Positions 1 through 64,000 of a stretch of 64,000 nucleotides of DNA are shown here, piece by piece. The notes under the pieces were generated by a model. That model was not told where the DNA came from. It made no database searches and saw only the letters and a program-made list of their open reading frames with translations. Source of the stretch: Bacteroidales bacterium (GTDB lineage Bacteria; Bacteroidota; Bacteroidia; Bacteroidales; GCA-2748055); NCBI GenBank assembly GCA_020636775.1, contig JACJXF010000002.1:3747-67746 (forward strand), written 5' to 3'. Both the position numbers and the translations under genes were made by a program. Numbering within the stretch: the first letter of the stretch is position 1; every line of letters starts with the position of its first letter.

Positions 1-611
1 GAAATCTGTGCTGCATGCTTCCTTTCTTCAGGATTAAGCAACTGGTTCCGTGAGCTCATGGCAAGCCCGTCGTCTTCCCGGATTATCGGGCAGGTTATTA
101 TTTCAATGGGATACTTCATTTTCCTTACCAATTCGCGAATAACGGCAAGCTGCTGAAAATCTTTTTGTCCAAAAAAGGCCATGTTTGGCCGGGTTATATC
201 AAAGAGTCTGCTTACCACCTGAGCAACTCCGTTAAAATGGCCCGGACGGTGAGCCCCCTCCATGACCTTATCCAGCTGGCCAAAATCAAAGACTCTTGTG
301 TCGGGTTCAGGATATATTTCTTTCTCCCCCGGAGCAAAAACAATGTCGGTCATTCCCTGAGCAGCAAGCAGCTCCAGATCTTTTTCCAGGTTCCTGGGAT
401 AATTGCGAAGGTCATTCGGATCGTTAAACTGAGTGGGGTTTACAAATATGGTTACCATCACCCGTTCACATAGTCCTGCGGCCGTTTCAATAAGTGAAAG
501 ATGACCTTTGTGAAGGGCTCCCATAGTTGGAACAAGTCCGATCAACTTTTCACCGAAACCTTCAGATTTCATATATGTGAAGAGATCAGCTTTGGTTTGT
601 ATCAGCTCCAT
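1..611 (-). CDS. panC: pantoate--beta-alanine ligase (3' end runs off the window)
   Basis: My own minus-strand translation starts at the ATG (cat at 609-611): MELIQTKADLF...PTMGALHKGHLSLI...FGQKDFQQ...MSSRNQLL. These are the HxGH and SSRN-type PanC motifs. The ORF is absent from the track because it is open at the window edge. Confidence 0.9.
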   Translation of the reverse strand, partial: MELIQTKADLFTYMKSEGFGEKLIGLVPTMGALHKGHLSLIETAAGLCERVMVTIFVNPTQFNDPNDLRNYPRNLEKDLELLAAQGMTDIVFAPGEKEIYPEPDTRVFDFGQLDKVMEGAHRPGHFNGVAQVVSRLFDITRPNMAFFGQKDFQQLAVIRELVRKMKYPIEIITCPIIREDDGLAMSSRNQLLNPEERKHAAQI

Positions 612-735
612 AAATTTTTGAAATATGCGCAAAAATAGAGATTATTCGCAGTAAAATTCAAAAAACATCAATTCAATTCTGTAAGGAGAGGCCTCCATGC
701 CATTATTTTCCTGTTTAAGGTCTCAATAATTTTCG

Positions 736-743
736 TATCTTTG
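736..743 (+). promoter_or_regulatory. candidate Bacteroidota sigma-A -7 box (TAnnTTTG: TATCTTTG)
   Basis: The 8-mer matches the TAnnTTTG consensus about 30 nt upstream of the ATG at 773. The motif can occur by chance in AT-rich DNA. Confidence 0.35.
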
Positions 744-772
744 TCTGTTTTTAAAAACCAATCAAGGTTATA

Positions 773-1588
773 ATGGAAAACATTAAAGTTTTATTTATTT
801 CACAGGAAATTACGCCATACCTTCCCGAGTCGGAAATGTCATTAATAGGCAGAAATCTTCCTCAGGGTATACAGGAGAAGGGCAAGGAAATCAGAACTTT
901 TATGCCTCGGTTTGGTAACATCAACGAGAGACGCAACCAGCTTCATGAAGTAATTCGTCTTTCCGGAATGAATCTTATCATCGACGACACCGATCACCCC
1001 CTGATTATTAAGGTTGCTTCCATTCAGTCAGCCCGTATGCAGGTGTACTTTATTGACAATGATGATTATTTCCATCGCAAATTTGTTTTAAAGGATTCCA
1101 AGGGAAAGCATTATAAGGACAATGATGAAAGGATGATATTTTTTGCCCGGGGAGTTATTGAAACTGTAAAAAAACTTAGATGGTCTCCGGACATTATTCA
1201 CTGTCATGGCTGGTTCACAAGCCTGGTGCCCCTTTACATTAAAAAATCATATAGTGAGGATCCTCTTTTTATGAATTCCAAACTGGTTTTCTCAGCTTAT
1301 AACGACAGCTATAACGAGGTGCTGGATTCAAACTTCATTAAGAAAATTAAATTTGACGGTATTGATGCTGAGGTTGAGGCTGAATTAAAAGAGCCCACAT
1401 TTGAAAGTCTTGCCAGAATAGCCTTCAAATATTCCGATGGTATAATCATGGGTAGTAAGAACTTAGCTGCCGGAATTGAAAAAATTATTAAGGAATCAGG
1501 TAACAAGGTGTTAAATTATCAGGACCCTGAAGACTATATTGACGCATATTCCGTTTTCTACGATAAAATATTAACCGAAGCGAAGTGA
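773..1588 (+). CDS. short glycogen/starch-synthase-like protein (GT5 N-terminal half only, 271 aa)
   Basis: KVLFISQEITPY...RTFMPRFG...IIHCHGWFTSLVPLY resembles the N-terminal Rossmann half of GT5 glycogen synthases. Placement between panC and a DUF4270-like gene matches an arrangement I recall as conserved in Bacteroidota. Confidence 0.7.
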   Translation: MENIKVLFISQEITPYLPESEMSLIGRNLPQGIQEKGKEIRTFMPRFGNINERRNQLHEVIRLSGMNLIIDDTDHPLIIKVASIQSARMQVYFIDNDDYFHRKFVLKDSKGKHYKDNDERMIFFARGVIETVKKLRWSPDIIHCHGWFTSLVPLYIKKSYSEDPLFMNSKLVFSAYNDSYNEVLDSNFIKKIKFDGIDAEVEAELKEPTFESLARIAFKYSDGIIMGSKNLAAGIEKIIKESGNKVLNYQDPEDYIDAYSVFYDKILTEAK

Positions 1589-2901
1589 TGAGTATTATTG
1601 GAACGCGTTTAAAAGGCAGGACAAATATCAATATTGGATTCATATTTACCTCCACCCTGATTTTTCTTTTTATTTTACTTTCAAATTCCTGTAAGAAGGA
1701 TGCTGACTTTCTAGGCCGGAACCTACTGCCGTCTTCTGATAATCTGAACCTGGTGGTTGACTCCAGTACTCTGGTAAGAGCTTATACCTCCACAGGAGTA
1801 AGGCGCCCAACCTCCACAAACGATTTATATCTTCTGGGAAGTCTTAAGGACAGTGTTTTTGGTACTTCCTCAGCCTCCATCCTCACTCAGTTTTATCCAC
1901 TGGTACTAAAATCGGTTGATTCAACAAGAACGGTTGACTCCCTCGTAATCTACCTTGCCTCCGCCGGATATTACGGAGATTCAGCTAGTCAGATGAACCT
2001 GAAAATCTACGAACTCAATGAAAAACTGCGTCTGGACACTACCTATTTTTCAGATTTAAACCCGGCAGACTATTCTGATATGGCAACTGAAATTGCCAGC
2101 ACATCATATGTTGTGGGCGACACACTCGTTCATTTCTCAGTTACCGATCCTGATTTTATTGCGAAATTTGCTACTCTTCCTGATTCTGTTTTTCAGGATG
2201 TGGTTGATTTCCAGAATGAGTTCAAGGGTTTGTACATTAGAGTTGATCCTGTAAGCCAAAAGGGAGGGTTTTCATATTTTGATATGACTCTTTTCAGAAG
2301 TTCCGGGATGGTGTTGTATGCCAACGGTGATTCAGTTGGATATGAAATGGCCTTTTCCAGTTTTGCTGCCAAGGCAAATGCCTTTACACACGATTACAGC
2401 GGCTCGCCGGTTTCTGTTAATCTTGATAAACCCGAGGCAGGTGATTCTCTGATTTTTCTTGAGGGACTTGCAGGAACCAACAGCATCATCAGTTTTCCTG
2501 AACTTGAAAAATGGAAGGAAAAAGGAAATATTTCAATCAATAAGGCAGAGCTGATAATTCCGGTCGATTCTTTGGAATACCCGGGTCTCACAAGGGATAA
2601 TTATCCTCCCATTTTATCCCTCTTTACCCTCGATGATGATAGTTCGTACCATTTCATGTACGATTACAGGGTAGATCTTACCGGAAAATATTTTGACGGA
2701 ACATTCGACGGAGCAATATATTCTTACGTATTTAATATTGGTTTACATCTTCAATCGTATTTGCGAGGCGATATTGAAAATTCCAGGCTTTTGCTTTTGC
2801 CTACCGCAACCAATACTTCCGCTAACAGGGTTATTGTGAGAAACGGGAATGTATCGTCAAAACCGATGAAATTAAAGGTAGTTTATACAGAATTGTATTA
2901 A
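1585..2901 (+). CDS. DUF4270-like exported/lipoprotein-like protein
   Basis: The start overlaps the upstream stop (ATGA). There is an N-terminal hydrophobic segment ending LSNSCKK (lipobox-like). The position after the GT5-like gene matches the DUF4270 context as I recall it. No catalytic motifs were seen. Confidence 0.5.
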   Translation: MMSIIGTRLKGRTNINIGFIFTSTLIFLFILLSNSCKKDADFLGRNLLPSSDNLNLVVDSSTLVRAYTSTGVRRPTSTNDLYLLGSLKDSVFGTSSASILTQFYPLVLKSVDSTRTVDSLVIYLASAGYYGDSASQMNLKIYELNEKLRLDTTYFSDLNPADYSDMATEIASTSYVVGDTLVHFSVTDPDFIAKFATLPDSVFQDVVDFQNEFKGLYIRVDPVSQKGGFSYFDMTLFRSSGMVLYANGDSVGYEMAFSSFAAKANAFTHDYSGSPVSVNLDKPEAGDSLIFLEGLAGTNSIISFPELEKWKEKGNISINKAELIIPVDSLEYPGLTRDNYPPILSLFTLDDDSSYHFMYDYRVDLTGKYFDGTFDGAIYSYVFNIGLHLQSYLRGDIENSRLLLLPTATNTSANRVIVRNGNVSSKPMKLKVVYTELY

Positions 2902-2902
2902 T

Positions 2903-4738
2903 ATGTGTGGGATCGTTGGATATATTGGATACAGAAATGCCTATCCGATTCTAATAAATGGCTTGAAAAGGCTTGAATACCGGGGATATGATTCAGCCGG
3001 CATAGCACTTTTAAATGGTGAAACAACCATTTACAAGCGAAAGGGTAAAGTTTCAGACCTGGAGAAATTTGTTGAATCAGGCGACATTAGCGGAACCCTG
3101 GGAATTGGTCACACGCGTTGGGCAACTCATGGCGAACCCAACGATATAAATGCTCATCCTCACCTTTCCATGAATGGAATTTTTACCATTATTCACAATG
3201 GTATAATTGAAAATTACACTTCATTAAAATCCCGCCTTACTGATCGTGGTTATGTTTTTAAATCCGAAACGGATACTGAAATTCTTGCCAATCTTATTGA
3301 GTATATTTATTTAAAGGGAAACGTAAGTGCTGAACTGGCCGTTAGGCTTGCCTTAACTAAGGTGGTTGGTGCCTACGGACTTGTGGTTTTATGCAACCGC
3401 GAACCCGATAAAATGATTGCTGCGCGCAAGAGCAGCCCCCTCGTGCTTGGTATTGGTGAAGGTGAGTATTTTGTTGCATCCGATGCCACACCCATTATTG
3501 AATATACCGATAGGGTTATTTATCTCAATAACGAAGATGTTGCCGTTATAAGCCGCGATGAACTCGTTTTAAAAACCATTAAGAACGATAAACTCATTCC
3601 TAACATTCAGAAGGTTGACCTAGGAATCAGCGAAATTGAAAAGAATGGTTACGATCATTTTATGCTGAAGGAAATTTTTGAACAGCCCCGTTCTATCCTT
3701 GATACTTTCAGGGGAAGAGTTTCACATGATAAAGCTTCCATACATCTGGGCGGACTTTTTAGTGTTGAAGAAAGGCTTGTACATGCAAAGCGTATTGTTA
3801 TCATTGGTTGCGGCACATCCTGGCATGCAGGGATGGTCGGTGAATACCTCTTTGAGGATATTGCCCGGATATCCGTTGAGGTTGAATATGCTTCTGAATT
3901 CCGCTACCGCAACCCGTTGATCGACAAAGACGATATTGTAATTGCCATAAGTCAGAGCGGAGAAACAGCTGATACCCTTGCAGCCATTCAGCTTGCCAAA
4001 GATCGTGGTGCACTTGTTCTGGGTATCTGCAATGTGGTTGGCTCAAGTATTTCAAGAGAAACCCATGCCGGGGTTTATATGCATGCCGGCCCTGAAATTG
4101 GTGTTGCCTCTACAAAAGCATTCACGGCTCAGGTTACGGTTCTGGCCATGATGGCGATTCTTACCGGTTATAAAAAGGGGGTGCTCGAAGAATCAAGGTA
4201 CCGGAGATTGATTGAGGAGTTATCAGGAATACCTGAAAAGATTGAGAGAATACTTACTCATGATGCAAAATATAAGGCCATTGCTGAGGAATACCAGAAT
4301 GCCGGTAATTTCCTTTATCTGGGAAGAGGATACTCATTTCCGGTGGCTCTGGAAGGTGCACTGAAGTTAAAAGAGATTTCTTACATACATGCCGAAGGCT
4401 ATCCCGCTGCTGAAATGAAGCACGGACCCATAGCCCTGATCGACAGAAATATGCCGGTGGTTGTAATTGCCACCAATGATAAGTCGTACGAAAAAATAGT
4501 AAGCAACATCCAGGAAGTTAAAGCAAGAAATGGAATTGTAATTGCAATTGTTTCGGAAGGGGATACCATAATCCGGAACATGGCCGATCATGTGCTGGAA
4601 ATTCCTGAAGCAATGGAAGAACTCACCTCACTATTGTCGGTTATACCTCTGCAGCTTATTGCCTATCACATTGCTGTTCTGCGGGGATGTAATGTTGACC
4701 AGCCAAGAAATCTTGCGAAATCCGTAACCGTAGAATAG
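2903..4738 (+). CDS. glmS: glutamine--fructose-6-phosphate aminotransferase (isomerizing)
   Basis: MCGIVGY gives the N-terminal Cys nucleophile. Two SIS-domain regions follow (GCGTSWHAG, SQSGETADT) and the protein ends in KSVTVE. Length is 611 aa. Confidence 0.95.
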   Translation: MCGIVGYIGYRNAYPILINGLKRLEYRGYDSAGIALLNGETTIYKRKGKVSDLEKFVESGDISGTLGIGHTRWATHGEPNDINAHPHLSMNGIFTIIHNGIIENYTSLKSRLTDRGYVFKSETDTEILANLIEYIYLKGNVSAELAVRLALTKVVGAYGLVVLCNREPDKMIAARKSSPLVLGIGEGEYFVASDATPIIEYTDRVIYLNNEDVAVISRDELVLKTIKNDKLIPNIQKVDLGISEIEKNGYDHFMLKEIFEQPRSILDTFRGRVSHDKASIHLGGLFSVEERLVHAKRIVIIGCGTSWHAGMVGEYLFEDIARISVEVEYASEFRYRNPLIDKDDIVIAISQSGETADTLAAIQLAKDRGALVLGICNVVGSSISRETHAGVYMHAGPEIGVASTKAFTAQVTVLAMMAILTGYKKGVLEESRYRRLIEELSGIPEKIERILTHDAKYKAIAEEYQNAGNFLYLGRGYSFPVALEGALKLKEISYIHAEGYPAAEMKHGPIALIDRNMPVVVIATNDKSYEKIVSNIQEVKARNGIVIAIVSEGDTIIRNMADHVLEIPEAMEELTSLLSVIPLQLIAYHIAVLRGCNVDQPRNLAKSVTVE

Positions 4739-4751
4739 GAATTAAGGCCAG

Positions 4752-5804
4752 CTACCTTTTAATATACTGCTTTTCGTAGTATTTCTCGTAGTCACCTGTC
4801 ATAACATTGTTCATCCAGGCTTCGTTTTCCAGATACCAATCTACTGTTTTTGCCAGTCCTTCCTCAAACTGCAGCGATGGTGCCCAGCTAAGCTCTTTCT
4901 GAAGTTTTGATGAATCGATGGCATACCGAAGGTCGTGTCCGGCCCGGTCTTTCACAAAACTGATGAGAGAAGCCGAAGTTCCGGGATTTCTTTTCAGCTT
5001 TTCGTCCATGATTTTACAAAGCAGCTGTATAAGGTCGATATTTTTCCACTCGTTGATGCCACCAATGTTGTATGTCTCACCCGCTTTTCCCCTGTGAAAT
5101 ATCTGATCAATAGCCCTGGCATGATCTTCCACAAACAGCCAGTCACGAATATTCTCCCCTTTCCCGTAAACAGGAACCTGCTTCATGTTTTTAATATTGT
5201 TTATGGCAAGTGGAATCAGTTTTTCCGGGAACTGGTTGGGGCCATAGTTATTGGAACAGTTTGAAAGCACTACCGGCAGCTTAAATGTATGATACCAGGC
5301 CCTTACCAGATGGTCGGAGCTGGCTTTGGATGCCGAATACGGACTGCGGGGATCGTAAGGGCTGCTCTCCGTGAATAGTCCCTCCTCACCCAGACTGCCA
5401 TATACTTCATCGGTTGAAATATGGTAGAATAATTTATCGTTGAAATTTTCTGACCATTTGGCTCTTGCTGCATTCAGCAGGTTTACCGTACCGATAATAT
5501 TCGTAAAGATAAACTCTGTTGGATTGGATATAGAGCGGTCAACATGCGATTCGGCTGCCAGATGAATAACTCCCGAAAAATTATACTTTTTAAAAAGCTC
5601 AGATACAAAGGCTTCGTCAACAATGTCTCCCTTTACAAATTCATAATTCGGTTTTTTTTCAATGTCCCTGATATTTTCAAGATTACCGGCGTAGGTAAGC
5701 TTATCCAGATTAATGATTTTGTAATCAGGATACTTATTTACAAAGAGTCTGACTACATGCGATCCGATAAATCCGGCTCCACCGGTAATAAGTATTGTTT
5801 TCAT
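4752..5804 (-). CDS. rfbB: dTDP-glucose 4,6-dehydratase
   Basis: ILITGGAGFIGSH, YSASKASSD (YxxxK) and NNYGPNQFPEKLIP are typical of the RmlB extended SDR family. Length is 350 aa. Confidence 0.9.
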   Translation of the reverse strand: MKTILITGGAGFIGSHVVRLFVNKYPDYKIINLDKLTYAGNLENIRDIEKKPNYEFVKGDIVDEAFVSELFKKYNFSGVIHLAAESHVDRSISNPTEFIFTNIIGTVNLLNAARAKWSENFNDKLFYHISTDEVYGSLGEEGLFTESSPYDPRSPYSASKASSDHLVRAWYHTFKLPVVLSNCSNNYGPNQFPEKLIPLAINNIKNMKQVPVYGKGENIRDWLFVEDHARAIDQIFHRGKAGETYNIGGINEWKNIDLIQLLCKIMDEKLKRNPGTSASLISFVKDRAGHDLRYAIDSSKLQKELSWAPSLQFEEGLAKTVDWYLENEAWMNNVMTGDYEKYYEKQYIKR

Positions 5805-6841
5805 TTAGCTTGATTTTTGTTTTTTCTAAGCTGTTTTTCCCATTTCCAGGCAGAAAGCAGCGTTTCCTCGAGACCTGTCCCGGCCTTCCATCCCAGCTCA
5901 GTATTTGCCAGCTGAGTATCGGCATAAACTTTCTCCACATCGCCCTCTCTGCGACCGACAATTTTATATTTCAGCTTTTCGCCGCTGGCTTTTTCAAAGG
6001 CTTTAATCACCTCAAGCACAGAAAAACCATTGCCTGTACCCAGGTTAAATGTCTCGAGCTTTTTCCTGTTTTTATTTTCAAGCAGTCGCTTAATGGCTGT
6101 TACATGTGCCTTTGAAAGGTCGACAACATTTATATAATCGCGGATGGCCGAACCGTCGGGTGTATTGTAATCAACTCCGAAAACCTTAAGTTCCTCTCTC
6201 AGACCAATGGCAGTTTGAGTAATAAAAGGTACAAGGTTATTAGGAATACCAAGGGGCAATTCACCAATGAGCGCTGAGGGATGGGCCCCGATGGGATTAA
6301 AATATCGCAGGGAGATTATTTTGAGATTATCATTTGCAGCAGAAGTATCTCTTAATATTTCTTCACAAACCTGCTTGGTATTTCCATAGGGTGAACTGGC
6401 CGGTTTGATTGCTGATGATTCTGTTACAGGGAGGGTGTCGGGTTCGCCGTAAACCGTACAGGATGAGCTAAATACAAGATTTTGAATCCCTTTTTCCTCC
6501 ATATTTTTCAAAAGGAGCATGAGGGAGTTAAGATTATTGTAATAATATTTCAGGGGGATGGAAACGGATTCGCCTACAGCCTTATAGGCTGCGAAATGTA
6601 TAATGGCGGAAATTCCGGGATATTTTTCAAAGAGTTTTTGGGTCTGGATTGCATCCGACAAATCCGTTTTTTCAAATAAGGGCCTGGTTCCGGTAATTTT
6701 TTCTATGCCATCCAGAACTGAAATATCTGAGTTTGAAAGATTGTCGGCAATAAGGACTTCAAAGCCTTCATTGATGAGCTCAACAGAAGTATGTGAGCCA
6801 ATATATCCGGTACCACCGGTAACAAGAATCATTTTTTTCAT
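5801..6841 (-). CDS. galE: UDP-glucose 4-epimerase family (could also act on UDP-GlcNAc)
   Basis: ILVTGGTGYIGSHT, SPYGNTKQ (YxxxK), LRYFNPIGAH and DGSAIRDYI are GalE-type SDR motifs. The gene overlaps the rfbB start by 4 nt. Confidence 0.85.
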   Translation of the reverse strand: MKKMILVTGGTGYIGSHTSVELINEGFEVLIADNLSNSDISVLDGIEKITGTRPLFEKTDLSDAIQTQKLFEKYPGISAIIHFAAYKAVGESVSIPLKYYYNNLNSLMLLLKNMEEKGIQNLVFSSSCTVYGEPDTLPVTESSAIKPASSPYGNTKQVCEEILRDTSAANDNLKIISLRYFNPIGAHPSALIGELPLGIPNNLVPFITQTAIGLREELKVFGVDYNTPDGSAIRDYINVVDLSKAHVTAIKRLLENKNRKKLETFNLGTGNGFSVLEVIKAFEKASGEKLKYKIVGRREGDVEKVYADTQLANTELGWKAGTGLEETLLSAWKWEKQLRKNKNQAK

Positions 6842-6860
6842 TTCTTTCTGCTTACAATAA

Positions 6861-8150
6861 TTAAAGACTCCAGTATACCAGATGTTTTATTTTATCCCTG
6901 TAAATACCCTTGAGGTCAGCTATAATGGCGGGCTCATGAACGATTCCCCTGAAATATTTTTCATCCTTAGTCAGGAACTCATCATGGCTTACGGCAGCTA
7001 CAATGGCATCATAACGGGGATTAACCGTGGACGAGAGTTCAAGTCCATATTCTTCCTTAACCTCATCGGGTGAAGCATGTGGGTCGATAACATCAACCTG
7101 AAGTCCGAAACCCTTCAGCTCCTTTATAACATCCACAACCTTGGAATTTCTGATATCACTTACATTTTCCTTAAAAGTAATTCCCATAACCAGTACACGC
7201 GAATGTTTCAGTTCTTTTCCCACGGAAACAAGTTTCTGAACAATTTCACGGGCAACGTGCTCTCCCATACCGTCATTTATGGAACGGCCGGCATTGATGA
7301 TCTGGGCATGGTGACCGTAACGGGCCGATTTATAAGTAAGATAATAGGGGTCAACACCAATACAGTGACCTCCCACCAGTCCGGGATAAAATTTAAGGAA
7401 ATTCCATTTGGTGCCGGCAGCCTCCAGTACTTCATAGGTATTGATACCCATTTTGGTGAAAATCATGGACAGCTCATTCATGAAGGCAATATTGATGTCT
7501 CTCTGGGTATTTTCAATAATTTTTGCCGCCTCTGCCACTTTAATGGAGCTTGCCCTGTGAACTCCGGCGGTAATGATCAGTTCGTAGGTTTTGGCAATTT
7601 CTTCGGCCGACTCGGCATCGCAACCCGAAGTGACTTTCATGATTTTTGTCAGAGTATGATTTTTGTCCCCAGGGTTTATGCGTTCCGGCGAAAATCCAAC
7701 CTTAAAATCCTTCATATAGCTCAGTCCCGATTCCTTTTCGAGAATAGGGATACAGTCTTCCTCCGTGCAACCGGGATAAACAGTCGATTCATACACTACA
7801 TAGTCACCTTTCTTCAGGGCCTTTCCAACTGTGGCAGTTGCGCTTAGAAGAGGAAAGAGATCAGGTTTTTTATGTTCATCGATGGGTGTGGGAACAGCAA
7901 CAACAAAAAAATTAGCATCGTGCAGCTCGTCCTTATTAGCCGTAAAATGTATGTTACAGTTTTCAAAATCTTCGGATTGAAGCTCGTTACTTGGGTCAAT
8001 CTTTCTTTTCATCAGGTCAATGCGGGATGGTTTAATATCAAAACCAATAACCTGAATTTTCCTTGCAAATTCAAGAGCAATCGGGAGACCTACATATCCC
8101 AGTCCGATTACTGCAAGTTTATTTTTTCCTTCTATTAATTCGGTATACAT
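6861..8150 (-). CDS. wbpA: nucleotide-sugar 6-dehydrogenase, WbpA/TviB-like (UDP-GlcNAc 6-dehydrogenase candidate)
   Basis: It has the N-terminal VIGLGYVGLP Rossmann motif, the GGHCIGVDPYY catalytic-Cys region, and a length of 429 aa. It sits next to WbpB/D/E-like genes. Confidence 0.75.
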   Translation of the reverse strand: MYTELIEGKNKLAVIGLGYVGLPIALEFARKIQVIGFDIKPSRIDLMKRKIDPSNELQSEDFENCNIHFTANKDELHDANFFVVAVPTPIDEHKKPDLFPLLSATATVGKALKKGDYVVYESTVYPGCTEEDCIPILEKESGLSYMKDFKVGFSPERINPGDKNHTLTKIMKVTSGCDAESAEEIAKTYELIITAGVHRASSIKVAEAAKIIENTQRDINIAFMNELSMIFTKMGINTYEVLEAAGTKWNFLKFYPGLVGGHCIGVDPYYLTYKSARYGHHAQIINAGRSINDGMGEHVAREIVQKLVSVGKELKHSRVLVMGITFKENVSDIRNSKVVDVIKELKGFGLQVDVIDPHASPDEVKEEYGLELSSTVNPRYDAIVAAVSHDEFLTKDEKYFRGIVHEPAIIADLKGIYRDKIKHLVYWSL

Positions 8151-8153
8151 TCT

Positions 8154-9110
8154 TTAGAGTTTTAAAGCTTTTGCCATGGGGTGAACTTCACCTTTTAGTC
8201 CTGTTGCTGTTGCGTTACGGATATTGTAAACGGTTTCAATGGATGTCCGGGCATCCTCAAGCCCATAACCTTTTCCGGCGAGAATCGCCTGATATGTCTG
8301 AGTATGTAAATCCGTAAAACCACCGCTGAACTCAAGTTCATCGCCATCAACCGTTATCGAACGAAATGTGCGTTGTCCTTTTTCCTGATATTCTTTTGGT
8401 ACATCATTGTAATCGATGCTCATGAACCAGCGTACCCTTGCTTTTTCCAGTTCAAGGTAACCGGCAGCTTTATCCTTCTGCAGAAGCTGAACGGTGTTGG
8501 TTTTAACTCCCCCGAAAATCCAGGTAAGCATGTCGAAAAAGTGAACACCTATGTTGGTTGCTATTCCTCCTGACTTCTGAATATCTCCTTTCCATGAGAA
8601 ATGGTACCAGTTTCCGCGGCTGGTAATATAGGATAGATCGATTTCATGTATTTTATCTGCCGGGCTTTCCTCGATACGTTTCTTCAGAGCCAAAATTGAA
8701 GGGTGAAGGCGAAGTTGCAGGATATTGTAAACCCTGCGGCCGGTTTCCTTTTCAAAATTCTGAAGGGCATCAATATTCCAGGGATTCAGAACCATGGGTT
8801 TCTCGCAAATAGCATCCGCATCATTCCTGAGGGCGAAACGAATATGGGAATCGTGGAGATAATTGGGCGAGCATATGCTTACATAATCCACTTTCTTGCC
8901 GCACCTTTTAAGTTTATCAATATGCCGGTCGAAGCGCTCAAATTCAACGAAAAAATCAGCGTCGGGAAAATAACTGTCAATAAAGCCAACACTGTCGAAA
9001 TTATCCAGCGCTGCAAGAAGAACATTATTTGTTTCTTTTATGGCTTTGAGATGGCGAACTGCTATATATCCTGCAACGCCAATTATCGCAAAGTTTTTTT
9101 TGGTTTCCAA
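8154..9110 (-). CDS. wbpB: Gfo/Idh/MocA oxidoreductase, WbpB-like (UDP-GlcNAcA 3-dehydrogenase candidate)
   Basis: FAIIGVAGYIAVRHLKAI is the Rossmann start and AICEKP is the family motif. Length is 318 aa, and the gene lies between WbpA-like and WbpD-like genes. Confidence 0.7.
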   Translation of the reverse strand: METKKNFAIIGVAGYIAVRHLKAIKETNNVLLAALDNFDSVGFIDSYFPDADFFVEFERFDRHIDKLKRCGKKVDYVSICSPNYLHDSHIRFALRNDADAICEKPMVLNPWNIDALQNFEKETGRRVYNILQLRLHPSILALKKRIEESPADKIHEIDLSYITSRGNWYHFSWKGDIQKSGGIATNIGVHFFDMLTWIFGGVKTNTVQLLQKDKAAGYLELEKARVRWFMSIDYNDVPKEYQEKGQRTFRSITVDGDELEFSGGFTDLHTQTYQAILAGKGYGLEDARTSIETVYNIRNATATGLKGEVHPMAKALKL

Positions 9111-9119
9111 TGCTTTGAT

Positions 9120-9707
9120 TTATTTGGGTAATTTTTTAACAATCATATTATCGAGTAAATATTTTTCCTTGCTTTCCGGGCAAATGGCAATTCCTTCTCC
9201 ATCGAAATTCAGACGATGGCCATATTCGCTCATCCACCCAACGTGGCGGGCCGGATTACCGATGGTAAGCGAGTGGTCGGGAACATCCCGGGTTACAACG
9301 GCTCCTGCACCAATAAAAGCATAACGGCCAATGGTGTTTCCACAGATAATGGTTGCATTTGCACCTATGCTGGCACCTTCCTTTACCAGGGTTTCCTCGT
9401 AGCGGTCTTTCCGAACAACCGAACTTCTTGGATTGCTTACATTTGTAAACACCATTGATGGACCCAGAAACACATTATCCTCGCAGATAACCCCGGTATA
9501 AATGGAAACGTTGTTCTGTACCTTAACATTGTTTCCAAGTTTTACACCGGGAGATACCACTACATTCTGACCTATATTGCAATTTTCTCCAATGGAACAA
9601 TCTGTCATGATGTGGCAGAAATGCCAGATTTTCGTTCCCTTTCCAATCCGGCATCCTTCATCGATATAGGATGATTCGTGTACAAAATAATCAACGGGTT
9701 TATTCAT
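9120..9707 (-). CDS. wbpD: hexapeptide-repeat N-acetyltransferase, WbpD-like
   Basis: Left-handed beta-helix repeats are visible (IGKGTKIWHF, IGENCNIGQNVVV, LGNNVKVQNNVSI). Length is 195 aa, in a Wbp-type context. Confidence 0.75.
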   Translation of the reverse strand: MNKPVDYFVHESSYIDEGCRIGKGTKIWHFCHIMTDCSIGENCNIGQNVVVSPGVKLGNNVKVQNNVSIYTGVICEDNVFLGPSMVFTNVSNPRSSVVRKDRYEETLVKEGASIGANATIICGNTIGRYAFIGAGAVVTRDVPDHSLTIGNPARHVGWMSEYGHRLNFDGEGIAICPESKEKYLLDNMIVKKLPK

Positions 9708-9748
9708 TTCTTCTCTGTTACTATCTTAAGGGAGATATTTCCAGACTG

Positions 9749-10876
9749 CTAATTTACAAATTCAATTATTCTTTCTGTGATAAAATGCTGCTGTTCTTCA
9801 TCAAGCTCGGTATGCATGGGAAGGGAAAGCACCTCCCCGCAGGCTTTTTCAGCCACAGGGAAATCACCTTTTTTATAAGCCAGGTCTGCATAAGCTTTTT
9901 GAAGGTGAAGAGGGAGGGGATAATAAATCATGCAGGGAACCGATGCTTTTTCAAGCGCGGTTTTCAAGGCATCTCTCTGTCCCTGCTTAACCCTGAGAGT
10001 ATATTGATGAAAGATATGATCGCTGTATTTCATGCGCACAGGAATGGAAATATTATGCAATCCCATGAGGGCATTATCATAAAAATCTGCTGCAGTCCTT
10101 CGGGCCGTGTTAAACTCATCGAGATATTTTAATTTAACGCTGAGTATGGCCGCCTGAAGTGTGTCAAGCCTGGAATTTACCCCCACATAATCGTAGTGAT
10201 ATCTCTTAATCATTCCGTGGTTCACCACTGCAGATAATTTTTCGGCTATCGCAAGGTCATTGGTAAAAAGTGCACCGCCATCCCCAAATGCTCCAAGGTT
10301 TTTGGATGGGAAGAAAGAGGTGCAGCCTATGGTTCCCATGGTTCCTGATTTCCTGCGATGAGAATCGGCAAATATATAGTCTGCCCCAAGGCTCTGTGCG
10401 GCATCTTCAATCACATATAGGCCATGCTTTTTGGCAAGACTTAGAATCTTTTCCATATTGGAACACTGACCAAAAAGATGGACGGGCACAATGGCTTTTG
10501 TTTTTGGGGTAATGGCCGATTCCAGTTTTTCTGTATCCATATTGAACGACCCGGCCTCAATATCAACAAAGACGGGTTTCAGTCCCAATAATTTCACAAC
10601 CTCCACGGTTGCAACGAAAGTAAATGGAGTGGTAATAATTTCATCACCCGGTTTCAGCTCAAGTGCCATAAGAGCTATCTGCAGGGCATCAGTTCCATTG
10701 GCACATGAAATAACCCTGGCTGCACCAAGATAATTGCTGAGAGCATTTTCAAAAGATTTCACCTCTGGGCCCTTAATGAATGCGGTGGTTTCAATCACAT
10801 TTTGAAGAGCCTTGTCAATTTCTTCTTTTATCCTGCTGTATTGGCCGTAAAGATCGACCATCTTTATTTCCTTCAT
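9749..10876 (-). CDS. wbpE: DegT/DnrJ/EryC1/StrS aminotransferase, WbpE/PorR-like
   Basis: The family layout is typical: MVDLYGQY..., CANGTDAL, and the SFFPSKNLGAFGDGG PLP-lysine region. Length is 375 aa. The true start may be the internal Met (MVDL). Confidence 0.8.
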   Translation of the reverse strand: MKEIKMVDLYGQYSRIKEEIDKALQNVIETTAFIKGPEVKSFENALSNYLGAARVISCANGTDALQIALMALELKPGDEIITTPFTFVATVEVVKLLGLKPVFVDIEAGSFNMDTEKLESAITPKTKAIVPVHLFGQCSNMEKILSLAKKHGLYVIEDAAQSLGADYIFADSHRRKSGTMGTIGCTSFFPSKNLGAFGDGGALFTNDLAIAEKLSAVVNHGMIKRYHYDYVGVNSRLDTLQAAILSVKLKYLDEFNTARRTAADFYDNALMGLHNISIPVRMKYSDHIFHQYTLRVKQGQRDALKTALEKASVPCMIYYPLPLHLQKAYADLAYKKGDFPVAEKACGEVLSLPMHTELDEEQQHFITERIIEFVN

Positions 10877-10954
10877 TCACAGTTTGGTTTTGGAGGAACA
10901 CAAAGGTAATTAATAACAATCACATGAAATAATTCAATTTGGCAAAATCGTTAG

Positions 10955-10962
10955 TAACTTTG
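10955..10962 (+). promoter_or_regulatory. candidate -7 box (TAACTTTG)
   Basis: It matches TAnnTTTG about 40 nt upstream of the SPOR-protein start. Confidence 0.3.
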
Positions 10963-11001
10963 TCCTTTTCATAAAGAGGGTGAAGGCCTTTTTTTATAAA
11001 T

Positions 11002-12138
11002 TTGTTAAAAATTTCGAAATTGGCTCTGATAGAATACATTAAGGATCAATTGCTTTTCAATGAAAGCCTGACGCTTCCAGGACTGGGTTCATTTGAAATC
11101 CGAAAAAAATCGTCCAGGATTAAGGGGAATAAAATTTCTCCTCCATCTGCGACGGTGTTTTTCAACCAGGAAAACAGTCTGGACGACGGAAAGCTTGCAA
11201 AGGCACTCGCCAATGCGGAAGAGATATCACAGGATGAGGCCGCTCAGAAAGTACTTGAATTTATCGATGAGATTCTTTTTGCACTGAATAAAGGTGAAAA
11301 GTTCCCTCTTGAAGGTTTTGGAACCCTGTTCAGGGATGAGGAAAATGTTTTAAGGTTTGAGAAGGATCCATCTTTTAATGTGGGTGTTGAATCTTTCGGA
11401 CTCGAATCCTTTGAAATTGATCCTATTGAAGAGTCGACGGAGGATATCGCCCCTGTTGAAGAATTTACAAAAAAGGAAGAGCTTCATGCTTCTGCTGAGG
11501 TGAAGGAAGAAAAACCGAGTAAGATTAAGCATGAGTCAGGTGCAATAATACCTCCTCCGCAAATTGATCCCCCCTCACCAAAAGAGCTTAAAAGTTCGCG
11601 TAGTTTATTCTGGATACTAACCGGTGCTATAATTGTCATTTTGATATCTTTTGTTCTGGTAAAGATGACTACCAACCTCCTCGACGGACCTGGTATGTCC
11701 ATCTTCAGCCACGGACAGGATGATAAAACCGGCCTGTTTCCGGAAGATGAGAACTGGGATCTGGAATCGAGTCTGAACAGTGATCTGGGGGATGCGATCG
11801 ACTCAATGACCATGCAGGAAAATGCCCTGTCAATAAAGGAAACAAAGGCTCCTGAAGAAAAAATTGTGGTACTTGAGCCTAAGACAGTTAATCCTTCCGA
11901 ATATAAAGAATTTCACATCATTGCAGGCAGTTTCAAGGACAAGGTGAACGCTGGAATCCTTCAACAGGAACTTACTGAGAAAGGTTATCCTGCTGTTGTA
12001 ATTCAGCAGGGAGATAAACTCTACAGGGTAAGCGCCATGTCGTTCAGTGATAAAAATGCAGGATTGCAGGAACTTCAAAAGTTTAAGCAAAAAACAAAAA
12101 ATAACGCCGCCTGGCTGCTAAGTCTGAAAAATGAGTGA
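11002..12138 (+). CDS. HU-like N-terminal domain / SPOR C-terminal domain membrane protein
   Basis: The N-terminus (LPGLGSFEI...FPLEGFGTLFRDE) resembles HU-CCDC81-type folds. A central TM segment follows (LFWILTGAIIVILISFVLV). The C-terminus (FHIIAGSFKDKVNAGILQQELTEKGYPAVVIQQGDKLYRVSAMSF) looks like SPOR. The start codon (TTG) is uncertain. Confidence 0.65.
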   Translation: MLKISKLALIEYIKDQLLFNESLTLPGLGSFEIRKKSSRIKGNKISPPSATVFFNQENSLDDGKLAKALANAEEISQDEAAQKVLEFIDEILFALNKGEKFPLEGFGTLFRDEENVLRFEKDPSFNVGVESFGLESFEIDPIEESTEDIAPVEEFTKKEELHASAEVKEEKPSKIKHESGAIIPPPQIDPPSPKELKSSRSLFWILTGAIIVILISFVLVKMTTNLLDGPGMSIFSHGQDDKTGLFPEDENWDLESSLNSDLGDAIDSMTMQENALSIKETKAPEEKIVVLEPKTVNPSEYKEFHIIAGSFKDKVNAGILQQELTEKGYPAVVIQQGDKLYRVSAMSFSDKNAGLQELQKFKQKTKNNAAWLLSLKNE

Positions 12139-12541
12139 GGATACCTTCTTTCAAAGAACCAAACGAAAAACAATCACTTTTTTTAAGCGTTTATTGTTGA
12201 TTCTTGTTCTTGCCCTTCTGGCATTTCTTGCCTTTGCCTACTGGGGAACCGTTGAATCAGGGGTGATAGCCGGAAGGGTTTTAAAAATAAGTGAGAAAGG
12301 ATTGTTATTTAAAACATACGAAGGGAGGCTAAGCCTGGAATCCTCAAACAGGGCAGGCAGTCTTTCTGAAACATTTGATTTCTCAGTTGCCGGAAAAGAC
12401 AGCCTTGTAATTCATACGCTGCAGGAAGCCGCCCTGAATAGTGAGCGCGTGAACCTGCACTACAGCAAACACTATATGAAGTTTTTCTGGAGAGGCGAAA
12501 GCAAGTATTTTGCTACTCAGGCAGAGTTTAACACAGACTGA
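12131..12541 (+). CDS. hypothetical membrane-anchored protein (136 aa)
   Basis: It has a single N-terminal TM segment (LLLILVLALLAFLAFAYW) and overlaps the upstream stop by 8 nt. I recognised no family. Confidence 0.45.
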   Translation: MSEDTFFQRTKRKTITFFKRLLLILVLALLAFLAFAYWGTVESGVIAGRVLKISEKGLLFKTYEGRLSLESSNRAGSLSETFDFSVAGKDSLVIHTLQEAALNSERVNLHYSKHYMKFFWRGESKYFATQAEFNTD

Positions 12542-12549
12542 GACAGCAT

Positions 12550-14583
12550 TTATTTTACCATACTGCCGTTCACAGCCTCGGGCCTTGGTTCAACAAAGAA
12601 TAGTTTTCCGTCAGCATTTTCCGAAAGAAGTATCATTCCCTGCGATTGTATACCTTTTATTTCCCTTGGCTCAAGATTAAGGAGGATACATACCTTCTGC
12701 CCCACAAGATTTTCAGGTTCAAAAAATTCGGCAATCCCTGAAACCACGGTTCTTTTATCAATACCTGTATCTACCAGTAATTTCATAAGCTTCTTCGTCT
12801 TGGCAACTTTTTCTGCTGAAAGTATGGTAGCAACCCTTATATCCATTTTTCCAAAATCATCGAAACTGACAGCAGACTTTGATGGCTCACTGACAAGGGC
12901 TTTGTTTTCGTTATCCAGTTTATTATTTTTTAGTTTCTGAAGCTGAGCTTCTATTACCTCGTCTTCAATTCTTTCAAACAACAACTCAGGCTGGTTGAGT
13001 AAATGATTTACTTCCAGCAGGTCCTTTCGTCCCCCGTCAGCCCAGCTGAAATTTTTAAGATCAATCATCTTTCTGAGTCTGGATGATGTATCCGGAAGAA
13101 AGGGGTCGAACAAAATGCTCAGATTGGCAGTAAGCTGAAGTGAAATATTCAGAATGGTCCTGACGCGCTCCGGATCTGTTTTAAATATTTTCCAGGGTTC
13201 GGTATCCGCAAGGTACTTGTTGCCAAGTCGGGCAAGATCCATTGCCTCCTTAAGAGCTTCGCGGAAGCGGAAGGTATCAAGGCTCTTTTCAATAGCCTGT
13301 TTTGACTTTTCGAACTGTTCCAGGACCTCATGGTCGAAATCAGAAAGCTCTGCCTGGGCAGGAACCTTTCCCCCGAAATATTTATGAGTGAGAACCATGG
13401 TACGGTTAACGAAATTTCCGAAAATGGCAAGCAGTTCATTATTGTTCCTTGCCTGGAAATCCTTCCATGTAAAGTCATTATCCTTGGTTTCCGGTGCATT
13501 GGCACAAAGCACATAACGCAGAACGTCCTGCTTTCCGGGGAATTCATCGAGGTACTCGTGCAGCCATACGGCCCAGTTACGGGATGTGGAGAGCTTGTCA
13601 CCCTCGAGATTCAGAAACTCGTTTGCGGGAACATTCTCAGGAAGAATATAGCTTCCTTCAGCATTCAACATGGCGGGGAATACAATGCAATGAAAGACGA
13701 TATTGTCTTTTCCGATAAAATGTATCAGGCGGGTATCCTCACTTTTCCAGTATTTCTCCCAGTCTGGCGTCAGCTCGCGGGTTGCAGAAATATAGCCTAT
13801 GGGCGCATCAAACCAGACATACAGAACTTTGCCTTCTGCACCCTTAACCGGAACAGGTATTCCCCAATCCAGATCGCGGCTAACCGCACGTGGCTGAAGA
13901 CCACCGTCGAGCCAGGATTTACACTGTCCGTAAACATTCGGCTTCCAGTGTTTATTGTCTTCCAAAATCCATTTTTTGAGAAAAGCCTCATATTTATCCA
14001 GGGGAAGAAACCAGTGATTCGTCTCTTTCAGAACCGGAACAGCTCCGGAGATCATGGATTGAGGATTGATAAGATCCGTGGCATTTAAGGATGATCCGCA
14101 ATTTTCACACTGGTCACCGTAGGCGTTCTCGTTTCCGCAACGCGGACAGGTACCGGTTATGTACCGGTCGGCCAGGAACTGCTCCGCCTCCGGATCATAA
14201 TATTGTTCGGTTGTCTTTTCTATAAATTCACCTTTATTGTAAAGGGTTTTGAAAAATTCTGTAGCGGTTTCATAGTGAACCGGGGAGGTGGTGCGGGAAT
14301 AAATATCAAAACTTATTCCCAGTCTTTCGAACGATTCCTTGTTGAGGGAATGATATTTATCAACCACATCCTGTGGACTTACACCTTCATTTTTAGCCTT
14401 TATGGTTATAGGAACCCCGTGCTCATCCGATCCGCAGACAAATATGATATCCAGGGATTTTCCGCGCAGATAACGGGCAAAAATATCGGCGGGAATATAG
14501 ACGCCGGCCAGGTGACCAAAATGTATTGGGCCATTGGCATAGGGCAGGGCAGCCGTAAGGGTGTATCTTTTATACTCTTTCAT
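12550..14583 (-). CDS. metG: methionine--tRNA ligase
   Basis: Motifs seen are PIHFGH (HIGH), KLSTSRN (KMSKS), the zinc knuckles CPRCGN...CENCG, and a C-terminal EMAP-type tRNA-binding domain. I moved the start to the internal ATG (cat at 14581-14583, [18 protein letters not shown]). The 46 upstream codons of the track ORF run through a repeat-rich intergenic region. Confidence 0.92.
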
Positions 14584-14666
14584 GAAGGTGTTGATGATTC
14601 TTAAAATAAACCGCAAAGATAATAAAAATGGATATGGGATGGAGGAATATGTTGGAATTTGGAAAA

Positions 14667-14715
14667 GCAGGTGACGGTCGTTACGATCGTTACGGACGTA
14701 ACGTTCGTTACCTGC
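14667..14715. repeat. inverted ends GCAGGT/ACCTGC enclosing four 9-bp periodic CGT(T/A)AC units
   Basis: I read directly gcaggtgac GGTCGTTAC GATCGTTAC GGACGTAAC GTTCGTTAC ctgc. CGTTACG and CGTAACG are mutual reverse complements. Confidence 0.6.
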
Positions 14716-14746
14716 TTTCAAATATTTCCCAAATTTTTCCTAATTT

Positions 14747-14802
14747 GCACCCTCATGAACGCACCCTCATGAACGCACTCCCTTGAACACACACCCATGA
14801 AC
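14747..14802. repeat. 14-bp tandem repeat, two perfect and two degenerate units
   Basis: The units are GCACCCTCATGAAC x2, then GCACTCCCTTGAAC, then ACACACCCATGAAC. The last unit contains the ATG used by the ldcA-like ORF. Confidence 0.6.
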
Positions 14803-15711
14803 ACCCCCCCATACCTTAAACCCGGAGACCATGTTGGCATCATCGCTCCTGCCCGGAAAATTAAAATGGCAGAAATTGAAGCCTTTCTGGCTCTGCTTGA
14901 AAAATGGGGATTGAGATATAAACTGGGGAAGAATCTTTTTGCTGAAGAAAACCAGTATTCCGGCAGTGATTCCCAGAGGGCTGATGATTTCAATGACATG
15001 CTTCAGGATACTGATGTAAGGGCTATATTTGCTGCCCGTGGGGGTTATGGCTCGATACGGATTTTACGGCAGCTCGATTTTTCAGGCTTTGAGAAGGATC
15101 CGAAATGGATTGGCGGATTTTCCGACATTACGGTTTTTCACTCCTATCTGAGTAGTTTTTTAAATACCGAGAGTCTGCATTGCATGATGCCCTTCAACTA
15201 TAAACCCGGGGATGAGGAAAGTGAAGAATCAGCTGAAAGTCTTCGTAAAGCTCTTTTCGGGGAAAAGCTGGAATACAGTTTTCCTTCCTTTTCGGCCAAC
15301 AGGATCGGGAATGCATCAGGAGAGATTGCAGGGGGAAATTTATCTATATTGTATAGTTTAAACGGGACGGGATTTTTGCCGGATCTGCGAACCAAAATAT
15401 TATTTATTGAAGATATTGACGAGTACCTTTATCATATCGACCGTATGATGCTGAACCTTTCCCTGAGCGGATCACTCACAAATATCCGGGGTCTTGTAGT
15501 GGGAGGCTTCACCGACCTGAAGGATAATGCAGTCCCCTTTGGAAAAGATTATCCTGAAATAATACGGGAAGCATGCGAAAAATATGATTTCCCCATTTCT
15601 TTTCTTTTTCCTGCAGGTCATCAAAACAGAAATCTGACGCTGATTTTTGGCAGACAAGTGCAATTAAGTATTGAAGAGGATCATTGCAGAATGATTTTCA
15701 GCGAGAAATAA
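14797..15711 (+). CDS. ldcA: LD-carboxypeptidase (peptidase S66, muramoyltetrapeptide carboxypeptidase-like)
   Basis: GGFSDIT supplies the Ser nucleophile. FIEDIDEYLYHIDRM and FPAGHQ supply the Glu/His triad context. Length is 304 aa. Confidence 0.8.
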   Translation: MNTPPYLKPGDHVGIIAPARKIKMAEIEAFLALLEKWGLRYKLGKNLFAEENQYSGSDSQRADDFNDMLQDTDVRAIFAARGGYGSIRILRQLDFSGFEKDPKWIGGFSDITVFHSYLSSFLNTESLHCMMPFNYKPGDEESEESAESLRKALFGEKLEYSFPSFSANRIGNASGEIAGGNLSILYSLNGTGFLPDLRTKILFIEDIDEYLYHIDRMMLNLSLSGSLTNIRGLVVGGFTDLKDNAVPFGKDYPEIIREACEKYDFPISFLFPAGHQNRNLTLIFGRQVQLSIEEDHCRMIFSEK

Positions 15712-15730
15712 TTCACTTAATCCTGGTACT

Positions 15731-16099
15731 ATGGCTCAGCATAACGACAGGGGCCGTGAAGCCGAGGATCTGGCAGCAGAATACCTGGCTTCTGATGGCT
15801 ACAGAATCCTTCATCGCAACTGGCGTTCGTATCATAAAGAAATTGATATTGTTGCAGAGAAGGATAATCATCTTATTATTATTGAAGTGAAAAGCTGGAG
15901 CGGAGCGAATGTGGTGAGGGCCGACGAATTACTTTCAGGCGGAAAGCAGCGATTCATTGTTGATGCAGCGGAAGCCTACATAAACAAGTACAAATCAGAG
16001 CTTGAGACGCGCTTTGATCTGGTAATAGTCAGCTTTTCCGGCAAGGGACCGGAAATTGAGCATATCAAAGGAGCATTTATTCCGGGGGTAAACTGGTAA
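15731..16099 (+). CDS. yraN: YraN family (UPF0102) endonuclease-like protein
   Basis: GREAEDLAAEYL...GYRILHRNWR....EIDIVA...IIIEVK is the family signature. Length is 122 aa. Confidence 0.85.
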   Translation: MAQHNDRGREAEDLAAEYLASDGYRILHRNWRSYHKEIDIVAEKDNHLIIIEVKSWSGANVVRADELLSGGKQRFIVDAAEAYINKYKSELETRFDLVIVSFSGKGPEIEHIKGAFIPGVNW

Positions 16100-16178
16100 A
16101 CCCCGATGGTGAAACACGCATTAATCTAAAGTGTGATTCCGGGCGGGCCATTGAATTGAGGGAGGAATTTTTGGCCTC

Positions 16179-16889
16179 CTAATTATCACTTTCTTTGACA
16201 ATTTTGTGTATGGAATTTATATTTTTTATGCCAATAGCAAATAAAAGAAGCCATATTTCCCGTGATAAAATATATAATTTCTCGGCTAGTCCGGCATAAG
16301 GAAGTCTTAATGAATTAACCACAAATAGAGAAATTAAAAATACAACACAAAGTATTGTTAATAGATTGGCTGATTTGAATATATTGTCCCATTCGGGTTC
16401 TTTTTTGATTCTTTTTGTTAGAAGTATTGCACCGATAATGAAGAAAAACCAACCTGCAATAGCTGAACCCATATGAATTTTACCTGAAATTGTGGTCGGA
16501 AAACTTCCAGGGGCTAAAATATCAGTTGGGAAAATTGCGGTAAGTAAATACGTGATCCCAAATAGAATGAGAAGAATTCCTCCGGTCTTGTAACCAGTAC
16601 TTTTCTTCACCTTAGCTATCATTAAAATGTAAAGGGAAATGGTTCCCAGGGCAGTAATTATGTATGCAATAGTGTATATAATCCCACTCCTGCCAACAGC
16701 ATAATCACTAATATAATTCTTAAAAAAAGTATAATCCGGTCGTAAAAAATGAACTGCAATTGCTGCAAGAATATAGTAAAGTGGCGCAAATACAGAAAGG
16801 TAGAAGGTTACTCTTAAAAGCCATGAATTCTCCGAGTTTGAAATAAGACTTTTCATATTCTTTTTTTTAGTTAAACATTTTTTAAACAA
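16179..16889 (-). CDS. polytopic membrane protein (DUF998-like)
   Basis: About six hydrophobic segments are present. Similarity to DUF998 is from memory only. An alternative start is the ATG at 16856 (MKSLISN). Confidence 0.4.
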   Translation of the reverse strand: MFKKCLTKKKNMKSLISNSENSWLLRVTFYLSVFAPLYYILAAIAVHFLRPDYTFFKNYISDYAVGRSGIIYTIAYIITALGTISLYILMIAKVKKSTGYKTGGILLILFGITYLLTAIFPTDILAPGSFPTTISGKIHMGSAIAGWFFFIIGAILLTKRIKKEPEWDNIFKSANLLTILCVVFLISLFVVNSLRLPYAGLAEKLYILSREIWLLLFAIGIKNINSIHKIVKESDN

Positions 16890-17062
16890 CTGAATTTTAA
16901 AAACGTTTGTTAAAAAAAGTTAAAGATTCGTTTCTAAAAAAATGTTAAAAATTATTTGTTAATCTGAACATTTGAATATTTGAACTTGTTTTTGGAAAAT
17001 CATTTCAACTATTATATTTCCGTATAAGCAATTTATCAAAAGATTATTTAATTGATATTTGT

Positions 17063-19783
17063 ATGAAGAAATTAATACTGGCCTGGTCTGGTTACCTTTC
17101 AAAGATGCCGTTTCTATTCTTCCTGATGTTTATTTACACTCAGGATAATTTTTCCCAAATAATCCTGTATTACAACGGAAATATTTTCACATCGGATTCT
17201 AATAAACCATTTATTGGATATTTCATTTCAGAAGATGGAATAATTTCAGAAACAGGTGATACTATAGCAAGCCAACGAATTTCGCAATTTGAAAACAAAG
17301 TTGACTTACAAGCCAAAACAATTATTCCCGGAATTGTTGACAGCCACATTCACTTTATTGATGGATCTTTGGGTTTATTGCAAATTAGCTTGAGTGATAT
17401 TGCCAATTCCGACGAATTAAGAGACAAAATAAAATCCACATCAAGCCAGTTGCTCGACGGATTTTACGTGGCAAGGGACCTTGGATTTTCAGCACTTTCC
17501 GGAGTTGACTCTCCACGTGAATTTCTGGACGCTCTTTTACCAGATTCCCCTGCAATTATCTTTTTAAAGAGTGGTCATGCAGCAGTAGCTAACACGGCTG
17601 GATTACGAAAACTGGGTTTTACCGAACGTACCAAAATTCCAGATGGTACCATTGGAACAGGGAAAGACGGAAATCTGAATGGATGGTTGCTCGAAGCAGC
17701 AGCAATGGAGGGATTAAAAAGAGTGGGGTCAAAATATTCAGAAGAAACAATTCAAAAAGCCATTCAAATTGGACAGGAACTGGCATTATCCTATGGAATT
17801 ACCACCCTTGGCGATAATACCTTCTCGCCCTATAATATGAAAATTTACCAATTCCTGCAGCGCAAGGGAGACCTCAATCTGCGAATGTGGACGAGAAGTT
17901 ATGGCCGTATACCGCAAACCACAAGCCTAATGAAACCTATGGGAATTAAGAAACTTGGGTTTATCGGTCCTGAGAATGATTTTGACCGTGTTCATTATCA
18001 CCTCATTAAGTTGTTTGAAGATATGTCACTTTCCGTTCCTCCAGGCATGACCGGGAACATTGAACCTGGCGGGACCGTCTATCTGGATAAAAATGAAATA
18101 AAGAAATATCTGCTGCTTCATCCGGATGATAAATTTGCTTTTCATGTTCAGGGCGAAAAAGGACTTCAAAATATTATTGATGCCCTTGATGAACTTGGCA
18201 CAAGAAACAACAACCGGAGACATGTGATTGATCATGCCGGATATTGCACTGAAAAGCAGTTGGAGGAGCTGAAGAATTTAGGGGAGTCAGTTACAATTTT
18301 GGCTTCCCAAACCTTTGATTATCCAACTTTATTAAGGGAATACAGTAGTTCGAATAGTAAACTCAGAGAAGATGAACTGCTTGATGCCCGTTTGAAATAT
18401 AACGTGATCCACGGCGCATTGTCGAGCGATTTCCCTTATGGAATGGATACCAGTTTCATTAAGTACAAATTTGTTGATGGATTGAATCCATTCCCTAATA
18501 TGGCAATTAACGTCTCAGGCAAAATGCCTGATGGCATAGCTCTTAAAGATTTTGATAATAAAACACTTAGTATTCAGGAAGCTGTGAAATCCTATACTGC
18601 AAACGGAGCCTATGTTTTAAGCCAGGAAAATCTGTTGGGGAAGATTTCTCCCGGTTATGTTGCCGATTTCGCTGTTCTCGACCGCAATATCTTTGACCAA
18701 AGCCCAATGGATTTGTACAATTGTAAAATCGAACAGACTTATTCAGGAGGGAAAAAAGTTTATGACAGGAATGAAAAATTGTCCTCAGAAGACTTTTCGG
18801 CAAAGGAGAAGATAAATCCATATGATTATACAATCAGCCCGGTTTTCGGTTACGATCCTTCAACAGGATTTGTATTTGGCGCTGCAGGTTTTATCTATCC
18901 TCTAACCACTCCTGCAAGTTATGGAGATGTTCAGGTAATGGCAACAATCCCAGGAAAAATTCAGATTCAGTCAAGCTATATGCGTTACGGAATATTTAAG
19001 AACACAGATTTTAAAGTACCCATTACGTTTAACACCTTTCCGCAATATTATTTTGGTGAAAACGATACAACTTCCGGAGAAAATTACATCGAACTATTTT
19101 CGAACCGTTATTTAGCGCGGCCTGAATTTATATACAGCTTACCCAATCATTTAAAAGCTGCTGTTTTTGCTGATTTCCGAGCCAGAAAAGAAACATCGGT
19201 TCAGGATAAGAATGGTGAACTTTTAAATCAAAGACTTTTTCCTGATGAGCAGAATCTCGGATTGGGACTGAGTTTAATTTATGATACGCGTGACAATCCG
19301 GGTTCCACAAAACTAGGGTTCTATGGTTCTGCTTATTACGAAAATGTTTCAGGCCTCAATACGTCTACCACAGGTAATGCAGGGCTTTTAGGGGCTGATA
19401 TAAGGTATTTCCATTATATATATACCTCGAAATATGTATTTGCTGCCCGCTTTTCAGGAGGCACCAGTTTTGGAAGACCGTCCTATTTATACCGATATTC
19501 TCTGGGTGGGCCGGAAAGACTAAGGGGATACTATTCCAATCGCTTCAGGGGAAACAATTTCTACTCGGTTCAGACGGAATTTAGGTTCCCTGTATATAAA
19601 AAGTTTTCGGGCGTATGCTTTGTTGACGAAGGGGATGTGAGTGACGGGAAACTGGATAAGGTGCTTTTTAGTTACGGAGGAGGGATTCGTTTTTCTATAA
19701 ACGATAATGTAGCCCTGAGACTTGATTACGGAAGAGGAAAAGATCAAAATGGCGTATTCTTTACTTTTGGGGAAGCGTTCTAA
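17063..19783 (+). CDS. fusion protein: amidohydrolase (amidohydrolase_3/YtcJ-like) N-terminal domain plus Omp85/Bac_surface_Ag beta-barrel C-terminal domain
   Basis: The N-terminus is hydrophobic (FLFFLMFIY). Metal-hydrolase motifs are IIPGIVDSHIHF, HVQGEKG, VIDHAGY, SSDFPYG and PGYVADFAVLD. The C-terminal ~320 aa carry RYSLGGPERLRGY, CFVDEGDV and GGGIRFSINDNVALRLDYG, with a terminal aromatic (GEAF). It is one uninterrupted 906-aa ORF. Confidence 0.7.
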   Translation: MKKLILAWSGYLSKMPFLFFLMFIYTQDNFSQIILYYNGNIFTSDSNKPFIGYFISEDGIISETGDTIASQRISQFENKVDLQAKTIIPGIVDSHIHFIDGSLGLLQISLSDIANSDELRDKIKSTSSQLLDGFYVARDLGFSALSGVDSPREFLDALLPDSPAIIFLKSGHAAVANTAGLRKLGFTERTKIPDGTIGTGKDGNLNGWLLEAAAMEGLKRVGSKYSEETIQKAIQIGQELALSYGITTLGDNTFSPYNMKIYQFLQRKGDLNLRMWTRSYGRIPQTTSLMKPMGIKKLGFIGPENDFDRVHYHLIKLFEDMSLSVPPGMTGNIEPGGTVYLDKNEIKKYLLLHPDDKFAFHVQGEKGLQNIIDALDELGTRNNNRRHVIDHAGYCTEKQLEELKNLGESVTILASQTFDYPTLLREYSSSNSKLREDELLDARLKYNVIHGALSSDFPYGMDTSFIKYKFVDGLNPFPNMAINVSGKMPDGIALKDFDNKTLSIQEAVKSYTANGAYVLSQENLLGKISPGYVADFAVLDRNIFDQSPMDLYNCKIEQTYSGGKKVYDRNEKLSSEDFSAKEKINPYDYTISPVFGYDPSTGFVFGAAGFIYPLTTPASYGDVQVMATIPGKIQIQSSYMRYGIFKNTDFKVPITFNTFPQYYFGENDTTSGENYIELFSNRYLARPEFIYSLPNHLKAAVFADFRARKETSVQDKNGELLNQRLFPDEQNLGLGLSLIYDTRDNPGSTKLGFYGSAYYENVSGLNTSTTGNAGLLGADIRYFHYIYTSKYVFAARFSGGTSFGRPSYLYRYSLGGPERLRGYYSNRFRGNNFYSVQTEFRFPVYKKFSGVCFVDEGDVSDGKLDKVLFSYGGGIRFSINDNVALRLDYGRGKDQNGVFFTFGEAF

Positions 19784-19822
19784 ATATTCTTTCCCATAAG
19801 AAGAATTAAAAAATATCAAATT

Positions 19823-20230
19823 ATGAAAGAAGACAACGCTAATATCGCAATCGTAAAACAATTGTATAACGCTTTTATGAAAAAAGAGATTAATACAATT
19901 TTAGGATTATTAAGCCAGGATGTAGAATGGGGAGAACCTGAAAATCCTTTTAACCCCGCGGGTGGAACAAGAACAGGTCATGCCGGATTTTTGGAATGGA
20001 TAAATATTGGGAAAGAAGCAGAAGATATTTTAGTACTTGAACCCAAACAGTTTCTCACCAATGACAATTTCGTAGCAGTTAGCGGTTATATGAAATGTCT
20101 CGCAAAACCAACCGGTAAAGTTTATGAATCAGATTTTGTTCATCTTGTAAAAATTAAGGATAATAAAATTCAAAAGTTTCAGGAATTCTTTGATACTTAT
20201 ATTGCCGGTGAAGCTTTTCGTGTGAATTAA
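19823..20230 (+). CDS. SnoaL/NTF2-like (ketosteroid-isomerase-like) small protein
   Basis: The 135-aa protein starts IVKQLYNAFMKKEINTILGLLSQDVEW and ends KIQKFQEFFDT, typical of the SnoaL-like fold. Confidence 0.6.
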   Translation: MKEDNANIAIVKQLYNAFMKKEINTILGLLSQDVEWGEPENPFNPAGGTRTGHAGFLEWINIGKEAEDILVLEPKQFLTNDNFVAVSGYMKCLAKPTGKVYESDFVHLVKIKDNKIQKFQEFFDTYIAGEAFRVN

Positions 20231-20241
20231 AACTACTTATT

Positions 20242-20649
20242 ATGGGTCATATTATAAAGCTAAATACCGTATTATTTATTATAATTATGCTAGGTATGGA
20301 AGCAAATGCACAAAACAAAATAGTAAGAAATGAGCTGTTGGATGCTCAATTTGAGGAAAGAACCGTTTCAAAGGTTAAGGTAGTTGAAATTGAATTTCCA
20401 GCCGGGCAAAAAGCCCCCCTTCATAAACATCCATGCCCTGTTATTGGGTCAATAGTTGAAGGGGAATGTCTTGTGCAGGTTGAAGGAGAACCGGCTAAAG
20501 TTTTAAAGGCAGGTGACGCCTTCTATGAACCAGCCGACACGCCAATCATTCATTTCGATAATTATTCGGAAAAAGAGCCCATGAAATTTATTGCATACTA
20601 TCTGCTGAAAGATGAAAAAGATTTAATTGAGCTATTGCCGAAACGTTAG
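20242..20649 (+). CDS. exported cupin-domain protein
   Basis: It has a signal-like N-terminus. The cupin motifs are PLHKHPCPVIGSIVEGE and GDAFYEPADTPIIH. Confidence 0.65.
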   Translation: MGHIIKLNTVLFIIIMLGMEANAQNKIVRNELLDAQFEERTVSKVKVVEIEFPAGQKAPLHKHPCPVIGSIVEGECLVQVEGEPAKVLKAGDAFYEPADTPIIHFDNYSEKEPMKFIAYYLLKDEKDLIELLPKR

Positions 20650-20736
20650 GAGAATCATGTTCAGAAATATTAAATCAAAAACAACGTCTTTTAAAACCAG
20701 CGAAGTCAAAAGGATTTATCTTAAAAATTTCAGACT

Positions 20737-21027
20737 ATGTTTATAATTCATGTAAACTACATAAAACCGCTCAGCGAAGTTGACAAATACATCGCAGACC
20801 ACGCTAAATTTCTTGATAAGCAATATGCGAATAACAATTTCATTGTTTCCGGGCGAAAGAATCCCAGGACCGGAGGCATTATTCTAACATCCATTTCTGA
20901 AAGGGAAGAGCTTGAACATATTGTTTCCCTGGATCCTTTTTTTGTAAATAAAATTGCAGAATATGAGATTATTGAATTTGTCCCAACTAAGTATGATGAG
21001 GGGTTTAAGAAATTCATAAAGGAATAA
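20737..21027 (+). CDS. YciI-family protein
   Basis: The 96-aa protein has the layout FIIHVNY...HAKFL...SGR...GGIIL...DPF, typical of YciI-like proteins. Confidence 0.6.
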   Translation: MFIIHVNYIKPLSEVDKYIADHAKFLDKQYANNNFIVSGRKNPRTGGIILTSISEREELEHIVSLDPFFVNKIAEYEIIEFVPTKYDEGFKKFIKE

Positions 21028-21038
21028 TTTATAACGCG

Positions 21039-22022
21039 GTGAAAGCAATTGTATTCAATAGCACAGGAGATTTTGATAAGGTATTGAATCTAACTGAAGT
21101 GCCAATTCCGGAACCTGCAGAAAATGAGGTTAGAATAAAAGTCCAGGCAAGCCCGATAAATCCGGCGGATATCCTTTTTATAAATGGAAAATACCGTCTA
21201 AAACCTGTTCTCCCTCAAATTGCAGGATTGGAGGGGGCTGGTATTATTGATAAATTGGGCGAAAAAGTAAATATGAAGATTGGATCTCTCGTTGCATTTC
21301 GTGACAAAAATATTTGGGCCGAATATGTTGTCGTACCTGCTAATAAGCTTGTTGTTTTACCTCCTGATTTTCCTGTTGAAAAAGCATGTCAGTTTTCCTT
21401 AAATCCGATTACGGCTTATGCATTATTGGATGAAGCAAATGTCAGAACTGAAGATGAGTGGATATTACTTACTGCAGGCAATTCTTCTGTCTCAAAGCTG
21501 ATTATTCAATTTGCGAAACTGAATAATATTAAAACAATAGCAGTTGCACGCAATAGCGACAATTTTTCTGAACTAGATTCTTTAGGGGCAACGGCAATAA
21601 TTACTGATGATTTTGCAAATATCGAGCATAGGGTAAATGAAATTACAAAGGGAAAAGGCGTAAAATGTGTATTGGATGCAGTTGGTGGTGAATTGATAAG
21701 CAAGCTTATAAAAACAATTTCTCCATTTGGCAAACTTATCTCATATGGACTTATCAGTAATGAAAATGTGACCTACCATAATTCATCTATTATTTTCAGG
21801 AATATTACCATTAAAGGGTTTGGAATAGATAATTGGTTAAATGAAACTACGAAAAACAATTATAAGGATACCATTGATGTATTGATTTCAATTCTAATAA
21901 ATCCAGGTTTTATAATGCCTGTTGCAGCAAAATATCCGCTTACTGAATATAAAAAGGCATTTGAGAAATATATTCATACTAGAAATGGAAAAATATTACT
22001 GATAGCTAGCTTTGATAAATAA
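21039..22022 (+). CDS. medium-chain dehydrogenase/reductase (quinone-oxidoreductase-like)
   Basis: It uses a GTG start. VRIKVQASPINPADI and GLEGAGII are present, a nucleotide-binding region follows, and length is 327 aa. Confidence 0.7.
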   Translation: MKAIVFNSTGDFDKVLNLTEVPIPEPAENEVRIKVQASPINPADILFINGKYRLKPVLPQIAGLEGAGIIDKLGEKVNMKIGSLVAFRDKNIWAEYVVVPANKLVVLPPDFPVEKACQFSLNPITAYALLDEANVRTEDEWILLTAGNSSVSKLIIQFAKLNNIKTIAVARNSDNFSELDSLGATAIITDDFANIEHRVNEITKGKGVKCVLDAVGGELISKLIKTISPFGKLISYGLISNENVTYHNSSIIFRNITIKGFGIDNWLNETTKNNYKDTIDVLISILINPGFIMPVAAKYPLTEYKKAFEKYIHTRNGKILLIASFDK

Positions 22023-22088
22023 AATAGAATTCTCCCGGATAACTTTGCCATAAAAATCGATTTCCTAATAATAACAGTAAAATTGAAT

Positions 22089-22859
22089 ATGAAAACTTTA
22101 TTTGCACTCTCATTTTTAATATGTCAATTTCTTTCAGGGATAGCGCAGACTAGTAAAAGTGAGGTATTAATTATCAGTACCATTCACGGAGCACATAAAA
22201 TCAACCCAAATTATTCGTATGATTCACTTTTTACTTTTGTTGAAAAGTTTAACCCGGATATTATCGGGGTTGAAATACGAAATGAAGATATTGACAGCTC
22301 TGTTTCTTATCTAAAAGATAATTACCCTTTTGAAATGTATACCAGTGTTTCAAAGTTTTCTACAAAAAAGGTCATAGGTTTTGACTGGTTAGGTGCAGAA
22401 TTAGCAGGTCATGCTATACCCCAAAACTATTGGAAAGAAAAAAGCACCATTAAAAAATTACAACAGAAATTGTCTACAGACAGTACAATGCTCAAAAGTC
22501 TTTCGGTTTTAGACATAATTAACGACGAAAAGAACAAACTGGTTTTGAGTGCTACAATTCAGGAATTGAATGATGGCAGATACGATTTGATTAATCGAAT
22601 TTATTATGAGCAGTTGGAACTGCTTCTAAAAGACACACAATACAATTTATTGTCTGATTTTTATAAAGAAAGAGATGAAATCATTGCTCGAAATATTCTG
22701 GAAATAATTAAAAACAATGATGGCAAGAAAATGATTTTTTTGTTAGGTGCTGATCACAGAGATTTTATTCTTAGAAATGTTTCGGAGGAATTTAAAGATA
22801 CTATAATATTAAATGATTTTGCAATTAGAAAACATATTCCTTTTGAATTGAAAGAATAG
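22089..22859 (+). CDS. exported TraB/GumN/PrgY-like (DUF5694-like) protein
   Basis: It has a signal peptide (LFALSFLICQFLSGIAQ). VLIISTIHGAHK, DIIGVEI and FLLGADHRDF resemble the TraB/ChaN-type fold. The family name is from memory. Confidence 0.45.
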   Translation: MKTLFALSFLICQFLSGIAQTSKSEVLIISTIHGAHKINPNYSYDSLFTFVEKFNPDIIGVEIRNEDIDSSVSYLKDNYPFEMYTSVSKFSTKKVIGFDWLGAELAGHAIPQNYWKEKSTIKKLQQKLSTDSTMLKSLSVLDIINDEKNKLVLSATIQELNDGRYDLINRIYYEQLELLLKDTQYNLLSDFYKERDEIIARNILEIIKNNDGKKMIFLLGADHRDFILRNVSEEFKDTIILNDFAIRKHIPFELKE

Positions 22860-22934
22860 AAACGTTTACAAACTGCATGTAATTTGCAATAGTGGGTGAA
22901 ATTGTAAATCAAAGTTCAATACTTCTTATTTATA

Positions 22935-23783
22935 ATGGGATATACGGACAGGAAATTGCTTCATATTGTTTCATTTAAGTTTGACAGAATGAAAAATGAT
23001 AGGAATATCAAGTCAGGCAGACCTGGAATTCTTTATGGGATTAAGGGTTTTGTAATTTTGTTTCTTGTCTATCATCTTCCCGAATTTCTGCAGAACAATT
23101 ATAAAAAACCATTGATTCTGGTCCTCGAACTAGGTATGCTTTTATTTGCTCTTATCTCTTTTTATATAGGCAGACGATGGCACCACAATGGATTAAGAAT
23201 TTACGGATTTTATTCTTTCAGGAAAAATTGGGGAAATTTAATCCTGGGATTAATCATCGGGATTTTTCTAGCCGGTTCGGCAAATTTGTTTCCGGTTTTA
23301 TTTGGGTGGAGCCGATTTTCTCTTCAATTGAACCTGGGACAAATTCTTTTACAAACACTTATCTTCTCTATTGGCACACTCTTGCCTTCATTAGGGGAAG
23401 ATATTCTAACCCGAGGTTATTTACGGGTATTCTGGCCAGAAAACCTGAACATTAAATGGCTGATTCTGATATCTGCAGCAGTTTATGTGTTGAACCACAT
23501 TTTCAGGTTAACAAAACCTGATGTAATGCTTTACCTTTTAATTCTTGGTTATTTGCTCATGTGGTGCTATGTTAAAACAGGTACTTTATGGCTTACTCTG
23601 GGAATTCATTGGGGAACCAACATTGCCTACCAGTGTTTCACAAATCTCGTAAGCTTCAATCCAATTAAAGAAACAGGGATGGAAAATTATATTTTAGCTG
23701 CGAGTTATAGTTTAGGTATTCTGCTGGTCATAATATTGCAAAAAATGAATTTATTTACCCTGGAAGCTAATAATGCAAATTAA
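22935..23783 (+). CDS. CPBP-family (CAAX/Abi) intramembrane glutamic protease
   Basis: It is a multi-TM protein with EDILTRGYL (EExxxR-type), the first His motif VLNHIFRL, and LGIHWGTN. An alternative start is near 22989. Confidence 0.7.
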   Translation: MGYTDRKLLHIVSFKFDRMKNDRNIKSGRPGILYGIKGFVILFLVYHLPEFLQNNYKKPLILVLELGMLLFALISFYIGRRWHHNGLRIYGFYSFRKNWGNLILGLIIGIFLAGSANLFPVLFGWSRFSLQLNLGQILLQTLIFSIGTLLPSLGEDILTRGYLRVFWPENLNIKWLILISAAVYVLNHIFRLTKPDVMLYLLILGYLLMWCYVKTGTLWLTLGIHWGTNIAYQCFTNLVSFNPIKETGMENYILAASYSLGILLVIILQKMNLFTLEANNAN

Positions 23784-23842
23784 ACTACTTTAGAATAACA
23801 GATTAAATCTTGTCTAAACTTTCAATTTAATGAAAAAAAGCC

Positions 23843-24337
23843 ATGAATAAATTTACTTTAATTGCACTTTTTCTTTTAATTATATCTTTAAACTTAAATG
23901 TTAATGCGATGAATATAAAAGCTGATTCTACTGCAAAATGTTATGCATCCTCAGAAATCATAATAAACGCATCTAATCAACATGTTTTTGAAATTCTTTC
24001 AAACATTAAAAAGTGGCCGGAATGGCAAAGCAGTGTAATAAAAGTTGAGATAGATGGAAATGCTGAAGTTGATAAAACGTTTAAATGGAAAGCAGGTGGT
24101 TTAAATATAAAATCAAAACTACATACTGTCAATCCAGATTCTGAGATTGGCTGGACTGGAAGAATCTGGTGGATAAAAGCAGTTCATAATTGGTATTTAA
24201 CCGAAGAAGGCGGACAAACAAAAGTAATTGTTAAGGAATCTTTGAAAGGATTAGGGTCATCAATGATGCGCAAATCACTGGAGGAGGGCATGAAAAAGAA
24301 TCTTGATGAATTGAAAATTCAGGCTGAAAAGAGCTGA
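23843..24337 (+). CDS. exported SRPBCC (polyketide-cyclase/START-like) protein
   Basis: It has a signal peptide. VFEILSNIKKWPEWQS and KWKAGG are typical of the Polyketide_cyc2/SRPBCC fold. Confidence 0.6.
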   Translation: MNKFTLIALFLLIISLNLNVNAMNIKADSTAKCYASSEIIINASNQHVFEILSNIKKWPEWQSSVIKVEIDGNAEVDKTFKWKAGGLNIKSKLHTVNPDSEIGWTGRIWWIKAVHNWYLTEEGGQTKVIVKESLKGLGSSMMRKSLEEGMKKNLDELKIQAEKS

Positions 24338-24646
24338 CACGGGATTCCAATTCTTAATTAATATTAATGGAAACAGAATGGTAAAAATTAACTGTAAAAT
24401 TTATGCAGTTCCATCAATATAAAAATGTAAAAATTTTATTTCCCATAATTCCATCCTTAGGCATAAAATACCGTTTTTATTGCGGTTTAAAAACATATAA
24501 GCTATGTGCTATTCATTATTTTTAATAATTTTAGGGTTTTGTTTTTATCATTATGTAAGCGGATAAAGCTTATTTCTAAGTATAGATTTTTTTAAGATGC
24601 AATCCGTTATTACTATCTCAAGGATTCATTCATAAGCAATTAAATT

Positions 24647-25006
24647 GTGAATCAAGAAGAGATCCGAGATTATTGTTTAAAAAAACAAGGCGTAACCGAG
24701 AGTTTGCCTTTCAATGACACAGCCCTTGTCTTTAAGGTTGGAGGAAAAATGTTTGCCTTATTGGATCTTTCTGAAGACAGCAGGGGAATAACTTTGAAGT
24801 GTGACCCCTTTTTGGCAATTGAACTGCGTGAGCATCACCCAGAGATTACTCCGGCTTGGCACTTTAACAAGAAACACTGGAACACAGTTTTCATGGACGG
24901 CAGCCTGAAGAAGGAAATGGTACTATCCCTGATCGATCATTCTTATGAAATCATTGTGGAGAGCCTCCCAAAATCAAAGAAGGAAGAACTTAAAAGAAAG
25001 AAATAA
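24647..25006 (+). CDS. MmcQ/YjbR-family protein
   Basis: It uses a GTG start. IRDYCLKKQGVTESLPFNDTALVFKVGGKMFAL...HWNTV is the family pattern. Length is 119 aa. Confidence 0.7.
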   Translation: MNQEEIRDYCLKKQGVTESLPFNDTALVFKVGGKMFALLDLSEDSRGITLKCDPFLAIELREHHPEITPAWHFNKKHWNTVFMDGSLKKEMVLSLIDHSYEIIVESLPKSKKEELKRKK

Positions 25007-25007
25007 T

Positions 25008-25574
25008 ATGAAAAAGATTATTGGTTATTTTTTCCAGGGATTATTATATGTTGCTCCCCTGGGCCTTACGTTTTATGCAATATTTTTACTTTTTAACCTG
25101 GTAGACGGATTAATACAACGTTATCTGGAGGCATGGATCAAGGTTCATATCCCCGGTCTGGGAATAGTTATTATCTTTCTGTTCATATCATTCCTTGGCC
25201 TGATTGGCGGTACCATCATCGCCTCCCCCATAAAAAGAGCCATTGATAAAGTCCTTGAAAGAGCCCCTCTGTTCAAACTAATTTATTCTTCGGTTCGGGA
25301 TCTGTTATCGGCTTTTGTGGGGAAGGAAAAGAAATTCACCCAGCCGGTGCTTGTTAAAGTAAATACTATTTCAGAACTGGAAAAAGTCGGATTTCTGACG
25401 CAGGAAGATCTTAACAGTATTGGCATTAAGGATAAGGTGGCCGTATATTTTCCCCACTCTTATAATTTTTCGGGGGAGATGTTTATCGTCCCCAGTGAAC
25501 ATGTACGCCCCCTCGATATGGCTCCAACAGATGCCATGAAATTTGTGGTTTCGGGAGGTGTTGCCTTATCCTGA
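25008..25574 (+). CDS. DUF502 membrane protein
   Basis: I moved the start to the ATG at 25008 (MKKIIGYFFQGLLYVAPLGLTFY). It has two TM segments and HIPGLGIVI. The track ORF's 5' extension overlaps the mmcQ-like gene. Confidence 0.6.
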   Translation: MKKIIGYFFQGLLYVAPLGLTFYAIFLLFNLVDGLIQRYLEAWIKVHIPGLGIVIIFLFISFLGLIGGTIIASPIKRAIDKVLERAPLFKLIYSSVRDLLSAFVGKEKKFTQPVLVKVNTISELEKVGFLTQEDLNSIGIKDKVAVYFPHSYNFSGEMFIVPSEHVRPLDMAPTDAMKFVVSGGVALS

Positions 25575-25675
25575 AAATAAATATGCTATGTAATTATTAT
25601 TGTTTTTTGTTTCGTTTAGTTAATGTACTTTTAATCTTTAAAATCCTGCATTAATTCCTGAAATTCCAAAATTCA

Positions 25676-26323
25676 ATGAGCCTCAATTCTTTCTTTCAGA
25701 AGCTGGTCCCGACAGACCTCAAGTTTTATCCCATGTTTGAAAATATGGCAGAACTGATTGTCAAAGCATCTTCCTCACAGCTATTAATATTTGAACACGA
25801 TGATCCTGTAAAGCAAAAAGACCTTTTCAAACTCATTAAAGAACTTGAAAACAAAGCTGATGAAGTTGTCCAGACTATCTTCGATGAACTGGATAAATCT
25901 TTTGTACCCCCTTTTGATCGTGAGGATATGAATGTACTTACAACTTCACTTGATGAAGTAATTAACGGAATTAACGGTGTAGCTCAGAGGGTCAGGCTTT
26001 ACCGTCCAAAAGAAATCCCTTCCGAATTTAAGGATTTCGCCAAATTGATTTCCAAAGGTTGCGAGCAGATAAATATTTCTGTTAAGGAACTGCACGACTT
26101 AAAAAAGCCTGCAAAAATTCTTAAGGCCTGCAAAAAGATAAATGATCTTGAAAAAGAAGCCGATGAATTATACCATTCCACCATTTCCACTATTTTTAAG
26201 AAAGAAAAAGATGCCATAGAGCTGATTAAGCAAAAGGAAATGCTTGAAAATCTGGAAAAAACGGCAGATCGTATAAAATCGGTTTCCAATATCCTCAAGA
26301 TTATTATTCTTAAGATGTCTTAA
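25676..26323 (+). CDS. DUF47 (PhoU-like) phosphate-transport accessory protein
   Basis: The 215-aa helical protein lies directly upstream of a PiT transporter, which is the canonical pairing. Confidence 0.75.
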   Translation: MSLNSFFQKLVPTDLKFYPMFENMAELIVKASSSQLLIFEHDDPVKQKDLFKLIKELENKADEVVQTIFDELDKSFVPPFDREDMNVLTTSLDEVINGINGVAQRVRLYRPKEIPSEFKDFAKLISKGCEQINISVKELHDLKKPAKILKACKKINDLEKEADELYHSTISTIFKKEKDAIELIKQKEMLENLEKTADRIKSVSNILKIIILKMS

Positions 26324-26332
26324 TCAGCCGGT

Positions 26333-27331
26333 ATGAACACAGTAATTGTAATAAGTATTATAATCGCCCTATTGTTTAATTTCTTAAATGGGATGAATGA
26401 TGCGGCAAACTCAATTGCCACAATTGTTTCCACCAAAGTCCTCTCCCCGGTTATGGCTGTATTGTGGGCTGCCTTTTTTAATTTTGTGGCGGTTTTTTTC
26501 TTTGGTGTCCACATTGCAACTACCATTGGAAAGGACATTGTTGATCCCTCCATCGTTAATGAATACATTATTCTCGGTTGTCTTCTCGGTTCAATTATAT
26601 GGGTTTATGCCTGTACCTACCTGGGGATGCCAATAAGCGTTTCCCATGCATTAATTGGCGGATTAATGGGCCCGGCGCTGGTTGTGGGAGGAACTTCTGC
26701 AATTCTATCCAATGGATTGACCAAGGTGGTTTTATTTATTTTCCTTTCCCCCCTGATTGGTATAATCCTTTCTTATTTTATAATGCTGTTGACAATGGTG
26801 TTTTTTAAAAATACCCATCCGCGTAAAGTAGACAGATTATTCAGGGTATTACAGCTCTTATCGTCGGCCATCTTTAGTCTGGGTCACGGTTCAAACGACG
26901 CCCAGAAAACCATGGGAATCATAACCATCCTTTTATTCAGTACAGGGAAACTGGGTCCTGAATTTTATGTGCCTAACTGGGTACTTTTCACATGTTACAT
27001 TACAATGGCTTTGGGAACGCTGGCCGGAGGAAAAAATGTTATCAGAACACTGGGAAGCGGACTTACAAAACTGAAACCCGTGCAGGGATTCAGTGCTGAA
27101 ACAGCAGGTGCTATTGCCATAATTGGAAGCACCCTTGGAGGAATTCCTGTCAGCACAACACACACTATTACAGGGGCTATCATGGGCGTTGGTCTTACGA
27201 AACGGGTTTCTTCAATCCGCTGGGGCATTGCCAGCAATATTATTTATGCCTGGATTTTTACAATTCCCGGGACCATGCTGTTGAGCGGCGGGATCTATTA
27301 TATTATTTCCCTTTTCCTTCACGGGAAATAA
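26333..27331 (+). CDS. pit: inorganic phosphate transporter, PiT family
   Basis: It carries the duplicated signature GMNDAANSIAT and GSNDAQKTMG, is polytopic, and is 332 aa long. Confidence 0.9.
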   Translation: MNTVIVISIIIALLFNFLNGMNDAANSIATIVSTKVLSPVMAVLWAAFFNFVAVFFFGVHIATTIGKDIVDPSIVNEYIILGCLLGSIIWVYACTYLGMPISVSHALIGGLMGPALVVGGTSAILSNGLTKVVLFIFLSPLIGIILSYFIMLLTMVFFKNTHPRKVDRLFRVLQLLSSAIFSLGHGSNDAQKTMGIITILLFSTGKLGPEFYVPNWVLFTCYITMALGTLAGGKNVIRTLGSGLTKLKPVQGFSAETAGAIAIIGSTLGGIPVSTTHTITGAIMGVGLTKRVSSIRWGIASNIIYAWIFTIPGTMLLSGGIYYIISLFLHGK

Positions 27332-27362
27332 GGAAAGGAAGCGAGCCCGGACAATCTGTGTG

Positions 27363-28343
27363 CTATTCGACCATTAAATTACATCCCCTGATATCGGAAT
27401 TATCTGTCCGGCCAAGTACCTCAAAACTTCCGTCATGTCTCATTCTGCCCATATCCGAAGCGGCGATAAATGAGCAGGAGTAAAAATTTGCCAGATCAAT
27501 AATATTGATGTTCCCGGTATTTCCGTCTGTTACCATTTGAAAAGGATCATAGCTGTCTCTGATCATCACCTTCATCCAGGGTACGCAACGGTAAATGCCA
27601 TCGCCGCTGGAATATGCCTGCGACAATAATTCGGTCATGCCGTATTCAGAATGGATATCTTTTACATGAAACCTTTCTTTCAGGAAATTATGAAGATCCT
27701 CCCTTACCATCTCTTTCCTTCGGCCTTTCATGCCGCCGGTTTCCATAATGATTATTCCATCCAGATCCACGTCAAACTTTTCTGCAAGCTCAATTAACGC
27801 AAAGCTAACACCCAGGAGAAGGGTCTTTTGTCCTTTTTTCTTTAGCTCCTTTAAAACCGAAAGAAGTTTATCGTGATCACTCAGGTAAAAACCGCTTTCA
27901 GCATGTTCTGACGCTGATATCAGCTTTTCCGCCATATAAACCAGGGATGAGCCGGAACGCTCAAGGTAGGAAGGAAGCAGAGCAAGTATGCAGATATCCG
28001 CAGGATCACCGTAAAACTTTTTAAATCCCTTTAGAAAACTCTCTTCATAAATCCCTTTGTCAGCAACAAAATGCCTGGCCGGGACACTACCGGTAGTTGT
28101 GCTGGATTCAAAAATGATTTCGGGTTTTTTGCCTGCGGCAATTATTTCACGGGATTTGAAAAGCTCAACCGGAATAAATGGAATATCTTGGTAATTAGTG
28201 ATTTTGGAGGGATCAATATTCAGGTGAGAAATAAATTCTTTATAAACCGCGACATTTTCAGACTGGTAATGGAAGATATCCAAAGCCAGTTTTTGAAATT
28301 GCAACTCGTTTTGAATAGAGAATATATCCCTGATGAAATTCAT
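27363..28343 (-). CDS. LuxE-like acyl-protein synthetase/acyl-transferase family protein
   Basis: The 326-aa protein has FQKLALDIFHYQSENVAVYKEF...IPFIPVELFK, SSTTTGS and METGGMKG (adenylate-forming-like). The family assignment is from memory. Confidence 0.55.
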   Translation of the reverse strand: MNFIRDIFSIQNELQFQKLALDIFHYQSENVAVYKEFISHLNIDPSKITNYQDIPFIPVELFKSREIIAAGKKPEIIFESSTTTGSVPARHFVADKGIYEESFLKGFKKFYGDPADICILALLPSYLERSGSSLVYMAEKLISASEHAESGFYLSDHDKLLSVLKELKKKGQKTLLLGVSFALIELAEKFDVDLDGIIIMETGGMKGRRKEMVREDLHNFLKERFHVKDIHSEYGMTELLSQAYSSGDGIYRCVPWMKVMIRDSYDPFQMVTDGNTGNINIIDLANFYSCSFIAASDMGRMRHDGSFEVLGRTDNSDIRGCNLMVE

Positions 28344-28367
28344 GATCCTGCCTTCCCTTAGAATGAA

Positions 28368-28408
28368 AAACCTCTGTGTAATCTGATATTTTTATTACAC
28401 AGAGGTTT
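28368..28408 (-). terminator. rho-independent terminator downstream of pgk
   Basis: AAACCTCTGTGTAAT ... ATTACACAGAGGTTT forms a perfect 15-bp stem. On the minus strand a run of five T follows the 3' arm. Confidence 0.75.
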
Positions 28409-28428
28409 ATACAGCACAAAATTTATTT

Positions 28429-29688
28429 TTATCCCCTGATTGCCTTGATTCCGGGGAGTTCTTTACCTTCTATGTATTCGAGCATGGCTCCACCTCCGGT
28501 TGAAACATAACTTACTTTTTCTGCAAGTCCGAATTTGTTTACGGCTGCAACAGAATCGCCTCCTCCAACAAGACTATAGGCTCCTTTGGCCGTTACGCGG
28601 GTTATTGCTTCAGCTACAGAGACAGTCCCTTTCTGGAAATTTTTCATTTCAAACACACCCATCGGGCCATTCCACAGTAGGGTTTTTGAACCCTCAATAA
28701 CATCGCTGAGGAGTTTTATCGTCTTTGGACCTATATCAAGACCCATCATTCCGGCTTCTCCTTTATCGATATCAGCAATTTTTGTATTGGCCTCATTATC
28801 GAACTTGTCCGCCAGAATCTGATCGATCGGGAGAATCAGCTTTACTCCTTTAGCTTCAGCCTTTTTTATCAGCTCCAGAGCCAGATCCAGTTTATCTTCC
28901 TCGCACAGGGAGTTACCAATTATACCGCCTTTGGCTTTAATGAAAGTATAGGTCATACCACCTCCGATAATCAGATTGTCGACCTTATCCAGCAGGTTTT
29001 CAATTACCAGAATCTTATCGGATACTTTGGCTCCGCCCATTATGGCTGTGAAAGGTTTTTCGGGAGAATGAAGAACCTTATCCATGGCATGAAGTTCTTT
29101 ACCAATCAGGTAGCCAAACATACTGTTACCGGGGAAATGAGCAGCAATTAATGCTGTGGAAGCATGAGCCCTGTGGGCAGTACCAAAAGCATCGTTGACG
29201 TAACAATCGGCCAGCTTCGACAGATTCTTCACGAATTCTTTCTGACTTTCTTTTACACTTGCCTTACCGGCTTTTTTTTCTTCTTCCGTAGCATCTTTTC
29301 CCAGGTGGTAGGGTTTGCCTTCTTCCTCTTCGTAGAAACGAAGATTCTCCAGCAACATTACTTCTCCGGCTTTGAGTCCGGCTGCCATTGACTCCACCTT
29401 GTCACCAACACAGTCACCTGCAAATTTCACGGGTTTTCCCAGAGCTTTTTCAACGGCAGGAACAACATGCTTTAAGGAATATTTTTCTACTACTTTCCCA
29501 TCGGGTCGGCCCAGGTGAGACATAAGGATGGCTGAACCGCCATCGCTGAGAATTTTATTAATGGTAGGGAGTGCCGCCCTGATGCGGTTATCATCAGTTA
29601 CTTCAAAACTACTGTTGAGGGGAACATTAAAATCCACCCTTACAATAGCTTTTTTTCCTGAAAAATTGAAATTGTCAACAGTCAACAT
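28429..29688 (-). CDS. pgk: phosphoglycerate kinase
   Basis: [15 protein letters not shown] and STGGGA are present. Length is 419 aa, including a charged insertion ([19 protein letters not shown]). Confidence 0.95.
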
Positions 29689-29755
29689 AATTTTGTGCTT
29701 TTAGGTTATTTTTGTGTTCTTTCGAAAACATCCTCAAAGGTAAAAAAAGTATTTT

Positions 29756-29763
29756 TATATTTG
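29756..29763 (+). promoter_or_regulatory. candidate -7 box (TATATTTG)
   Basis: It matches TAnnTTTG 46 nt upstream of the holB ATG. A second identical 8-mer lies at 29797-29804. Confidence 0.3.
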
Positions 29764-29808
29764 GATTTACTGCCAGTCATTTGGCATGAATTCCTTTATA
29801 TTTGCAGA

Positions 29809-30939
29809 ATGCGTTTTCAAGAGATTCCCGGCCAGAAAGAAATTAAAGAAAGTCTTATCCGTACAGCAAAGGAAGGAAGGATCAGTCACGCCCAGTTATT
29901 TTACGGACCCGAAGGCTCAGGCAAGCTGGCTCTGGCCATTGCATATGCACAATACATTTCCTGCACCGGCAGGCTGGAGGAAGACTCCTGCGGGACCTGT
30001 CCCTCCTGCGTAAAATATGCCAAACTGGTGCATCCCGACCTGCATTTTGTTTTCCCTGCCACGGCTGCTTCTTCAACTAAATCGGATGAGACACCTGTTG
30101 AAAAAGCTTTGGAGAGATGGAGAGAAATGATCATTGAGAATCCCTATTTTGATCAGTACCAGTGGTATGATAAAATCGGAATAGAAAATAAGCAGGGTCT
30201 CATTGGGGTTAAGGAAAGTGTGGATATAATCCGGAAACTGAACCTCAAATCATTTGAATCGGATTTCAAGATACTGATTATGTGGTTGCCCGAAAGGATG
30301 AATGCAACCGCTGCGAACAAGCTGCTGAAGATGGTTGAGGAGCCTCCCCCGGGAACCGTTTTTCTGCTGGTTTCAGAAGTTCCCGGTGAAGTATTGCCAA
30401 CGATTCTTTCCAGAGCACAAATGATCAAGATACCAAGACTTGAAGATGAAGATATCCGCAAGTCATTAAAAGAGAGGGTAGAGGTATCAGACGAAGCTGT
30501 TGAAGATGCCGTAAACATGGCCGACGGGAATTTCAACAAGGCATTCAGCGCGCTCAGGGAGGAAGGCTTCAACCGCGAAAATTTCGATCAGTTTGTCAGC
30601 TTTATGAGAATATGTTTTGCCTACAGTATGGTTGATCTTACCGAATGGGTCGATGAAATGGCCAAATCAGGCAGGGAAAAGCAGAAAATGTTTCTTTCGT
30701 ACGGACTCAGGATTATTCGCGAGAATTTTCTGGTGAATACAGGTCATTCGGGCATTTCCCATATGACGAAGTATGAGAGGGACTGGTCTCTGAAATTTTC
30801 AAAATTTGTGAACGGGAAAAATGTCTACGATATTTATGAAGAGCTCAACCTGGCTTACAATCATATTTCAGCGAATGCCAATGCAAAAATTGTGCTGCTC
30901 GATGCCGGCTTAAAAATAGGCAGGATGCTGAAAAGGTAA
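29809..30939 (+). CDS. holB: DNA polymerase III subunit delta'
   Basis: I moved the start to the ATG at 29809 (MRFQEIPGQ). Supporting motifs are HAQLFYGPEGSGKLALA, the zinc module CGTCPSCVK, and SRAQ. Confidence 0.85.
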   Translation: MRFQEIPGQKEIKESLIRTAKEGRISHAQLFYGPEGSGKLALAIAYAQYISCTGRLEEDSCGTCPSCVKYAKLVHPDLHFVFPATAASSTKSDETPVEKALERWREMIIENPYFDQYQWYDKIGIENKQGLIGVKESVDIIRKLNLKSFESDFKILIMWLPERMNATAANKLLKMVEEPPPGTVFLLVSEVPGEVLPTILSRAQMIKIPRLEDEDIRKSLKERVEVSDEAVEDAVNMADGNFNKAFSALREEGFNRENFDQFVSFMRICFAYSMVDLTEWVDEMAKSGREKQKMFLSYGLRIIRENFLVNTGHSGISHMTKYERDWSLKFSKFVNGKNVYDIYEELNLAYNHISANANAKIVLLDAGLKIGRMLKR

Positions 30940-31010
30940 TTTATTGTGACGGTAATCCTCCACAAATCCCTTCAGAGAGAATACGAAATGCTTTATTTGG
31001 ATTATAAAAT

Positions 31011-31064
31011 TTAAGCGCTGTCCCGCTTCGCGGAAACGCTAAGACGCAATTGGGAAACGCAATT
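31011..31064 (+). repeat. solo copy of a ~55-bp structured repeat (TTAAGCGC-hairpin-ACGCTAA-ACGCAATT-N-ACGCAATT)
   Basis: It aligns by eye with 33936-33988 and with the reverse complement of 34462-34513. Confidence 0.6.
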
Positions 31065-31131
31065 GATTTTTAATAAATCTTATTCAAGAATCCAACAATA
31101 TTTCCAACTAAGCATATATAATATTTTTTCT

Positions 31132-31139
31132 TACTTTTG
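31132..31139 (+). promoter_or_regulatory. candidate -7 box (TACTTTTG)
   Basis: It matches TAnnTTTG 38 nt upstream of the ATG at 31177. Confidence 0.3.
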
Positions 31140-31176
31140 TCTTTAACCTCAAGGGGTTAAATTAATACTTTAGATA

Positions 31177-32316
31177 ATGATTCACAGAGGTTGTTGTAAG
31201 GGAGGCTGCACGGAGAACCTTAATGACAATCAGGATAAGATATCAAACTATTTCAGTGGTTGTGCCAAGCTTGATGATTTTGACTGGTTACGGGATTTAC
31301 CACCCAGTATCAATCAATTTGATGCAGTGGAAATCCGGTTTAAGAATACACGAAAAGCCTTTTACAGAAATACAAATGATTTGCGGTTAAAACGCGGGGA
31401 CATGGTTGCTGTTGAAGCTTCCCCGGGTCACGATATAGGCGTGGTTTCCCTGACCGGGGATATTGTTGCCCGCCAGATGATTAAATATGGTCTTAATCCG
31501 CATGCCGACGATTTGCGGAAAGTATACCGGAAGGCCAAGCAGGCTGACATTGACAAGTGGAAGGAAGCCATCGAGCTGGAAACCAAAACCATGCTCAGGT
31601 CTCGAAAAATCTCGGAAGACCTGAAACTGAACATGAAGATTGGTGATGTGGAATTTCAGGGAGATAAAACAAAAGCAATCTTTTATTATATAGCCGACGA
31701 AAGGGTTGATTTCCGGGAGCTTATTAAACTGATGGCCGATGAATTCCGGATCCGGATCGAAATGCGCCAGATTGGAGCAAGGCAGGAAGCCGGAAGGATT
31801 GGAGGAATTGGTTCCTGCGGACGTGAACTCTGCTGTTCCTCATGGATTACAAATTTTGTTTCTGTAACCACAGCTGCCGCACGATACCAGGAAGTTTCAC
31901 TGAATCCTCAGAAACTCGCAGGGCAATGTGGAAAACTCAAATGCTGCCTGAATTATGAGGTCAGCTCTTACCTCGATGCACAAAAGGATTTTCCGGCAAA
32001 GGATGTTAACCTTAAAACCCGTGAGGGTGAGGCTTATTACATGAAAAGCGATATTCACAGGGGGATTTACTGGTATGCTCTAAACAGGGAAACGGGTTCA
32101 AGCATTATTCCTGTGCCTGTTGAAAGGGTTACTGAAATTATTGAAATCAACAAAAAGGGTGAAGTACCGGAAAACCTTGTTCTGGCAAGCGAAACAGTAA
32201 GTGTTGATATATCCTATCAAAATGATGTTGGTCAGGACAGCCTTACCCGGTTCGATGAAAAGAAAAGTCAGCACAGAAGAAAGAAAAAAAGGAAAAACCG
32301 GAATCCCAGAAATTGA
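31177..32316 (+). CDS. ricT: PSP1 domain protein (YaaT/RicT-like)
   Basis: It has a Cys-rich N-terminus and a central PSP1 region (FYYIADERVDFRELIK...GSCGRELCCSSW...CGKLKCCLNYE). It follows holB, as in many bacteria. Confidence 0.8.
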   Translation: MIHRGCCKGGCTENLNDNQDKISNYFSGCAKLDDFDWLRDLPPSINQFDAVEIRFKNTRKAFYRNTNDLRLKRGDMVAVEASPGHDIGVVSLTGDIVARQMIKYGLNPHADDLRKVYRKAKQADIDKWKEAIELETKTMLRSRKISEDLKLNMKIGDVEFQGDKTKAIFYYIADERVDFRELIKLMADEFRIRIEMRQIGARQEAGRIGGIGSCGRELCCSSWITNFVSVTTAAARYQEVSLNPQKLAGQCGKLKCCLNYEVSSYLDAQKDFPAKDVNLKTREGEAYYMKSDIHRGIYWYALNRETGSSIIPVPVERVTEIIEINKKGEVPENLVLASETVSVDISYQNDVGQDSLTRFDEKKSQHRRKKKRKNRNPRN

Positions 32317-32317
32317 T

Positions 32318-32785
32318 ATGAAAACAACTTTCGCCCTTTTGTTTATTTTTTTATTCCTGTCATCATGCGACCCCAACAGGGTCTATGATGAATATCAAAA
32401 GACTGAAAACGGAATGTGGAAATGGTCTGATAAAAAGACTTTCAATGTGGAGATGAAGGATAGCATTTCCCTTTTTAACATTGATATTAATATCAGACAC
32501 ACCACTAATTACCCCAAGAGCAATCTCTTTATTTTTGTTACTACCACTGCCCCCACAGGGGCTTCACGCCGTGATACGGTAGAAATAATAATTGCCGATG
32601 AACATGGCAAATGGGAAGGGAACGGATTTGGGGATATTAAACTGGTATCCAGGGTTTTCAGAAAGGCGGTACGCTTTGTTAATACGGGCAACTATAAGTT
32701 TGAAATTGAACAGGGGATGAGAATGCCGGAAATTCCGGTAACTGATGTCGGACTGCGGGTTGAGGAATTCGTCGACATACGGTAA
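32318..32785 (+). CDS. gldH: gliding-motility lipoprotein GldH
   Basis: I moved the start to the ATG at 32318. The lipobox is FLFLSSC and length is 155 aa. Its position just after the yaaT/PSP1 homologue matches the gldH locus as I recall it from Flavobacterium johnsoniae. Confidence 0.65.
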   Translation: MKTTFALLFIFLFLSSCDPNRVYDEYQKTENGMWKWSDKKTFNVEMKDSISLFNIDINIRHTTNYPKSNLFIFVTTTAPTGASRRDTVEIIIADEHGKWEGNGFGDIKLVSRVFRKAVRFVNTGNYKFEIEQGMRMPEIPVTDVGLRVEEFVDIR

Positions 32786-32857
32786 CATCTATTATTTTCG
32801 AGGGCTGGGATTTAAAATGCCTTATCCGAAAAATACTTAATAATAAAACAATTTACT

Positions 32858-33562
32858 TTGGGCAAAGATAAACTCAGGCGTTTCGCCGAGCTTGGACAAT
32901 TTGACCGTGTATTTCAACCGGGAATGGATGAAATTAACGGTAAGGAATATTTTTTAAAGGGAAGGTGGAAGCAGGAAGTTTTTCACAACACAAATCCACT
33001 GGTGCTGGAACTTGGATGTGGCAAGGGGGAATATACTATTGGAATGGCTCAGCATTTTCCGGATAAAAATTTCATTGGAGTGGATATTAAGGGAGCCAGA
33101 ATGTGGAAGGGAGCCAGGACATCTCATGAAGAAAAAATTATGAATGCTGCCTTCCTCCGTACGCGAATTGAAATGATTTCCTCCTTTTTTGCGGAGAATG
33201 AAGTCGACGAAATATGGATTACCTTCCCCGATCCCCAGCCTACAGAGCGAAGGAAAAAGAAGAGGCTTAGCGGTACAATTTTCCTGAAACTTTATCGCAA
33301 TTTCCTGGTTAATAACGGAATTGTTCACCTCAAAACCGACAGCGATCTTCTTTACAACTATACACTTAACCTCCTGAAATTGAATAATCAAAAAATCCTG
33401 TTTAATACTTCCAACCTTTATTCCAGTGATATTGTTGATGAGATATTGGGAATAAAAACATTTTATGAGAAGAAATTTCTGGAAGCCGGTTCGAATATCA
33501 ATTACCTGAAATTCAGCCTGAATAAAAATTCAGAATTAAATGAGCTCCCGGAAGAGTCATGA
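32858..33562 (+). CDS. trmB: tRNA (guanine46-N7)-methyltransferase
   Basis: It uses a TTG start. GKDKLRRFAE, the SAM motif LELGCGKGE, and FPDPQP are present. Confidence 0.85.
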   Translation: MGKDKLRRFAELGQFDRVFQPGMDEINGKEYFLKGRWKQEVFHNTNPLVLELGCGKGEYTIGMAQHFPDKNFIGVDIKGARMWKGARTSHEEKIMNAAFLRTRIEMISSFFAENEVDEIWITFPDPQPTERRKKKRLSGTIFLKLYRNFLVNNGIVHLKTDSDLLYNYTLNLLKLNNQKILFNTSNLYSSDIVDEILGIKTFYEKKFLEAGSNINYLKFSLNKNSELNELPEES

Positions 33563-33887
33563 TGACGGTTTTTTTAGCCGGGTTTACGAAGTATGCCGGC
33601 TTATTCCCTATGGGAGGGTAACCAGCTATGGAGCCATTGCCCGTTATCTCGGTACAGCCGGATCATCCCGAATGGTTGGCTGGGCCATGAACAATTCGCA
33701 CAGCCTGCCTGATTTTGTGCCGGCTCACAAAGTCGTAAACAGAAAAGGTATGCTGACCGGTAAACACCATTTTCCGGGAAATAATATGATGCAGGAATTG
33801 CTGGAGAGCGAAGGCATTCCTGTCGTAGATGATGTAATTGTTGATTTTGAAAAATACTTCTGGGATCCGGTCAGAGAACTGGAATGA
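33540..33887 (+). CDS. MGMT-family DNA-binding protein lacking the acceptor cysteine (alkyltransferase-like, ATL)
   Basis: LIPYGRVTSYGAIA is the helix-turn-helix region. The active-site position reads VPAHKVV where MGMTs have PCHRV, so Cys is replaced by Ala (codon GCT at 33723-33725). Confidence 0.7.
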   Translation: MSSRKSHDDGFFSRVYEVCRLIPYGRVTSYGAIARYLGTAGSSRMVGWAMNNSHSLPDFVPAHKVVNRKGMLTGKHHFPGNNMMQELLESEGIPVVDDVIVDFEKYFWDPVRELE

Positions 33888-33935
33888 GGGATGTCTTTTG
33901 GTATTCAGGTTTTTTCAATTTGATTTTTTAAAAAA

Positions 33936-33988
33936 TTAAGCGCGGACCCACAGGGTGGGACGCTAAAACGCAATTTGTTTATCGCAAT
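33936..33988 (+). repeat. left copy of the structured repeat flanking the GxxExxY gene
   Basis: The sequence is TTAAGCGCGGACCCACAGGGTGGGACGCTAAAACGCAATTTGTTTATCGCAAT. Confidence 0.6.
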
Positions 33989-34011
33989 AATAATCTTCTC
34001 CCAATAGAATA

Positions 34012-34395
34012 TTAGAGATTATTGACCAGCCTTTTAATATTACCTGATAAATCATAACAATTAAAATTCACTAGCAGTCCCAGTTTAATATCAGTAATTT
34101 TCAGATAGGTTAATAATTGCATTTTATGGACTGGTGCTAATAGTTCAATTGCTTTAACCTCAATAATGATTTTGTTTTCGACAATTATATCAGCCCGAAA
34201 ACCCAATTCAAGTTTGATATTCTCGTAAATAAGTGGGACTGGTTTTTGGCGAATAAATTGAAGATTTTGTTTTTCGAGCTCATAACATAGTATTTCTTCA
34301 TATACTGATTCCAGTAATCCCGGTCCGGGATTTTTATGTATTTTGAAGCAAGCTGACACAATGACCCTGGAAAGGCTGTTTTCGATTTTTTCCAT
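34012..34395 (-). CDS. GxxExxY family protein (PD-(D/E)XK-like small protein)
   Basis: The 127-aa protein carries the eponymous motif as GLLESVYEE. RADIIVENKIIIEVK is the nuclease-fold D...ExK-like core. Confidence 0.8.
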   Translation of the reverse strand: MEKIENSLSRVIVSACFKIHKNPGPGLLESVYEEILCYELEKQNLQFIRQKPVPLIYENIKLELGFRADIIVENKIIIEVKAIELLAPVHKMQLLTYLKITDIKLGLLVNFNCYDLSGNIKRLVNNL

Positions 34396-34461
34396 GACTA
34401 TGATTTTAATCCTTTATGTAATAAATCATAAAAAATCAGTCTTTAATACAAAATATTTTAT

Positions 34462-34513
34462 ACTGCGTTGAAGTTGCGGGTTTTGCGTTCCTGCATAACA
34501 GGTCTGCGCTTAA
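34462..34513 (-). repeat. right copy, inverted, of the structured repeat flanking the GxxExxY gene
   Basis: The reverse complement reads TTAAGCGCAGACCTGTTATGCAGGAACGCAAAACCCGCAACTTCAACGCAGT. Confidence 0.6.
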
Positions 34514-34620
34514 TTATTTTTGGATGTTTCTTCCAATAGACCCGACGTACGTTATTCTAAAATATTTTGGTAATTTTACAGGCACTGAATTATTTATGGG
34601 AACTGCAATTTAAAAATCGA

Positions 34621-35757
34621 ATGAAATATACAGCTGAAAGTGTGTTGCAAAGCCTCAGGCAGGTTGTGCATCCTGAAAAAGGGAAAGATATTGTTGAACT
34701 GGGAATGATTCAGAATCTGGTTGCAGGAGAAGGTAAAATCAGCTTCGAAATACAATCTCCCAAAGCTAATGACCCTCTTTTATCGTCAATAAAAAAAGCA
34801 TCTTCCATTGCCCTGAGAAACAGCTTTGGAGGCGAGGTGGAGAACGTTCTTAGCATTAAAGTAAATACACCTGTAGTTACCCCCGCTCCTTTGCGGACAG
34901 GTCCCTTACCCGGAGTTAAAAACATTATTGCCATTGCCTCTGGTAAAGGAGGCGTAGGAAAGTCAACTGTTGCAGTAAACCTGGCCGTAGCGCTTGCTAA
35001 AACCGGAGCATTGGTAGGACTGCTCGATGCCGATGTTTACGGTCCATCCATTCCCAAAATGTTTGCACTTGAAGGCGAAAGGCCGGAAATAAAAAATATT
35101 AATAATAAGGAGATGATGATCCCGATTGAAAAGTACGGGGTTAAGCTTCTTTCACTCGGCTTTTTTGTAAATCCCGATGATGCTGTAGTCTGGAGAGGAC
35201 CCATGGCAACCAATGCACTTAAACAGCTTATTACCCTTGGTGACTGGGGAGAACTCGATTACCTTCTTATTGACCTTCCTCCGGGAACGGGTGATATTCA
35301 CCTTACCATGGTTCAGGAAGTTGCCGTTACAGGTGCGGTTATTGTAAGTACGCCCCAGCAGGTTGCGCTTGCAGATGTAATTAAGGGAATTGCCATGTTT
35401 GCCGGCGAGAAAATTAATGTGCCTGTTTTGGGACTGGTTGAAAACATGTCGTGGTTTACTCCTGCAGAATTGCCGGAAAATAAATATTTCATTTTTGGAA
35501 AGGAAGGCTGCAAACAGCTTGCCCAAAACCTGGGCCTTGATCTGCTTGCTCAGATTCCTTTGGTTCAGAGCATATGTGAAAATGGAGACTCCGGAACCCC
35601 CGCTGTTCTGAATTCAGGCGATCCTGCCGGGATAGCCTTTAGCACTCTGGCCGCTAACCTGATTTCAAAAATAGAAAAGCGAAATCTCGAAATGAATCCC
35701 ACAAAAAAAGTAGAGATTACAAATACCGATGGATGTGATGTGGTAAAACCAAAATAA
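34621..35757 (+). CDS. apbC: Mrp/NBP35/ApbC iron-sulfur cluster carrier ATPase
   Basis: I moved the start to the ATG at 34621. It has an N-terminal MIP18-like domain (VVHPEKGKDIVELGMI), the deviant Walker A SGKGGVGKST, and DLPPGTGD. Confidence 0.9.
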   Translation: MKYTAESVLQSLRQVVHPEKGKDIVELGMIQNLVAGEGKISFEIQSPKANDPLLSSIKKASSIALRNSFGGEVENVLSIKVNTPVVTPAPLRTGPLPGVKNIIAIASGKGGVGKSTVAVNLAVALAKTGALVGLLDADVYGPSIPKMFALEGERPEIKNINNKEMMIPIEKYGVKLLSLGFFVNPDDAVVWRGPMATNALKQLITLGDWGELDYLLIDLPPGTGDIHLTMVQEVAVTGAVIVSTPQQVALADVIKGIAMFAGEKINVPVLGLVENMSWFTPAELPENKYFIFGKEGCKQLAQNLGLDLLAQIPLVQSICENGDSGTPAVLNSGDPAGIAFSTLAANLISKIEKRNLEMNPTKKVEITNTDGCDVVKPK

Positions 35758-35766
35758 AATGCCCCC

Positions 35767-36006
35767 ATGGAAAAAAAGGATATTATTGAGAAAGTAAATT
35801 TGGCGCTTGGGAAAATCCGTCCCTATCTGAATGCCGATGGCGGAGATGTAAGCCTGATTGAAGTAAGCGATGACATGGTTGTAAAAGTTAAGTTTTCCGG
35901 GGCATGCGACGGATGTCCGTATTCTGTTATGACCCTCAAGGCAGGGGTGGAAGAGGCTATCAGAAAAGAACTTCCTGAGGTTAAGGATGTTATTGCAGAA
36001 GCGTAA
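35767..36006 (+). CDS. NifU C-terminal-domain-like Fe-S protein
   Basis: The 79-aa protein has IRPYLNADGGDV and GACDGCPYS (CxxC). Confidence 0.85.
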   Translation: MEKKDIIEKVNLALGKIRPYLNADGGDVSLIEVSDDMVVKVKFSGACDGCPYSVMTLKAGVEEAIRKELPEVKDVIAEA

Positions 36007-36207
36007 AATCCCTGCAATCAGTCTTCCTGATAAAAATATCAATATCCGGATAGCTCATTCAACGATCTTCCTGTTTAACATAAAATCTTTAAGCCTTTGC
36101 CAGGATTACTTCCTTGAAATGCCTAAAGAAAATAACATAATCAATTCTCCAAATAATATTATCTTAAATAATCAGTTATTACCTTTACACCTTAGACACC
36201 GGGTTTT

Positions 36208-38871
36208 TTGATTAAAATTCTGAAATACAAATACTATCTGCTGTTTGCTCTTTTGCTGACAGCCTGCTCGACTTCGAAAAACACCTTCGTAAGCCGAACC
36301 TATCATAACACCATTTCTCATTACAACATTTTTTTTAACGGGAATGAGAGTTTTAAAAAGGGAATTGCAAGAGCTGAGGCAGCCCAGGCAGATAATTATT
36401 CAAAAATTCTTCCTGTATTTTACTATTCAAATCCAGAAATTATTCAAAGTGTAGCCGGAGACATGGACAGGGCAATTAAAAAAGCTACCAAGGTTCTCAC
36501 ACTTCATTCCATAACAGCCAAGCCTGAACTAAAAAAGGGTCCGCAGTCTCCCAAACAAAAAGAATTCTACAACCAGAAAGAATTCAATAAATGGATTGAT
36601 GATAATTATCTTTTACTCGGGAAAGCATATGTTTATCAAAATAAGCTGAGTCTTGCGCAGGAAACATTCAAACACATTATTGTTAACTTTCCGGATAAAC
36701 CCATCCGCTATGCAGCCTTTATATGGCTGGCAAGAGCTTACACGGAAGACGGAGAATACAGGGAAGCTGAGAAAATTCTCAACAGTCTTAAGTCGGATGA
36801 TAAAATGCCCTCCCGCTACAGGGAAGATTTTTATACCACCTTCGCTGATCTGTATTTAAGGGAAAAATCATATCCCCAGGCTGCAGATATGCTGGAAAAA
36901 GCCATTAAACTGGTAAGAAAAAAACATTACCGCATCCGGTATACCTATATCCTGGCACAGGTGTATCAGGAATCCGGACAGGCTGAGAAAGCATTAAAAG
37001 CCTATAAAAAGGTTATTAAGCTCAAGCCTCCATATGAAATGACCTTTAATGCAAAAATCAATATGGCAGGAGCCTTTCAGGCTGGTTCAGACGAGGGAAG
37101 GGAAATCCGAAATCTCCTGAACAAAATGCAAAAGGATGAAAAAAACAAGGACTTTCAGGACCAGATTTATTACGCTCTGGCCAATATTGCCATGAAAGAG
37201 GGAAAAAAAGACGAGGCTATTGAATTATACAAACAGAGTGTCAGCAAAAGTGTAAGCAATACCAATCAAAAGGGACTCTCCTATCTGGCTCTGGCCGATA
37301 TTTATTATGCCATCCCGAAATATGCACTGGCCCAGGCTTATTACGACAGTACGGTTCAGAATATTGATAATACCTATTTTGACTATCAGGACCTTACCAC
37401 CAAAACCAATTCCCTTACTCACCTTGTCGAAAACCTTAATGTTTATGAACTGGAAGACAGTGTGCAGAATCTGGCTAAAATGCCTGAGGGAGAAAGACTC
37501 GCAATAATTGATAAACTGATTGAGGAAGTTGTTGCAAAGGAGCAGGAAGAACAGAAAAGAAAAGCCGAAGAAGCACTGAATATTCAATATGGCATGATGA
37601 ATCAGAATTCACCCACAACCGACAGATCAGGAAATAATGAGGGGGGAAGCTGGTATTTTTACAATATGAATTTGAAAAGCTTTGGTCAGCCCGACTTTCG
37701 TATGAGATGGGGTAACAGAAAGCTTGAGGATAACTGGAGACGAAAGAATAAGCAGAGTGTTGAAAATTTTGATATTGCTGATGCTCAGGTTCAGTCCGAT
37801 TCAACTTCAAATGAAAAGAAAGCAGTTATTCTGAGCAATAAGACCAGGGAATATTACCTCCAGAATATACCCTTCACCGATTCCGCCCTGGCTAAATCGA
37901 ATGAGCGACTGGTAGCGGCATTATTTGGCATGGGAGAAGTTTACGAAAATGAGCTGAAAGATAACAGGAATGCCATAGCAAGCTATAAAGAGCTTATAAA
38001 AAGGTATCCCTCCGACAGCCACGTTCTGCCAAGTTATATTAACCTCTACGAAATCTATAATGAAATGGGGGATGCGGCTAACAAAGAGCTGTATAAAAAT
38101 CTTATCATTTCTAAATTCCCGGACAGCCCGAAAGCTAAAATGCTTTCTAACCCCGATTATGTAAAAGAACTGGAGGCTGAGATGAATAAGGTCAGTAAAT
38201 TCTATGAAGATACTTACCAGAATTACAAATCCGGAAATTATAATGCCTGCATTCAGAATGCAAACTATGCCATTAGTAAATACAAGGATGATGACCTGAT
38301 TCCAAGGTTTATGTTATTACGGGCACTTTCGCTGGGACAGTTACAAGGTAAGGAAAAGCTAAAAATTGAGCTCGACACCCTTGTTAAGACCTACCCAAAA
38401 CATGAGGTAAGTGCTTACGCCAAAGACCTTATTGAATACATTTATTCAATGTCGCCTGAAATCAAAACCGCCGACGTCACCGCCAAAGCTGAAGAAATCT
38501 ATAGCTATAAACCTGCTGAGACCCATTATCTGATCATAGCCGCTACCCCTAAATCGAATATGAACCAGCTGAATTTTAATCTGGTTAATTTCAATCTGGA
38601 TAACTTCGACCAGCTGAATCTGGGCATCCTTAAAGCAGAAATTCCCGACAGGAAGCTTCTTGTGGTTCAGTCATTCAGCGATCTTGAAAATGCACAAAGA
38701 TACTTAAGCAGTCTGAAAAGCAAAAAAGCGGATATTATATCAGGAAACAATGCTGAAGATATAACCTTCTATATTATTTCCGCTTCCAATTATGAGAAAC
38801 TTCTTCTGGATAAGTCTGTAGAAAAGTACCGGCTGTTCTATGAAAAGTATTATTTGAGCGGGGGGAATTGA
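36208..38871 (+). CDS. porW: TPR-repeat lipoprotein, T9SS/gliding component PorW/SprE candidate
   Basis: It uses a TTG start and has the lipobox LLLTAC. The N-terminus is STSKNTFVSRTYHNTISHYNIFFNGN. Many TPR-like helical repeats are present and length is 887 aa. It lies 4 nt upstream of porX. Confidence 0.55.
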   Translation: MIKILKYKYYLLFALLLTACSTSKNTFVSRTYHNTISHYNIFFNGNESFKKGIARAEAAQADNYSKILPVFYYSNPEIIQSVAGDMDRAIKKATKVLTLHSITAKPELKKGPQSPKQKEFYNQKEFNKWIDDNYLLLGKAYVYQNKLSLAQETFKHIIVNFPDKPIRYAAFIWLARAYTEDGEYREAEKILNSLKSDDKMPSRYREDFYTTFADLYLREKSYPQAADMLEKAIKLVRKKHYRIRYTYILAQVYQESGQAEKALKAYKKVIKLKPPYEMTFNAKINMAGAFQAGSDEGREIRNLLNKMQKDEKNKDFQDQIYYALANIAMKEGKKDEAIELYKQSVSKSVSNTNQKGLSYLALADIYYAIPKYALAQAYYDSTVQNIDNTYFDYQDLTTKTNSLTHLVENLNVYELEDSVQNLAKMPEGERLAIIDKLIEEVVAKEQEEQKRKAEEALNIQYGMMNQNSPTTDRSGNNEGGSWYFYNMNLKSFGQPDFRMRWGNRKLEDNWRRKNKQSVENFDIADAQVQSDSTSNEKKAVILSNKTREYYLQNIPFTDSALAKSNERLVAALFGMGEVYENELKDNRNAIASYKELIKRYPSDSHVLPSYINLYEIYNEMGDAANKELYKNLIISKFPDSPKAKMLSNPDYVKELEAEMNKVSKFYEDTYQNYKSGNYNACIQNANYAISKYKDDDLIPRFMLLRALSLGQLQGKEKLKIELDTLVKTYPKHEVSAYAKDLIEYIYSMSPEIKTADVTAKAEEIYSYKPAETHYLIIAATPKSNMNQLNFNLVNFNLDNFDQLNLGILKAEIPDRKLLVVQSFSDLENAQRYLSSLKSKKADIISGNNAEDITFYIISASNYEKLLLDKSVEKYRLFYEKYYLSGGN

Positions 38872-38875
38872 AAAC

Positions 38876-40441
38876 ATGGATAAAGTAATCAAAATACTGT
38901 GGGTTGATGATGAGATTGATCTGCTTAAACCCTACATCCTTTTTTTAAAGGGTAAGGGGTTTCTGGTGGAGACGGCCCATAACGGAGATGATGGTATTTC
39001 AATGGTTGAAGAACAGGACTTCGATCTTATTTTCCTCGACGAGAACATGCCTGGTCTGAGCGGCCTAGAAACCCTTTCAAGGATAAAGATGATCCGCTCT
39101 GCGGTTCCCGTGGTTATGATTACCAAGAGCGAAGCAGAAGATATCATGGAGGAAGCTATCGGATCAAAAATTGCCGATTACCTGATTAAGCCCGTGAATC
39201 CGAATCAGATTCTGCTTTCCATTAAAAAGAATATTGACACGAAGAGGTTGGTGAGTGAAAAGACAACCAGCGTTTATCAGACTCAGTTCTCACAGATATC
39301 TGTGAAGATTAATTCTGCCCGGACATACGAAGACTGGGTTGAAATATACCGACTACTCTGTTATTGGGAGCTGGAGCTTGATCAGTCGTCGCACGACGGC
39401 ATGGATGAAGTCCTTCTCATGCAGAAATCTGAGGCAAACCTTGGCTGGGCAAGATTTATAAAAGCCAATTACAAATCATGGTTTGACCCGAAAAACGAAG
39501 AAAAGCCGCTGTTATCTCCAAATGTTCTGACTACCAAGGTTTTTCCCTTACTTGACAAAGGGGAGAAAGTGTTTTTCCTGCTTATCGACAACCTGAGGTT
39601 CGACCAGTGGAAAATAATTGAAAGCAGTCTTAGTGATTTACTGAAAGTAGAATCTGAAGAGTTGTATTGCAGTATTCTTCCCACCGCAACCCAGTATTCC
39701 AGAAATGCCATGTTTGCAGGACTGATGCCTCTTGAAATCAACAATATTTATAATGATGTATGGCTGTTTGATGAGGATGAAGGAGGCAAAAATCTGAAAG
39801 AAAAGGAACTCCTTGAAAAGCAATTAGCCAGGATGGGTAAGAATTATAAAATACGGTATGAGAAGGTTAATAATCTGAAAGCAGGAAAAAAACTTCTGGA
39901 TTCTGTTTCTGATTTGCTGGAGTATGATCTCAACGTAATAGTGTACAACTTTGTGGATATGCTTTCCCATGCACGTACAGAAATGGAAATGATCAGGGAA
40001 CTTGCCAACAATGAATCAGCCTATCGCTCACTTACTTCTTCCTGGTTCAGACATTCACATCTTCTTGAGGTAATCCGGCTTTTATCAAAGCAGAACATAA
40101 AAGTTATCATTACCACCGATCATGGCGCCATACGGGTTAATAATGCTGTAAGGGTACTGGGCGACAGGCAGACATCCACCAACTTAAGGTATAAGCTGGG
40201 CAGAAACATGGATTATAACCCCAAAGAGGTTTATGAAATTAAGGTTCCTGAAGAGATTCATCTTCCCAAACCTAATATCAGTTCTAAATTCATTTTTGCA
40301 ACAAACGACGATTTTCTGGTATATCCGAATAACTTTAATCACTTTGCAAATTATTACCGGAATACCTTCCAGCATGGAGGAATCTCCCTCGAAGAAATGC
40401 TGATCCCAATTGTTACCCTCAGCACGCTGAACTATGAATGA
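38876..40441 (+). CDS. porX: T9SS response regulator PorX (receiver domain plus PglZ/alkaline-phosphatase-like domain)
   Basis: The CheY-like N-terminus reads ILWVDDE...DLIFLDENMPGLSG...KP. The C-terminal PglZ-type motifs are FLLIDNLRFDQW and ITTDHG. Length is 521 aa. Confidence 0.8.
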   Translation: MDKVIKILWVDDEIDLLKPYILFLKGKGFLVETAHNGDDGISMVEEQDFDLIFLDENMPGLSGLETLSRIKMIRSAVPVVMITKSEAEDIMEEAIGSKIADYLIKPVNPNQILLSIKKNIDTKRLVSEKTTSVYQTQFSQISVKINSARTYEDWVEIYRLLCYWELELDQSSHDGMDEVLLMQKSEANLGWARFIKANYKSWFDPKNEEKPLLSPNVLTTKVFPLLDKGEKVFFLLIDNLRFDQWKIIESSLSDLLKVESEELYCSILPTATQYSRNAMFAGLMPLEINNIYNDVWLFDEDEGGKNLKEKELLEKQLARMGKNYKIRYEKVNNLKAGKKLLDSVSDLLEYDLNVIVYNFVDMLSHARTEMEMIRELANNESAYRSLTSSWFRHSHLLEVIRLLSKQNIKVIITTDHGAIRVNNAVRVLGDRQTSTNLRYKLGRNMDYNPKEVYEIKVPEEIHLPKPNISSKFIFATNDDFLVYPNNFNHFANYYRNTFQHGGISLEEMLIPIVTLSTLNYE

Positions 40442-40853
40442 GTTGATCCTTGCATCCCCGGATAAACTGGCCCCTGCCGCAAAAAAATTCCTGGAATTAC
40501 TTGGAAACAGGAAAGTAGTAGCCTTCTTTGGTGAGATGGGTGCCGGGAAGACCACTTTTATCAAAGCTATTTGCAATGAACTGGGTGTTGACGACGGAGT
40601 TAGCAGCCCGACATTTGCTCTGGTTTATGAATACCACACCAGTGACAGGCAACTGGTGTATCATTTCGATTTTTACAGGATTAACAAAGCCTCCGAACTT
40701 TTTGACCTTGGATACGAAGATTATTTCTACAGCGGACAATACTGTTTTATTGAATGGCCTGAGAAAGCAAGCCATCTGATCCCTCCAGATGCCCTTAAGG
40801 TACATTTTAATGTTTTGCCCGATGGTAAAAGATTGCTTAAAATTGAGGAATAG
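40434..40853 (+). CDS. tsaE: tRNA t6A37 biosynthesis ATPase TsaE
   Basis: GEMGAGKTTFIK is the Walker A motif. SPTFALVYEY and HFDFYR are also present. The start overlaps the porX stop by 8 nt. Confidence 0.9.
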   Translation: MNELILASPDKLAPAAKKFLELLGNRKVVAFFGEMGAGKTTFIKAICNELGVDDGVSSPTFALVYEYHTSDRQLVYHFDFYRINKASELFDLGYEDYFYSGQYCFIEWPEKASHLIPPDALKVHFNVLPDGKRLLKIEE

Positions 40854-40924
40854 CAGATAATTCTTGACACGCAAATGTATTTGTAGTATTTTAGTTCGCC
40901 CTTGGTACTAAGCAATATCTTAAA

Positions 40925-42148
40925 ATGACTCCAACCAATAAACCAGAATCGAGATACTCTTTCCCAAACGGAGGACTCCTCCCGCGTGAAGAAACTCTCG
41001 AAGTTGCCAAAAAACCTAAAAATCTTAGTATAGGTCTCCCCATGGATGACCAGAACCAGGAGAGCAGGGTGTGCCTTACTCCTGAGGCAGTTGAAATTCT
41101 TGTAAACCACGGGCATGAGGTAAGAATAGAAAATAATGCAGGTAAAGCAAGCAACTATTCCAATACCGATTACAGCGAGAAAGGTGCTCAGATAATGGAT
41201 AAGAAAGAAGAAATTTTTGCTTCTGATATTCTACTTAAGATAGCCCCGCCAAGTCTTCAGGAGTTAAAATTATTAAAACCTCATCAGATCCTTTTCTCCT
41301 CCCTGCATCTGAATTCTCAAAACAAAGAATTCATGCAGGAACTGATAACACGAAAGGTTACTGCCATTGCCTTTGAGAAGATAAAAGACGAAAATAATTC
41401 ATATCCCGTAACCTCCTCCATGAGTGCTATTGCCGGTAATACAGCCGTTCTGATAGCAGCTGAATACCTCAGTAATCTCAGGGGAGGAAAAGGGGTCATG
41501 CTGGGAGGCATAACCGGCATCACACCTACCGAAGTGGTAATCCTGGGCGCAGGTACAGCAGCGGAATATGCAGTAAGGGCTGCCATGGGCCTGGGAGCCT
41601 TCGTGAAAGTGTTTGATCAGTCGGTTCCCCGTTTGCGCCGGCTACAGAATAATGTTGGAATTCGTCTGCATACTTCGGTATTTCATCCCCGGGTTATTAA
41701 AAACGCTCTGAAATCGGCCGATGTTCTTATCGGTGCAATACACATGATAGAGAAGGGTCCCCGTTATTATATTACCGAAGATATGGTAAAGGTGATGAAG
41801 AAGGGTTCTGTAATTGTTGATATCAGCATTGACCAGGGCGGATGCGTGGAAACATCAGAATGCAGAAATCAGCACGATCCTGTCTTTACCCGCCACGGAG
41901 TTGTCCATTATTGCGTACCCAATATTCCCAGCAGTGTGGCACGTACAGCTTCCATTGCTGTTAGTAATGTTCTATTACCTATTCTTATTGAAATGGGTGA
42001 AGCAGGAGGGCTTAATAAGAAACTTAAGGATGATAAGGGCCTCAGACACGGGGTATATGTTTATAACGGGATACTTACCAATGAATTTATCGGCAAGCTT
42101 TTTGACCTCCCGTCAAAAGATATCGATCTCTTTATGGCCGCTTTTTAA
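40925..42148 (+). CDS. ald: alanine dehydrogenase / PNT-alpha family NAD enzyme
   Basis: ESRVCLTPEAV and VVILGAGTAAEYA (Rossmann) are present. Length is 407 aa, with an N-terminal extension. Confidence 0.7.
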   Translation: MTPTNKPESRYSFPNGGLLPREETLEVAKKPKNLSIGLPMDDQNQESRVCLTPEAVEILVNHGHEVRIENNAGKASNYSNTDYSEKGAQIMDKKEEIFASDILLKIAPPSLQELKLLKPHQILFSSLHLNSQNKEFMQELITRKVTAIAFEKIKDENNSYPVTSSMSAIAGNTAVLIAAEYLSNLRGGKGVMLGGITGITPTEVVILGAGTAAEYAVRAAMGLGAFVKVFDQSVPRLRRLQNNVGIRLHTSVFHPRVIKNALKSADVLIGAIHMIEKGPRYYITEDMVKVMKKGSVIVDISIDQGGCVETSECRNQHDPVFTRHGVVHYCVPNIPSSVARTASIAVSNVLLPILIEMGEAGGLNKKLKDDKGLRHGVYVYNGILTNEFIGKLFDLPSKDIDLFMAAF

Positions 42149-42158
42149 AATCCCTGTA

Positions 42159-42761
42159 ATGACAATTCGTAACCCCTTTTTTAAATTCCGGCTGTCAGGA
42201 TTTTCAGCTTTTTCAGGAAAAACATATCTGCTGTTGTTACTATTTGCAATTCTTCTTCCGGCCTGTAAGAAGGAAAATACCAAACCTGCCAATACCAGTC
42301 AGATAACTCTTAGCTCTGAAACTTTAGGCAGTTTGCCCTACTATTCACTTGGGTATTCATTTGAAAAGCAAAAGTTCCTCGAGCGACTCAACTCTTCCTC
42401 CGATATCGACATATATCTGAACGAGATCGTACAACCCAGCGGCGTTCCTGTTGGCGTGCAGTTTTCTACCAACAGTGTTTCCGAATCCTATGGTTTTTAT
42501 CTGAACGCAGGTTTTGATAATCTGAACGATGCTGAAGATTATTACAGGAACTATATAAAAGCCTACTACCCTTCATTTACAACCCTTACCGATACTGTTA
42601 AAACCTACCAGGTTTATACTTTTCAAACCTGGAAGCTGAACTATGTAAAATTTCTTGTCAGGGATATCAGGGCAATAAGCAAGAATGATATTGCCGATTA
42701 TTTTGAGGTCGACATTGAATATTTCATACAGCGTGACGGCAGCGATAATCTTTCCGAATAA
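42159..42761 (+). CDS. hypothetical lipoprotein (200 aa)
   Basis: I moved the start to the ATG at 42159 and found the lipobox ILLPAC. I recognised no family. The track ORF 41814..42761 is a 5' read-through overlapping ald. Confidence 0.5.
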   Translation: MTIRNPFFKFRLSGFSAFSGKTYLLLLLFAILLPACKKENTKPANTSQITLSSETLGSLPYYSLGYSFEKQKFLERLNSSSDIDIYLNEIVQPSGVPVGVQFSTNSVSESYGFYLNAGFDNLNDAEDYYRNYIKAYYPSFTTLTDTVKTYQVYTFQTWKLNYVKFLVRDIRAISKNDIADYFEVDIEYFIQRDGSDNLSE

Positions 42762-42763
42762 AA

Positions 42764-43486
42764 ATGATAAAAACAGCCTTCTTCTTTTTTATTTTCTGGA
42801 TTGGCCTGATGATCAGTCTTATTCTCCTGCTGATATTTTACATAATCTCTCTGTCTGGATTTAAAAAAGCAGCCAAAAAATATGCCCATTTAATTACAAG
42901 CCGCTGGGCCCGTTTCACCCTTTTCACAGCTGGAATTAAAGTAGATGTAAGCGGTCTGGAAAACATCCCGCTCAACGAATCAGGATTTGTAATCGTGTCG
43001 AACCATCAGGGTAATTTTGATATTCCCGTTTATATCTCATGTCTGCCTGTATCACCCGGATTTATTGCCAAAAAGGAATTAATGAAGCTGCCATTTCTTA
43101 GCAACTGGATGAAAGTGATTGACTGTCTGCCTATTGACCGTAAAAACGCAAGAAATTCGAGGCAGCTTATCACGGAAAGGATAAAGGAAAAGGACAAGAA
43201 TCCTATTTTTCTTTTTCCCGAGGGAACCCGAAGCCAGGGAAGGGAAATGGGACCTTTCAGGACAGGAACCCTCAAGATGCTTTTTCTGGACCGGGTAAAA
43301 TTTTTACCTGCCACCATTAATAATTCATACAGTTGCTTCGAAAAATCCGGGCATGTTACCGGAGCCCGGGTAAGTGTTGATTATCATCCCATGCTCAATT
43401 CAAATAAATTCTCTGAAAAGGAGTTTGGGCTTTTTGAGGATGAACTTAAAAGGATTATTCAGTTAGGTCTTGAAAAGCATGTTTAA
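42764..43486 (+). CDS. plsC: 1-acyl-sn-glycerol-3-phosphate acyltransferase
   Basis: It has an N-terminal TM segment, the HX4D motif NHQGNFD, and FPEGTRS. Confidence 0.85.
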   Translation: MIKTAFFFFIFWIGLMISLILLLIFYIISLSGFKKAAKKYAHLITSRWARFTLFTAGIKVDVSGLENIPLNESGFVIVSNHQGNFDIPVYISCLPVSPGFIAKKELMKLPFLSNWMKVIDCLPIDRKNARNSRQLITERIKEKDKNPIFLFPEGTRSQGREMGPFRTGTLKMLFLDRVKFLPATINNSYSCFEKSGHVTGARVSVDYHPMLNSNKFSEKEFGLFEDELKRIIQLGLEKHV

Positions 43487-43502
43487 ATGTCAAATAGATC
43501 AT

Positions 43503-43510
43503 TATTTTTG
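43503..43510 (+). promoter_or_regulatory. candidate -7 box (TATTTTTG)
   Basis: It matches TAnnTTTG 79 nt upstream of the waaA ATG. Confidence 0.25.
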
Positions 43511-43588
43511 CACTCAAAATCAGAATAATTTCAATTACAAACAGCTCATCGGAATATTGAGGGAGCAGCAGGTCTCAGCCAATAAAGC

Positions 43589-44833
43589 ATGCGAATATTA
43601 TACAAAATCGGAATACAGCTTTACTTTTTCTTAATCATCCTCCTTGCTCCATTTAATGTCAAAGCCAGGCGATGGCTGAAAGGAAGGCGGGGAATATGGA
43701 AGAAGATACGGCTCAACATTAAGCCCGGGGATAAGGTGGTCTGGGTTCACTGTGCCTCTCTTGGTGAGTTTGAGCAGGGCCGGCCCATCATTGAGGAGAT
43801 TAAGAAAACCATGCCTGAGAAAAAAATACTTCTTACTTTTTTCTCACCCTCAGGATATGAACTCCGGAAGAATTACGAAGGCGCTGATTGTGTCACCTAT
43901 ATGCCCCTGGATACGCGTTTTAATGCCTGGCTGTTTATGAATCTGGTAAAGCCGGAGATGGCCTTTTTTATCAAATATGATTACTGGTATTATTTTCTCA
44001 GAACCCTGAAAAAGAAACATATCCCGGCATACCTCGTGTCAGGCAAATTCAGAAGAGAACAGGTGTTTTTTAAATGGTACGGGAGCTGGTACAGGAGTGT
44101 TTTGAAGTTCTTCAATATCCTGTACGTTCAGAATGAAGAGTCGAGAAGACTTTTAGCAGTTATCGGGATTAAAAATGTTGAGGTTACCGGTGATACACGA
44201 TTCGACCGGGTTTTTGCTATCTCCAGGCGGTCCGTTGAGTATCCCTGGCTGGAACCTTTCGCCAGAGGAAAGAAGGTCATTGTTGCCGGAAGCACATGGG
44301 AAAAAGATGAACAATTACTAATTGAGTTCATAAATTATTCCGGTCCGGAAATACGATTTATTTTAGCCCCGCATGAAATCAGCGAGCGAAAGCTGATACG
44401 GATCATTGAGCTTATTGAACATCCCTGTGTTCGGTTTACCGATAACGATAAATCAAGCTATGTGAATGCCAAGGTCCTTATTGTTGACACCATCGGAAAT
44501 CTTTCTTCTCTTTACAGGTATGGTCAGATAGCCTATATCGGAGGCGGTTTTGGCAAAGGAATTCATAATATTCTGGAGGCCGCAACCTATGGACTTCCGG
44601 TTGTATTTGGACCCAGATATGGTAAATTTCTTGAGGCCGTGGAAATGATTGAACGCAAGGCTGCCTTCTCAATAACTAATTACGAAGGACTGAAGGATAT
44701 TCTCGAAAAGCTTTGTGACGATGAATTACTTCTTGCCGAAAAGTCGAAACTGGCCAAAACGTATATTGAATCGAAACTTGGAGCCACCCAATCTATCGTA
44801 AATGCGGCCTTCAGTTCAACAATTGTCCGATAA
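43589..44833 (+). CDS. waaA: 3-deoxy-D-manno-octulosonic acid (Kdo) transferase
   Basis: WVHCASLGEFEQGRP is present, the GT30 layout fits, and length is 414 aa. Confidence 0.85.
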   Translation: MRILYKIGIQLYFFLIILLAPFNVKARRWLKGRRGIWKKIRLNIKPGDKVVWVHCASLGEFEQGRPIIEEIKKTMPEKKILLTFFSPSGYELRKNYEGADCVTYMPLDTRFNAWLFMNLVKPEMAFFIKYDYWYYFLRTLKKKHIPAYLVSGKFRREQVFFKWYGSWYRSVLKFFNILYVQNEESRRLLAVIGIKNVEVTGDTRFDRVFAISRRSVEYPWLEPFARGKKVIVAGSTWEKDEQLLIEFINYSGPEIRFILAPHEISERKLIRIIELIEHPCVRFTDNDKSSYVNAKVLIVDTIGNLSSLYRYGQIAYIGGGFGKGIHNILEAATYGLPVVFGPRYGKFLEAVEMIERKAAFSITNYEGLKDILEKLCDDELLLAEKSKLAKTYIESKLGATQSIVNAAFSSTIVR

Positions 44834-45347
44834 GCCTTTTCCTCATTGCTTTGCAAAGGGCTTGCATTTTAAGGACTCAGATTGTTTCACAAAATATTTT
44901 ACTGGCTAACAGAGAATTAATTTATCAAATGGGAGAGAAATCTGTTTTTTAAACAAGGCCGGTTTCAAACTATTTAAAACTTGTTGAAAAGTCCCTTGCT
45001 TTTTCCTCGCCGTTTTTTTCTTTTTGAGCTAATTTAAGCTTCTCGAAATTTTTTCTAAATAATATCCTGAGAAAAGAACAGAAAATTACAGGCATTGTGT
45101 TAACAATATCACAATAAAAGACCTGTAACTCTTAAATTATTCCGGGAATTTTACAAACTGTTAATAATAACATACAGAATATCAGCGACTTATTAGCATA
45201 CGTTGAAAAGTAAATGGGATTGTTAATAAATACAGATTTAAAAAACTTGGTGGGAGGGGGTGGTATTTATAAATTGCGATACCTGATTTGTCAGGAATAA
45301 ATTCCCCTAAAGATTTGGAAACTAACTCTAAAAAAGAAAAGATTGCG

Positions 45348-47981
45348 ATGGATGAATTGGCTGCCATAAAAAAAACTGAGCTATTGTTCGAACAAACTGA
45401 AGAAAAAACTGGAGAAAACCAGTTAAAAAGTAATTCCCAGGAAAAAACATACACTCATGATGAAGCCTTTCAGGAATCTCTCCGCTATTTTAAAGGAGAT
45501 GAACTTGCAGCCAAAGTCTGGGTGAATAAATATGCCCTGAAGGATTCATATGGTGCACTGTATGAAAAATCACCCGATGACATGCACCACCGCATCGCCA
45601 ATGAAATTGCAAGAATAGAAGCCCGCTATCCCAACCCGCTCCCGGCAAATGAAATTTACGCACTGCTTAAGGATTTTAAATATATAGTTCCTCAGGGTTC
45701 TCCTATGACAGGGATTGGTAATAATTTCCAGATTGCTTCCCTTTCAAACTGCTTTGTCATTGGTCATGATGGTCCATCTGATTCCTATGGCGGCATCATG
45801 AAGATCGATCAGGAGCAGGTGCAGCTTATGAAAAGACGCGGGGGTGTCGGACATGACCTCTCCCATATTCGTCCTTCCGGAAGTCCGGTTCTTAATTCAG
45901 CCCTTACATCAACGGGTGTGGTTCCTTTTATGGAGCGTTACTCCAATTCAACCCGTGAGGTAGCCCAGGATGGTCGCCGTGGAGCACTCATGCTTAGTAT
46001 TTCTGTAAAACATCCTGATGCAGAACATTTTATTGATGCAAAACTGGAATCGGGAAAAGTAACAGGCGCCAATGTATCAGTTCGCATCAGCGACGAATTT
46101 ATGGAGGCAGTTGTTAACAACACCAGCTTTATCCAGAAATACCCGATCGACTCCGATAAACCGGTTTTTACCAAGGAAATTGATGCCAGGAAACTCTGGA
46201 ATAAAATCGTACATAATGCCTGGAAATCAGCTGAACCGGGAATACTTTTCTGGGATACGATTTCACGCGAATCGGTCGCCGATTGCTATGCTGACCTGGG
46301 ATATAAAACTGTTTCAACCAATCCATGCGGAGAGATTCCCCTTTGTCCCTACGATAGTTGCAGACTGCTGGCAATTAACCTGTACAGCTACGTTGAAAAT
46401 CCTTTTACACCTCAGGCCCGCTTCGATTTCAGCCTTTTCAAAAAGCACGTGGGAATCGCTCAGAGAATGATGGATGATATCATTGATCTGGAAATTGAAA
46501 AAATTGATGCCATTATTGCAAAAATCGACAATGATCCCGAAGACATGGAGATCAAAGGCGTGGAGAAACGTCTCTGGGATAAAATTAAAATAAAGGCTAC
46601 TGAAGGCAGAAGAACCGGTGTAGGTATTACTGCTGAAGGTGATATGCTTGCCGCTCTTGGATTAATTTACGGCAGCGACAACGCCATAGATTTCTCTGTT
46701 GAAATTCATAAGACTATCGCTCTCGAAGCCTATCGTTCTTCAACAACCATGGCAAAGGAAAGAGGCGCGTTTGCCATATTCAATGCCCAGAGGGAGCAGG
46801 AAAATCCCTTTATCAACCGACTGAAGCAGGAAGACGAAGGTCTGTATGAGGATATGATGAAATACGGGAGAAGGAATATTTCCCTTCTTACCATTGCCCC
46901 AACCGGTACCACAAGTCTGATGACGCAGACTACCTCCGGTATTGAACCCGTTTTCCTTCCCTATTACCAGAGGAGAAGAAAGGTGAATCCAAATGATAAG
47001 GATACCAATATAAGTTTTGTGGACGAGGTTGGCGACAGCTGGGAGCAATATAACGTACTCCATCACAAATTCATTACCTGGCTGGAAGTTAATGGCTATG
47101 ATCCGAAAGAGGTTATGTCGTGGGAAGATGAGAAAGTACAGGAAGTAGTTGCAAAATCCCCCTATTACAAAGCCACTTCAAATGATGTCGACTGGATGGC
47201 AAAAGTTAACATGCAAGGCCAGATTCAGAAATGGGTGGATCATTCCATATCTGTAACTATTAACCTGCCTAACGATGTAAAAGAAGAGCTGGTTGATGAG
47301 CTGTATGTAAAAGCCTGGAGAAGCGGTTGCAAAGGAGTTACTGTTTATCGCGATGGCTCACGTTCCGGAGTGCTTATCTCCAACGATGAAAAGAAAAAGA
47401 AGACTGATGCCAGCGAAGAGAATGTTGAAAACGTTCGTCCAAAAAGGCCAAAAGAACTTGACGCAGAAATTATCCGTTTCACCCACAATAACGAGAAGTG
47501 GATAGCCTTTATCGGTATCAAGGATGACAGACCTTATGAGATTTTTACCGGACGTCAGGATGATGAAATGTTCCCCATCCCTAAAAGTATTACCAAAGGC
47601 AAAATTATTAAGAATGTTGGTGAGGATAAGAAACCCCGCTATGACTTTGAGTATACCGACAAATTCGGATACAGAAATACAAACGGAGGTCTTTCTCACC
47701 AGTTTAACAAGGAATACTGGAATTACGCCAAACTAATCTCAGGAGTGCTCCGCCATGGAATGCCTATTGCTGATGTGGTGGACCTGATCGGATCTCTCCG
47801 TCTCGATAATGATGCCATTAATACCTGGACTGCCGGTGTGGAAAGAGCACTGCGCAAATATATTCCCAACGGAACAAAGGTAAAAGGCGTGCATAAATGC
47901 AGCGATTGTAATTCACAATCCCTTATTTACCAGGAGGGTTGCCTGATATGTACATCCTGCGGATCTTCCAAATGTGGATGA
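45348..47981 (+). CDS. nrdJ: class II (adenosylcobalamin-dependent) ribonucleotide reductase
   Basis: TNPCGEIPL is the thiyl-radical Cys loop. The N-terminus YFKGDELAAKVWVNKYALKD is typical, and the C-terminus is a Cys-rich zinc ribbon (CSDCNS...CLICTSCG). I placed the start at the ATG at 45348, but the track's TTG at 45288 remains possible. Confidence 0.8.
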   Translation: MDELAAIKKTELLFEQTEEKTGENQLKSNSQEKTYTHDEAFQESLRYFKGDELAAKVWVNKYALKDSYGALYEKSPDDMHHRIANEIARIEARYPNPLPANEIYALLKDFKYIVPQGSPMTGIGNNFQIASLSNCFVIGHDGPSDSYGGIMKIDQEQVQLMKRRGGVGHDLSHIRPSGSPVLNSALTSTGVVPFMERYSNSTREVAQDGRRGALMLSISVKHPDAEHFIDAKLESGKVTGANVSVRISDEFMEAVVNNTSFIQKYPIDSDKPVFTKEIDARKLWNKIVHNAWKSAEPGILFWDTISRESVADCYADLGYKTVSTNPCGEIPLCPYDSCRLLAINLYSYVENPFTPQARFDFSLFKKHVGIAQRMMDDIIDLEIEKIDAIIAKIDNDPEDMEIKGVEKRLWDKIKIKATEGRRTGVGITAEGDMLAALGLIYGSDNAIDFSVEIHKTIALEAYRSSTTMAKERGAFAIFNAQREQENPFINRLKQEDEGLYEDMMKYGRRNISLLTIAPTGTTSLMTQTTSGIEPVFLPYYQRRRKVNPNDKDTNISFVDEVGDSWEQYNVLHHKFITWLEVNGYDPKEVMSWEDEKVQEVVAKSPYYKATSNDVDWMAKVNMQGQIQKWVDHSISVTINLPNDVKEELVDELYVKAWRSGCKGVTVYRDGSRSGVLISNDEKKKKTDASEENVENVRPKRPKELDAEIIRFTHNNEKWIAFIGIKDDRPYEIFTGRQDDEMFPIPKSITKGKIIKNVGEDKKPRYDFEYTDKFGYRNTNGGLSHQFNKEYWNYAKLISGVLRHGMPIADVVDLIGSLRLDNDAINTWTAGVERALRKYIPNGTKVKGVHKCSDCNSQSLIYQEGCLICTSCGSSKCG

Positions 47982-48006
47982 TATCAGAGAGGGGATAAAA
48001 TAAAAT

Positions 48007-48040
48007 GCCTGCGGTTTATAATAATCGCAGGCTTTTTTTT
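48007..48040 (+). terminator. rho-independent terminator after nrdJ
   Basis: The stem is GCCTGCG (48007-48013) paired with CGCAGGC (48026-48032), followed by T8. Confidence 0.8.
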
Positions 48041-48050
48041 GTGAGCGAAA

Positions 48051-48209
48051 AGAGTTCAACTTCGCTGAAGCTTCGTTGAACAGAGCTCAACTTCGCTAAA
48101 GCTTCGTTGAACGGGGCTCAACTTCGCTGAAGCTTCGTTGAACGGGGCTCAACTTCGCTGAAGCTTCGTTGAACAGAGCTCAACTTCGCTGAAGCTTCGT
48201 TGAACAGAG
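48051..48209. repeat. 31-bp direct tandem repeat, 5 units plus a partial sixth
   Basis: Units start at 48051, 48082, 48113, 48144 and 48175. The consensus is RGRGCTCAACTTCGCTGAAGCTTCGTTGAAC. The array differs from the consensus at only three places: the first four bases of each unit (AGAG or GGGG), a T at 48055 in unit 1 where the other units have C, and an A at 48098 in unit 2 where the others have G. Each unit contains the palindrome GAAGCTTC, and GAGCTC sits near the 5' end of units 2-5. Confidence 0.9.
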
Positions 48210-48339
48210 TATCGGCAGGAAACAGCCTTTCTATTCATCTCACAGACTTGGCATATTAAACTCTTTCCATTATATTTACCCTCAGACTAAAACCTATTTC
48301 ATACCCGCATGTCGGGATGATGTAAATTCCTTCTAACTA

Positions 48340-50391
48340 ATGAAAATCCAAAGAAACGCACACCTTCTCTTCCTGTTATTTTTTCTTTCATTTTCTCTCC
48401 AGAAAATATCCGCTCAATGTTATGAGCTGGTTTGGTCTGAAGAATTTGAATATACGGGTTATCCCGATCCTGCCGTATGGAATATGGAAGTGGGAAATAA
48501 TAACGGGGCCAATTCAGAAGCGCAGTACTATACCAAAAATGATTCTGATAATTGCTATGTCAGCGACGGACGACTCCTTATCACAGCCCTCAAAGAAAAC
48601 CTAGGGGGACAGGCATACACTTCCGCCCGCATCAATACAAAGGGCCGTTTTGATGTTCAATATGGGAAAGTTGAAGGGAGAATGAAACTTCCCTACGGAC
48701 AAGGAATCTGGCCTGCATTCTGGATGCTCGGAGCAAATATCAGTCAGGTAAGCTGGCCTGCATGCGGGGAAATCGATATTATGGAATTAATCGGGGGAAC
48801 CGGCTATAATGACAGAACCACCTACGGTACACCACATTTTTCCAATGCCAGCGGGGCACACGGACAGGGAGGTTCACATATTTCCCTGCCTAGCGGGCGA
48901 TTTGCTGATGATTATCATGTTTTTTCCATTGAATGGACACCGCAAAAAATCGTTTGGTTCCTTGATGGTACCCAGTTCTATTCATTCGGTATCACACCAA
49001 GCTATTTAAGCGAATTTCACCAGAAATTCTTTATCATTTTAAACCTTGCTGTCGGGGGCACCTGGCCCGGATATCCTGATGCATCCACAGTCTTTCCGCA
49101 GAAATTTGAAGTCGATTATGTAAGGGTATACAAACAGGTAGATACTGAGACAATAAGCGGCAAGGAAAAGGTTTTATCCCGGGAGAAAGAACTTTCCTAC
49201 AGCCTGAGTTCGGCTGAGGGCAGACAATTTCTCTGGTCCGTTCCCGATGGAGCCACCATCCTGAGCAGGGCTGATTCCAATGCTGTTGTTGTAAACTGGG
49301 GTTGTGATCCCGGTGAAATCGTTTGCGATATTACCACAAGTTGCGGAACCTCTGTTAAAATGACAAAGGCTGTCAGTGTTGCTGAGCCTGTTATTGAAGG
49401 ACCGGTATTTTTCGATAAGGCTGCCGGTAACCTGATTTTTTCCGTTCCCGCGATGGACGAAACTACCTATAAATGGGAAATACCTGAAGGGGCTTCCTTT
49501 GTCACAGGCGACACAGCTGCCAGTGCCGAGGTGGTATGGGGAGATGCTCCAGGAACCGTGAAGCTTTCGATTGACAACAATTGCGGAATTACCAGTCTGG
49601 AGAAAAAAATATATAAATACGGTCAGTACCCATACCCTGACCCGGATTCTCCGCACATAATTCCGGGAACCATCAATTCCACCGACTTTGATTACGGAGG
49701 TGAAGGAGTGGCCTACCACGACAATGACGTTGCCAATCAGGGAACAGGACCCAGAAAGGATGAAAGGGTGGATACGGAAAATCAGCCGACTTTTTCAAAT
49801 GTTGGCTGGGTGACAAATGGCGAATGGCTCAGCTATACCATAAAGGTACCCACAGCCGGATTTTATAAGATTGAGGTTCAGACAGCCTCCAATAATACCG
49901 CCAATATTGGTCCTTTGCGCATTCTCGTAAATGGCGAAAGTAGGGTGGCAGATATCCCAGTTCCCCCTACAGCCTCATGGTCAAAATTTGTAACCATATC
50001 CCAGCGATTGCTGGAGTTACATGAGACAGATACAGTACTAAGCCTGATGGCAGTTAATGGAGGTTTTAATATTGGTCCCATCACCCTGAGTCCGGATAAT
50101 ACCGTTTCAGTTAAGGAATACCGGGCAGGCAGCGGGAAGATATCAGCCTTTCCAAACCCTGTTGCCGATGAATTGCATCTGAGGTTTTATCTTTCTGAAC
50201 CGGATGATATCAAAATATATCTCATGGATATTTCGGGTAAGCAATTATTTTCTTTTCTTTATGAAAATATACAATCAGGGGGGCAGGAGCTCAGCTTACC
50301 AGGCGATATTGCCGGTCTGAAATCAGGAATGTACTTTATTAAAATTGAAGCTGGCGGAGAAACTAATTTTTGCAGATTTATTAAAGAATAA
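48340..50391 (+). CDS. secreted GH16 beta-glucanase (laminarinase-like) with two tandem beta-sandwich repeats, a CBM6-like module and a T9SS C-terminal sorting domain
   Basis: It has a signal peptide. The GH16 catalytic motif GEIDIMELIG (ExDxxE) is accompanied by WPAFWMLG. Two ~85-aa repeats follow (LWSVPDGATI... and KWEIPEGASF...). The CBM6-like block reads FDYGGEGVAYHDND...GEWLSYTI. The C-terminal ~80 aa (FPNPVADELHL...GMYFIKIE) match the type-A CTD pattern. Confidence 0.8.
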   Translation: MKIQRNAHLLFLLFFLSFSLQKISAQCYELVWSEEFEYTGYPDPAVWNMEVGNNNGANSEAQYYTKNDSDNCYVSDGRLLITALKENLGGQAYTSARINTKGRFDVQYGKVEGRMKLPYGQGIWPAFWMLGANISQVSWPACGEIDIMELIGGTGYNDRTTYGTPHFSNASGAHGQGGSHISLPSGRFADDYHVFSIEWTPQKIVWFLDGTQFYSFGITPSYLSEFHQKFFIILNLAVGGTWPGYPDASTVFPQKFEVDYVRVYKQVDTETISGKEKVLSREKELSYSLSSAEGRQFLWSVPDGATILSRADSNAVVVNWGCDPGEIVCDITTSCGTSVKMTKAVSVAEPVIEGPVFFDKAAGNLIFSVPAMDETTYKWEIPEGASFVTGDTAASAEVVWGDAPGTVKLSIDNNCGITSLEKKIYKYGQYPYPDPDSPHIIPGTINSTDFDYGGEGVAYHDNDVANQGTGPRKDERVDTENQPTFSNVGWVTNGEWLSYTIKVPTAGFYKIEVQTASNNTANIGPLRILVNGESRVADIPVPPTASWSKFVTISQRLLELHETDTVLSLMAVNGGFNIGPITLSPDNTVSVKEYRAGSGKISAFPNPVADELHLRFYLSEPDDIKIYLMDISGKQLFSFLYENIQSGGQELSLPGDIAGLKSGMYFIKIEAGGETNFCRFIKE

Positions 50392-50410
50392 CCTCTCATA
50401 CTAAACTAAC

Positions 50411-51982
50411 ATGAAAACCAGTAAACTGTATTCAATCGTCATTTCACTTATTGTTGCCCTGGGTGGATTTCTTCTGGGGTTTGACAGTGCAGTAATTTCA
50501 GGAGCCACCCCGTTTTATAAAGTTTCTTTTAATCTGGATACGGGTTCCTGGCTGATTGGCTTTTCCGTAGGTTCCATAATTCTGGGAGCAATTCTGGGTA
50601 ATATTATTGCCGGAAAACTGGCCGACCGCTACGGCAGGAAGAAAATTCTAATCTTTACTGCTGCATTATTTGCCTATTGTGCTGCAGGAACAGCCTTGTC
50701 GCACAATGTAATTTTCTTTATTTCTGCCAGAATCGTTGGTGGTGTGGGAGTTGGAATGGCTATTCTTATTGCGCCAATGTACATTGCTGAGATTGCTCCC
50801 AGGAAACTTCGCGGAACACTGGTTACCTTTAACCAGTTGAATATCGTACTGGGTATATCCATTGCCTATTTCTCCAATTATTTCATACAGCAAAACATTA
50901 TTGATCCTGACTTGAAATGGAGATGGATGCTTGGAGTAGGACTTATTCCGGCTGTCCTCTATTTTGTTACCCTTTTCTTTGTGCCAAGAAGTCCACGCTG
51001 GCTGATGCAAAAAGCTCTCATCGATGAGGCTCTTGTGGTTCTTAAAAAGGTAAATGGTGAAGAGGTTGCCCAACAGGAATTTAAGGAAATAAAAGCCAGT
51101 CTTAACAAGGATATAAATTCTGAAAAAGCAAGCTTCAGGGAAGTTCTGTCGAAGAAAATGAAAACAGTTCTTATCATTGGACTTGGAATTGCATTTTTCC
51201 AGCAAATAACAGGTATAAACGCCATCTTTTATTATGCTCCCATGATTTTCGAAATGGCCGGGGGAGGCAAAGATGCTGCCTTTATGCAGGCAATTATTAT
51301 TGGTCTTACCAATGTGGTAATGACCATTGTGGCCATGTTTCTTATCGACAGACTTGGACGTAAGCCCCTGCTTATCATTGGCGCTATCGGGATTACATTT
51401 TCACTTTTTATTACAGGTTTCTCTTTTGGGAATGCAAAATATACTCTTGATGATAAGGCCCTGGAGCAGATCAAAACCGAAATCGGAACCACCATTCATC
51501 CTGATAAAGCCCAGACTGTTTACGATGATCTTGGCAAACTCAAAGGAAAGGTCTACAAAGGTGAAGTCATCTTTTTTGAAGAGGTAAAGGCCGAAATCGG
51601 TCAGGAAAATTATAATCTCTACAAGGAACTTATTCTCAAATACAGTATTAATATTAAATCAATCTGGGTATTGGTTGGACTTATCATGTATGTTGCCTCC
51701 TTTGCGATCTCCCTGGGACCAGTTATGTGGGCGCTGCTTTCTGAAATCTTCCCGAACAAACTGCGGGGTCTGGCTATTTCCATTGTGGGATTCTGGAATT
51801 CAATAGTAAGCTTTTCTGTGGCATCTGTTTTCCCAATGGAGCTGGAGCACCTGGGCTCAGCCACCACCTTTTACCTGTTTGCAGGATTCGGATTCCTAAC
51901 CCTGCTGTTTGTGTTGAAATTTGTTCCGGAGACAAAAGGAAAATCCCTGGAGGAAATTGAAAGTCTTCTGGTTGGGAAATAA
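50411..51982 (+). CDS. MFS sugar-porter family transporter
   Basis: GFDSAVISGA, DRYGRKK, VPRSPRWL and PETKGKSLEEIE are present. Length is 523 aa because of an extra ~75-aa segment between TM9 and TM10. Confidence 0.85.
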   Translation: MKTSKLYSIVISLIVALGGFLLGFDSAVISGATPFYKVSFNLDTGSWLIGFSVGSIILGAILGNIIAGKLADRYGRKKILIFTAALFAYCAAGTALSHNVIFFISARIVGGVGVGMAILIAPMYIAEIAPRKLRGTLVTFNQLNIVLGISIAYFSNYFIQQNIIDPDLKWRWMLGVGLIPAVLYFVTLFFVPRSPRWLMQKALIDEALVVLKKVNGEEVAQQEFKEIKASLNKDINSEKASFREVLSKKMKTVLIIGLGIAFFQQITGINAIFYYAPMIFEMAGGGKDAAFMQAIIIGLTNVVMTIVAMFLIDRLGRKPLLIIGAIGITFSLFITGFSFGNAKYTLDDKALEQIKTEIGTTIHPDKAQTVYDDLGKLKGKVYKGEVIFFEEVKAEIGQENYNLYKELILKYSINIKSIWVLVGLIMYVASFAISLGPVMWALLSEIFPNKLRGLAISIVGFWNSIVSFSVASVFPMELEHLGSATTFYLFAGFGFLTLLFVLKFVPETKGKSLEEIESLLVGK

Positions 51983-52069
51983 GCGGAATTATACAATACA
52001 GAGGTGAAAAGCAGGATAATTTCTGTTGAAACTAATAAGTAAATATTAATATAACTCAAATATTTTCGA

Positions 52070-53380
52070 ATGAAATTTAAAATAACATCAGTTCTGATCA
52101 TTGCAGGAATATTCATTACTTCCTGTACTATGCAATCTGAAAAATCAAAATTGAACTCAGTTTCGAAAGTTGAGCTTAAGACTATCGATGGAAAGAGTCG
52201 CTTATACGTGAACGGTCAGGAGTTTTTTGTGAAGGGGGGAGGTCTTGAATTTGGAGACATTGAATCACTGGCCAGTCATGGAGCAAATGCCATGCGCACA
52301 TGGAGGGTAGATAACGGACAAAGATCGGCTAAGGAAATACTGGATGAAGCTCAGAAAAACGGGCTCATGGTTATGATGGGACTTGATCTTGGCCGTGAAA
52401 GGCAGGGATTCGATTACAACGATTCTTTGCTGGTTGCACAGCAATTCGAAACAATTAAGACGGATGTTATTGCTCTGAAAGATCACCCGGCTCTCTTAGG
52501 CTGGGGAATTGGAAATGAGCTCAACCTCAGGGCTACCAACAAGAAAGTCTGGGACGCCGTGCAGGGAGTTGCAGCCATGATTCATGAAGTGGACGGAAAT
52601 CATCCCGCCACAACCATGCTCTCCGGGATTAATAAATCGGATGTGGATTACATTAAAGAGAATTGTCCGGATCTGGATTTTCTCTGTGTGCAGATGTACG
52701 GAGATATTGTAAACCTTCCGCAGCGATTAAGCGATGCAGGTTATAAGGGTCCTTATCTTGTTACAGAATGGGGTGCCACAGGTCATTGGGAAGTGGCTAA
52801 GACCAGCTGGGATGCTCCGATTGAACAAACTTCAACAGAAAAAGCTGCTGCTATTGCTGAAAGGTATGAAAAGGCTATTTTGGCCGACACAAATAATTGC
52901 ATGGGTTCTTTTGTATTCCTCTGGGGACAAAAGCAGGAAAGAACACCTACCTGGTATGGACTGTTTACCGAGAACAACGAAGAAACTGAAGCGGTTGATC
53001 AGATGCATTATTTCTGGAAGGGAACCTGGCCTGTTAATCGCTGTCCGACCATTATATCAGCCAGCATGAACGGGAAAACACGTTTCGATAATATTACGCT
53101 TATACCAGGAAATGAGTATGTATCCGTTATCCAGGCACTGGATCCCGACAACGACAGTCTTTATGTTCGCACAGAGATCCTGCATGAAAGTACAGACCTT
53201 AAGGATGGAGGTGATTTTGAAACCCGTCCCGAAGCCCTGAACGAACTGGTAAAGGAAGCCAGCAGCAGCAGAGTAGTGTTCAATGCTCCTGAGAAGAAAG
53301 GACCCTACCGCTTGTTTATCTATATACTTGATGGCAAAAACCACGCTGCAACAGTTAACTTTCCCTTTATGGTCAGGTAG
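52070..53380 (+). CDS. lipoprotein glycoside hydrolase, clan GH-A TIM barrel plus C-terminal Ig-like domain (GH158-like endo-beta-1,3-glucanase candidate)
   Basis: The lipobox is FITSC. GWGIGNEL is the NE acid/base candidate and YLVTEWG is the nucleophile candidate. A C-terminal ~100-aa beta-rich domain follows. The family guess rests on size, architecture and context only. Confidence 0.45.
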   Translation: MKFKITSVLIIAGIFITSCTMQSEKSKLNSVSKVELKTIDGKSRLYVNGQEFFVKGGGLEFGDIESLASHGANAMRTWRVDNGQRSAKEILDEAQKNGLMVMMGLDLGRERQGFDYNDSLLVAQQFETIKTDVIALKDHPALLGWGIGNELNLRATNKKVWDAVQGVAAMIHEVDGNHPATTMLSGINKSDVDYIKENCPDLDFLCVQMYGDIVNLPQRLSDAGYKGPYLVTEWGATGHWEVAKTSWDAPIEQTSTEKAAAIAERYEKAILADTNNCMGSFVFLWGQKQERTPTWYGLFTENNEETEAVDQMHYFWKGTWPVNRCPTIISASMNGKTRFDNITLIPGNEYVSVIQALDPDNDSLYVRTEILHESTDLKDGGDFETRPEALNELVKEASSSRVVFNAPEKKGPYRLFIYILDGKNHAATVNFPFMVR

Positions 53381-53453
53381 AAATTGCTCATCATTTTCAT
53401 TTCTGCCGTCGGGGACTGAGGATTTATTAATTGATTAAATTTGAATTGTCAGA

Positions 53454-56400
53454 ATGGAAAAAGCCCAAATATTTCTAGGCAAAACAGCTATGAAAGAAGC
53501 CTCCGGCGAAATCTCTCCGGAGATTGTAAGGCTGTGGGATGAAGATTTTTATTGCATCCGTAATTTCGACCGGATGCCTCCCTTTTTCATGAGCATAGTG
53601 AGTAATTCTGACCATTGGATGTATATTTCCAGTCGCGGTGGGCTTACGGCCGGCCGCATTAATCCTGATAATGCTCTCTTCCCGTATTATACCGATGATA
53701 AAATTCACGATTCATCAGAGAACACGGGCAGCAGAACCCTCGTCTTGTGTGCCGGAAAAGAAGACCGACACTATTTGTGGGAGCCTTTTTCTTCAACATA
53801 TAAAGGAGTCTACAGCCTGAGTCGTAATCTTTATAAAAACATTCCGGGGAATAAAATAATTTTTGAAGAAATAAATCATGATCTGAACCTGAGTTTTCGG
53901 TATGCATGGATGAACTCCGACAAGTATGGATGGGTCAGGAAATCCGAAATAATAAACAACTCGGAGGAGAATCAGCATGTTCAGGTTCTCGATGGATTGT
54001 TAAACATGCTTCCCTATGGCATTCTGCGCCAGACCCAGGCCAATTTTTCCACATTAATGGATGCCTATAAAAAGTCAGAGCTTGTAAAGGAGTCTGGTCT
54101 TGCGCTGTTACGAATGTCCTCCATTCCAGTGGACCGTGCAGAACCCAGTGAAGCACTGCGGGCCACTTCGGTCTTTACCCTTGGTCTTAAAAATCCTGCA
54201 ATACTGCTTAGTTCATCACAGATCGATGATTTCCGTGAGGGAAAAACCCTGATGGAAGAAACCTCCAAAAGGGGTATACGGTGCGATTTCCTCCTTAATT
54301 TTAAACTTGATCTCACCAAGGGCAAAAACGCTGAATGGATTATAGTAGCTGAGACTAGGCAGGATGCATCTGATATCCGCAGCCTTATCAAAGAACTTAA
54401 GAATCCTGAAAAAGTATATCGGGACATTCTCGAAGATGTCGAGAGAGGTAGTGAAAACCTGCGGGAAATTGTCTCCAAAGGTGATGGCCTGCAGGAATGT
54501 GCCGATAGGCTGGTAAGCGGGAGACATTTTTCCAATGTGCTTTTCAATATCATGAGGGGAGGATTTTTCAGCGAGGCTTACAGTATTGACGTTTCCGATT
54601 TTCATCTCCACATGCTTCAATGGAATACCGAACAGGCAAAAAAACATGAAGGATGGATAAAGTCTTTAGGCGAAAAGACCGATTACCAGGTATTGCTTCA
54701 GAAAGCCAAGGAGAGCGGTGATGAAAACCTGCAACGTCTGGTTCTTGAATATCTTCCGATATCATTCAGCCGGCGCCATGGTGATCCCAGCCGCCCATGG
54801 AATATTTTTTCGATAAATCTCAAGAATCAGGATGGCAGTCCTGCCCTTTACTACCAGGGAAACTGGAGAGATATTTTCCAGAACTGGGAGGCCCTTGCCA
54901 TGTCCTATCCCCTTTTTGTAAAAAGCTTCATTACCAAATTCCTTAATGCATCCACTGCCGATGGATATAACCCATATCGTATCAGCAGGGAAGGCATCGA
55001 CTGGGAAGTACATGACCCTTCCGATCCCTGGTCAAACATTGGCTACTGGGGCGATCACCAGATAATCTATTTGCTTAAATTACTCGAGCTTTCTGAAAAA
55101 TTCTTCCCGGGAGAACTGAAGAAATGGTTCAATGATGAAATTTTTGTGTATGCCAATGTCCCCTATCGTATCAAAGCTTTCGAACAGGTTCTTAAAAATC
55201 CGCAGGACAGCATAATCTTTGATGAAGAACTTCACGCAAAACTCCTTGAAAAGGCAAAAAGCCTGGGGGCAGACGGGAAACTACTTTGCCTTGATAATGG
55301 TAATTTGTACAGGGTAAACCTGGTCGAAAAGCTGTTTGCCAGTATCCTCTCCAAACTCAGCAACTTTATACCCGGAGGAGGCATATGGATGAACACCCAG
55401 AGACCCGACTGGAACGATGCAAACAACGCCCTTACCGGTTTTGGAATTTCAATGGTAAGCCTGTACCATCTGCGCCGGCATCTTGAATTCCTGCTGAAAC
55501 TGTTTGCGACTGAAAAGAATACAGAATATGCAGTTTCTGCAGAAATGAATGATTTCTTAAAGGAAATAAATACATGTTTTGTAAACTTCAGCAAACATCT
55601 AGGTGGAGGAATTGATGACAGCAGGAGAAAAGAAATTACCTATCAGCTGGGAACGGCAGGGAGTCTTTTCAGGGAAAAGGTTTACAAGGGACTCTCAAGC
55701 AGGAAATCTCCACTTAAAAATTCAGAAATCCTTGATTTCCTGAAATTATCCCTTGAATTCATTGATGATACCATTACATCCAATAAAAGAAGCGACGGAT
55801 TATTCCATTCCTATAATCTCCTGAGTGTTAAGGAGGATAAAATTGTAATCCGAAATTTATATGAGATGCTCGAGGGACAGGTATCCTGTCTGGGTTCCGG
55901 ATATCTCAGTCCGGAAAAATCACTTGATTTGCTGGATGCTCTGAGAAAAAGTAAAATGTACAGGAAGGATCAGAATAGCTATACTTTGTACCCCGATCGC
56001 GAACTTCCGTTGTTCCTGGAGAAAAATAATATACCGGAAGCCCGGCTCAGGAATACCCCGGCTTTGAAGAAATTACTGGATAAAAATATCACTGAAATTG
56101 TTCAGAAAGATATAGACGGAAATATCCATTTCAATGCAGGTTTCAATAATGCCTCCGTCCTGAAATCTGCACTGATCAGCATAAAATCCAAATCCGGACT
56201 GAACGATAAGGAAGAGCAGGAGATTCTGGATTTGTATGAGGAGGTATTCGACCATCAGACTTTTACCGGTCGTTCCGGAACTTTTTATAAATACGAGGGA
56301 TTGGGCTGCATTTACTGGCATATGGTGTCCAAACTGCTGCTCAGCACCGGAGAAGTAATACAAAAGGCGATTAGCGGCGGAGCCAAAGAATCCACCATCA

Positions 56401-56882
56401 AAAAACTTAAGGAGCATTACCTTGAAATAAACAAGGGAATTGGCCTTCACAAGAACCCCAAGGATTACGGGGCATTTACAACCGATCCCTATTCTCATAC
56501 GCCCTCCATGATGGGTGTGCAGCAACCTGGAATGACCGGACAGGTTAAGGAGGATATCCTGAGTCGCTGGATTGAACTGGGATTATGGATTGATGAAGGG
56601 AAAGTGAGAATACAGCCTGCTTTGCTCAGAAAAGACGAATTCATTAATCCTGCCGAAAAGGGCAAGGGTCTTCCCAGTTTAAAATTCAGCTTTTGCGGTA
56701 CAGCCTTTGAGTACCTGCTAACTGAAAAGGACGAAGTAATAATACAGTATAAAAACGGGAAAACGGAAAGTTCTTCGGGACTGGAGATTGGTTCTGAGGA
56801 TTTAAGGAATATTGCTGCACGTAATAAGATTATTTCTGGCGTGCAGGTTGGCATTTCCGCCAAACATTTTGACAGGGTTTAA
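53454..56882 (+). CDS. large cytoplasmic GH94/GH149/GH161-like glycoside phosphorylase candidate (beta-1,3-glucan phosphorylase-like)
   Basis: The 1142-aa protein has no signal peptide. RPDWNDANNAL resembles the catalytic-Asp DWND motif of clan GH-Q phosphorylases. It is flanked by beta-glucanase and sugar-transporter genes. The family is not verified. Confidence 0.45.
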   Translation: MEKAQIFLGKTAMKEASGEISPEIVRLWDEDFYCIRNFDRMPPFFMSIVSNSDHWMYISSRGGLTAGRINPDNALFPYYTDDKIHDSSENTGSRTLVLCAGKEDRHYLWEPFSSTYKGVYSLSRNLYKNIPGNKIIFEEINHDLNLSFRYAWMNSDKYGWVRKSEIINNSEENQHVQVLDGLLNMLPYGILRQTQANFSTLMDAYKKSELVKESGLALLRMSSIPVDRAEPSEALRATSVFTLGLKNPAILLSSSQIDDFREGKTLMEETSKRGIRCDFLLNFKLDLTKGKNAEWIIVAETRQDASDIRSLIKELKNPEKVYRDILEDVERGSENLREIVSKGDGLQECADRLVSGRHFSNVLFNIMRGGFFSEAYSIDVSDFHLHMLQWNTEQAKKHEGWIKSLGEKTDYQVLLQKAKESGDENLQRLVLEYLPISFSRRHGDPSRPWNIFSINLKNQDGSPALYYQGNWRDIFQNWEALAMSYPLFVKSFITKFLNASTADGYNPYRISREGIDWEVHDPSDPWSNIGYWGDHQIIYLLKLLELSEKFFPGELKKWFNDEIFVYANVPYRIKAFEQVLKNPQDSIIFDEELHAKLLEKAKSLGADGKLLCLDNGNLYRVNLVEKLFASILSKLSNFIPGGGIWMNTQRPDWNDANNALTGFGISMVSLYHLRRHLEFLLKLFATEKNTEYAVSAEMNDFLKEINTCFVNFSKHLGGGIDDSRRKEITYQLGTAGSLFREKVYKGLSSRKSPLKNSEILDFLKLSLEFIDDTITSNKRSDGLFHSYNLLSVKEDKIVIRNLYEMLEGQVSCLGSGYLSPEKSLDLLDALRKSKMYRKDQNSYTLYPDRELPLFLEKNNIPEARLRNTPALKKLLDKNITEIVQKDIDGNIHFNAGFNNASVLKSALISIKSKSGLNDKEEQEILDLYEEVFDHQTFTGRSGTFYKYEGLGCIYWHMVSKLLLSTGEVIQKAISGGAKESTIKKLKEHYLEINKGIGLHKNPKDYGAFTTDPYSHTPSMMGVQQPGMTGQVKEDILSRWIELGLWIDEGKVRIQPALLRKDEFINPAEKGKGLPSLKFSFCGTAFEYLLTEKDEVIIQYKNGKTESSSGLEIGSEDLRNIAARNKIISGVQVGISAKHFDRV

Positions 56883-56934
56883 AAATGATTTAAAAGCCTG
56901 CCTGAAAATTTTACTTTTGCTTCAATTCAAAACC

Positions 56935-58557
56935 ATGAAAAGAAAATATTTTTTTCTCTTACTGATGATTTCCGGACTACTGTTTGCCTCATGCAGTAAG
57001 CCTGCCGGGGAATTTAAGACGATTAGCTCTGATCAGCTCAGGGATAAAATTTTAGGGGGCTGGGCCGGTAAAATGATTGGTGTTACCTACGGAGCCCCTA
57101 CGGAATTTCATGCCCTTAACAAAACTTTTGACGACTCCATCAAATGGAAACCTTCCGATTCCTGGCAAAGTATGTGGCAGGATGACATTTATGTGCAGCT
57201 TACCTTTTTGGAAACCATGGATCAGTATGGGATTGATGCTCCAGCGAAATTATTTCAGGAAAAGTTTGCCAGGGCGGGTTACCAACTGTGGCATGCCAAT
57301 ATGCAGACCCGTAAAAACTATTACGACAGCATTTTCCCTCCGGAATCGGGCAGTCCTGAATACAGCATGCATTCGGATGATATAGATTTCCAGATAGAGG
57401 CCGATTATATCGGATTCATGTGCCCCGGAATGCCGCAGACCATTGCTGAAATTTCGGAAAAGATCGGGCATATCATGAATTACGGGGATGGTGTGTACGG
57501 AGGTATTTTTGTCGGAGCCCTCTATGCCGAAGCCTATTTTGAAAGCGATATAATGAAAGTTATTCAGAAGGCCCTGCTTTCTTTGCCGGCTAAATGCGAT
57601 TACTATAAGATTGTGAAGGATGTAATCCTGCTGCATGAACATTATCCCGCAGACTGGAGATCTGCCTGGAAAGAACTGAATGATAAGTGGGGACAGGAGG
57701 ATATTTGTGGTGTCGGCTCCGATTTTAATATTGATGCCAAGTTAAACGGAGCTTTTATTGTAATGGGATTACTTTACGGTAACGGAGATCCTCTGACTAC
57801 TCTGGAAATAACTGCCCGCTGCGGACAGGATTCCGACTGTAATCCGTCAAATGCAATGGCATTGCTCGGGGTGATAAAGGGTTTTAGTGCTTTGCCCAAA
57901 GACATGCAGGACGGAGTTATGTCGGCCAGCGATTCCACATTTGTATTTACTTCCTATAATTTAAACAGCGCTGTAGCCAGTACTTACAAGTATGCTACTG
58001 AACTTATCGTCAAAAACGGGGGAAAAGCAGAAGGGGACGAAATAACTGTCAAAATCCAGGAACCTCAGGCTCCGGCACTGGAGGTTTCATACCCCGACCT
58101 GGTTTTGGATAAGGTCATAACAGTATTCGATAAGGGGGGCTTTAGCTTTAAGGGTGACTGGAATCCCATTGAAAAGCTAATGTGGCCTGAAAATGTTTTC
58201 GGAAAGCAGGCATTGTTTTCGGGCAAGGCCGGGGATGAGATGGAACTTGAGTTTGAAGGAACGGGTATATCGCTTGAAGGCAACTGGGTTAAAGATGGGG
58301 GAAAAGCAGATGTATATGTTGACGGTGTTTTGAATCGCAGTATCGACACTTACTATTTTTACGCCCAGCAGGAGCACATTACAAGCATCTGGCATGTTCT
58401 GAATCTGGAACCCGGAATCCATCATTTGCGGCTTGTTGTGAAAGGCGAAAAAAGACCTGAATCAGAGGGAAGCAATGTATATCTGGCAAAAGCCTATATT
58501 TTTAAGACCGCTCCGAAGAAAAGTGCCGGCTATAAATTCTCTTTTCAGGAATCATGA
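56935..58557 (+). CDS. ADP-ribosylglycohydrolase-fold lipoprotein with a C-terminal beta-sandwich domain
   Basis: I moved the start to the ATG at 56935 and found the lipobox LLFASC. The ARH-type motifs are DKILGGWAGKMIGVTYGAPTEF and GQDSDCNPSNAMALLG. The last ~150 aa are beta-rich (DGGKADVYVDG...HHLRLVV). Confidence 0.6.
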   Translation: MKRKYFFLLLMISGLLFASCSKPAGEFKTISSDQLRDKILGGWAGKMIGVTYGAPTEFHALNKTFDDSIKWKPSDSWQSMWQDDIYVQLTFLETMDQYGIDAPAKLFQEKFARAGYQLWHANMQTRKNYYDSIFPPESGSPEYSMHSDDIDFQIEADYIGFMCPGMPQTIAEISEKIGHIMNYGDGVYGGIFVGALYAEAYFESDIMKVIQKALLSLPAKCDYYKIVKDVILLHEHYPADWRSAWKELNDKWGQEDICGVGSDFNIDAKLNGAFIVMGLLYGNGDPLTTLEITARCGQDSDCNPSNAMALLGVIKGFSALPKDMQDGVMSASDSTFVFTSYNLNSAVASTYKYATELIVKNGGKAEGDEITVKIQEPQAPALEVSYPDLVLDKVITVFDKGGFSFKGDWNPIEKLMWPENVFGKQALFSGKAGDEMELEFEGTGISLEGNWVKDGGKADVYVDGVLNRSIDTYYFYAQQEHITSIWHVLNLEPGIHHLRLVVKGEKRPESEGSNVYLAKAYIFKTAPKKSAGYKFSFQES

Positions 58558-58603
58558 AGATATCATTAGTTAAACCAAATATTAACATTTAATTTTTAAA
58601 GAC

Positions 58604-59602
58604 ATGTTTATTCCTCAAACCTACTCTCTGGCAATTATATTATGTGTTGTTACAATGCTTTGCTGGGGATCCTGGGGGAACACCCAGAAGCTTGCCGGAA
58701 AATCCTGGCGTTTTGAATTATTCTATTGGGATTATGTAATAGGTATACTACTCTTCTCAGTGTTGCTCGGATTTACCCTTGGAAGTTCAGGTGAGCATGG
58801 AAGGGGATTTTTGGCTGATATCCGCCAGGCTGAGACGGGCAATATCGTGAATGCCATTATTGGAGGAGTCATATTTAATGCCTCCAATATTCTGCTGGTC
58901 GCAGCCATGGCCATTGCCGGAATGGCCGTAGCTTTCCCGGTGGGAGTAGGTATCGCGCTGGCCCTGGGTGTTATTGTTAACTATGTCTTTGCCCCCCAGG
59001 GAAATGCCACATGGCTTTTCGGGGGAGTTGCCCTTATCGTCGCCGCTATTATTATTGATGCCATTGCTTATAAAAAGCACAGCGCATCTCAGAAAAAAGT
59101 GTCGGGCAAAGGAATACTTTTATCCGTTGGTGCCGGAATCCTTATGTCATTATTTTATCGCTTTGTAGCCAGCTCTATGTCCGGCAATTTCGAAGTTCCG
59201 GAAGCCGGTAAACTGACTCCATACTCAGCAATTTTCTTTTTCGCTATCGGGGTGCTGGTCAGCAATTTCCTTTTTAATTATATCATTATGAAGAAACCTT
59301 TCGAAGGAGGACCGGTTTCTTTCAGCGACTATGCAAAAGGAAGTCTGGGAGTTCATTTAACAGGTATCCTGGGAGGAGTAATCTGGAATCTTGGAATGTC
59401 GATGAGTATTATTGCATCCGGCAAAGCGGGATTTGCCATCTCTTACGGTTTAGGTCAGGGAGCAACACTCATTGCTGCACTCTGGGGAGTTTTTATCTGG
59501 AAGGAATTTAAAGGAGCATCCAGATCAGTGAACATGCTGATCTTTTATATGTTTATGGCTTATCTTGCCGGCCTGGCACTGCTTGTTTATGCGGGAGCAT
59601 AG
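58604..59602 (+). CDS. 10-TM DMT-superfamily transporter, GRP/RhaT-type sugar transporter candidate
   Basis: The protein is polytopic and 332 aa long. CWGSWGNTQK near the N-terminus resembles GRP-family sugar uptake proteins. The substrate is unknown. Confidence 0.45.
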   Translation: MFIPQTYSLAIILCVVTMLCWGSWGNTQKLAGKSWRFELFYWDYVIGILLFSVLLGFTLGSSGEHGRGFLADIRQAETGNIVNAIIGGVIFNASNILLVAAMAIAGMAVAFPVGVGIALALGVIVNYVFAPQGNATWLFGGVALIVAAIIIDAIAYKKHSASQKKVSGKGILLSVGAGILMSLFYRFVASSMSGNFEVPEAGKLTPYSAIFFFAIGVLVSNFLFNYIIMKKPFEGGPVSFSDYAKGSLGVHLTGILGGVIWNLGMSMSIIASGKAGFAISYGLGQGATLIAALWGVFIWKEFKGASRSVNMLIFYMFMAYLAGLALLVYAGA

Positions 59603-59632
59603 ATAATAAGAGGAAAGGAACGGAAAAGAAAA

Positions 59633-59670
59633 CTGCTTCATTTGAGCCTTTTGTGTTTCAAATGGAGCAG
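59633..59670 (+). terminator. hairpin downstream of the transporter gene (possible terminator)
   Basis: CTGCTTCATTTGA ... TCAAATGGAGCAG forms a 13-bp stem with one mismatch. Only a weak T-tract follows. Confidence 0.35.
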
Positions 59671-59841
59671 GTCATTTTATGGCATTATTCTAAGTGACTT
59701 CCCGCCATGAAAGGAGATTACTGTTTTTCAGGGCTGTTGAATTTGCCTCCCCCGAAACCATAAAACAAGCATTTTTGGTTTTGCCATGATGTCATTAAAT
59801 CCTACTTTTACAGATTCTCAGTGATAATAAAATATTTCTCA

Positions 59842-62800
59842 ATGAAAAAATTCTGGATTATAAGTTTGCTTGCAACGGTTTCTTTCTTTGGCTTCTCACA
59901 AAACAAAGCCACACATCATGTTATAAATGTTCAGGTCAATCCCTCCACCTCTCATATTACTGTGACAGATTCCATTTTTACATCCGGAAAGTCAGAATTG
60001 GTTATGAGTCTGAATGCCTCATTTAAGGTTACTTCTTTTTCAAAAAATGCAAAGGCTGAAAAGATTTCCGGAACCATAAATGCAAAAGATGTTGGTATGG
60101 ACAGGGACGAAAACAGCGGGGAGGTGAAACTCAATAAGTGGAAGATAAAGCTGAAAAAATCTGCAGATTTTTTTGTTGTTAAGTACGAAGGAGATATAGT
60201 GTCCGGCTTCTCAACAAGTGAGGAGGACTATGCGCGTGGCTTCAGTGAAACAGCCGGCATAATAAGCGACTCAGGAGTATATCTTGCCGGATCAAGTCAC
60301 TGGATTCCTGTATTTGATGAAGAGCCCCTAAGCTTTTCACTGACAAGCTCATTACCGGAAGGCTGGAAAACAGTGTCACAGGGTAAACGAACCTCTGAAT
60401 TTGTTTCCGGAGGAAAACATTTTGATACCTGGATTTGTGATACCCCGCAGGAAGAAGCCTTTCTTATAGCCGCCCGGTTCACTGAATACTCATTCAAAAT
60501 GAATTCCGGCATTGATGCCATGGCTTTTCTGCGGACCCCCGATGAAGGTCTGGCAAATAAATATCTGGAGGTGACCGAGCAATACATGGACATGTACCAG
60601 AAAATGATAGGTCCTTATCCCTATACAAAATTTGCACTGGTCGAAAACTTCTGGGAAACCGGTTATGGCATGCCTTCATTTACTTTACTGGGAGAGAAGA
60701 TTATCCGTTTCCCATTCATTTTACACTCCTCATATCCGCATGAATTGCTTCATAACTGGTGGGGAAACAGCGTATATGTTGATTTTGATAAAGGAAACTG
60801 GTGCGAAGGGATTACTGCTTATGAAGCCGATCATCTGATCAGTGAGCAACGCGGACAGGGGGAGGAATACCGCCGGTCAACCTTGCAGAAATTTACAGAT
60901 GTCGTTACTGAAGCCAATGATTTTCCGCTTAGCAGCTTTATCTCGCGGACAAATGCAGAAAGTGAAGCAATTGGTTATGGAAAATCCATGATGATGTGGC
61001 ATATGCTCCGGAGAAAACTCGGAGATGAGAATTTCAAAAAAGGCTTCTCACTGTTTTATGAAAATTTCAAATTCAAAAAAGCTTCCTTTGATGATATACG
61101 CTCATCCATGGAAAAGGCTTCCGGTACTGACCTTCAGACTTTTTTTAATCAGTGGGTTATGAGGACCGGAGCTCCGGAAATTGAAATCAAAGATGTAAAA
61201 ACTGAAAAAACTCAGGAGGGTTATAAATTACTGCTGACTCTTGCTCAGATTCAGTCATCTGAGGCATTTGATGTTGATATACCCCTGGTGGTTTCAAGCG
61301 GGAAAGGACTCAGGAATTTTGTGGTGAACATGAATAAAAAAACACAGGAATTCAGCTTAAGTCTTAGCGATGAACCATTAAAGCTTGAAGTTGATCCTCA
61401 GTATGATGTTTTCAGAAAGCTCGATCCAATGGAGGTGCCTCCGGGTTGGACCAAAATCCTGGCAAGTGAAGAGAACCTGGTGATTTTGCCGTCAAAAGCT
61501 GATGCAGCAACAAAGGAACTTTATACTGAGTTTTTCGAACAGTGGAAAGCGGTTGACAAGGACCATTTTGATATTGTTTTTGATAATGAGGTATCCCGGA
61601 TACCCGCAGATAAAACTGTTTGGATTATTGGTTTTGAAAATAAATTCGTTCCTCAGCTTAATGAGTCTCTGATAAATTATCAGTCTTCCATATCAAAGGA
61701 TTCGGTAATCTTTCAAAACAATGCCACGGCAAAAGAAAATCACAGCTTCGTTTTCACTCTTTTTAATCCGGGAAACAGTAACTACAGCATGGCTTTCATC
61801 GCCTTTGACAATAAAAATGCCATTGATGGACTGATCAGGAAACTTCCTCATTACGGCAAATACAGTTACCTCGGTTTCGAGGGAGATGAACCTGTAAATG
61901 TTGATAAAGGTCAATGGCCGGTATTCAACTCTCCTCTGGTGAAAGTTTTGAGTGACAAAAAGATTATTGATGCAAGTCCCGAAAAGAGAGAAGCCCTTGC
62001 CATGTTAGCTCCTGTTTTTTCAGAGCAAAGAATGATGGCACACATAACTTATCTTGCATCAGATGAACTGAAGGGACGCGGATTAGGAACTCCTGAACTG
62101 GATTCTGCGGCAGATTACATTGCAGGAAAGTTTAAGGAATATGGTCTGGAAACAATGGGAGACTCCTATTTTCAGAGTTTTACTCATACCTTTCCTGATA
62201 AGGGAGAGATGCAATTAAAAAACGTCGTGGCAATTATCCCCGGAAGTGATTCGAATCTAAAGGATTCACCCGTAGTTATATCTGCACATTACGACCATCT
62301 GGGACTTGGCTGGCCCGATGTACATAAAGGGGAGGAAGGAAAGATTCATCATGGTGCCGACGACAATGCAAGCGGTGTGGCGGTAATGCTTGAGGTTGCA
62401 AAGTCAATGGCTGCGACGGTAAAACCTAAAAGGACAATAATATTTGTTGCTTTTACCGGAGAAGAGGCCGGATTAATCGGATCTCGCTACTTTATAAGCC
62501 AGATTAAAAAGTACTATTCAGGAGAGATTCTGGCTGATGTGAACCTTGATACAGATGGCAGTCTGTTCGACAAAAAACTGCTGGTTCTGAATGGAAATTC
62601 TGCCAAAGAATGGAAATTCGTTTTCATGGGAACCGATTATACCACCGGTGTTAAAAGCGAAGTGGTGCAGCAGGAACTCGATGCCAGTGATCAGGTAGCC
62701 TTTATTGAGAAAGGAATACCGGCAGTACAATTGTTTACTGGTGCAACTGAAAATTATCACCGTCCTTCCGACAGCTTTGATAAAATTGATGGAAAAGGAC

Positions 62801-63189
62801 TGGTAAAAGTGGCTACTGTGGCTAAGGAAGTTATGGTTTACCTTGGCGATCGCGATACACCTTTCGAATTTACCGGTAGCACCACAAAAACAAGTCCTGA
62901 AGATCCGAATAAGCCAAAAGCCAGCCGGAAGGCTTCAACCGGCTCTGTCCCGGATTTTGCATATACCGGAACCGGGGTTAGGATAGCTTCGGTTGTTGCC
63001 GGTTCAGTCGGTGAGAAGGCAGGTTTGCTCGAAAACGATATCATTACTGAAGTGAATGGAAAGGATGTGCCTACCTTGATGGACTATTCGAATGAGCTAA
63101 AGACCTTTCAGCCCGGAGATGTGGTGAAATTGAAAATATTGAGGGACGGAAAGGAAAAGATCATTTCCATCACACTGGGTGAGAGATAG
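59842..63189 (+). CDS. exported three-domain peptidase: M1-like gluzincin, M28 aminopeptidase-like domain and C-terminal PDZ
   Basis: I moved the start to the ATG at 59842 and found a signal peptide. HELLHNWWGN...CEG is the HExxH plus downstream Glu. The M28 ligand motifs are ISAHYDHLG, GADDNASG, FTGEEAGLIGS, DVNLD and NYHRPSD. The PDZ reads GVRIASVVAGSVGEKAGLLENDIITEVNG. Confidence 0.75.
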   Translation: MKKFWIISLLATVSFFGFSQNKATHHVINVQVNPSTSHITVTDSIFTSGKSELVMSLNASFKVTSFSKNAKAEKISGTINAKDVGMDRDENSGEVKLNKWKIKLKKSADFFVVKYEGDIVSGFSTSEEDYARGFSETAGIISDSGVYLAGSSHWIPVFDEEPLSFSLTSSLPEGWKTVSQGKRTSEFVSGGKHFDTWICDTPQEEAFLIAARFTEYSFKMNSGIDAMAFLRTPDEGLANKYLEVTEQYMDMYQKMIGPYPYTKFALVENFWETGYGMPSFTLLGEKIIRFPFILHSSYPHELLHNWWGNSVYVDFDKGNWCEGITAYEADHLISEQRGQGEEYRRSTLQKFTDVVTEANDFPLSSFISRTNAESEAIGYGKSMMMWHMLRRKLGDENFKKGFSLFYENFKFKKASFDDIRSSMEKASGTDLQTFFNQWVMRTGAPEIEIKDVKTEKTQEGYKLLLTLAQIQSSEAFDVDIPLVVSSGKGLRNFVVNMNKKTQEFSLSLSDEPLKLEVDPQYDVFRKLDPMEVPPGWTKILASEENLVILPSKADAATKELYTEFFEQWKAVDKDHFDIVFDNEVSRIPADKTVWIIGFENKFVPQLNESLINYQSSISKDSVIFQNNATAKENHSFVFTLFNPGNSNYSMAFIAFDNKNAIDGLIRKLPHYGKYSYLGFEGDEPVNVDKGQWPVFNSPLVKVLSDKKIIDASPEKREALAMLAPVFSEQRMMAHITYLASDELKGRGLGTPELDSAADYIAGKFKEYGLETMGDSYFQSFTHTFPDKGEMQLKNVVAIIPGSDSNLKDSPVVISAHYDHLGLGWPDVHKGEEGKIHHGADDNASGVAVMLEVAKSMAATVKPKRTIIFVAFTGEEAGLIGSRYFISQIKKYYSGEILADVNLDTDGSLFDKKLLVLNGNSAKEWKFVFMGTDYTTGVKSEVVQQELDASDQVAFIEKGIPAVQLFTGATENYHRPSDSFDKIDGKGLVKVATVAKEVMVYLGDRDTPFEFTGSTTKTSPEDPNKPKASRKASTGSVPDFAYTGTGVRIASVVAGSVGEKAGLLENDIITEVNGKDVPTLMDYSNELKTFQPGDVVKLKILRDGKEKIISITLGER

Positions 63190-63274
63190 CCCGGAACCGT
63201 ATTTTTTTATCGGGTAAGAAGGCTTAACAATGCCCATCGAAAATTTCAGGATTCAATTTAAGCCGGTTCTTCCA

Positions 63275-64000
63275 TTAAATAACCTTTAGCTCTTTACCCA
63301 CTTTGGTGAATGCTGCTATGGCCTTATTCAGGTGTTCACGGGTATGGGCAGCCGAGAGCTGAACCCTTATTCGGGCCTGTCCCTTGGGCACAACAGGGAA
63401 ATAGAAACCGATTACGTAAATGCCTTCCTTGAGCAGACTTGCCGCGAAATCCTGGGAGAGTTTGGCATCATACAACATCACTGCGCAGATGGCTGATTTG
63501 GTTGGTTTTATGTCGAATCCCGCTTTTTGCATGGCCGCAACAAAATATTCGGTATTTTCATGAAGACGATCCTGCAATTCCGCAGTCTCATTCATCATGT
63601 CGAACATTTTAATTCCTGCATTCACCACCACGGGAGGGATGGAATTTGAAAACAGGTATGGGCGTGAGCGCTGACGCAGCAATTCAATAATTTCTTTCCT
63701 TCCGGTTGTGAACCCGCCAATGGCTCCGCCGAAGGCTTTTCCCAGGGTACCCGTAATGATATCCACCTTTCCCCTGATATTATAAAGTTCTGTTACTCCA
63801 CGACCTGTTTTTCCTACAACCCCTGCAGAATGACATTCATCAACCATCACCATGGCATCGTATTTTTCGGCCAGCTTCACAATCTCATCAACGGGTGGCA
63901 CATGTCCATCCATTGAAAATACTCCATCGGTTACAATTAACCGAAAGCGCTGATCCTGAGCAAGCTTCAACTGGGCTTCAAGATCCTCCATATTGGCGGT
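63275..64000 (-). CDS. kbl: glycine C-acetyltransferase / 2-amino-3-ketobutyrate CoA ligase (5' end outside the window)
   Basis: DGVFSMDG, MVDECHSAG and the PLP-lysine region TGTLGKAFGG are present. The reading frame stays open to position 64000. Confidence 0.8.
   Translation of the reverse strand, partial: TANMEDLEAQLKLAQDQRFRLIVTDGVFSMDGHVPPVDEIVKLAEKYDAMVMVDECHSAGVVGKTGRGVTELYNIRGKVDIITGTLGKAFGGAIGGFTTGRKEIIELLRQRSRPYLFSNSIPPVVVNAGIKMFDMMNETAELQDRLHENTEYFVAAMQKAGFDIKPTKSAICAVMLYDAKLSQDFAASLLKEGIYVIGFYFPVVPKGQARIRVQLSAAHTREHLNKAIAAFTKVGKELKVI

What the first reader, a model, noticed from the sequence alone, without database searches (positions are those of the whole stretch)
17063..19783. 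Amidohydrolase fused directly to an Omp85-type beta-barrel: a possibly undescribed outer-membrane enzyme or type-V-like architecture
One uninterrupted 906-aa ORF joins three parts.
- The N-terminus is hydrophobic and signal-like.
- A ~550-aa metal-dependent amidohydrolase follows (amidohydrolase_3/YtcJ-like), with PGIVDSHIHF, VIDHAGY, SSDFPYG and PGYVADFAVLD.
- After only a ~15-20-residue linker comes a ~320-aa Omp85/Bac_surface_Ag barrel with RYSLGGPERLRGY, CFVDEGDV, GGGIRFSINDNVALRLDYG and a C-terminal Phe.

I see no POTRA-like segment between enzyme and barrel. The enzyme-Omp85 fusions I know of are patatin-POTRA-barrel (PlpD, type Vd secretion) and metallophosphatase-Omp85 proteins in Bacteroidota. 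I do not recall an amidohydrolase passenger.

The gene opens an AT-rich accessory block. It is followed by small detoxification-type enzymes (SnoaL, cupin, YciI, MDR reductase), which hints at surface or periplasmic processing of an amide or heterocyclic compound.
Basis: partly seen in the sequence, partly recalled or inferred. Interest (0 to 1): 0.72.

Follow-up and report, generated by a model that had tools for sequence, protein, structure and literature searches.

The report
Amidohydrolase fused to POTRA-less Omp85 barrel
This is a real, conserved but rare bacterial gene in which a metal-dependent amide-cleaving enzyme is joined by a short tether directly to an Omp85-type outer-membrane barrel, most likely anchoring the enzyme under the outer membrane rather than secreting it; the architecture was not found in the literature searched.

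Summary
ORF 17063..19783 (+) encodes one 906-aa protein with four parts:
- a signal peptide (1-31);
- a YtcJ-like amidohydrolase (about 33-568; Pfam PF07969, E=3e-44) with all six binuclear-metal ligands;
- a variable 18-residue linker;
- a 16-stranded Omp85 barrel (587-906) carrying the RGY (loop L6) and FxDxG (strand β13) lid-lock motifs and a C-terminal Phe.

There is no room for a POTRA domain.

The fusion is not an artefact. The identical protein occurs in two other assemblies. About 65 full-length homologue clusters (34-84% identity) share the architecture. They come from Bacteroidota, Ignavibacteria and Kapaibacteria, and one is in the cultured myxobacterium Vulgatibacter incomptus.

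The family is rare: about 15 representatives among 1.84 billion. Databases call it only "amidohydrolase family protein".

The barrel's nearest relatives are stand-alone "noNterm" Omp85 proteins, which suggests an enzyme gene fused to such a barrel.

By barrel topology, and by analogy with PlpD (now shown to be periplasmic), the enzyme most likely sits on the periplasmic face, with the barrel as its anchor. The type-V-like secretion reading is not favoured. The substrate is unknown. Links to neighbouring genes are weak and clade-limited.

Verdict: a new variant of the known enzyme-Omp85 fusion theme, of moderate interest.

The parts
17063..17155 (+). Signal peptide (residues 1-31). Signal-peptidase-I type with no lipobox Cys; predicted cleavage is ...NFS|Q.
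   Evidence: The family alignment shows short hydrophobic N-termini ending in a small-x-small motif followed by Gln in most members. The AF2 model gives a low-confidence helix at 9-28. The link between Gln at +1 and Bacteroidota signal-peptidase-I substrates (the 'Q-rule') is from my own knowledge.
17156..18766 (+). YtcJ-like (Amidohydro_3) metal-dependent amidohydrolase domain, residues about 32-568. The ligand set is H95/H97, K316, H361, H391 and D456.
   Evidence: Pfam PF07969 covers 80-567 with E=3.4e-44. Foldseek matches 3igh/3icj with TM 0.84. The ligands are invariant in 42 homologues and kept in 16 of 18 divergent representatives. They sit just after strands b1, b4, b5, b6 and b8 of the model.
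18767..18820 (+). Inter-domain linker, residues 569-586: variable in sequence, nearly constant in length.
   Evidence: Mean pairwise identity is 15%, against 51% for the enzyme and 48% for the barrel. Length is 16-26 residues in 16 of 18 divergent members, 35 in P0070 and 91 (low complexity) in P0203. The model shows coil, with pLDDT about 56 for 571-580.
18821..19780 (+). Omp85-type 16-stranded beta-barrel, residues 587-906, of the POTRA-less 'noNterm' kind, ending in Phe.
   Evidence: Support comes from the NCBIfam Omp85_fam match, the profile search against PDB sequences, the Foldseek match to the TamA barrel, and nearest relatives that are stand-alone PF01103 proteins covering 95-99% of the barrel. 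DSSP gives 17 strand segments. These reduce to 16 if 676-685 and 688-693 are one strand kinked at R686-P687; that reading gives short periplasmic turns and long outer loops (my interpretation).
19475..19555 (+). Loop L6 (residues 805-831), with the Omp85 signature L-R-G-Y at 820-823 (nt 19520-19531).
   Evidence: L820, R821 and G822 are invariant in all 18 divergent members; position 823 is Y in 16, F in one and A in one. The motif definition is taken from PMC4490367 and PMC11358297.
19619..19633 (+). FxDxG 'lock' motif on strand beta13 (F853-V-D855-E-G857).
   Evidence: G857 is invariant, F853 is nearly invariant, and position 855 is D or E in all 18.
19823..20230 (+). SnoaL_2/NTF2-like gene 39 bp downstream; no signal peptide. 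A possible but unproven partner.
   Evidence: Pfam gives E=6.6e-10. The gene is adjacent to the fusion in L006, L007, L008 and the window, and also in the distant L014, where it is 61% identical while the fusion is only 43% identical.
22935..23783 (+). CPBP/Rce1-like intramembrane protease gene, a recurrent neighbour. A possible but unproven partner.
   Evidence: Pfam PF02517. Related copies lie within about 4 kb of the fusion in L008, L010, L011, L013 and L015, and immediately downstream in L011 and L015. A different CPBP lies just upstream in L003.
23843..24337 (+). SRPBCC (Polyketide_cyc2) gene with a signal peptide, a recurrent neighbour within the Bacteroidales clade.
   Evidence: Pfam gives E=2.5e-13. 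It is 70-75% identical in L006, L007, L008 and L016. Signal peptides are visible in the window, L007 and L008 copies.

Best explanation
The gene encodes an outer-membrane-anchored, periplasm-facing metallo-amidohydrolase.

Proposed pathway:
1. The protein is exported by Sec and cut by signal peptidase I.
2. Its C-terminal 320 residues are inserted by BAM as a 16-stranded Omp85 barrel.
3. The N-terminal 55-kDa (beta/alpha)8 enzyme, with a binuclear metal centre and a carboxylated lysine, folds in the periplasm. It is held by an 18-residue tether against the periplasmic face of its own barrel.

The barrel descends from a stand-alone POTRA-less ('noNterm') Omp85. [quoted passage not shown] The substrate is unknown. 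I infer an amide (or urea/carbamate-type) bond in a hydrophobic or envelope-associated molecule.

What is shown: the fusion is real, the domain identities, the absence of POTRA, the intact catalytic and Omp85 motifs, and the phylogenetic spread.
What is inferred: the periplasmic location, the anchor role, and the substrate class.
For: Architecture and reality of the fusion.

Topology:
- L6, which carries RGY, is extracellular in every solved Omp85.
- Counting strands back from it in the DSSP string puts the N-terminus of beta1, and hence the linker, on the periplasmic side. It also gives short periplasmic turns (1-4 residues, with one of 10) and long outer loops.
- pTM is 0.88 for a two-domain, 906-aa chain while the linker itself is low-confidence. 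This implies a defined enzyme-barrel interface rather than a passenger threaded through the pore.

Export signals: there is no lipobox and no T9SS-type C-terminal domain.

Precedent: the PlpD enzyme domain is periplasmic (PMC11116518).

The enzyme is probably active: all six ligands are invariant in 42 homologues and kept in 16 of 18 divergent ones.

Both domains are under similar constraint (51% and 48% mean identity), whereas the linker is free (15%).

Origin: the closest barrels are stand-alone PF01103 proteins of 320-400 aa. One example is P0213, with 394 bits and the same beta1 motif SP(I/V)xGYDP. The same barrel type also carries an unrelated N-domain in P0217. This modularity fits an anchor role.
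Against: - No coordinates or PAE were available, so I could not see which face of the barrel the enzyme docks on.
- An extended 18-residue linker (about 60 A) could in principle span a pore.
- The barrel keeps every Omp85 functional motif, and its C-terminal half is the most conserved part of the protein (59% identity). That is more than a passive anchor might need.
- Two lineages (P0206, P0208) have lost metal ligands but keep the barrel, so catalysis is not universally required.
- The substrate is entirely unassigned. The closest solved structures (3igh, 3icj) are themselves uncharacterised.
Confidence: 0.6

Rival explanations
1. Coupled gate-enzyme. The Omp85 barrel is not just an anchor. 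Through its beta1/beta16 lateral seam or its lumen it hands the fused enzyme a substrate. The substrate would be either an amide-linked outer-membrane lipid (sphingolipid, lipo-amino acid, ornithine lipid, N-acyl chain of lipid A) or a compound entering from outside. On this reading the protein is an outer-membrane lipid-remodelling or uptake-and-hydrolysis device.
For: - The barrel is as conserved as the enzyme, and its lid-lock half is the most conserved segment.
- Linker length is held at 16-26 residues in most members.
- pTM 0.88 suggests a fixed geometry.
- Loss of PlpD alters membrane lipid levels, consistent with its enzyme acting on endogenous lipids (PMC11116518).
- The family lives in Bacteroidota and Myxococcota. 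Both are rich in amide-linked membrane lipids (my own knowledge).
- Recurrent neighbours include an exported SRPBCC lipid-binding-fold protein.
Against: - There is no direct evidence for any lipid substrate.
- Characterised YtcJ-like enzymes act on small soluble or xenobiotic amides (my own knowledge).
- Omp85 lumens are closed by L6 in the solved structures.
- P0203 tolerates a 91-residue linker.
- The neighbour links are clade-limited.
Confidence: 0.2
2. Type-V-like self-export. The Omp85 barrel translocates the N-terminal amidohydrolase across the outer membrane, so that the enzyme is displayed on, or released from, the cell surface.
For: - The passenger-then-barrel domain order resembles autotransporters and the original PlpD model (PMC4104836).
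- The linker could span a membrane if fully extended.
- The family profile also detects an amidohydrolase of this kind joined to another possible barrel (P0209).
Against: - The PlpD passenger is periplasmic, and its Fusobacterium homologue was not detected on the surface (PMC11116518).
- A 55-kDa TIM-barrel that needs two metal ions and a carbamylated lysine is a poor candidate for unfolded passage and refolding outside the cell (inference).
- The lid-lock motifs that hold L6 inside the lumen are intact.
- There is no POTRA or TPS-type recognition module.
- The linker is low-confidence coil rather than a pore-filling helix.
Confidence: 0.1
3. Specialised insertase or translocase. The barrel keeps an Omp85-type protein-assembly or translocation function. 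The amidohydrolase-fold domain replaces POTRA as a substrate-binding or processing module, and may be non-catalytic in some lineages.
For: - All Omp85 signature motifs are conserved.
- The 2014 census took a role in protein assembly as the default hypothesis for unknown Omp85 subfamilies.
- Two lineages have degenerate active sites but intact barrels.
Against: - 16 of 18 divergent members keep a complete catalytic ligand set, which points to selection for catalysis.
- No partner or substrate gene is conserved across the family.
- PlpD keeps the same motifs without a known insertase role.
Confidence: 0.07
4. Artefact: a frameshift, read-through or chimeric assembly joins two separate genes, an amidohydrolase and a noNterm Omp85.
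For: - Stand-alone versions of both halves exist.
- One related MAG (L008) shows the gene split into three ORFs.
Against: - The identical intact ORF appears in two other independent assemblies.
- About 65 colinear full-length homologue clusters occur across several phyla, including a finished isolate chromosome.
- The second half has no signal peptide of its own.
Confidence: 0.01

Closest known systems
PlpD/FplA, patatin-like Omp85 proteins ('type Vd')
   Same: - An N-terminal hydrolytic enzyme and a C-terminal 16-stranded Omp85 barrel in one polypeptide.
- Sec signal peptide.
- RGY and FxDxG motifs.
- Probably the same logic: an enzyme held at the periplasmic face of the outer membrane (PMC11116518).
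   Different: - PlpD has a POTRA domain and a helical linker between enzyme and barrel; this protein has only an 18-residue coil.
- The enzyme fold and chemistry differ: patatin Ser-Asp lipase versus a binuclear-metal amidohydrolase.
- PlpD forms a homodimer; the oligomeric state here is unknown.
'Metallo' Omp85 subfamily (PF00149 metallophosphatase domain + Omp85 barrel; Heinz & Lithgow 2014)
   Same: - A POTRA-less, direct fusion of a metal-dependent hydrolase to an Omp85 barrel.
- Its barrel was also reported as similar to noNterm barrels and proposed to derive from them.
- Uncharacterised experimentally.
   Different: - The enzyme superfamily differs (calcineurin-like phosphoesterase versus amidohydrolase).
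- No PF00149-Omp85 protein appeared among the 120 closest barrel relatives, so this looks like an independent fusion event. A formal phylogeny was not done.
noNterm Omp85 proteins (for example Leptospira LIC12252/12254/12258 and Bacteroidota homologues)
   Same: The barrel is homologous over its whole length (25-39% identity over 95-99% of the query; up to 394 bits against the family profile). There is no POTRA, and the lid-lock motifs are the same.
   Different: Those proteins have only 22-43 periplasmic residues. This one carries a 536-residue enzyme. The DUF5982-type noNterm proteins are only distant relatives (E of about 1e-10 to 1e-5).
YtcJ-like amidohydrolases (Amidohydro_3; solved examples 3icj and 3igh from Pyrococcus)
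   Same: Fold (TM 0.84) and the complete HxH/K/H/H/D ligand pattern.
   Different: - Those are stand-alone soluble proteins of about 480-600 aa.
- Identity is only 20-28%.
- The fused subfamily has its own conserved motifs, for example GITT(I/L)GDNT.
- The function of the solved relatives is also unknown.
TamA/BamA
   Same: A 16-stranded Omp85 barrel. Foldseek gives TM 0.70 to the TamA barrel 4n74. The barrel profile hits BamA and TamA sequences.
   Different: There are no POTRA domains, and no evidence of a TamB or BAM-lipoprotein partnership. The sequence relationship is remote.

Membership tests
Omp85/TpsB superfamily | Membrane-embedded 16-stranded beta-barrel homologous to BamA/TamA | tested here: met
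   The barrel profile against PDB sequences gives 9ccg_A 2.9e-19, BamA 1e-8 and TamA 8e-6. Foldseek matches the TamA barrel with E=4.8e-14 and TM 0.70. The DSSP strand pattern reduces to 16 strands with the correct loop/turn parity (my interpretation of one kinked strand).
Omp85/TpsB superfamily | L6 loop (V/I/L)RG(Y/F) motif and beta13 (F/G)xDxG motif (lid-lock) | tested here: met
   L820-R821-G822-Y823 and F853-x-D855-x-G857 are present. R821, G822 and G857 are invariant in 18 divergent members. Motif definitions come from PMC4490367 and PMC11358297.
Omp85/TpsB superfamily | Pfam PF01103 (Omp85/Bac_surface_Ag) hit above the gathering threshold | tested here: not met
   This protein has no PF01103 hit at E<=1, either full length or barrel alone. 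Homologues do pass: P0203 scores 64 bits and P0214 scores 40 bits against a cutoff of 24, and 11 have precomputed hits. This is a sensitivity failure of one model, not evidence against membership.
Omp85/TpsB superfamily (classical definition) | [quoted passage not shown] | tested here: not met
   Only 18 coil residues separate the enzyme from beta1. There is no PF07244 or PF08479 hit. The linker is 16-35 residues in 17 of 18 divergent members. Non-POTRA subfamilies are, however, accepted members since PMC4104836.
Type Vd secretion (PlpD-like) | Patatin-like passenger + POTRA + Omp85 barrel | tested here: not met
   There is no patatin domain and no POTRA. Only the barrel is shared.
Type Vd secretion (PlpD-like) | Translocation of the N-terminal enzyme across the outer membrane | not testable with these tools
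   This needs protease shaving or fractionation. The feature is itself now disputed for PlpD.
Amidohydrolase superfamily, Amidohydro_3 / YtcJ-like | PF07969 hit above threshold and a (beta/alpha)8 fold with an inserted beta-sandwich | tested here: met
   152.6 bits against a cutoff of 29.7, covering profile positions 3-472 of 472. Foldseek gives TM 0.84 to 3igh/3icj.
Amidohydrolase superfamily, binuclear subtype | Metal ligands HxH (after b1), Lys (b4, carboxylated), His (b5), His (b6), Asp (b8) | tested here: met
   H95/H97, K316, H361, H391 and D456 are invariant in 42 sequences. They lie at the ends of model strands 91-96, 310-318, 358-361, 388-390 and 452-454. Carboxylation and metal content are inferred, not tested.
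noNterm Omp85 subfamily | Omp85 barrel with only a short (<50 aa) periplasmic N-terminus | tested here: not met
   The barrel is of this type by homology, but the protein carries a 536-aa N-terminal enzyme. It is a derivative of the subfamily, not a member.

The most novel reading that the evidence does not exclude
A POTRA-less Omp85 barrel works together with its fused binuclear metallo-amidohydrolase as an outer-membrane lipid-editing machine. The barrel's lateral seam presents amide-linked envelope lipids (sphingolipids, lipo-amino acids, ornithine lipids or lipid A N-acyl chains) to an active site held at the inner leaflet. This would be a new enzymatic function for the Omp85 superfamily and a new class of outer-membrane lipid amidase.
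Probability: 0.12. Interest if true: 0.8.

Novelty: new variant of a known kind. Interest (0 to 1): 0.5.

Why it matters
Omp85 proteins are best known as the machines that insert or translocate outer-membrane proteins. Only one enzyme-Omp85 fusion, PlpD, has been studied. Whether its enzyme is secreted ('type Vd') or stays in the periplasm was revised only in 2024.

This family is a natural minimal case: an enzyme, an 18-residue tether and a barrel, with no POTRA. It allows a clean test of whether Omp85 barrels are reused simply as membrane anchors or contribute a gate.

It also gives a first functional handle on the enigmatic noNterm Omp85 clade. It defines a divergent, exported branch of the poorly characterised YtcJ amidohydrolases.

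A member in a cultured type strain, Vulgatibacter incomptus DSM 27710, makes the experiments feasible. Databases currently label these proteins only as 'amidohydrolase family protein', so the membrane half goes unnoticed.

Tried and rejected
1. Pfam PF01103 on the whole protein and on the barrel alone gave no hit. I replaced it with NCBIfam, profile-against-PDB and fold evidence.
2. Four literature searches for the architecture (Omp85+amidohydrolase; Omp85+domain architecture+metallophosphoesterase; amidohydrolase+barrel+POTRA; YtcJ+outer membrane) found nothing relevant. The library is open-access only, so absence is not proof.
3. Operon hypothesis with the downstream SnoaL/cupin/YciI/MDR genes. 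Contexts in L003, L004, L005, L009 and L012 are unrelated. Cupin, YciI and MDR recur only in L007. I rejected it as a family-wide operon and kept SnoaL, SRPBCC and CPBP as weak leads.
4. P0209: an amidohydrolase detected by the family profile, with the metal-ligand motifs, joined to a non-Omp85 C-terminal domain. It would have been good evidence that the barrel is an interchangeable anchor. However, the C-terminal domain has no Pfam match, no homologue and no contig on record, so it remains an anecdote.
5. The sigma-70 promoter and terminator scan around the gene gave counts at shuffle level. It is uninformative, and Bacteroidota promoters are not covered.
6. Identity of the best solved barrel relative, 9ccg: no paper was found.
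7. Model coordinates and PAE are not exposed. I could not measure which barrel face the enzyme docks on or where the active site points.
8. I considered and rejected a cryptic POTRA, since the linker is too short and is coil. I also rejected a lipoprotein anchor (no Cys), and a 12-stranded autotransporter barrel (the strand count and the TamA match argue against it).


Full report
OBSERVATION

Pfam assigns residues 80-567 to Amidohydro_3 (PF07969, E=3.4e-44, 152.6 bits against a cutoff of 29.7), with a weaker overlapping Amidohydro_1 hit.

Pfam gives no Omp85 (PF01103) hit, either for the whole protein or for the C-terminal 327 residues alone. It turns out to be a sensitivity failure of that one model:
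- NCBIfam's Omp85_fam model matches residues 733-906 with E=2.9e-20.
- A profile built from the barrel part of 19 family members hits solved Omp85 proteins: 9ccg_A at 2.9e-19, BamA 8xnb at 1e-8 and several TamA entries at 8e-6 to 3e-3.
- Eleven homologues carry precomputed PF01103 hits.
- P0203 and P0214 pass the Pfam threshold when scanned here.

STRUCTURE

An AlphaFold2 model built on a 42-sequence alignment is confident (mean pLDDT 88, pTM 0.88). Along the chain it shows:
- a low-confidence N-terminal helix, which is the signal peptide;
- a (beta/alpha)8 enzyme ending at about residue 568;
- coil from 569 to 586;
- beta-strands running uninterrupted from 587 to 905.

Foldseek against the PDB matches the N-terminal part to the YtcJ-like hydrolases 3igh and 3icj (E of about 5e-28, TM 0.84). 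It matches the C-terminal part to the isolated TamA barrel 4n74 (E=4.8e-14, TM 0.70 over 336 columns) and to full-length TamA 4c00.

DSSP lists 17 strand segments. Strands 676-685 and 688-693 are separated only by R686-P687. If I read them as one kinked strand, the count is 16. The pattern is then the classical one: seven periplasmic turns, six of 1-4 residues and one of 10, and outer loops of 3-27 residues. The longest loop is L6 (805-831), and it carries L820-R821-G822-Y823. The F853-x-D855-x-G857 motif falls on strand 13. This strand assignment is my interpretation. The motif definitions come from PMC4490367 and PMC11358297.

There is physically no room for a POTRA domain of about 75 residues, and none is detected.

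IS THE FUSION REAL?

Yes.
- The identical 906-aa product is called on contigs assembled independently from SRR12358676 and SRR12358675, with the same neighbours.
- A search of 5.8 billion protein clusters returns 74 hits. About 65 of them are 870-945 aa long and colinear over 96% or more of the query at 34-84% identity, in addition to the query's own cluster.
- Sources name them only 'amidohydrolase family protein' or 'predicted amidohydrolase YtcJ'.
- A scan of one genome per GTDB species finds 11 full-length fused loci. They come from Maribellus, Bacteroidales UBA5536, Rikenellaceae, two Ohtaekwangia, Cyclobacteriaceae, Flavobacteriales, Bacteroidia, an unclassified Bacteroidetes bacterium, Candidatus Kapaibacterium and Ignavibacteriae. 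All are MAGs.
- An exhaustive profile search of 1.84 billion 50%-identity representatives finds only about 15 full-length fused representatives. Ranked below them are stand-alone barrels (320-400 aa, up to 394 bits) and then stand-alone amidohydrolases (520-600 aa, up to 218 bits).
- One fused representative, P0203 (966 aa), lies on the finished chromosome CP012332.1. That record is Vulgatibacter incomptus DSM 27710T, a cultured myxobacterium (PMC6060248).

The family is therefore genuine, rare, concentrated in the Bacteroidota and their relatives the Ignavibacteria and Kapaibacteria, and also present in Myxococcota.

ANATOMY ACROSS THE FAMILY

N-termini are short Sec signal peptides with no lipobox cysteine. 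In most members Gln follows the predicted cleavage site. That fits the pyroglutamate 'Q-rule' of Bacteroidota signal-peptidase-I substrates (my own knowledge).

The six residues expected for a binuclear amidohydrolase centre are H95 and H97, K316, H361, H391 and D456. They are invariant in the 42-sequence alignment. They sit just after model strands b1, b4, b5, b6 and b8. The HxH, Lys and two His positions align with the corresponding residues of 3igh and 3icj.

Among 18 representatives as low as 29% identical, 16 keep all six. P0206 and P0208 have genuinely lost several ligands, within well-aligned flanks, yet keep intact barrel motifs.

Mean pairwise identity is 51% for the enzyme and 48% for the barrel (41% for its N-terminal half, 59% for its C-terminal half). 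It is only 15% for the linker. Linker length, in contrast, is held at 16-26 residues in 16 of 18 representatives. The exceptions are a 35-residue Gly-rich linker in P0070 and a 91-residue low-complexity linker in P0203.

ORIGIN

Searching with the barrel alone finds stand-alone PF01103 proteins of 335-395 aa from Bacteroidota as the nearest non-fused relatives. They are 25-39% identical over 95-99% of the query. These are the 'noNterm' Omp85 type of Heinz and Lithgow. More distant relatives carry DUF2141 or DUF5982 in front of the barrel.

P0213 is a signal peptide plus about 30 residues plus a barrel, with the same beta1 motif SP(I/V)xGYDP. P0217 has the same barrel type behind an unrelated domain of about 330 residues with no Pfam match.

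The simplest history is that a YtcJ-like enzyme gene fused to a noNterm Omp85 gene. The 2014 census proposed the same route for the metallophosphatase ('Metallo') Omp85 subfamily.

MECHANISM

In every solved Omp85, L6 is extracellular and the N-terminus of beta1 is periplasmic. The strand parity of the model preserves this, so the enzyme is attached on the periplasmic side.

A pTM of 0.88 for a protein with 536-residue and 320-residue domains, together with a low-confidence linker, implies a defined enzyme-barrel interface. I could not inspect it, because coordinates are not exposed.

The only experimentally studied enzyme-Omp85 fusion is PlpD. It was first described as a self-secreting 'type Vd' system. 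In 2024 it was shown to keep its patatin domain in the periplasm, docked under the barrel, where its loss alters membrane lipid levels (PMC11116518).

A 55-kDa TIM-barrel that needs two metal ions and a carbamylated lysine is also an unlikely passenger for unfolded transit through a pore that L6 occupies. This last point is inference.

I therefore favour an outer-membrane-anchored, periplasm-facing amidohydrolase (confidence about 0.6). The rivals are:
- the barrel also gates a lipid or imported substrate (0.2);
- true surface export (0.1);
- a retained insertase role, with the enzyme fold acting as an accessory module (0.07);
- an artefact (0.01).

The substrate is unknown. The closest solved structures are themselves uncharacterised, and no NCBIfam equivalog comes close to its cutoff.

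GENE CONTEXT

- Loci L003, L004 and L005 have unrelated neighbours.
- Across 15 loci, the cupin, YciI and MDR genes recur only in L007.
- The SnoaL-like gene has no signal peptide and carries a conserved VEWGEPENPFNPAGGTR motif. It is adjacent to the fusion in five loci. One of these is the distant Flavobacteriales locus L014, where SnoaL is 61% identical while the fusion is only 43% identical.
- An exported SRPBCC protein recurs in five loci, all in the close-relative group in which the fusion is 65-80% identical (L006, L007, L008, L016 and the window).
- A related CPBP/Rce1-like intramembrane protease lies within about 4 kb in six loci spanning three distant clades. It is immediately downstream in the Kapaibacterium and Ignavibacteriae loci. 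A different CPBP lies just upstream in L003.
- In L004, L010 and L013 a membrane-associated LytTR protein and a small unannotated protein lie directly upstream.

These are leads rather than evidence of an operon. Shared ancestry inflates the counts.

The window's AT-rich stretch is real: GC is 0.30-0.39 between about 16 and 26 kb. None of the other 14 fused loci has the window's flanking housekeeping genes near the fusion. That fits an accessory, relocatable gene.

COMPARISON AND NOVELTY

The protein is a member of the Omp85 superfamily by barrel homology, fold and signature motifs. It fails the classical requirement for at least one POTRA domain, as do the accepted noNterm, WD40 and Metallo subfamilies. 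It is not a type Vd (PlpD-like) protein, because it has no patatin domain and no POTRA. It is a member of the Amidohydro_3/YtcJ branch of the amidohydrolase superfamily.

The 2014 census lists ten Omp85 subfamilies, and none has an amidohydrolase. Four full-text searches found no description of this architecture.

I class it as a new variant of a known kind, namely enzyme-Omp85 fusions. Interest is about 0.5. It is not a new principle. It is, however, a clean, POTRA-less natural test case for what Omp85 barrels do when fused to enzymes, and one member is in a culturable strain.

Noticed in passing
window 16000-26000: An AT-rich block (GC 0.30-0.39, against 0.40-0.46 on either side) covers the DUF998 gene, the fusion gene and nine small downstream genes. 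No mobile-element gene was seen in it. The flanking genes (metG, LD-carboxypeptidase, YraN, YjbR, DUF502, PhoU_div) are not next to the fusion in any other locus.
   Followed up: partly
L008 6001-8542 (Rikenellaceae MAG CAVYRA010000014.1): The closest GTDB-representative copy (79% identity) is broken into three ORFs (6001-7635, 7595-8095, 8207-8542). This is either a pseudogene or indel errors in that assembly.
   Followed up: no
P0206 and P0208 (family representatives): Two divergent fused members have lost several metal ligands. In P0208, DAQVDLF replaces DSHIHF and SSHWP replaces SSDFP. In P0206, K is replaced by G, H by R and H by Q. Both keep intact Omp85 RGY and FxDxG-type motifs. They may be pseudo-enzymes.
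   Followed up: partly
P0209 (866 aa): An amidohydrolase detected by the family profile, with the metal-ligand motifs visible in its sequence, is joined to a C-terminal domain of about 290 aa. That domain has no Omp85 match, no Pfam match and no homologue, is rich in aromatic and Gly residues, and ends ...GLRWEIY. It could be a different outer-membrane barrel. No contig is on record for it.
   Followed up: yes
P0217 (670 aa): The same barrel type (beta1 motif ISPVIGYDPTIGF) sits behind an unrelated N-terminal domain of about 330 aa with a signal peptide and no Pfam match. This is another undescribed Omp85 fusion.
   Followed up: partly
L011 7040-7798; L015 8615-9457; L010 3735-4475(-); L013 3676-4422(-); L008 10181-10990; window 22935-23783: Related CPBP/Rce1-like intramembrane proteases (33-36% identical between clades, with shared SSFSED(V/I)xTRG and LNHIYRL motifs) recur near the fusion gene in three distant clades. 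The gene is immediately downstream in the Kapaibacterium and Ignavibacteriae loci.
   Followed up: partly
L004 6530-7993; L010 4577-5935; L013 4529-5972: In an unnamed MAG (L004) and in the Ohtaekwangia and Cyclobacteriaceae loci, a protein of about 295 aa with a C-terminal LytTR DNA-binding domain and a probably membrane-embedded N-terminus lies directly upstream of the fusion on the same strand. A small protein of 113-143 aa with no confident Pfam match follows it.
   Followed up: partly
window 19823-20230 and L014 261-740: The SnoaL-like neighbour is more conserved than the fusion itself. Between the window and the Flavobacteriales locus it is 61% identical, against 43% for the fusion. It has an invariant VEWGEPENPFNPAGGTR motif and no signal peptide.
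   Followed up: partly
L085 9462-10808 (Vulgatibacter incomptus CP012332.1): A group II intron-type reverse transcriptase (RVT_1 + GIIM) lies about 560 bp downstream of the myxobacterial fusion gene, and a RidA-family gene lies 60 bp upstream.
   Followed up: no
barrel relatives P0165-P0193: Other small N-terminal add-ons occur on related barrels in Bacteroidota: DUF2141 (PF09912) + PF01103 at about 490 aa, and DUF5982 (PF19412) + PF01103 at about 463 aa. The noNterm clade appears to be a hotspot for N-terminal domain accretion.
   Followed up: no
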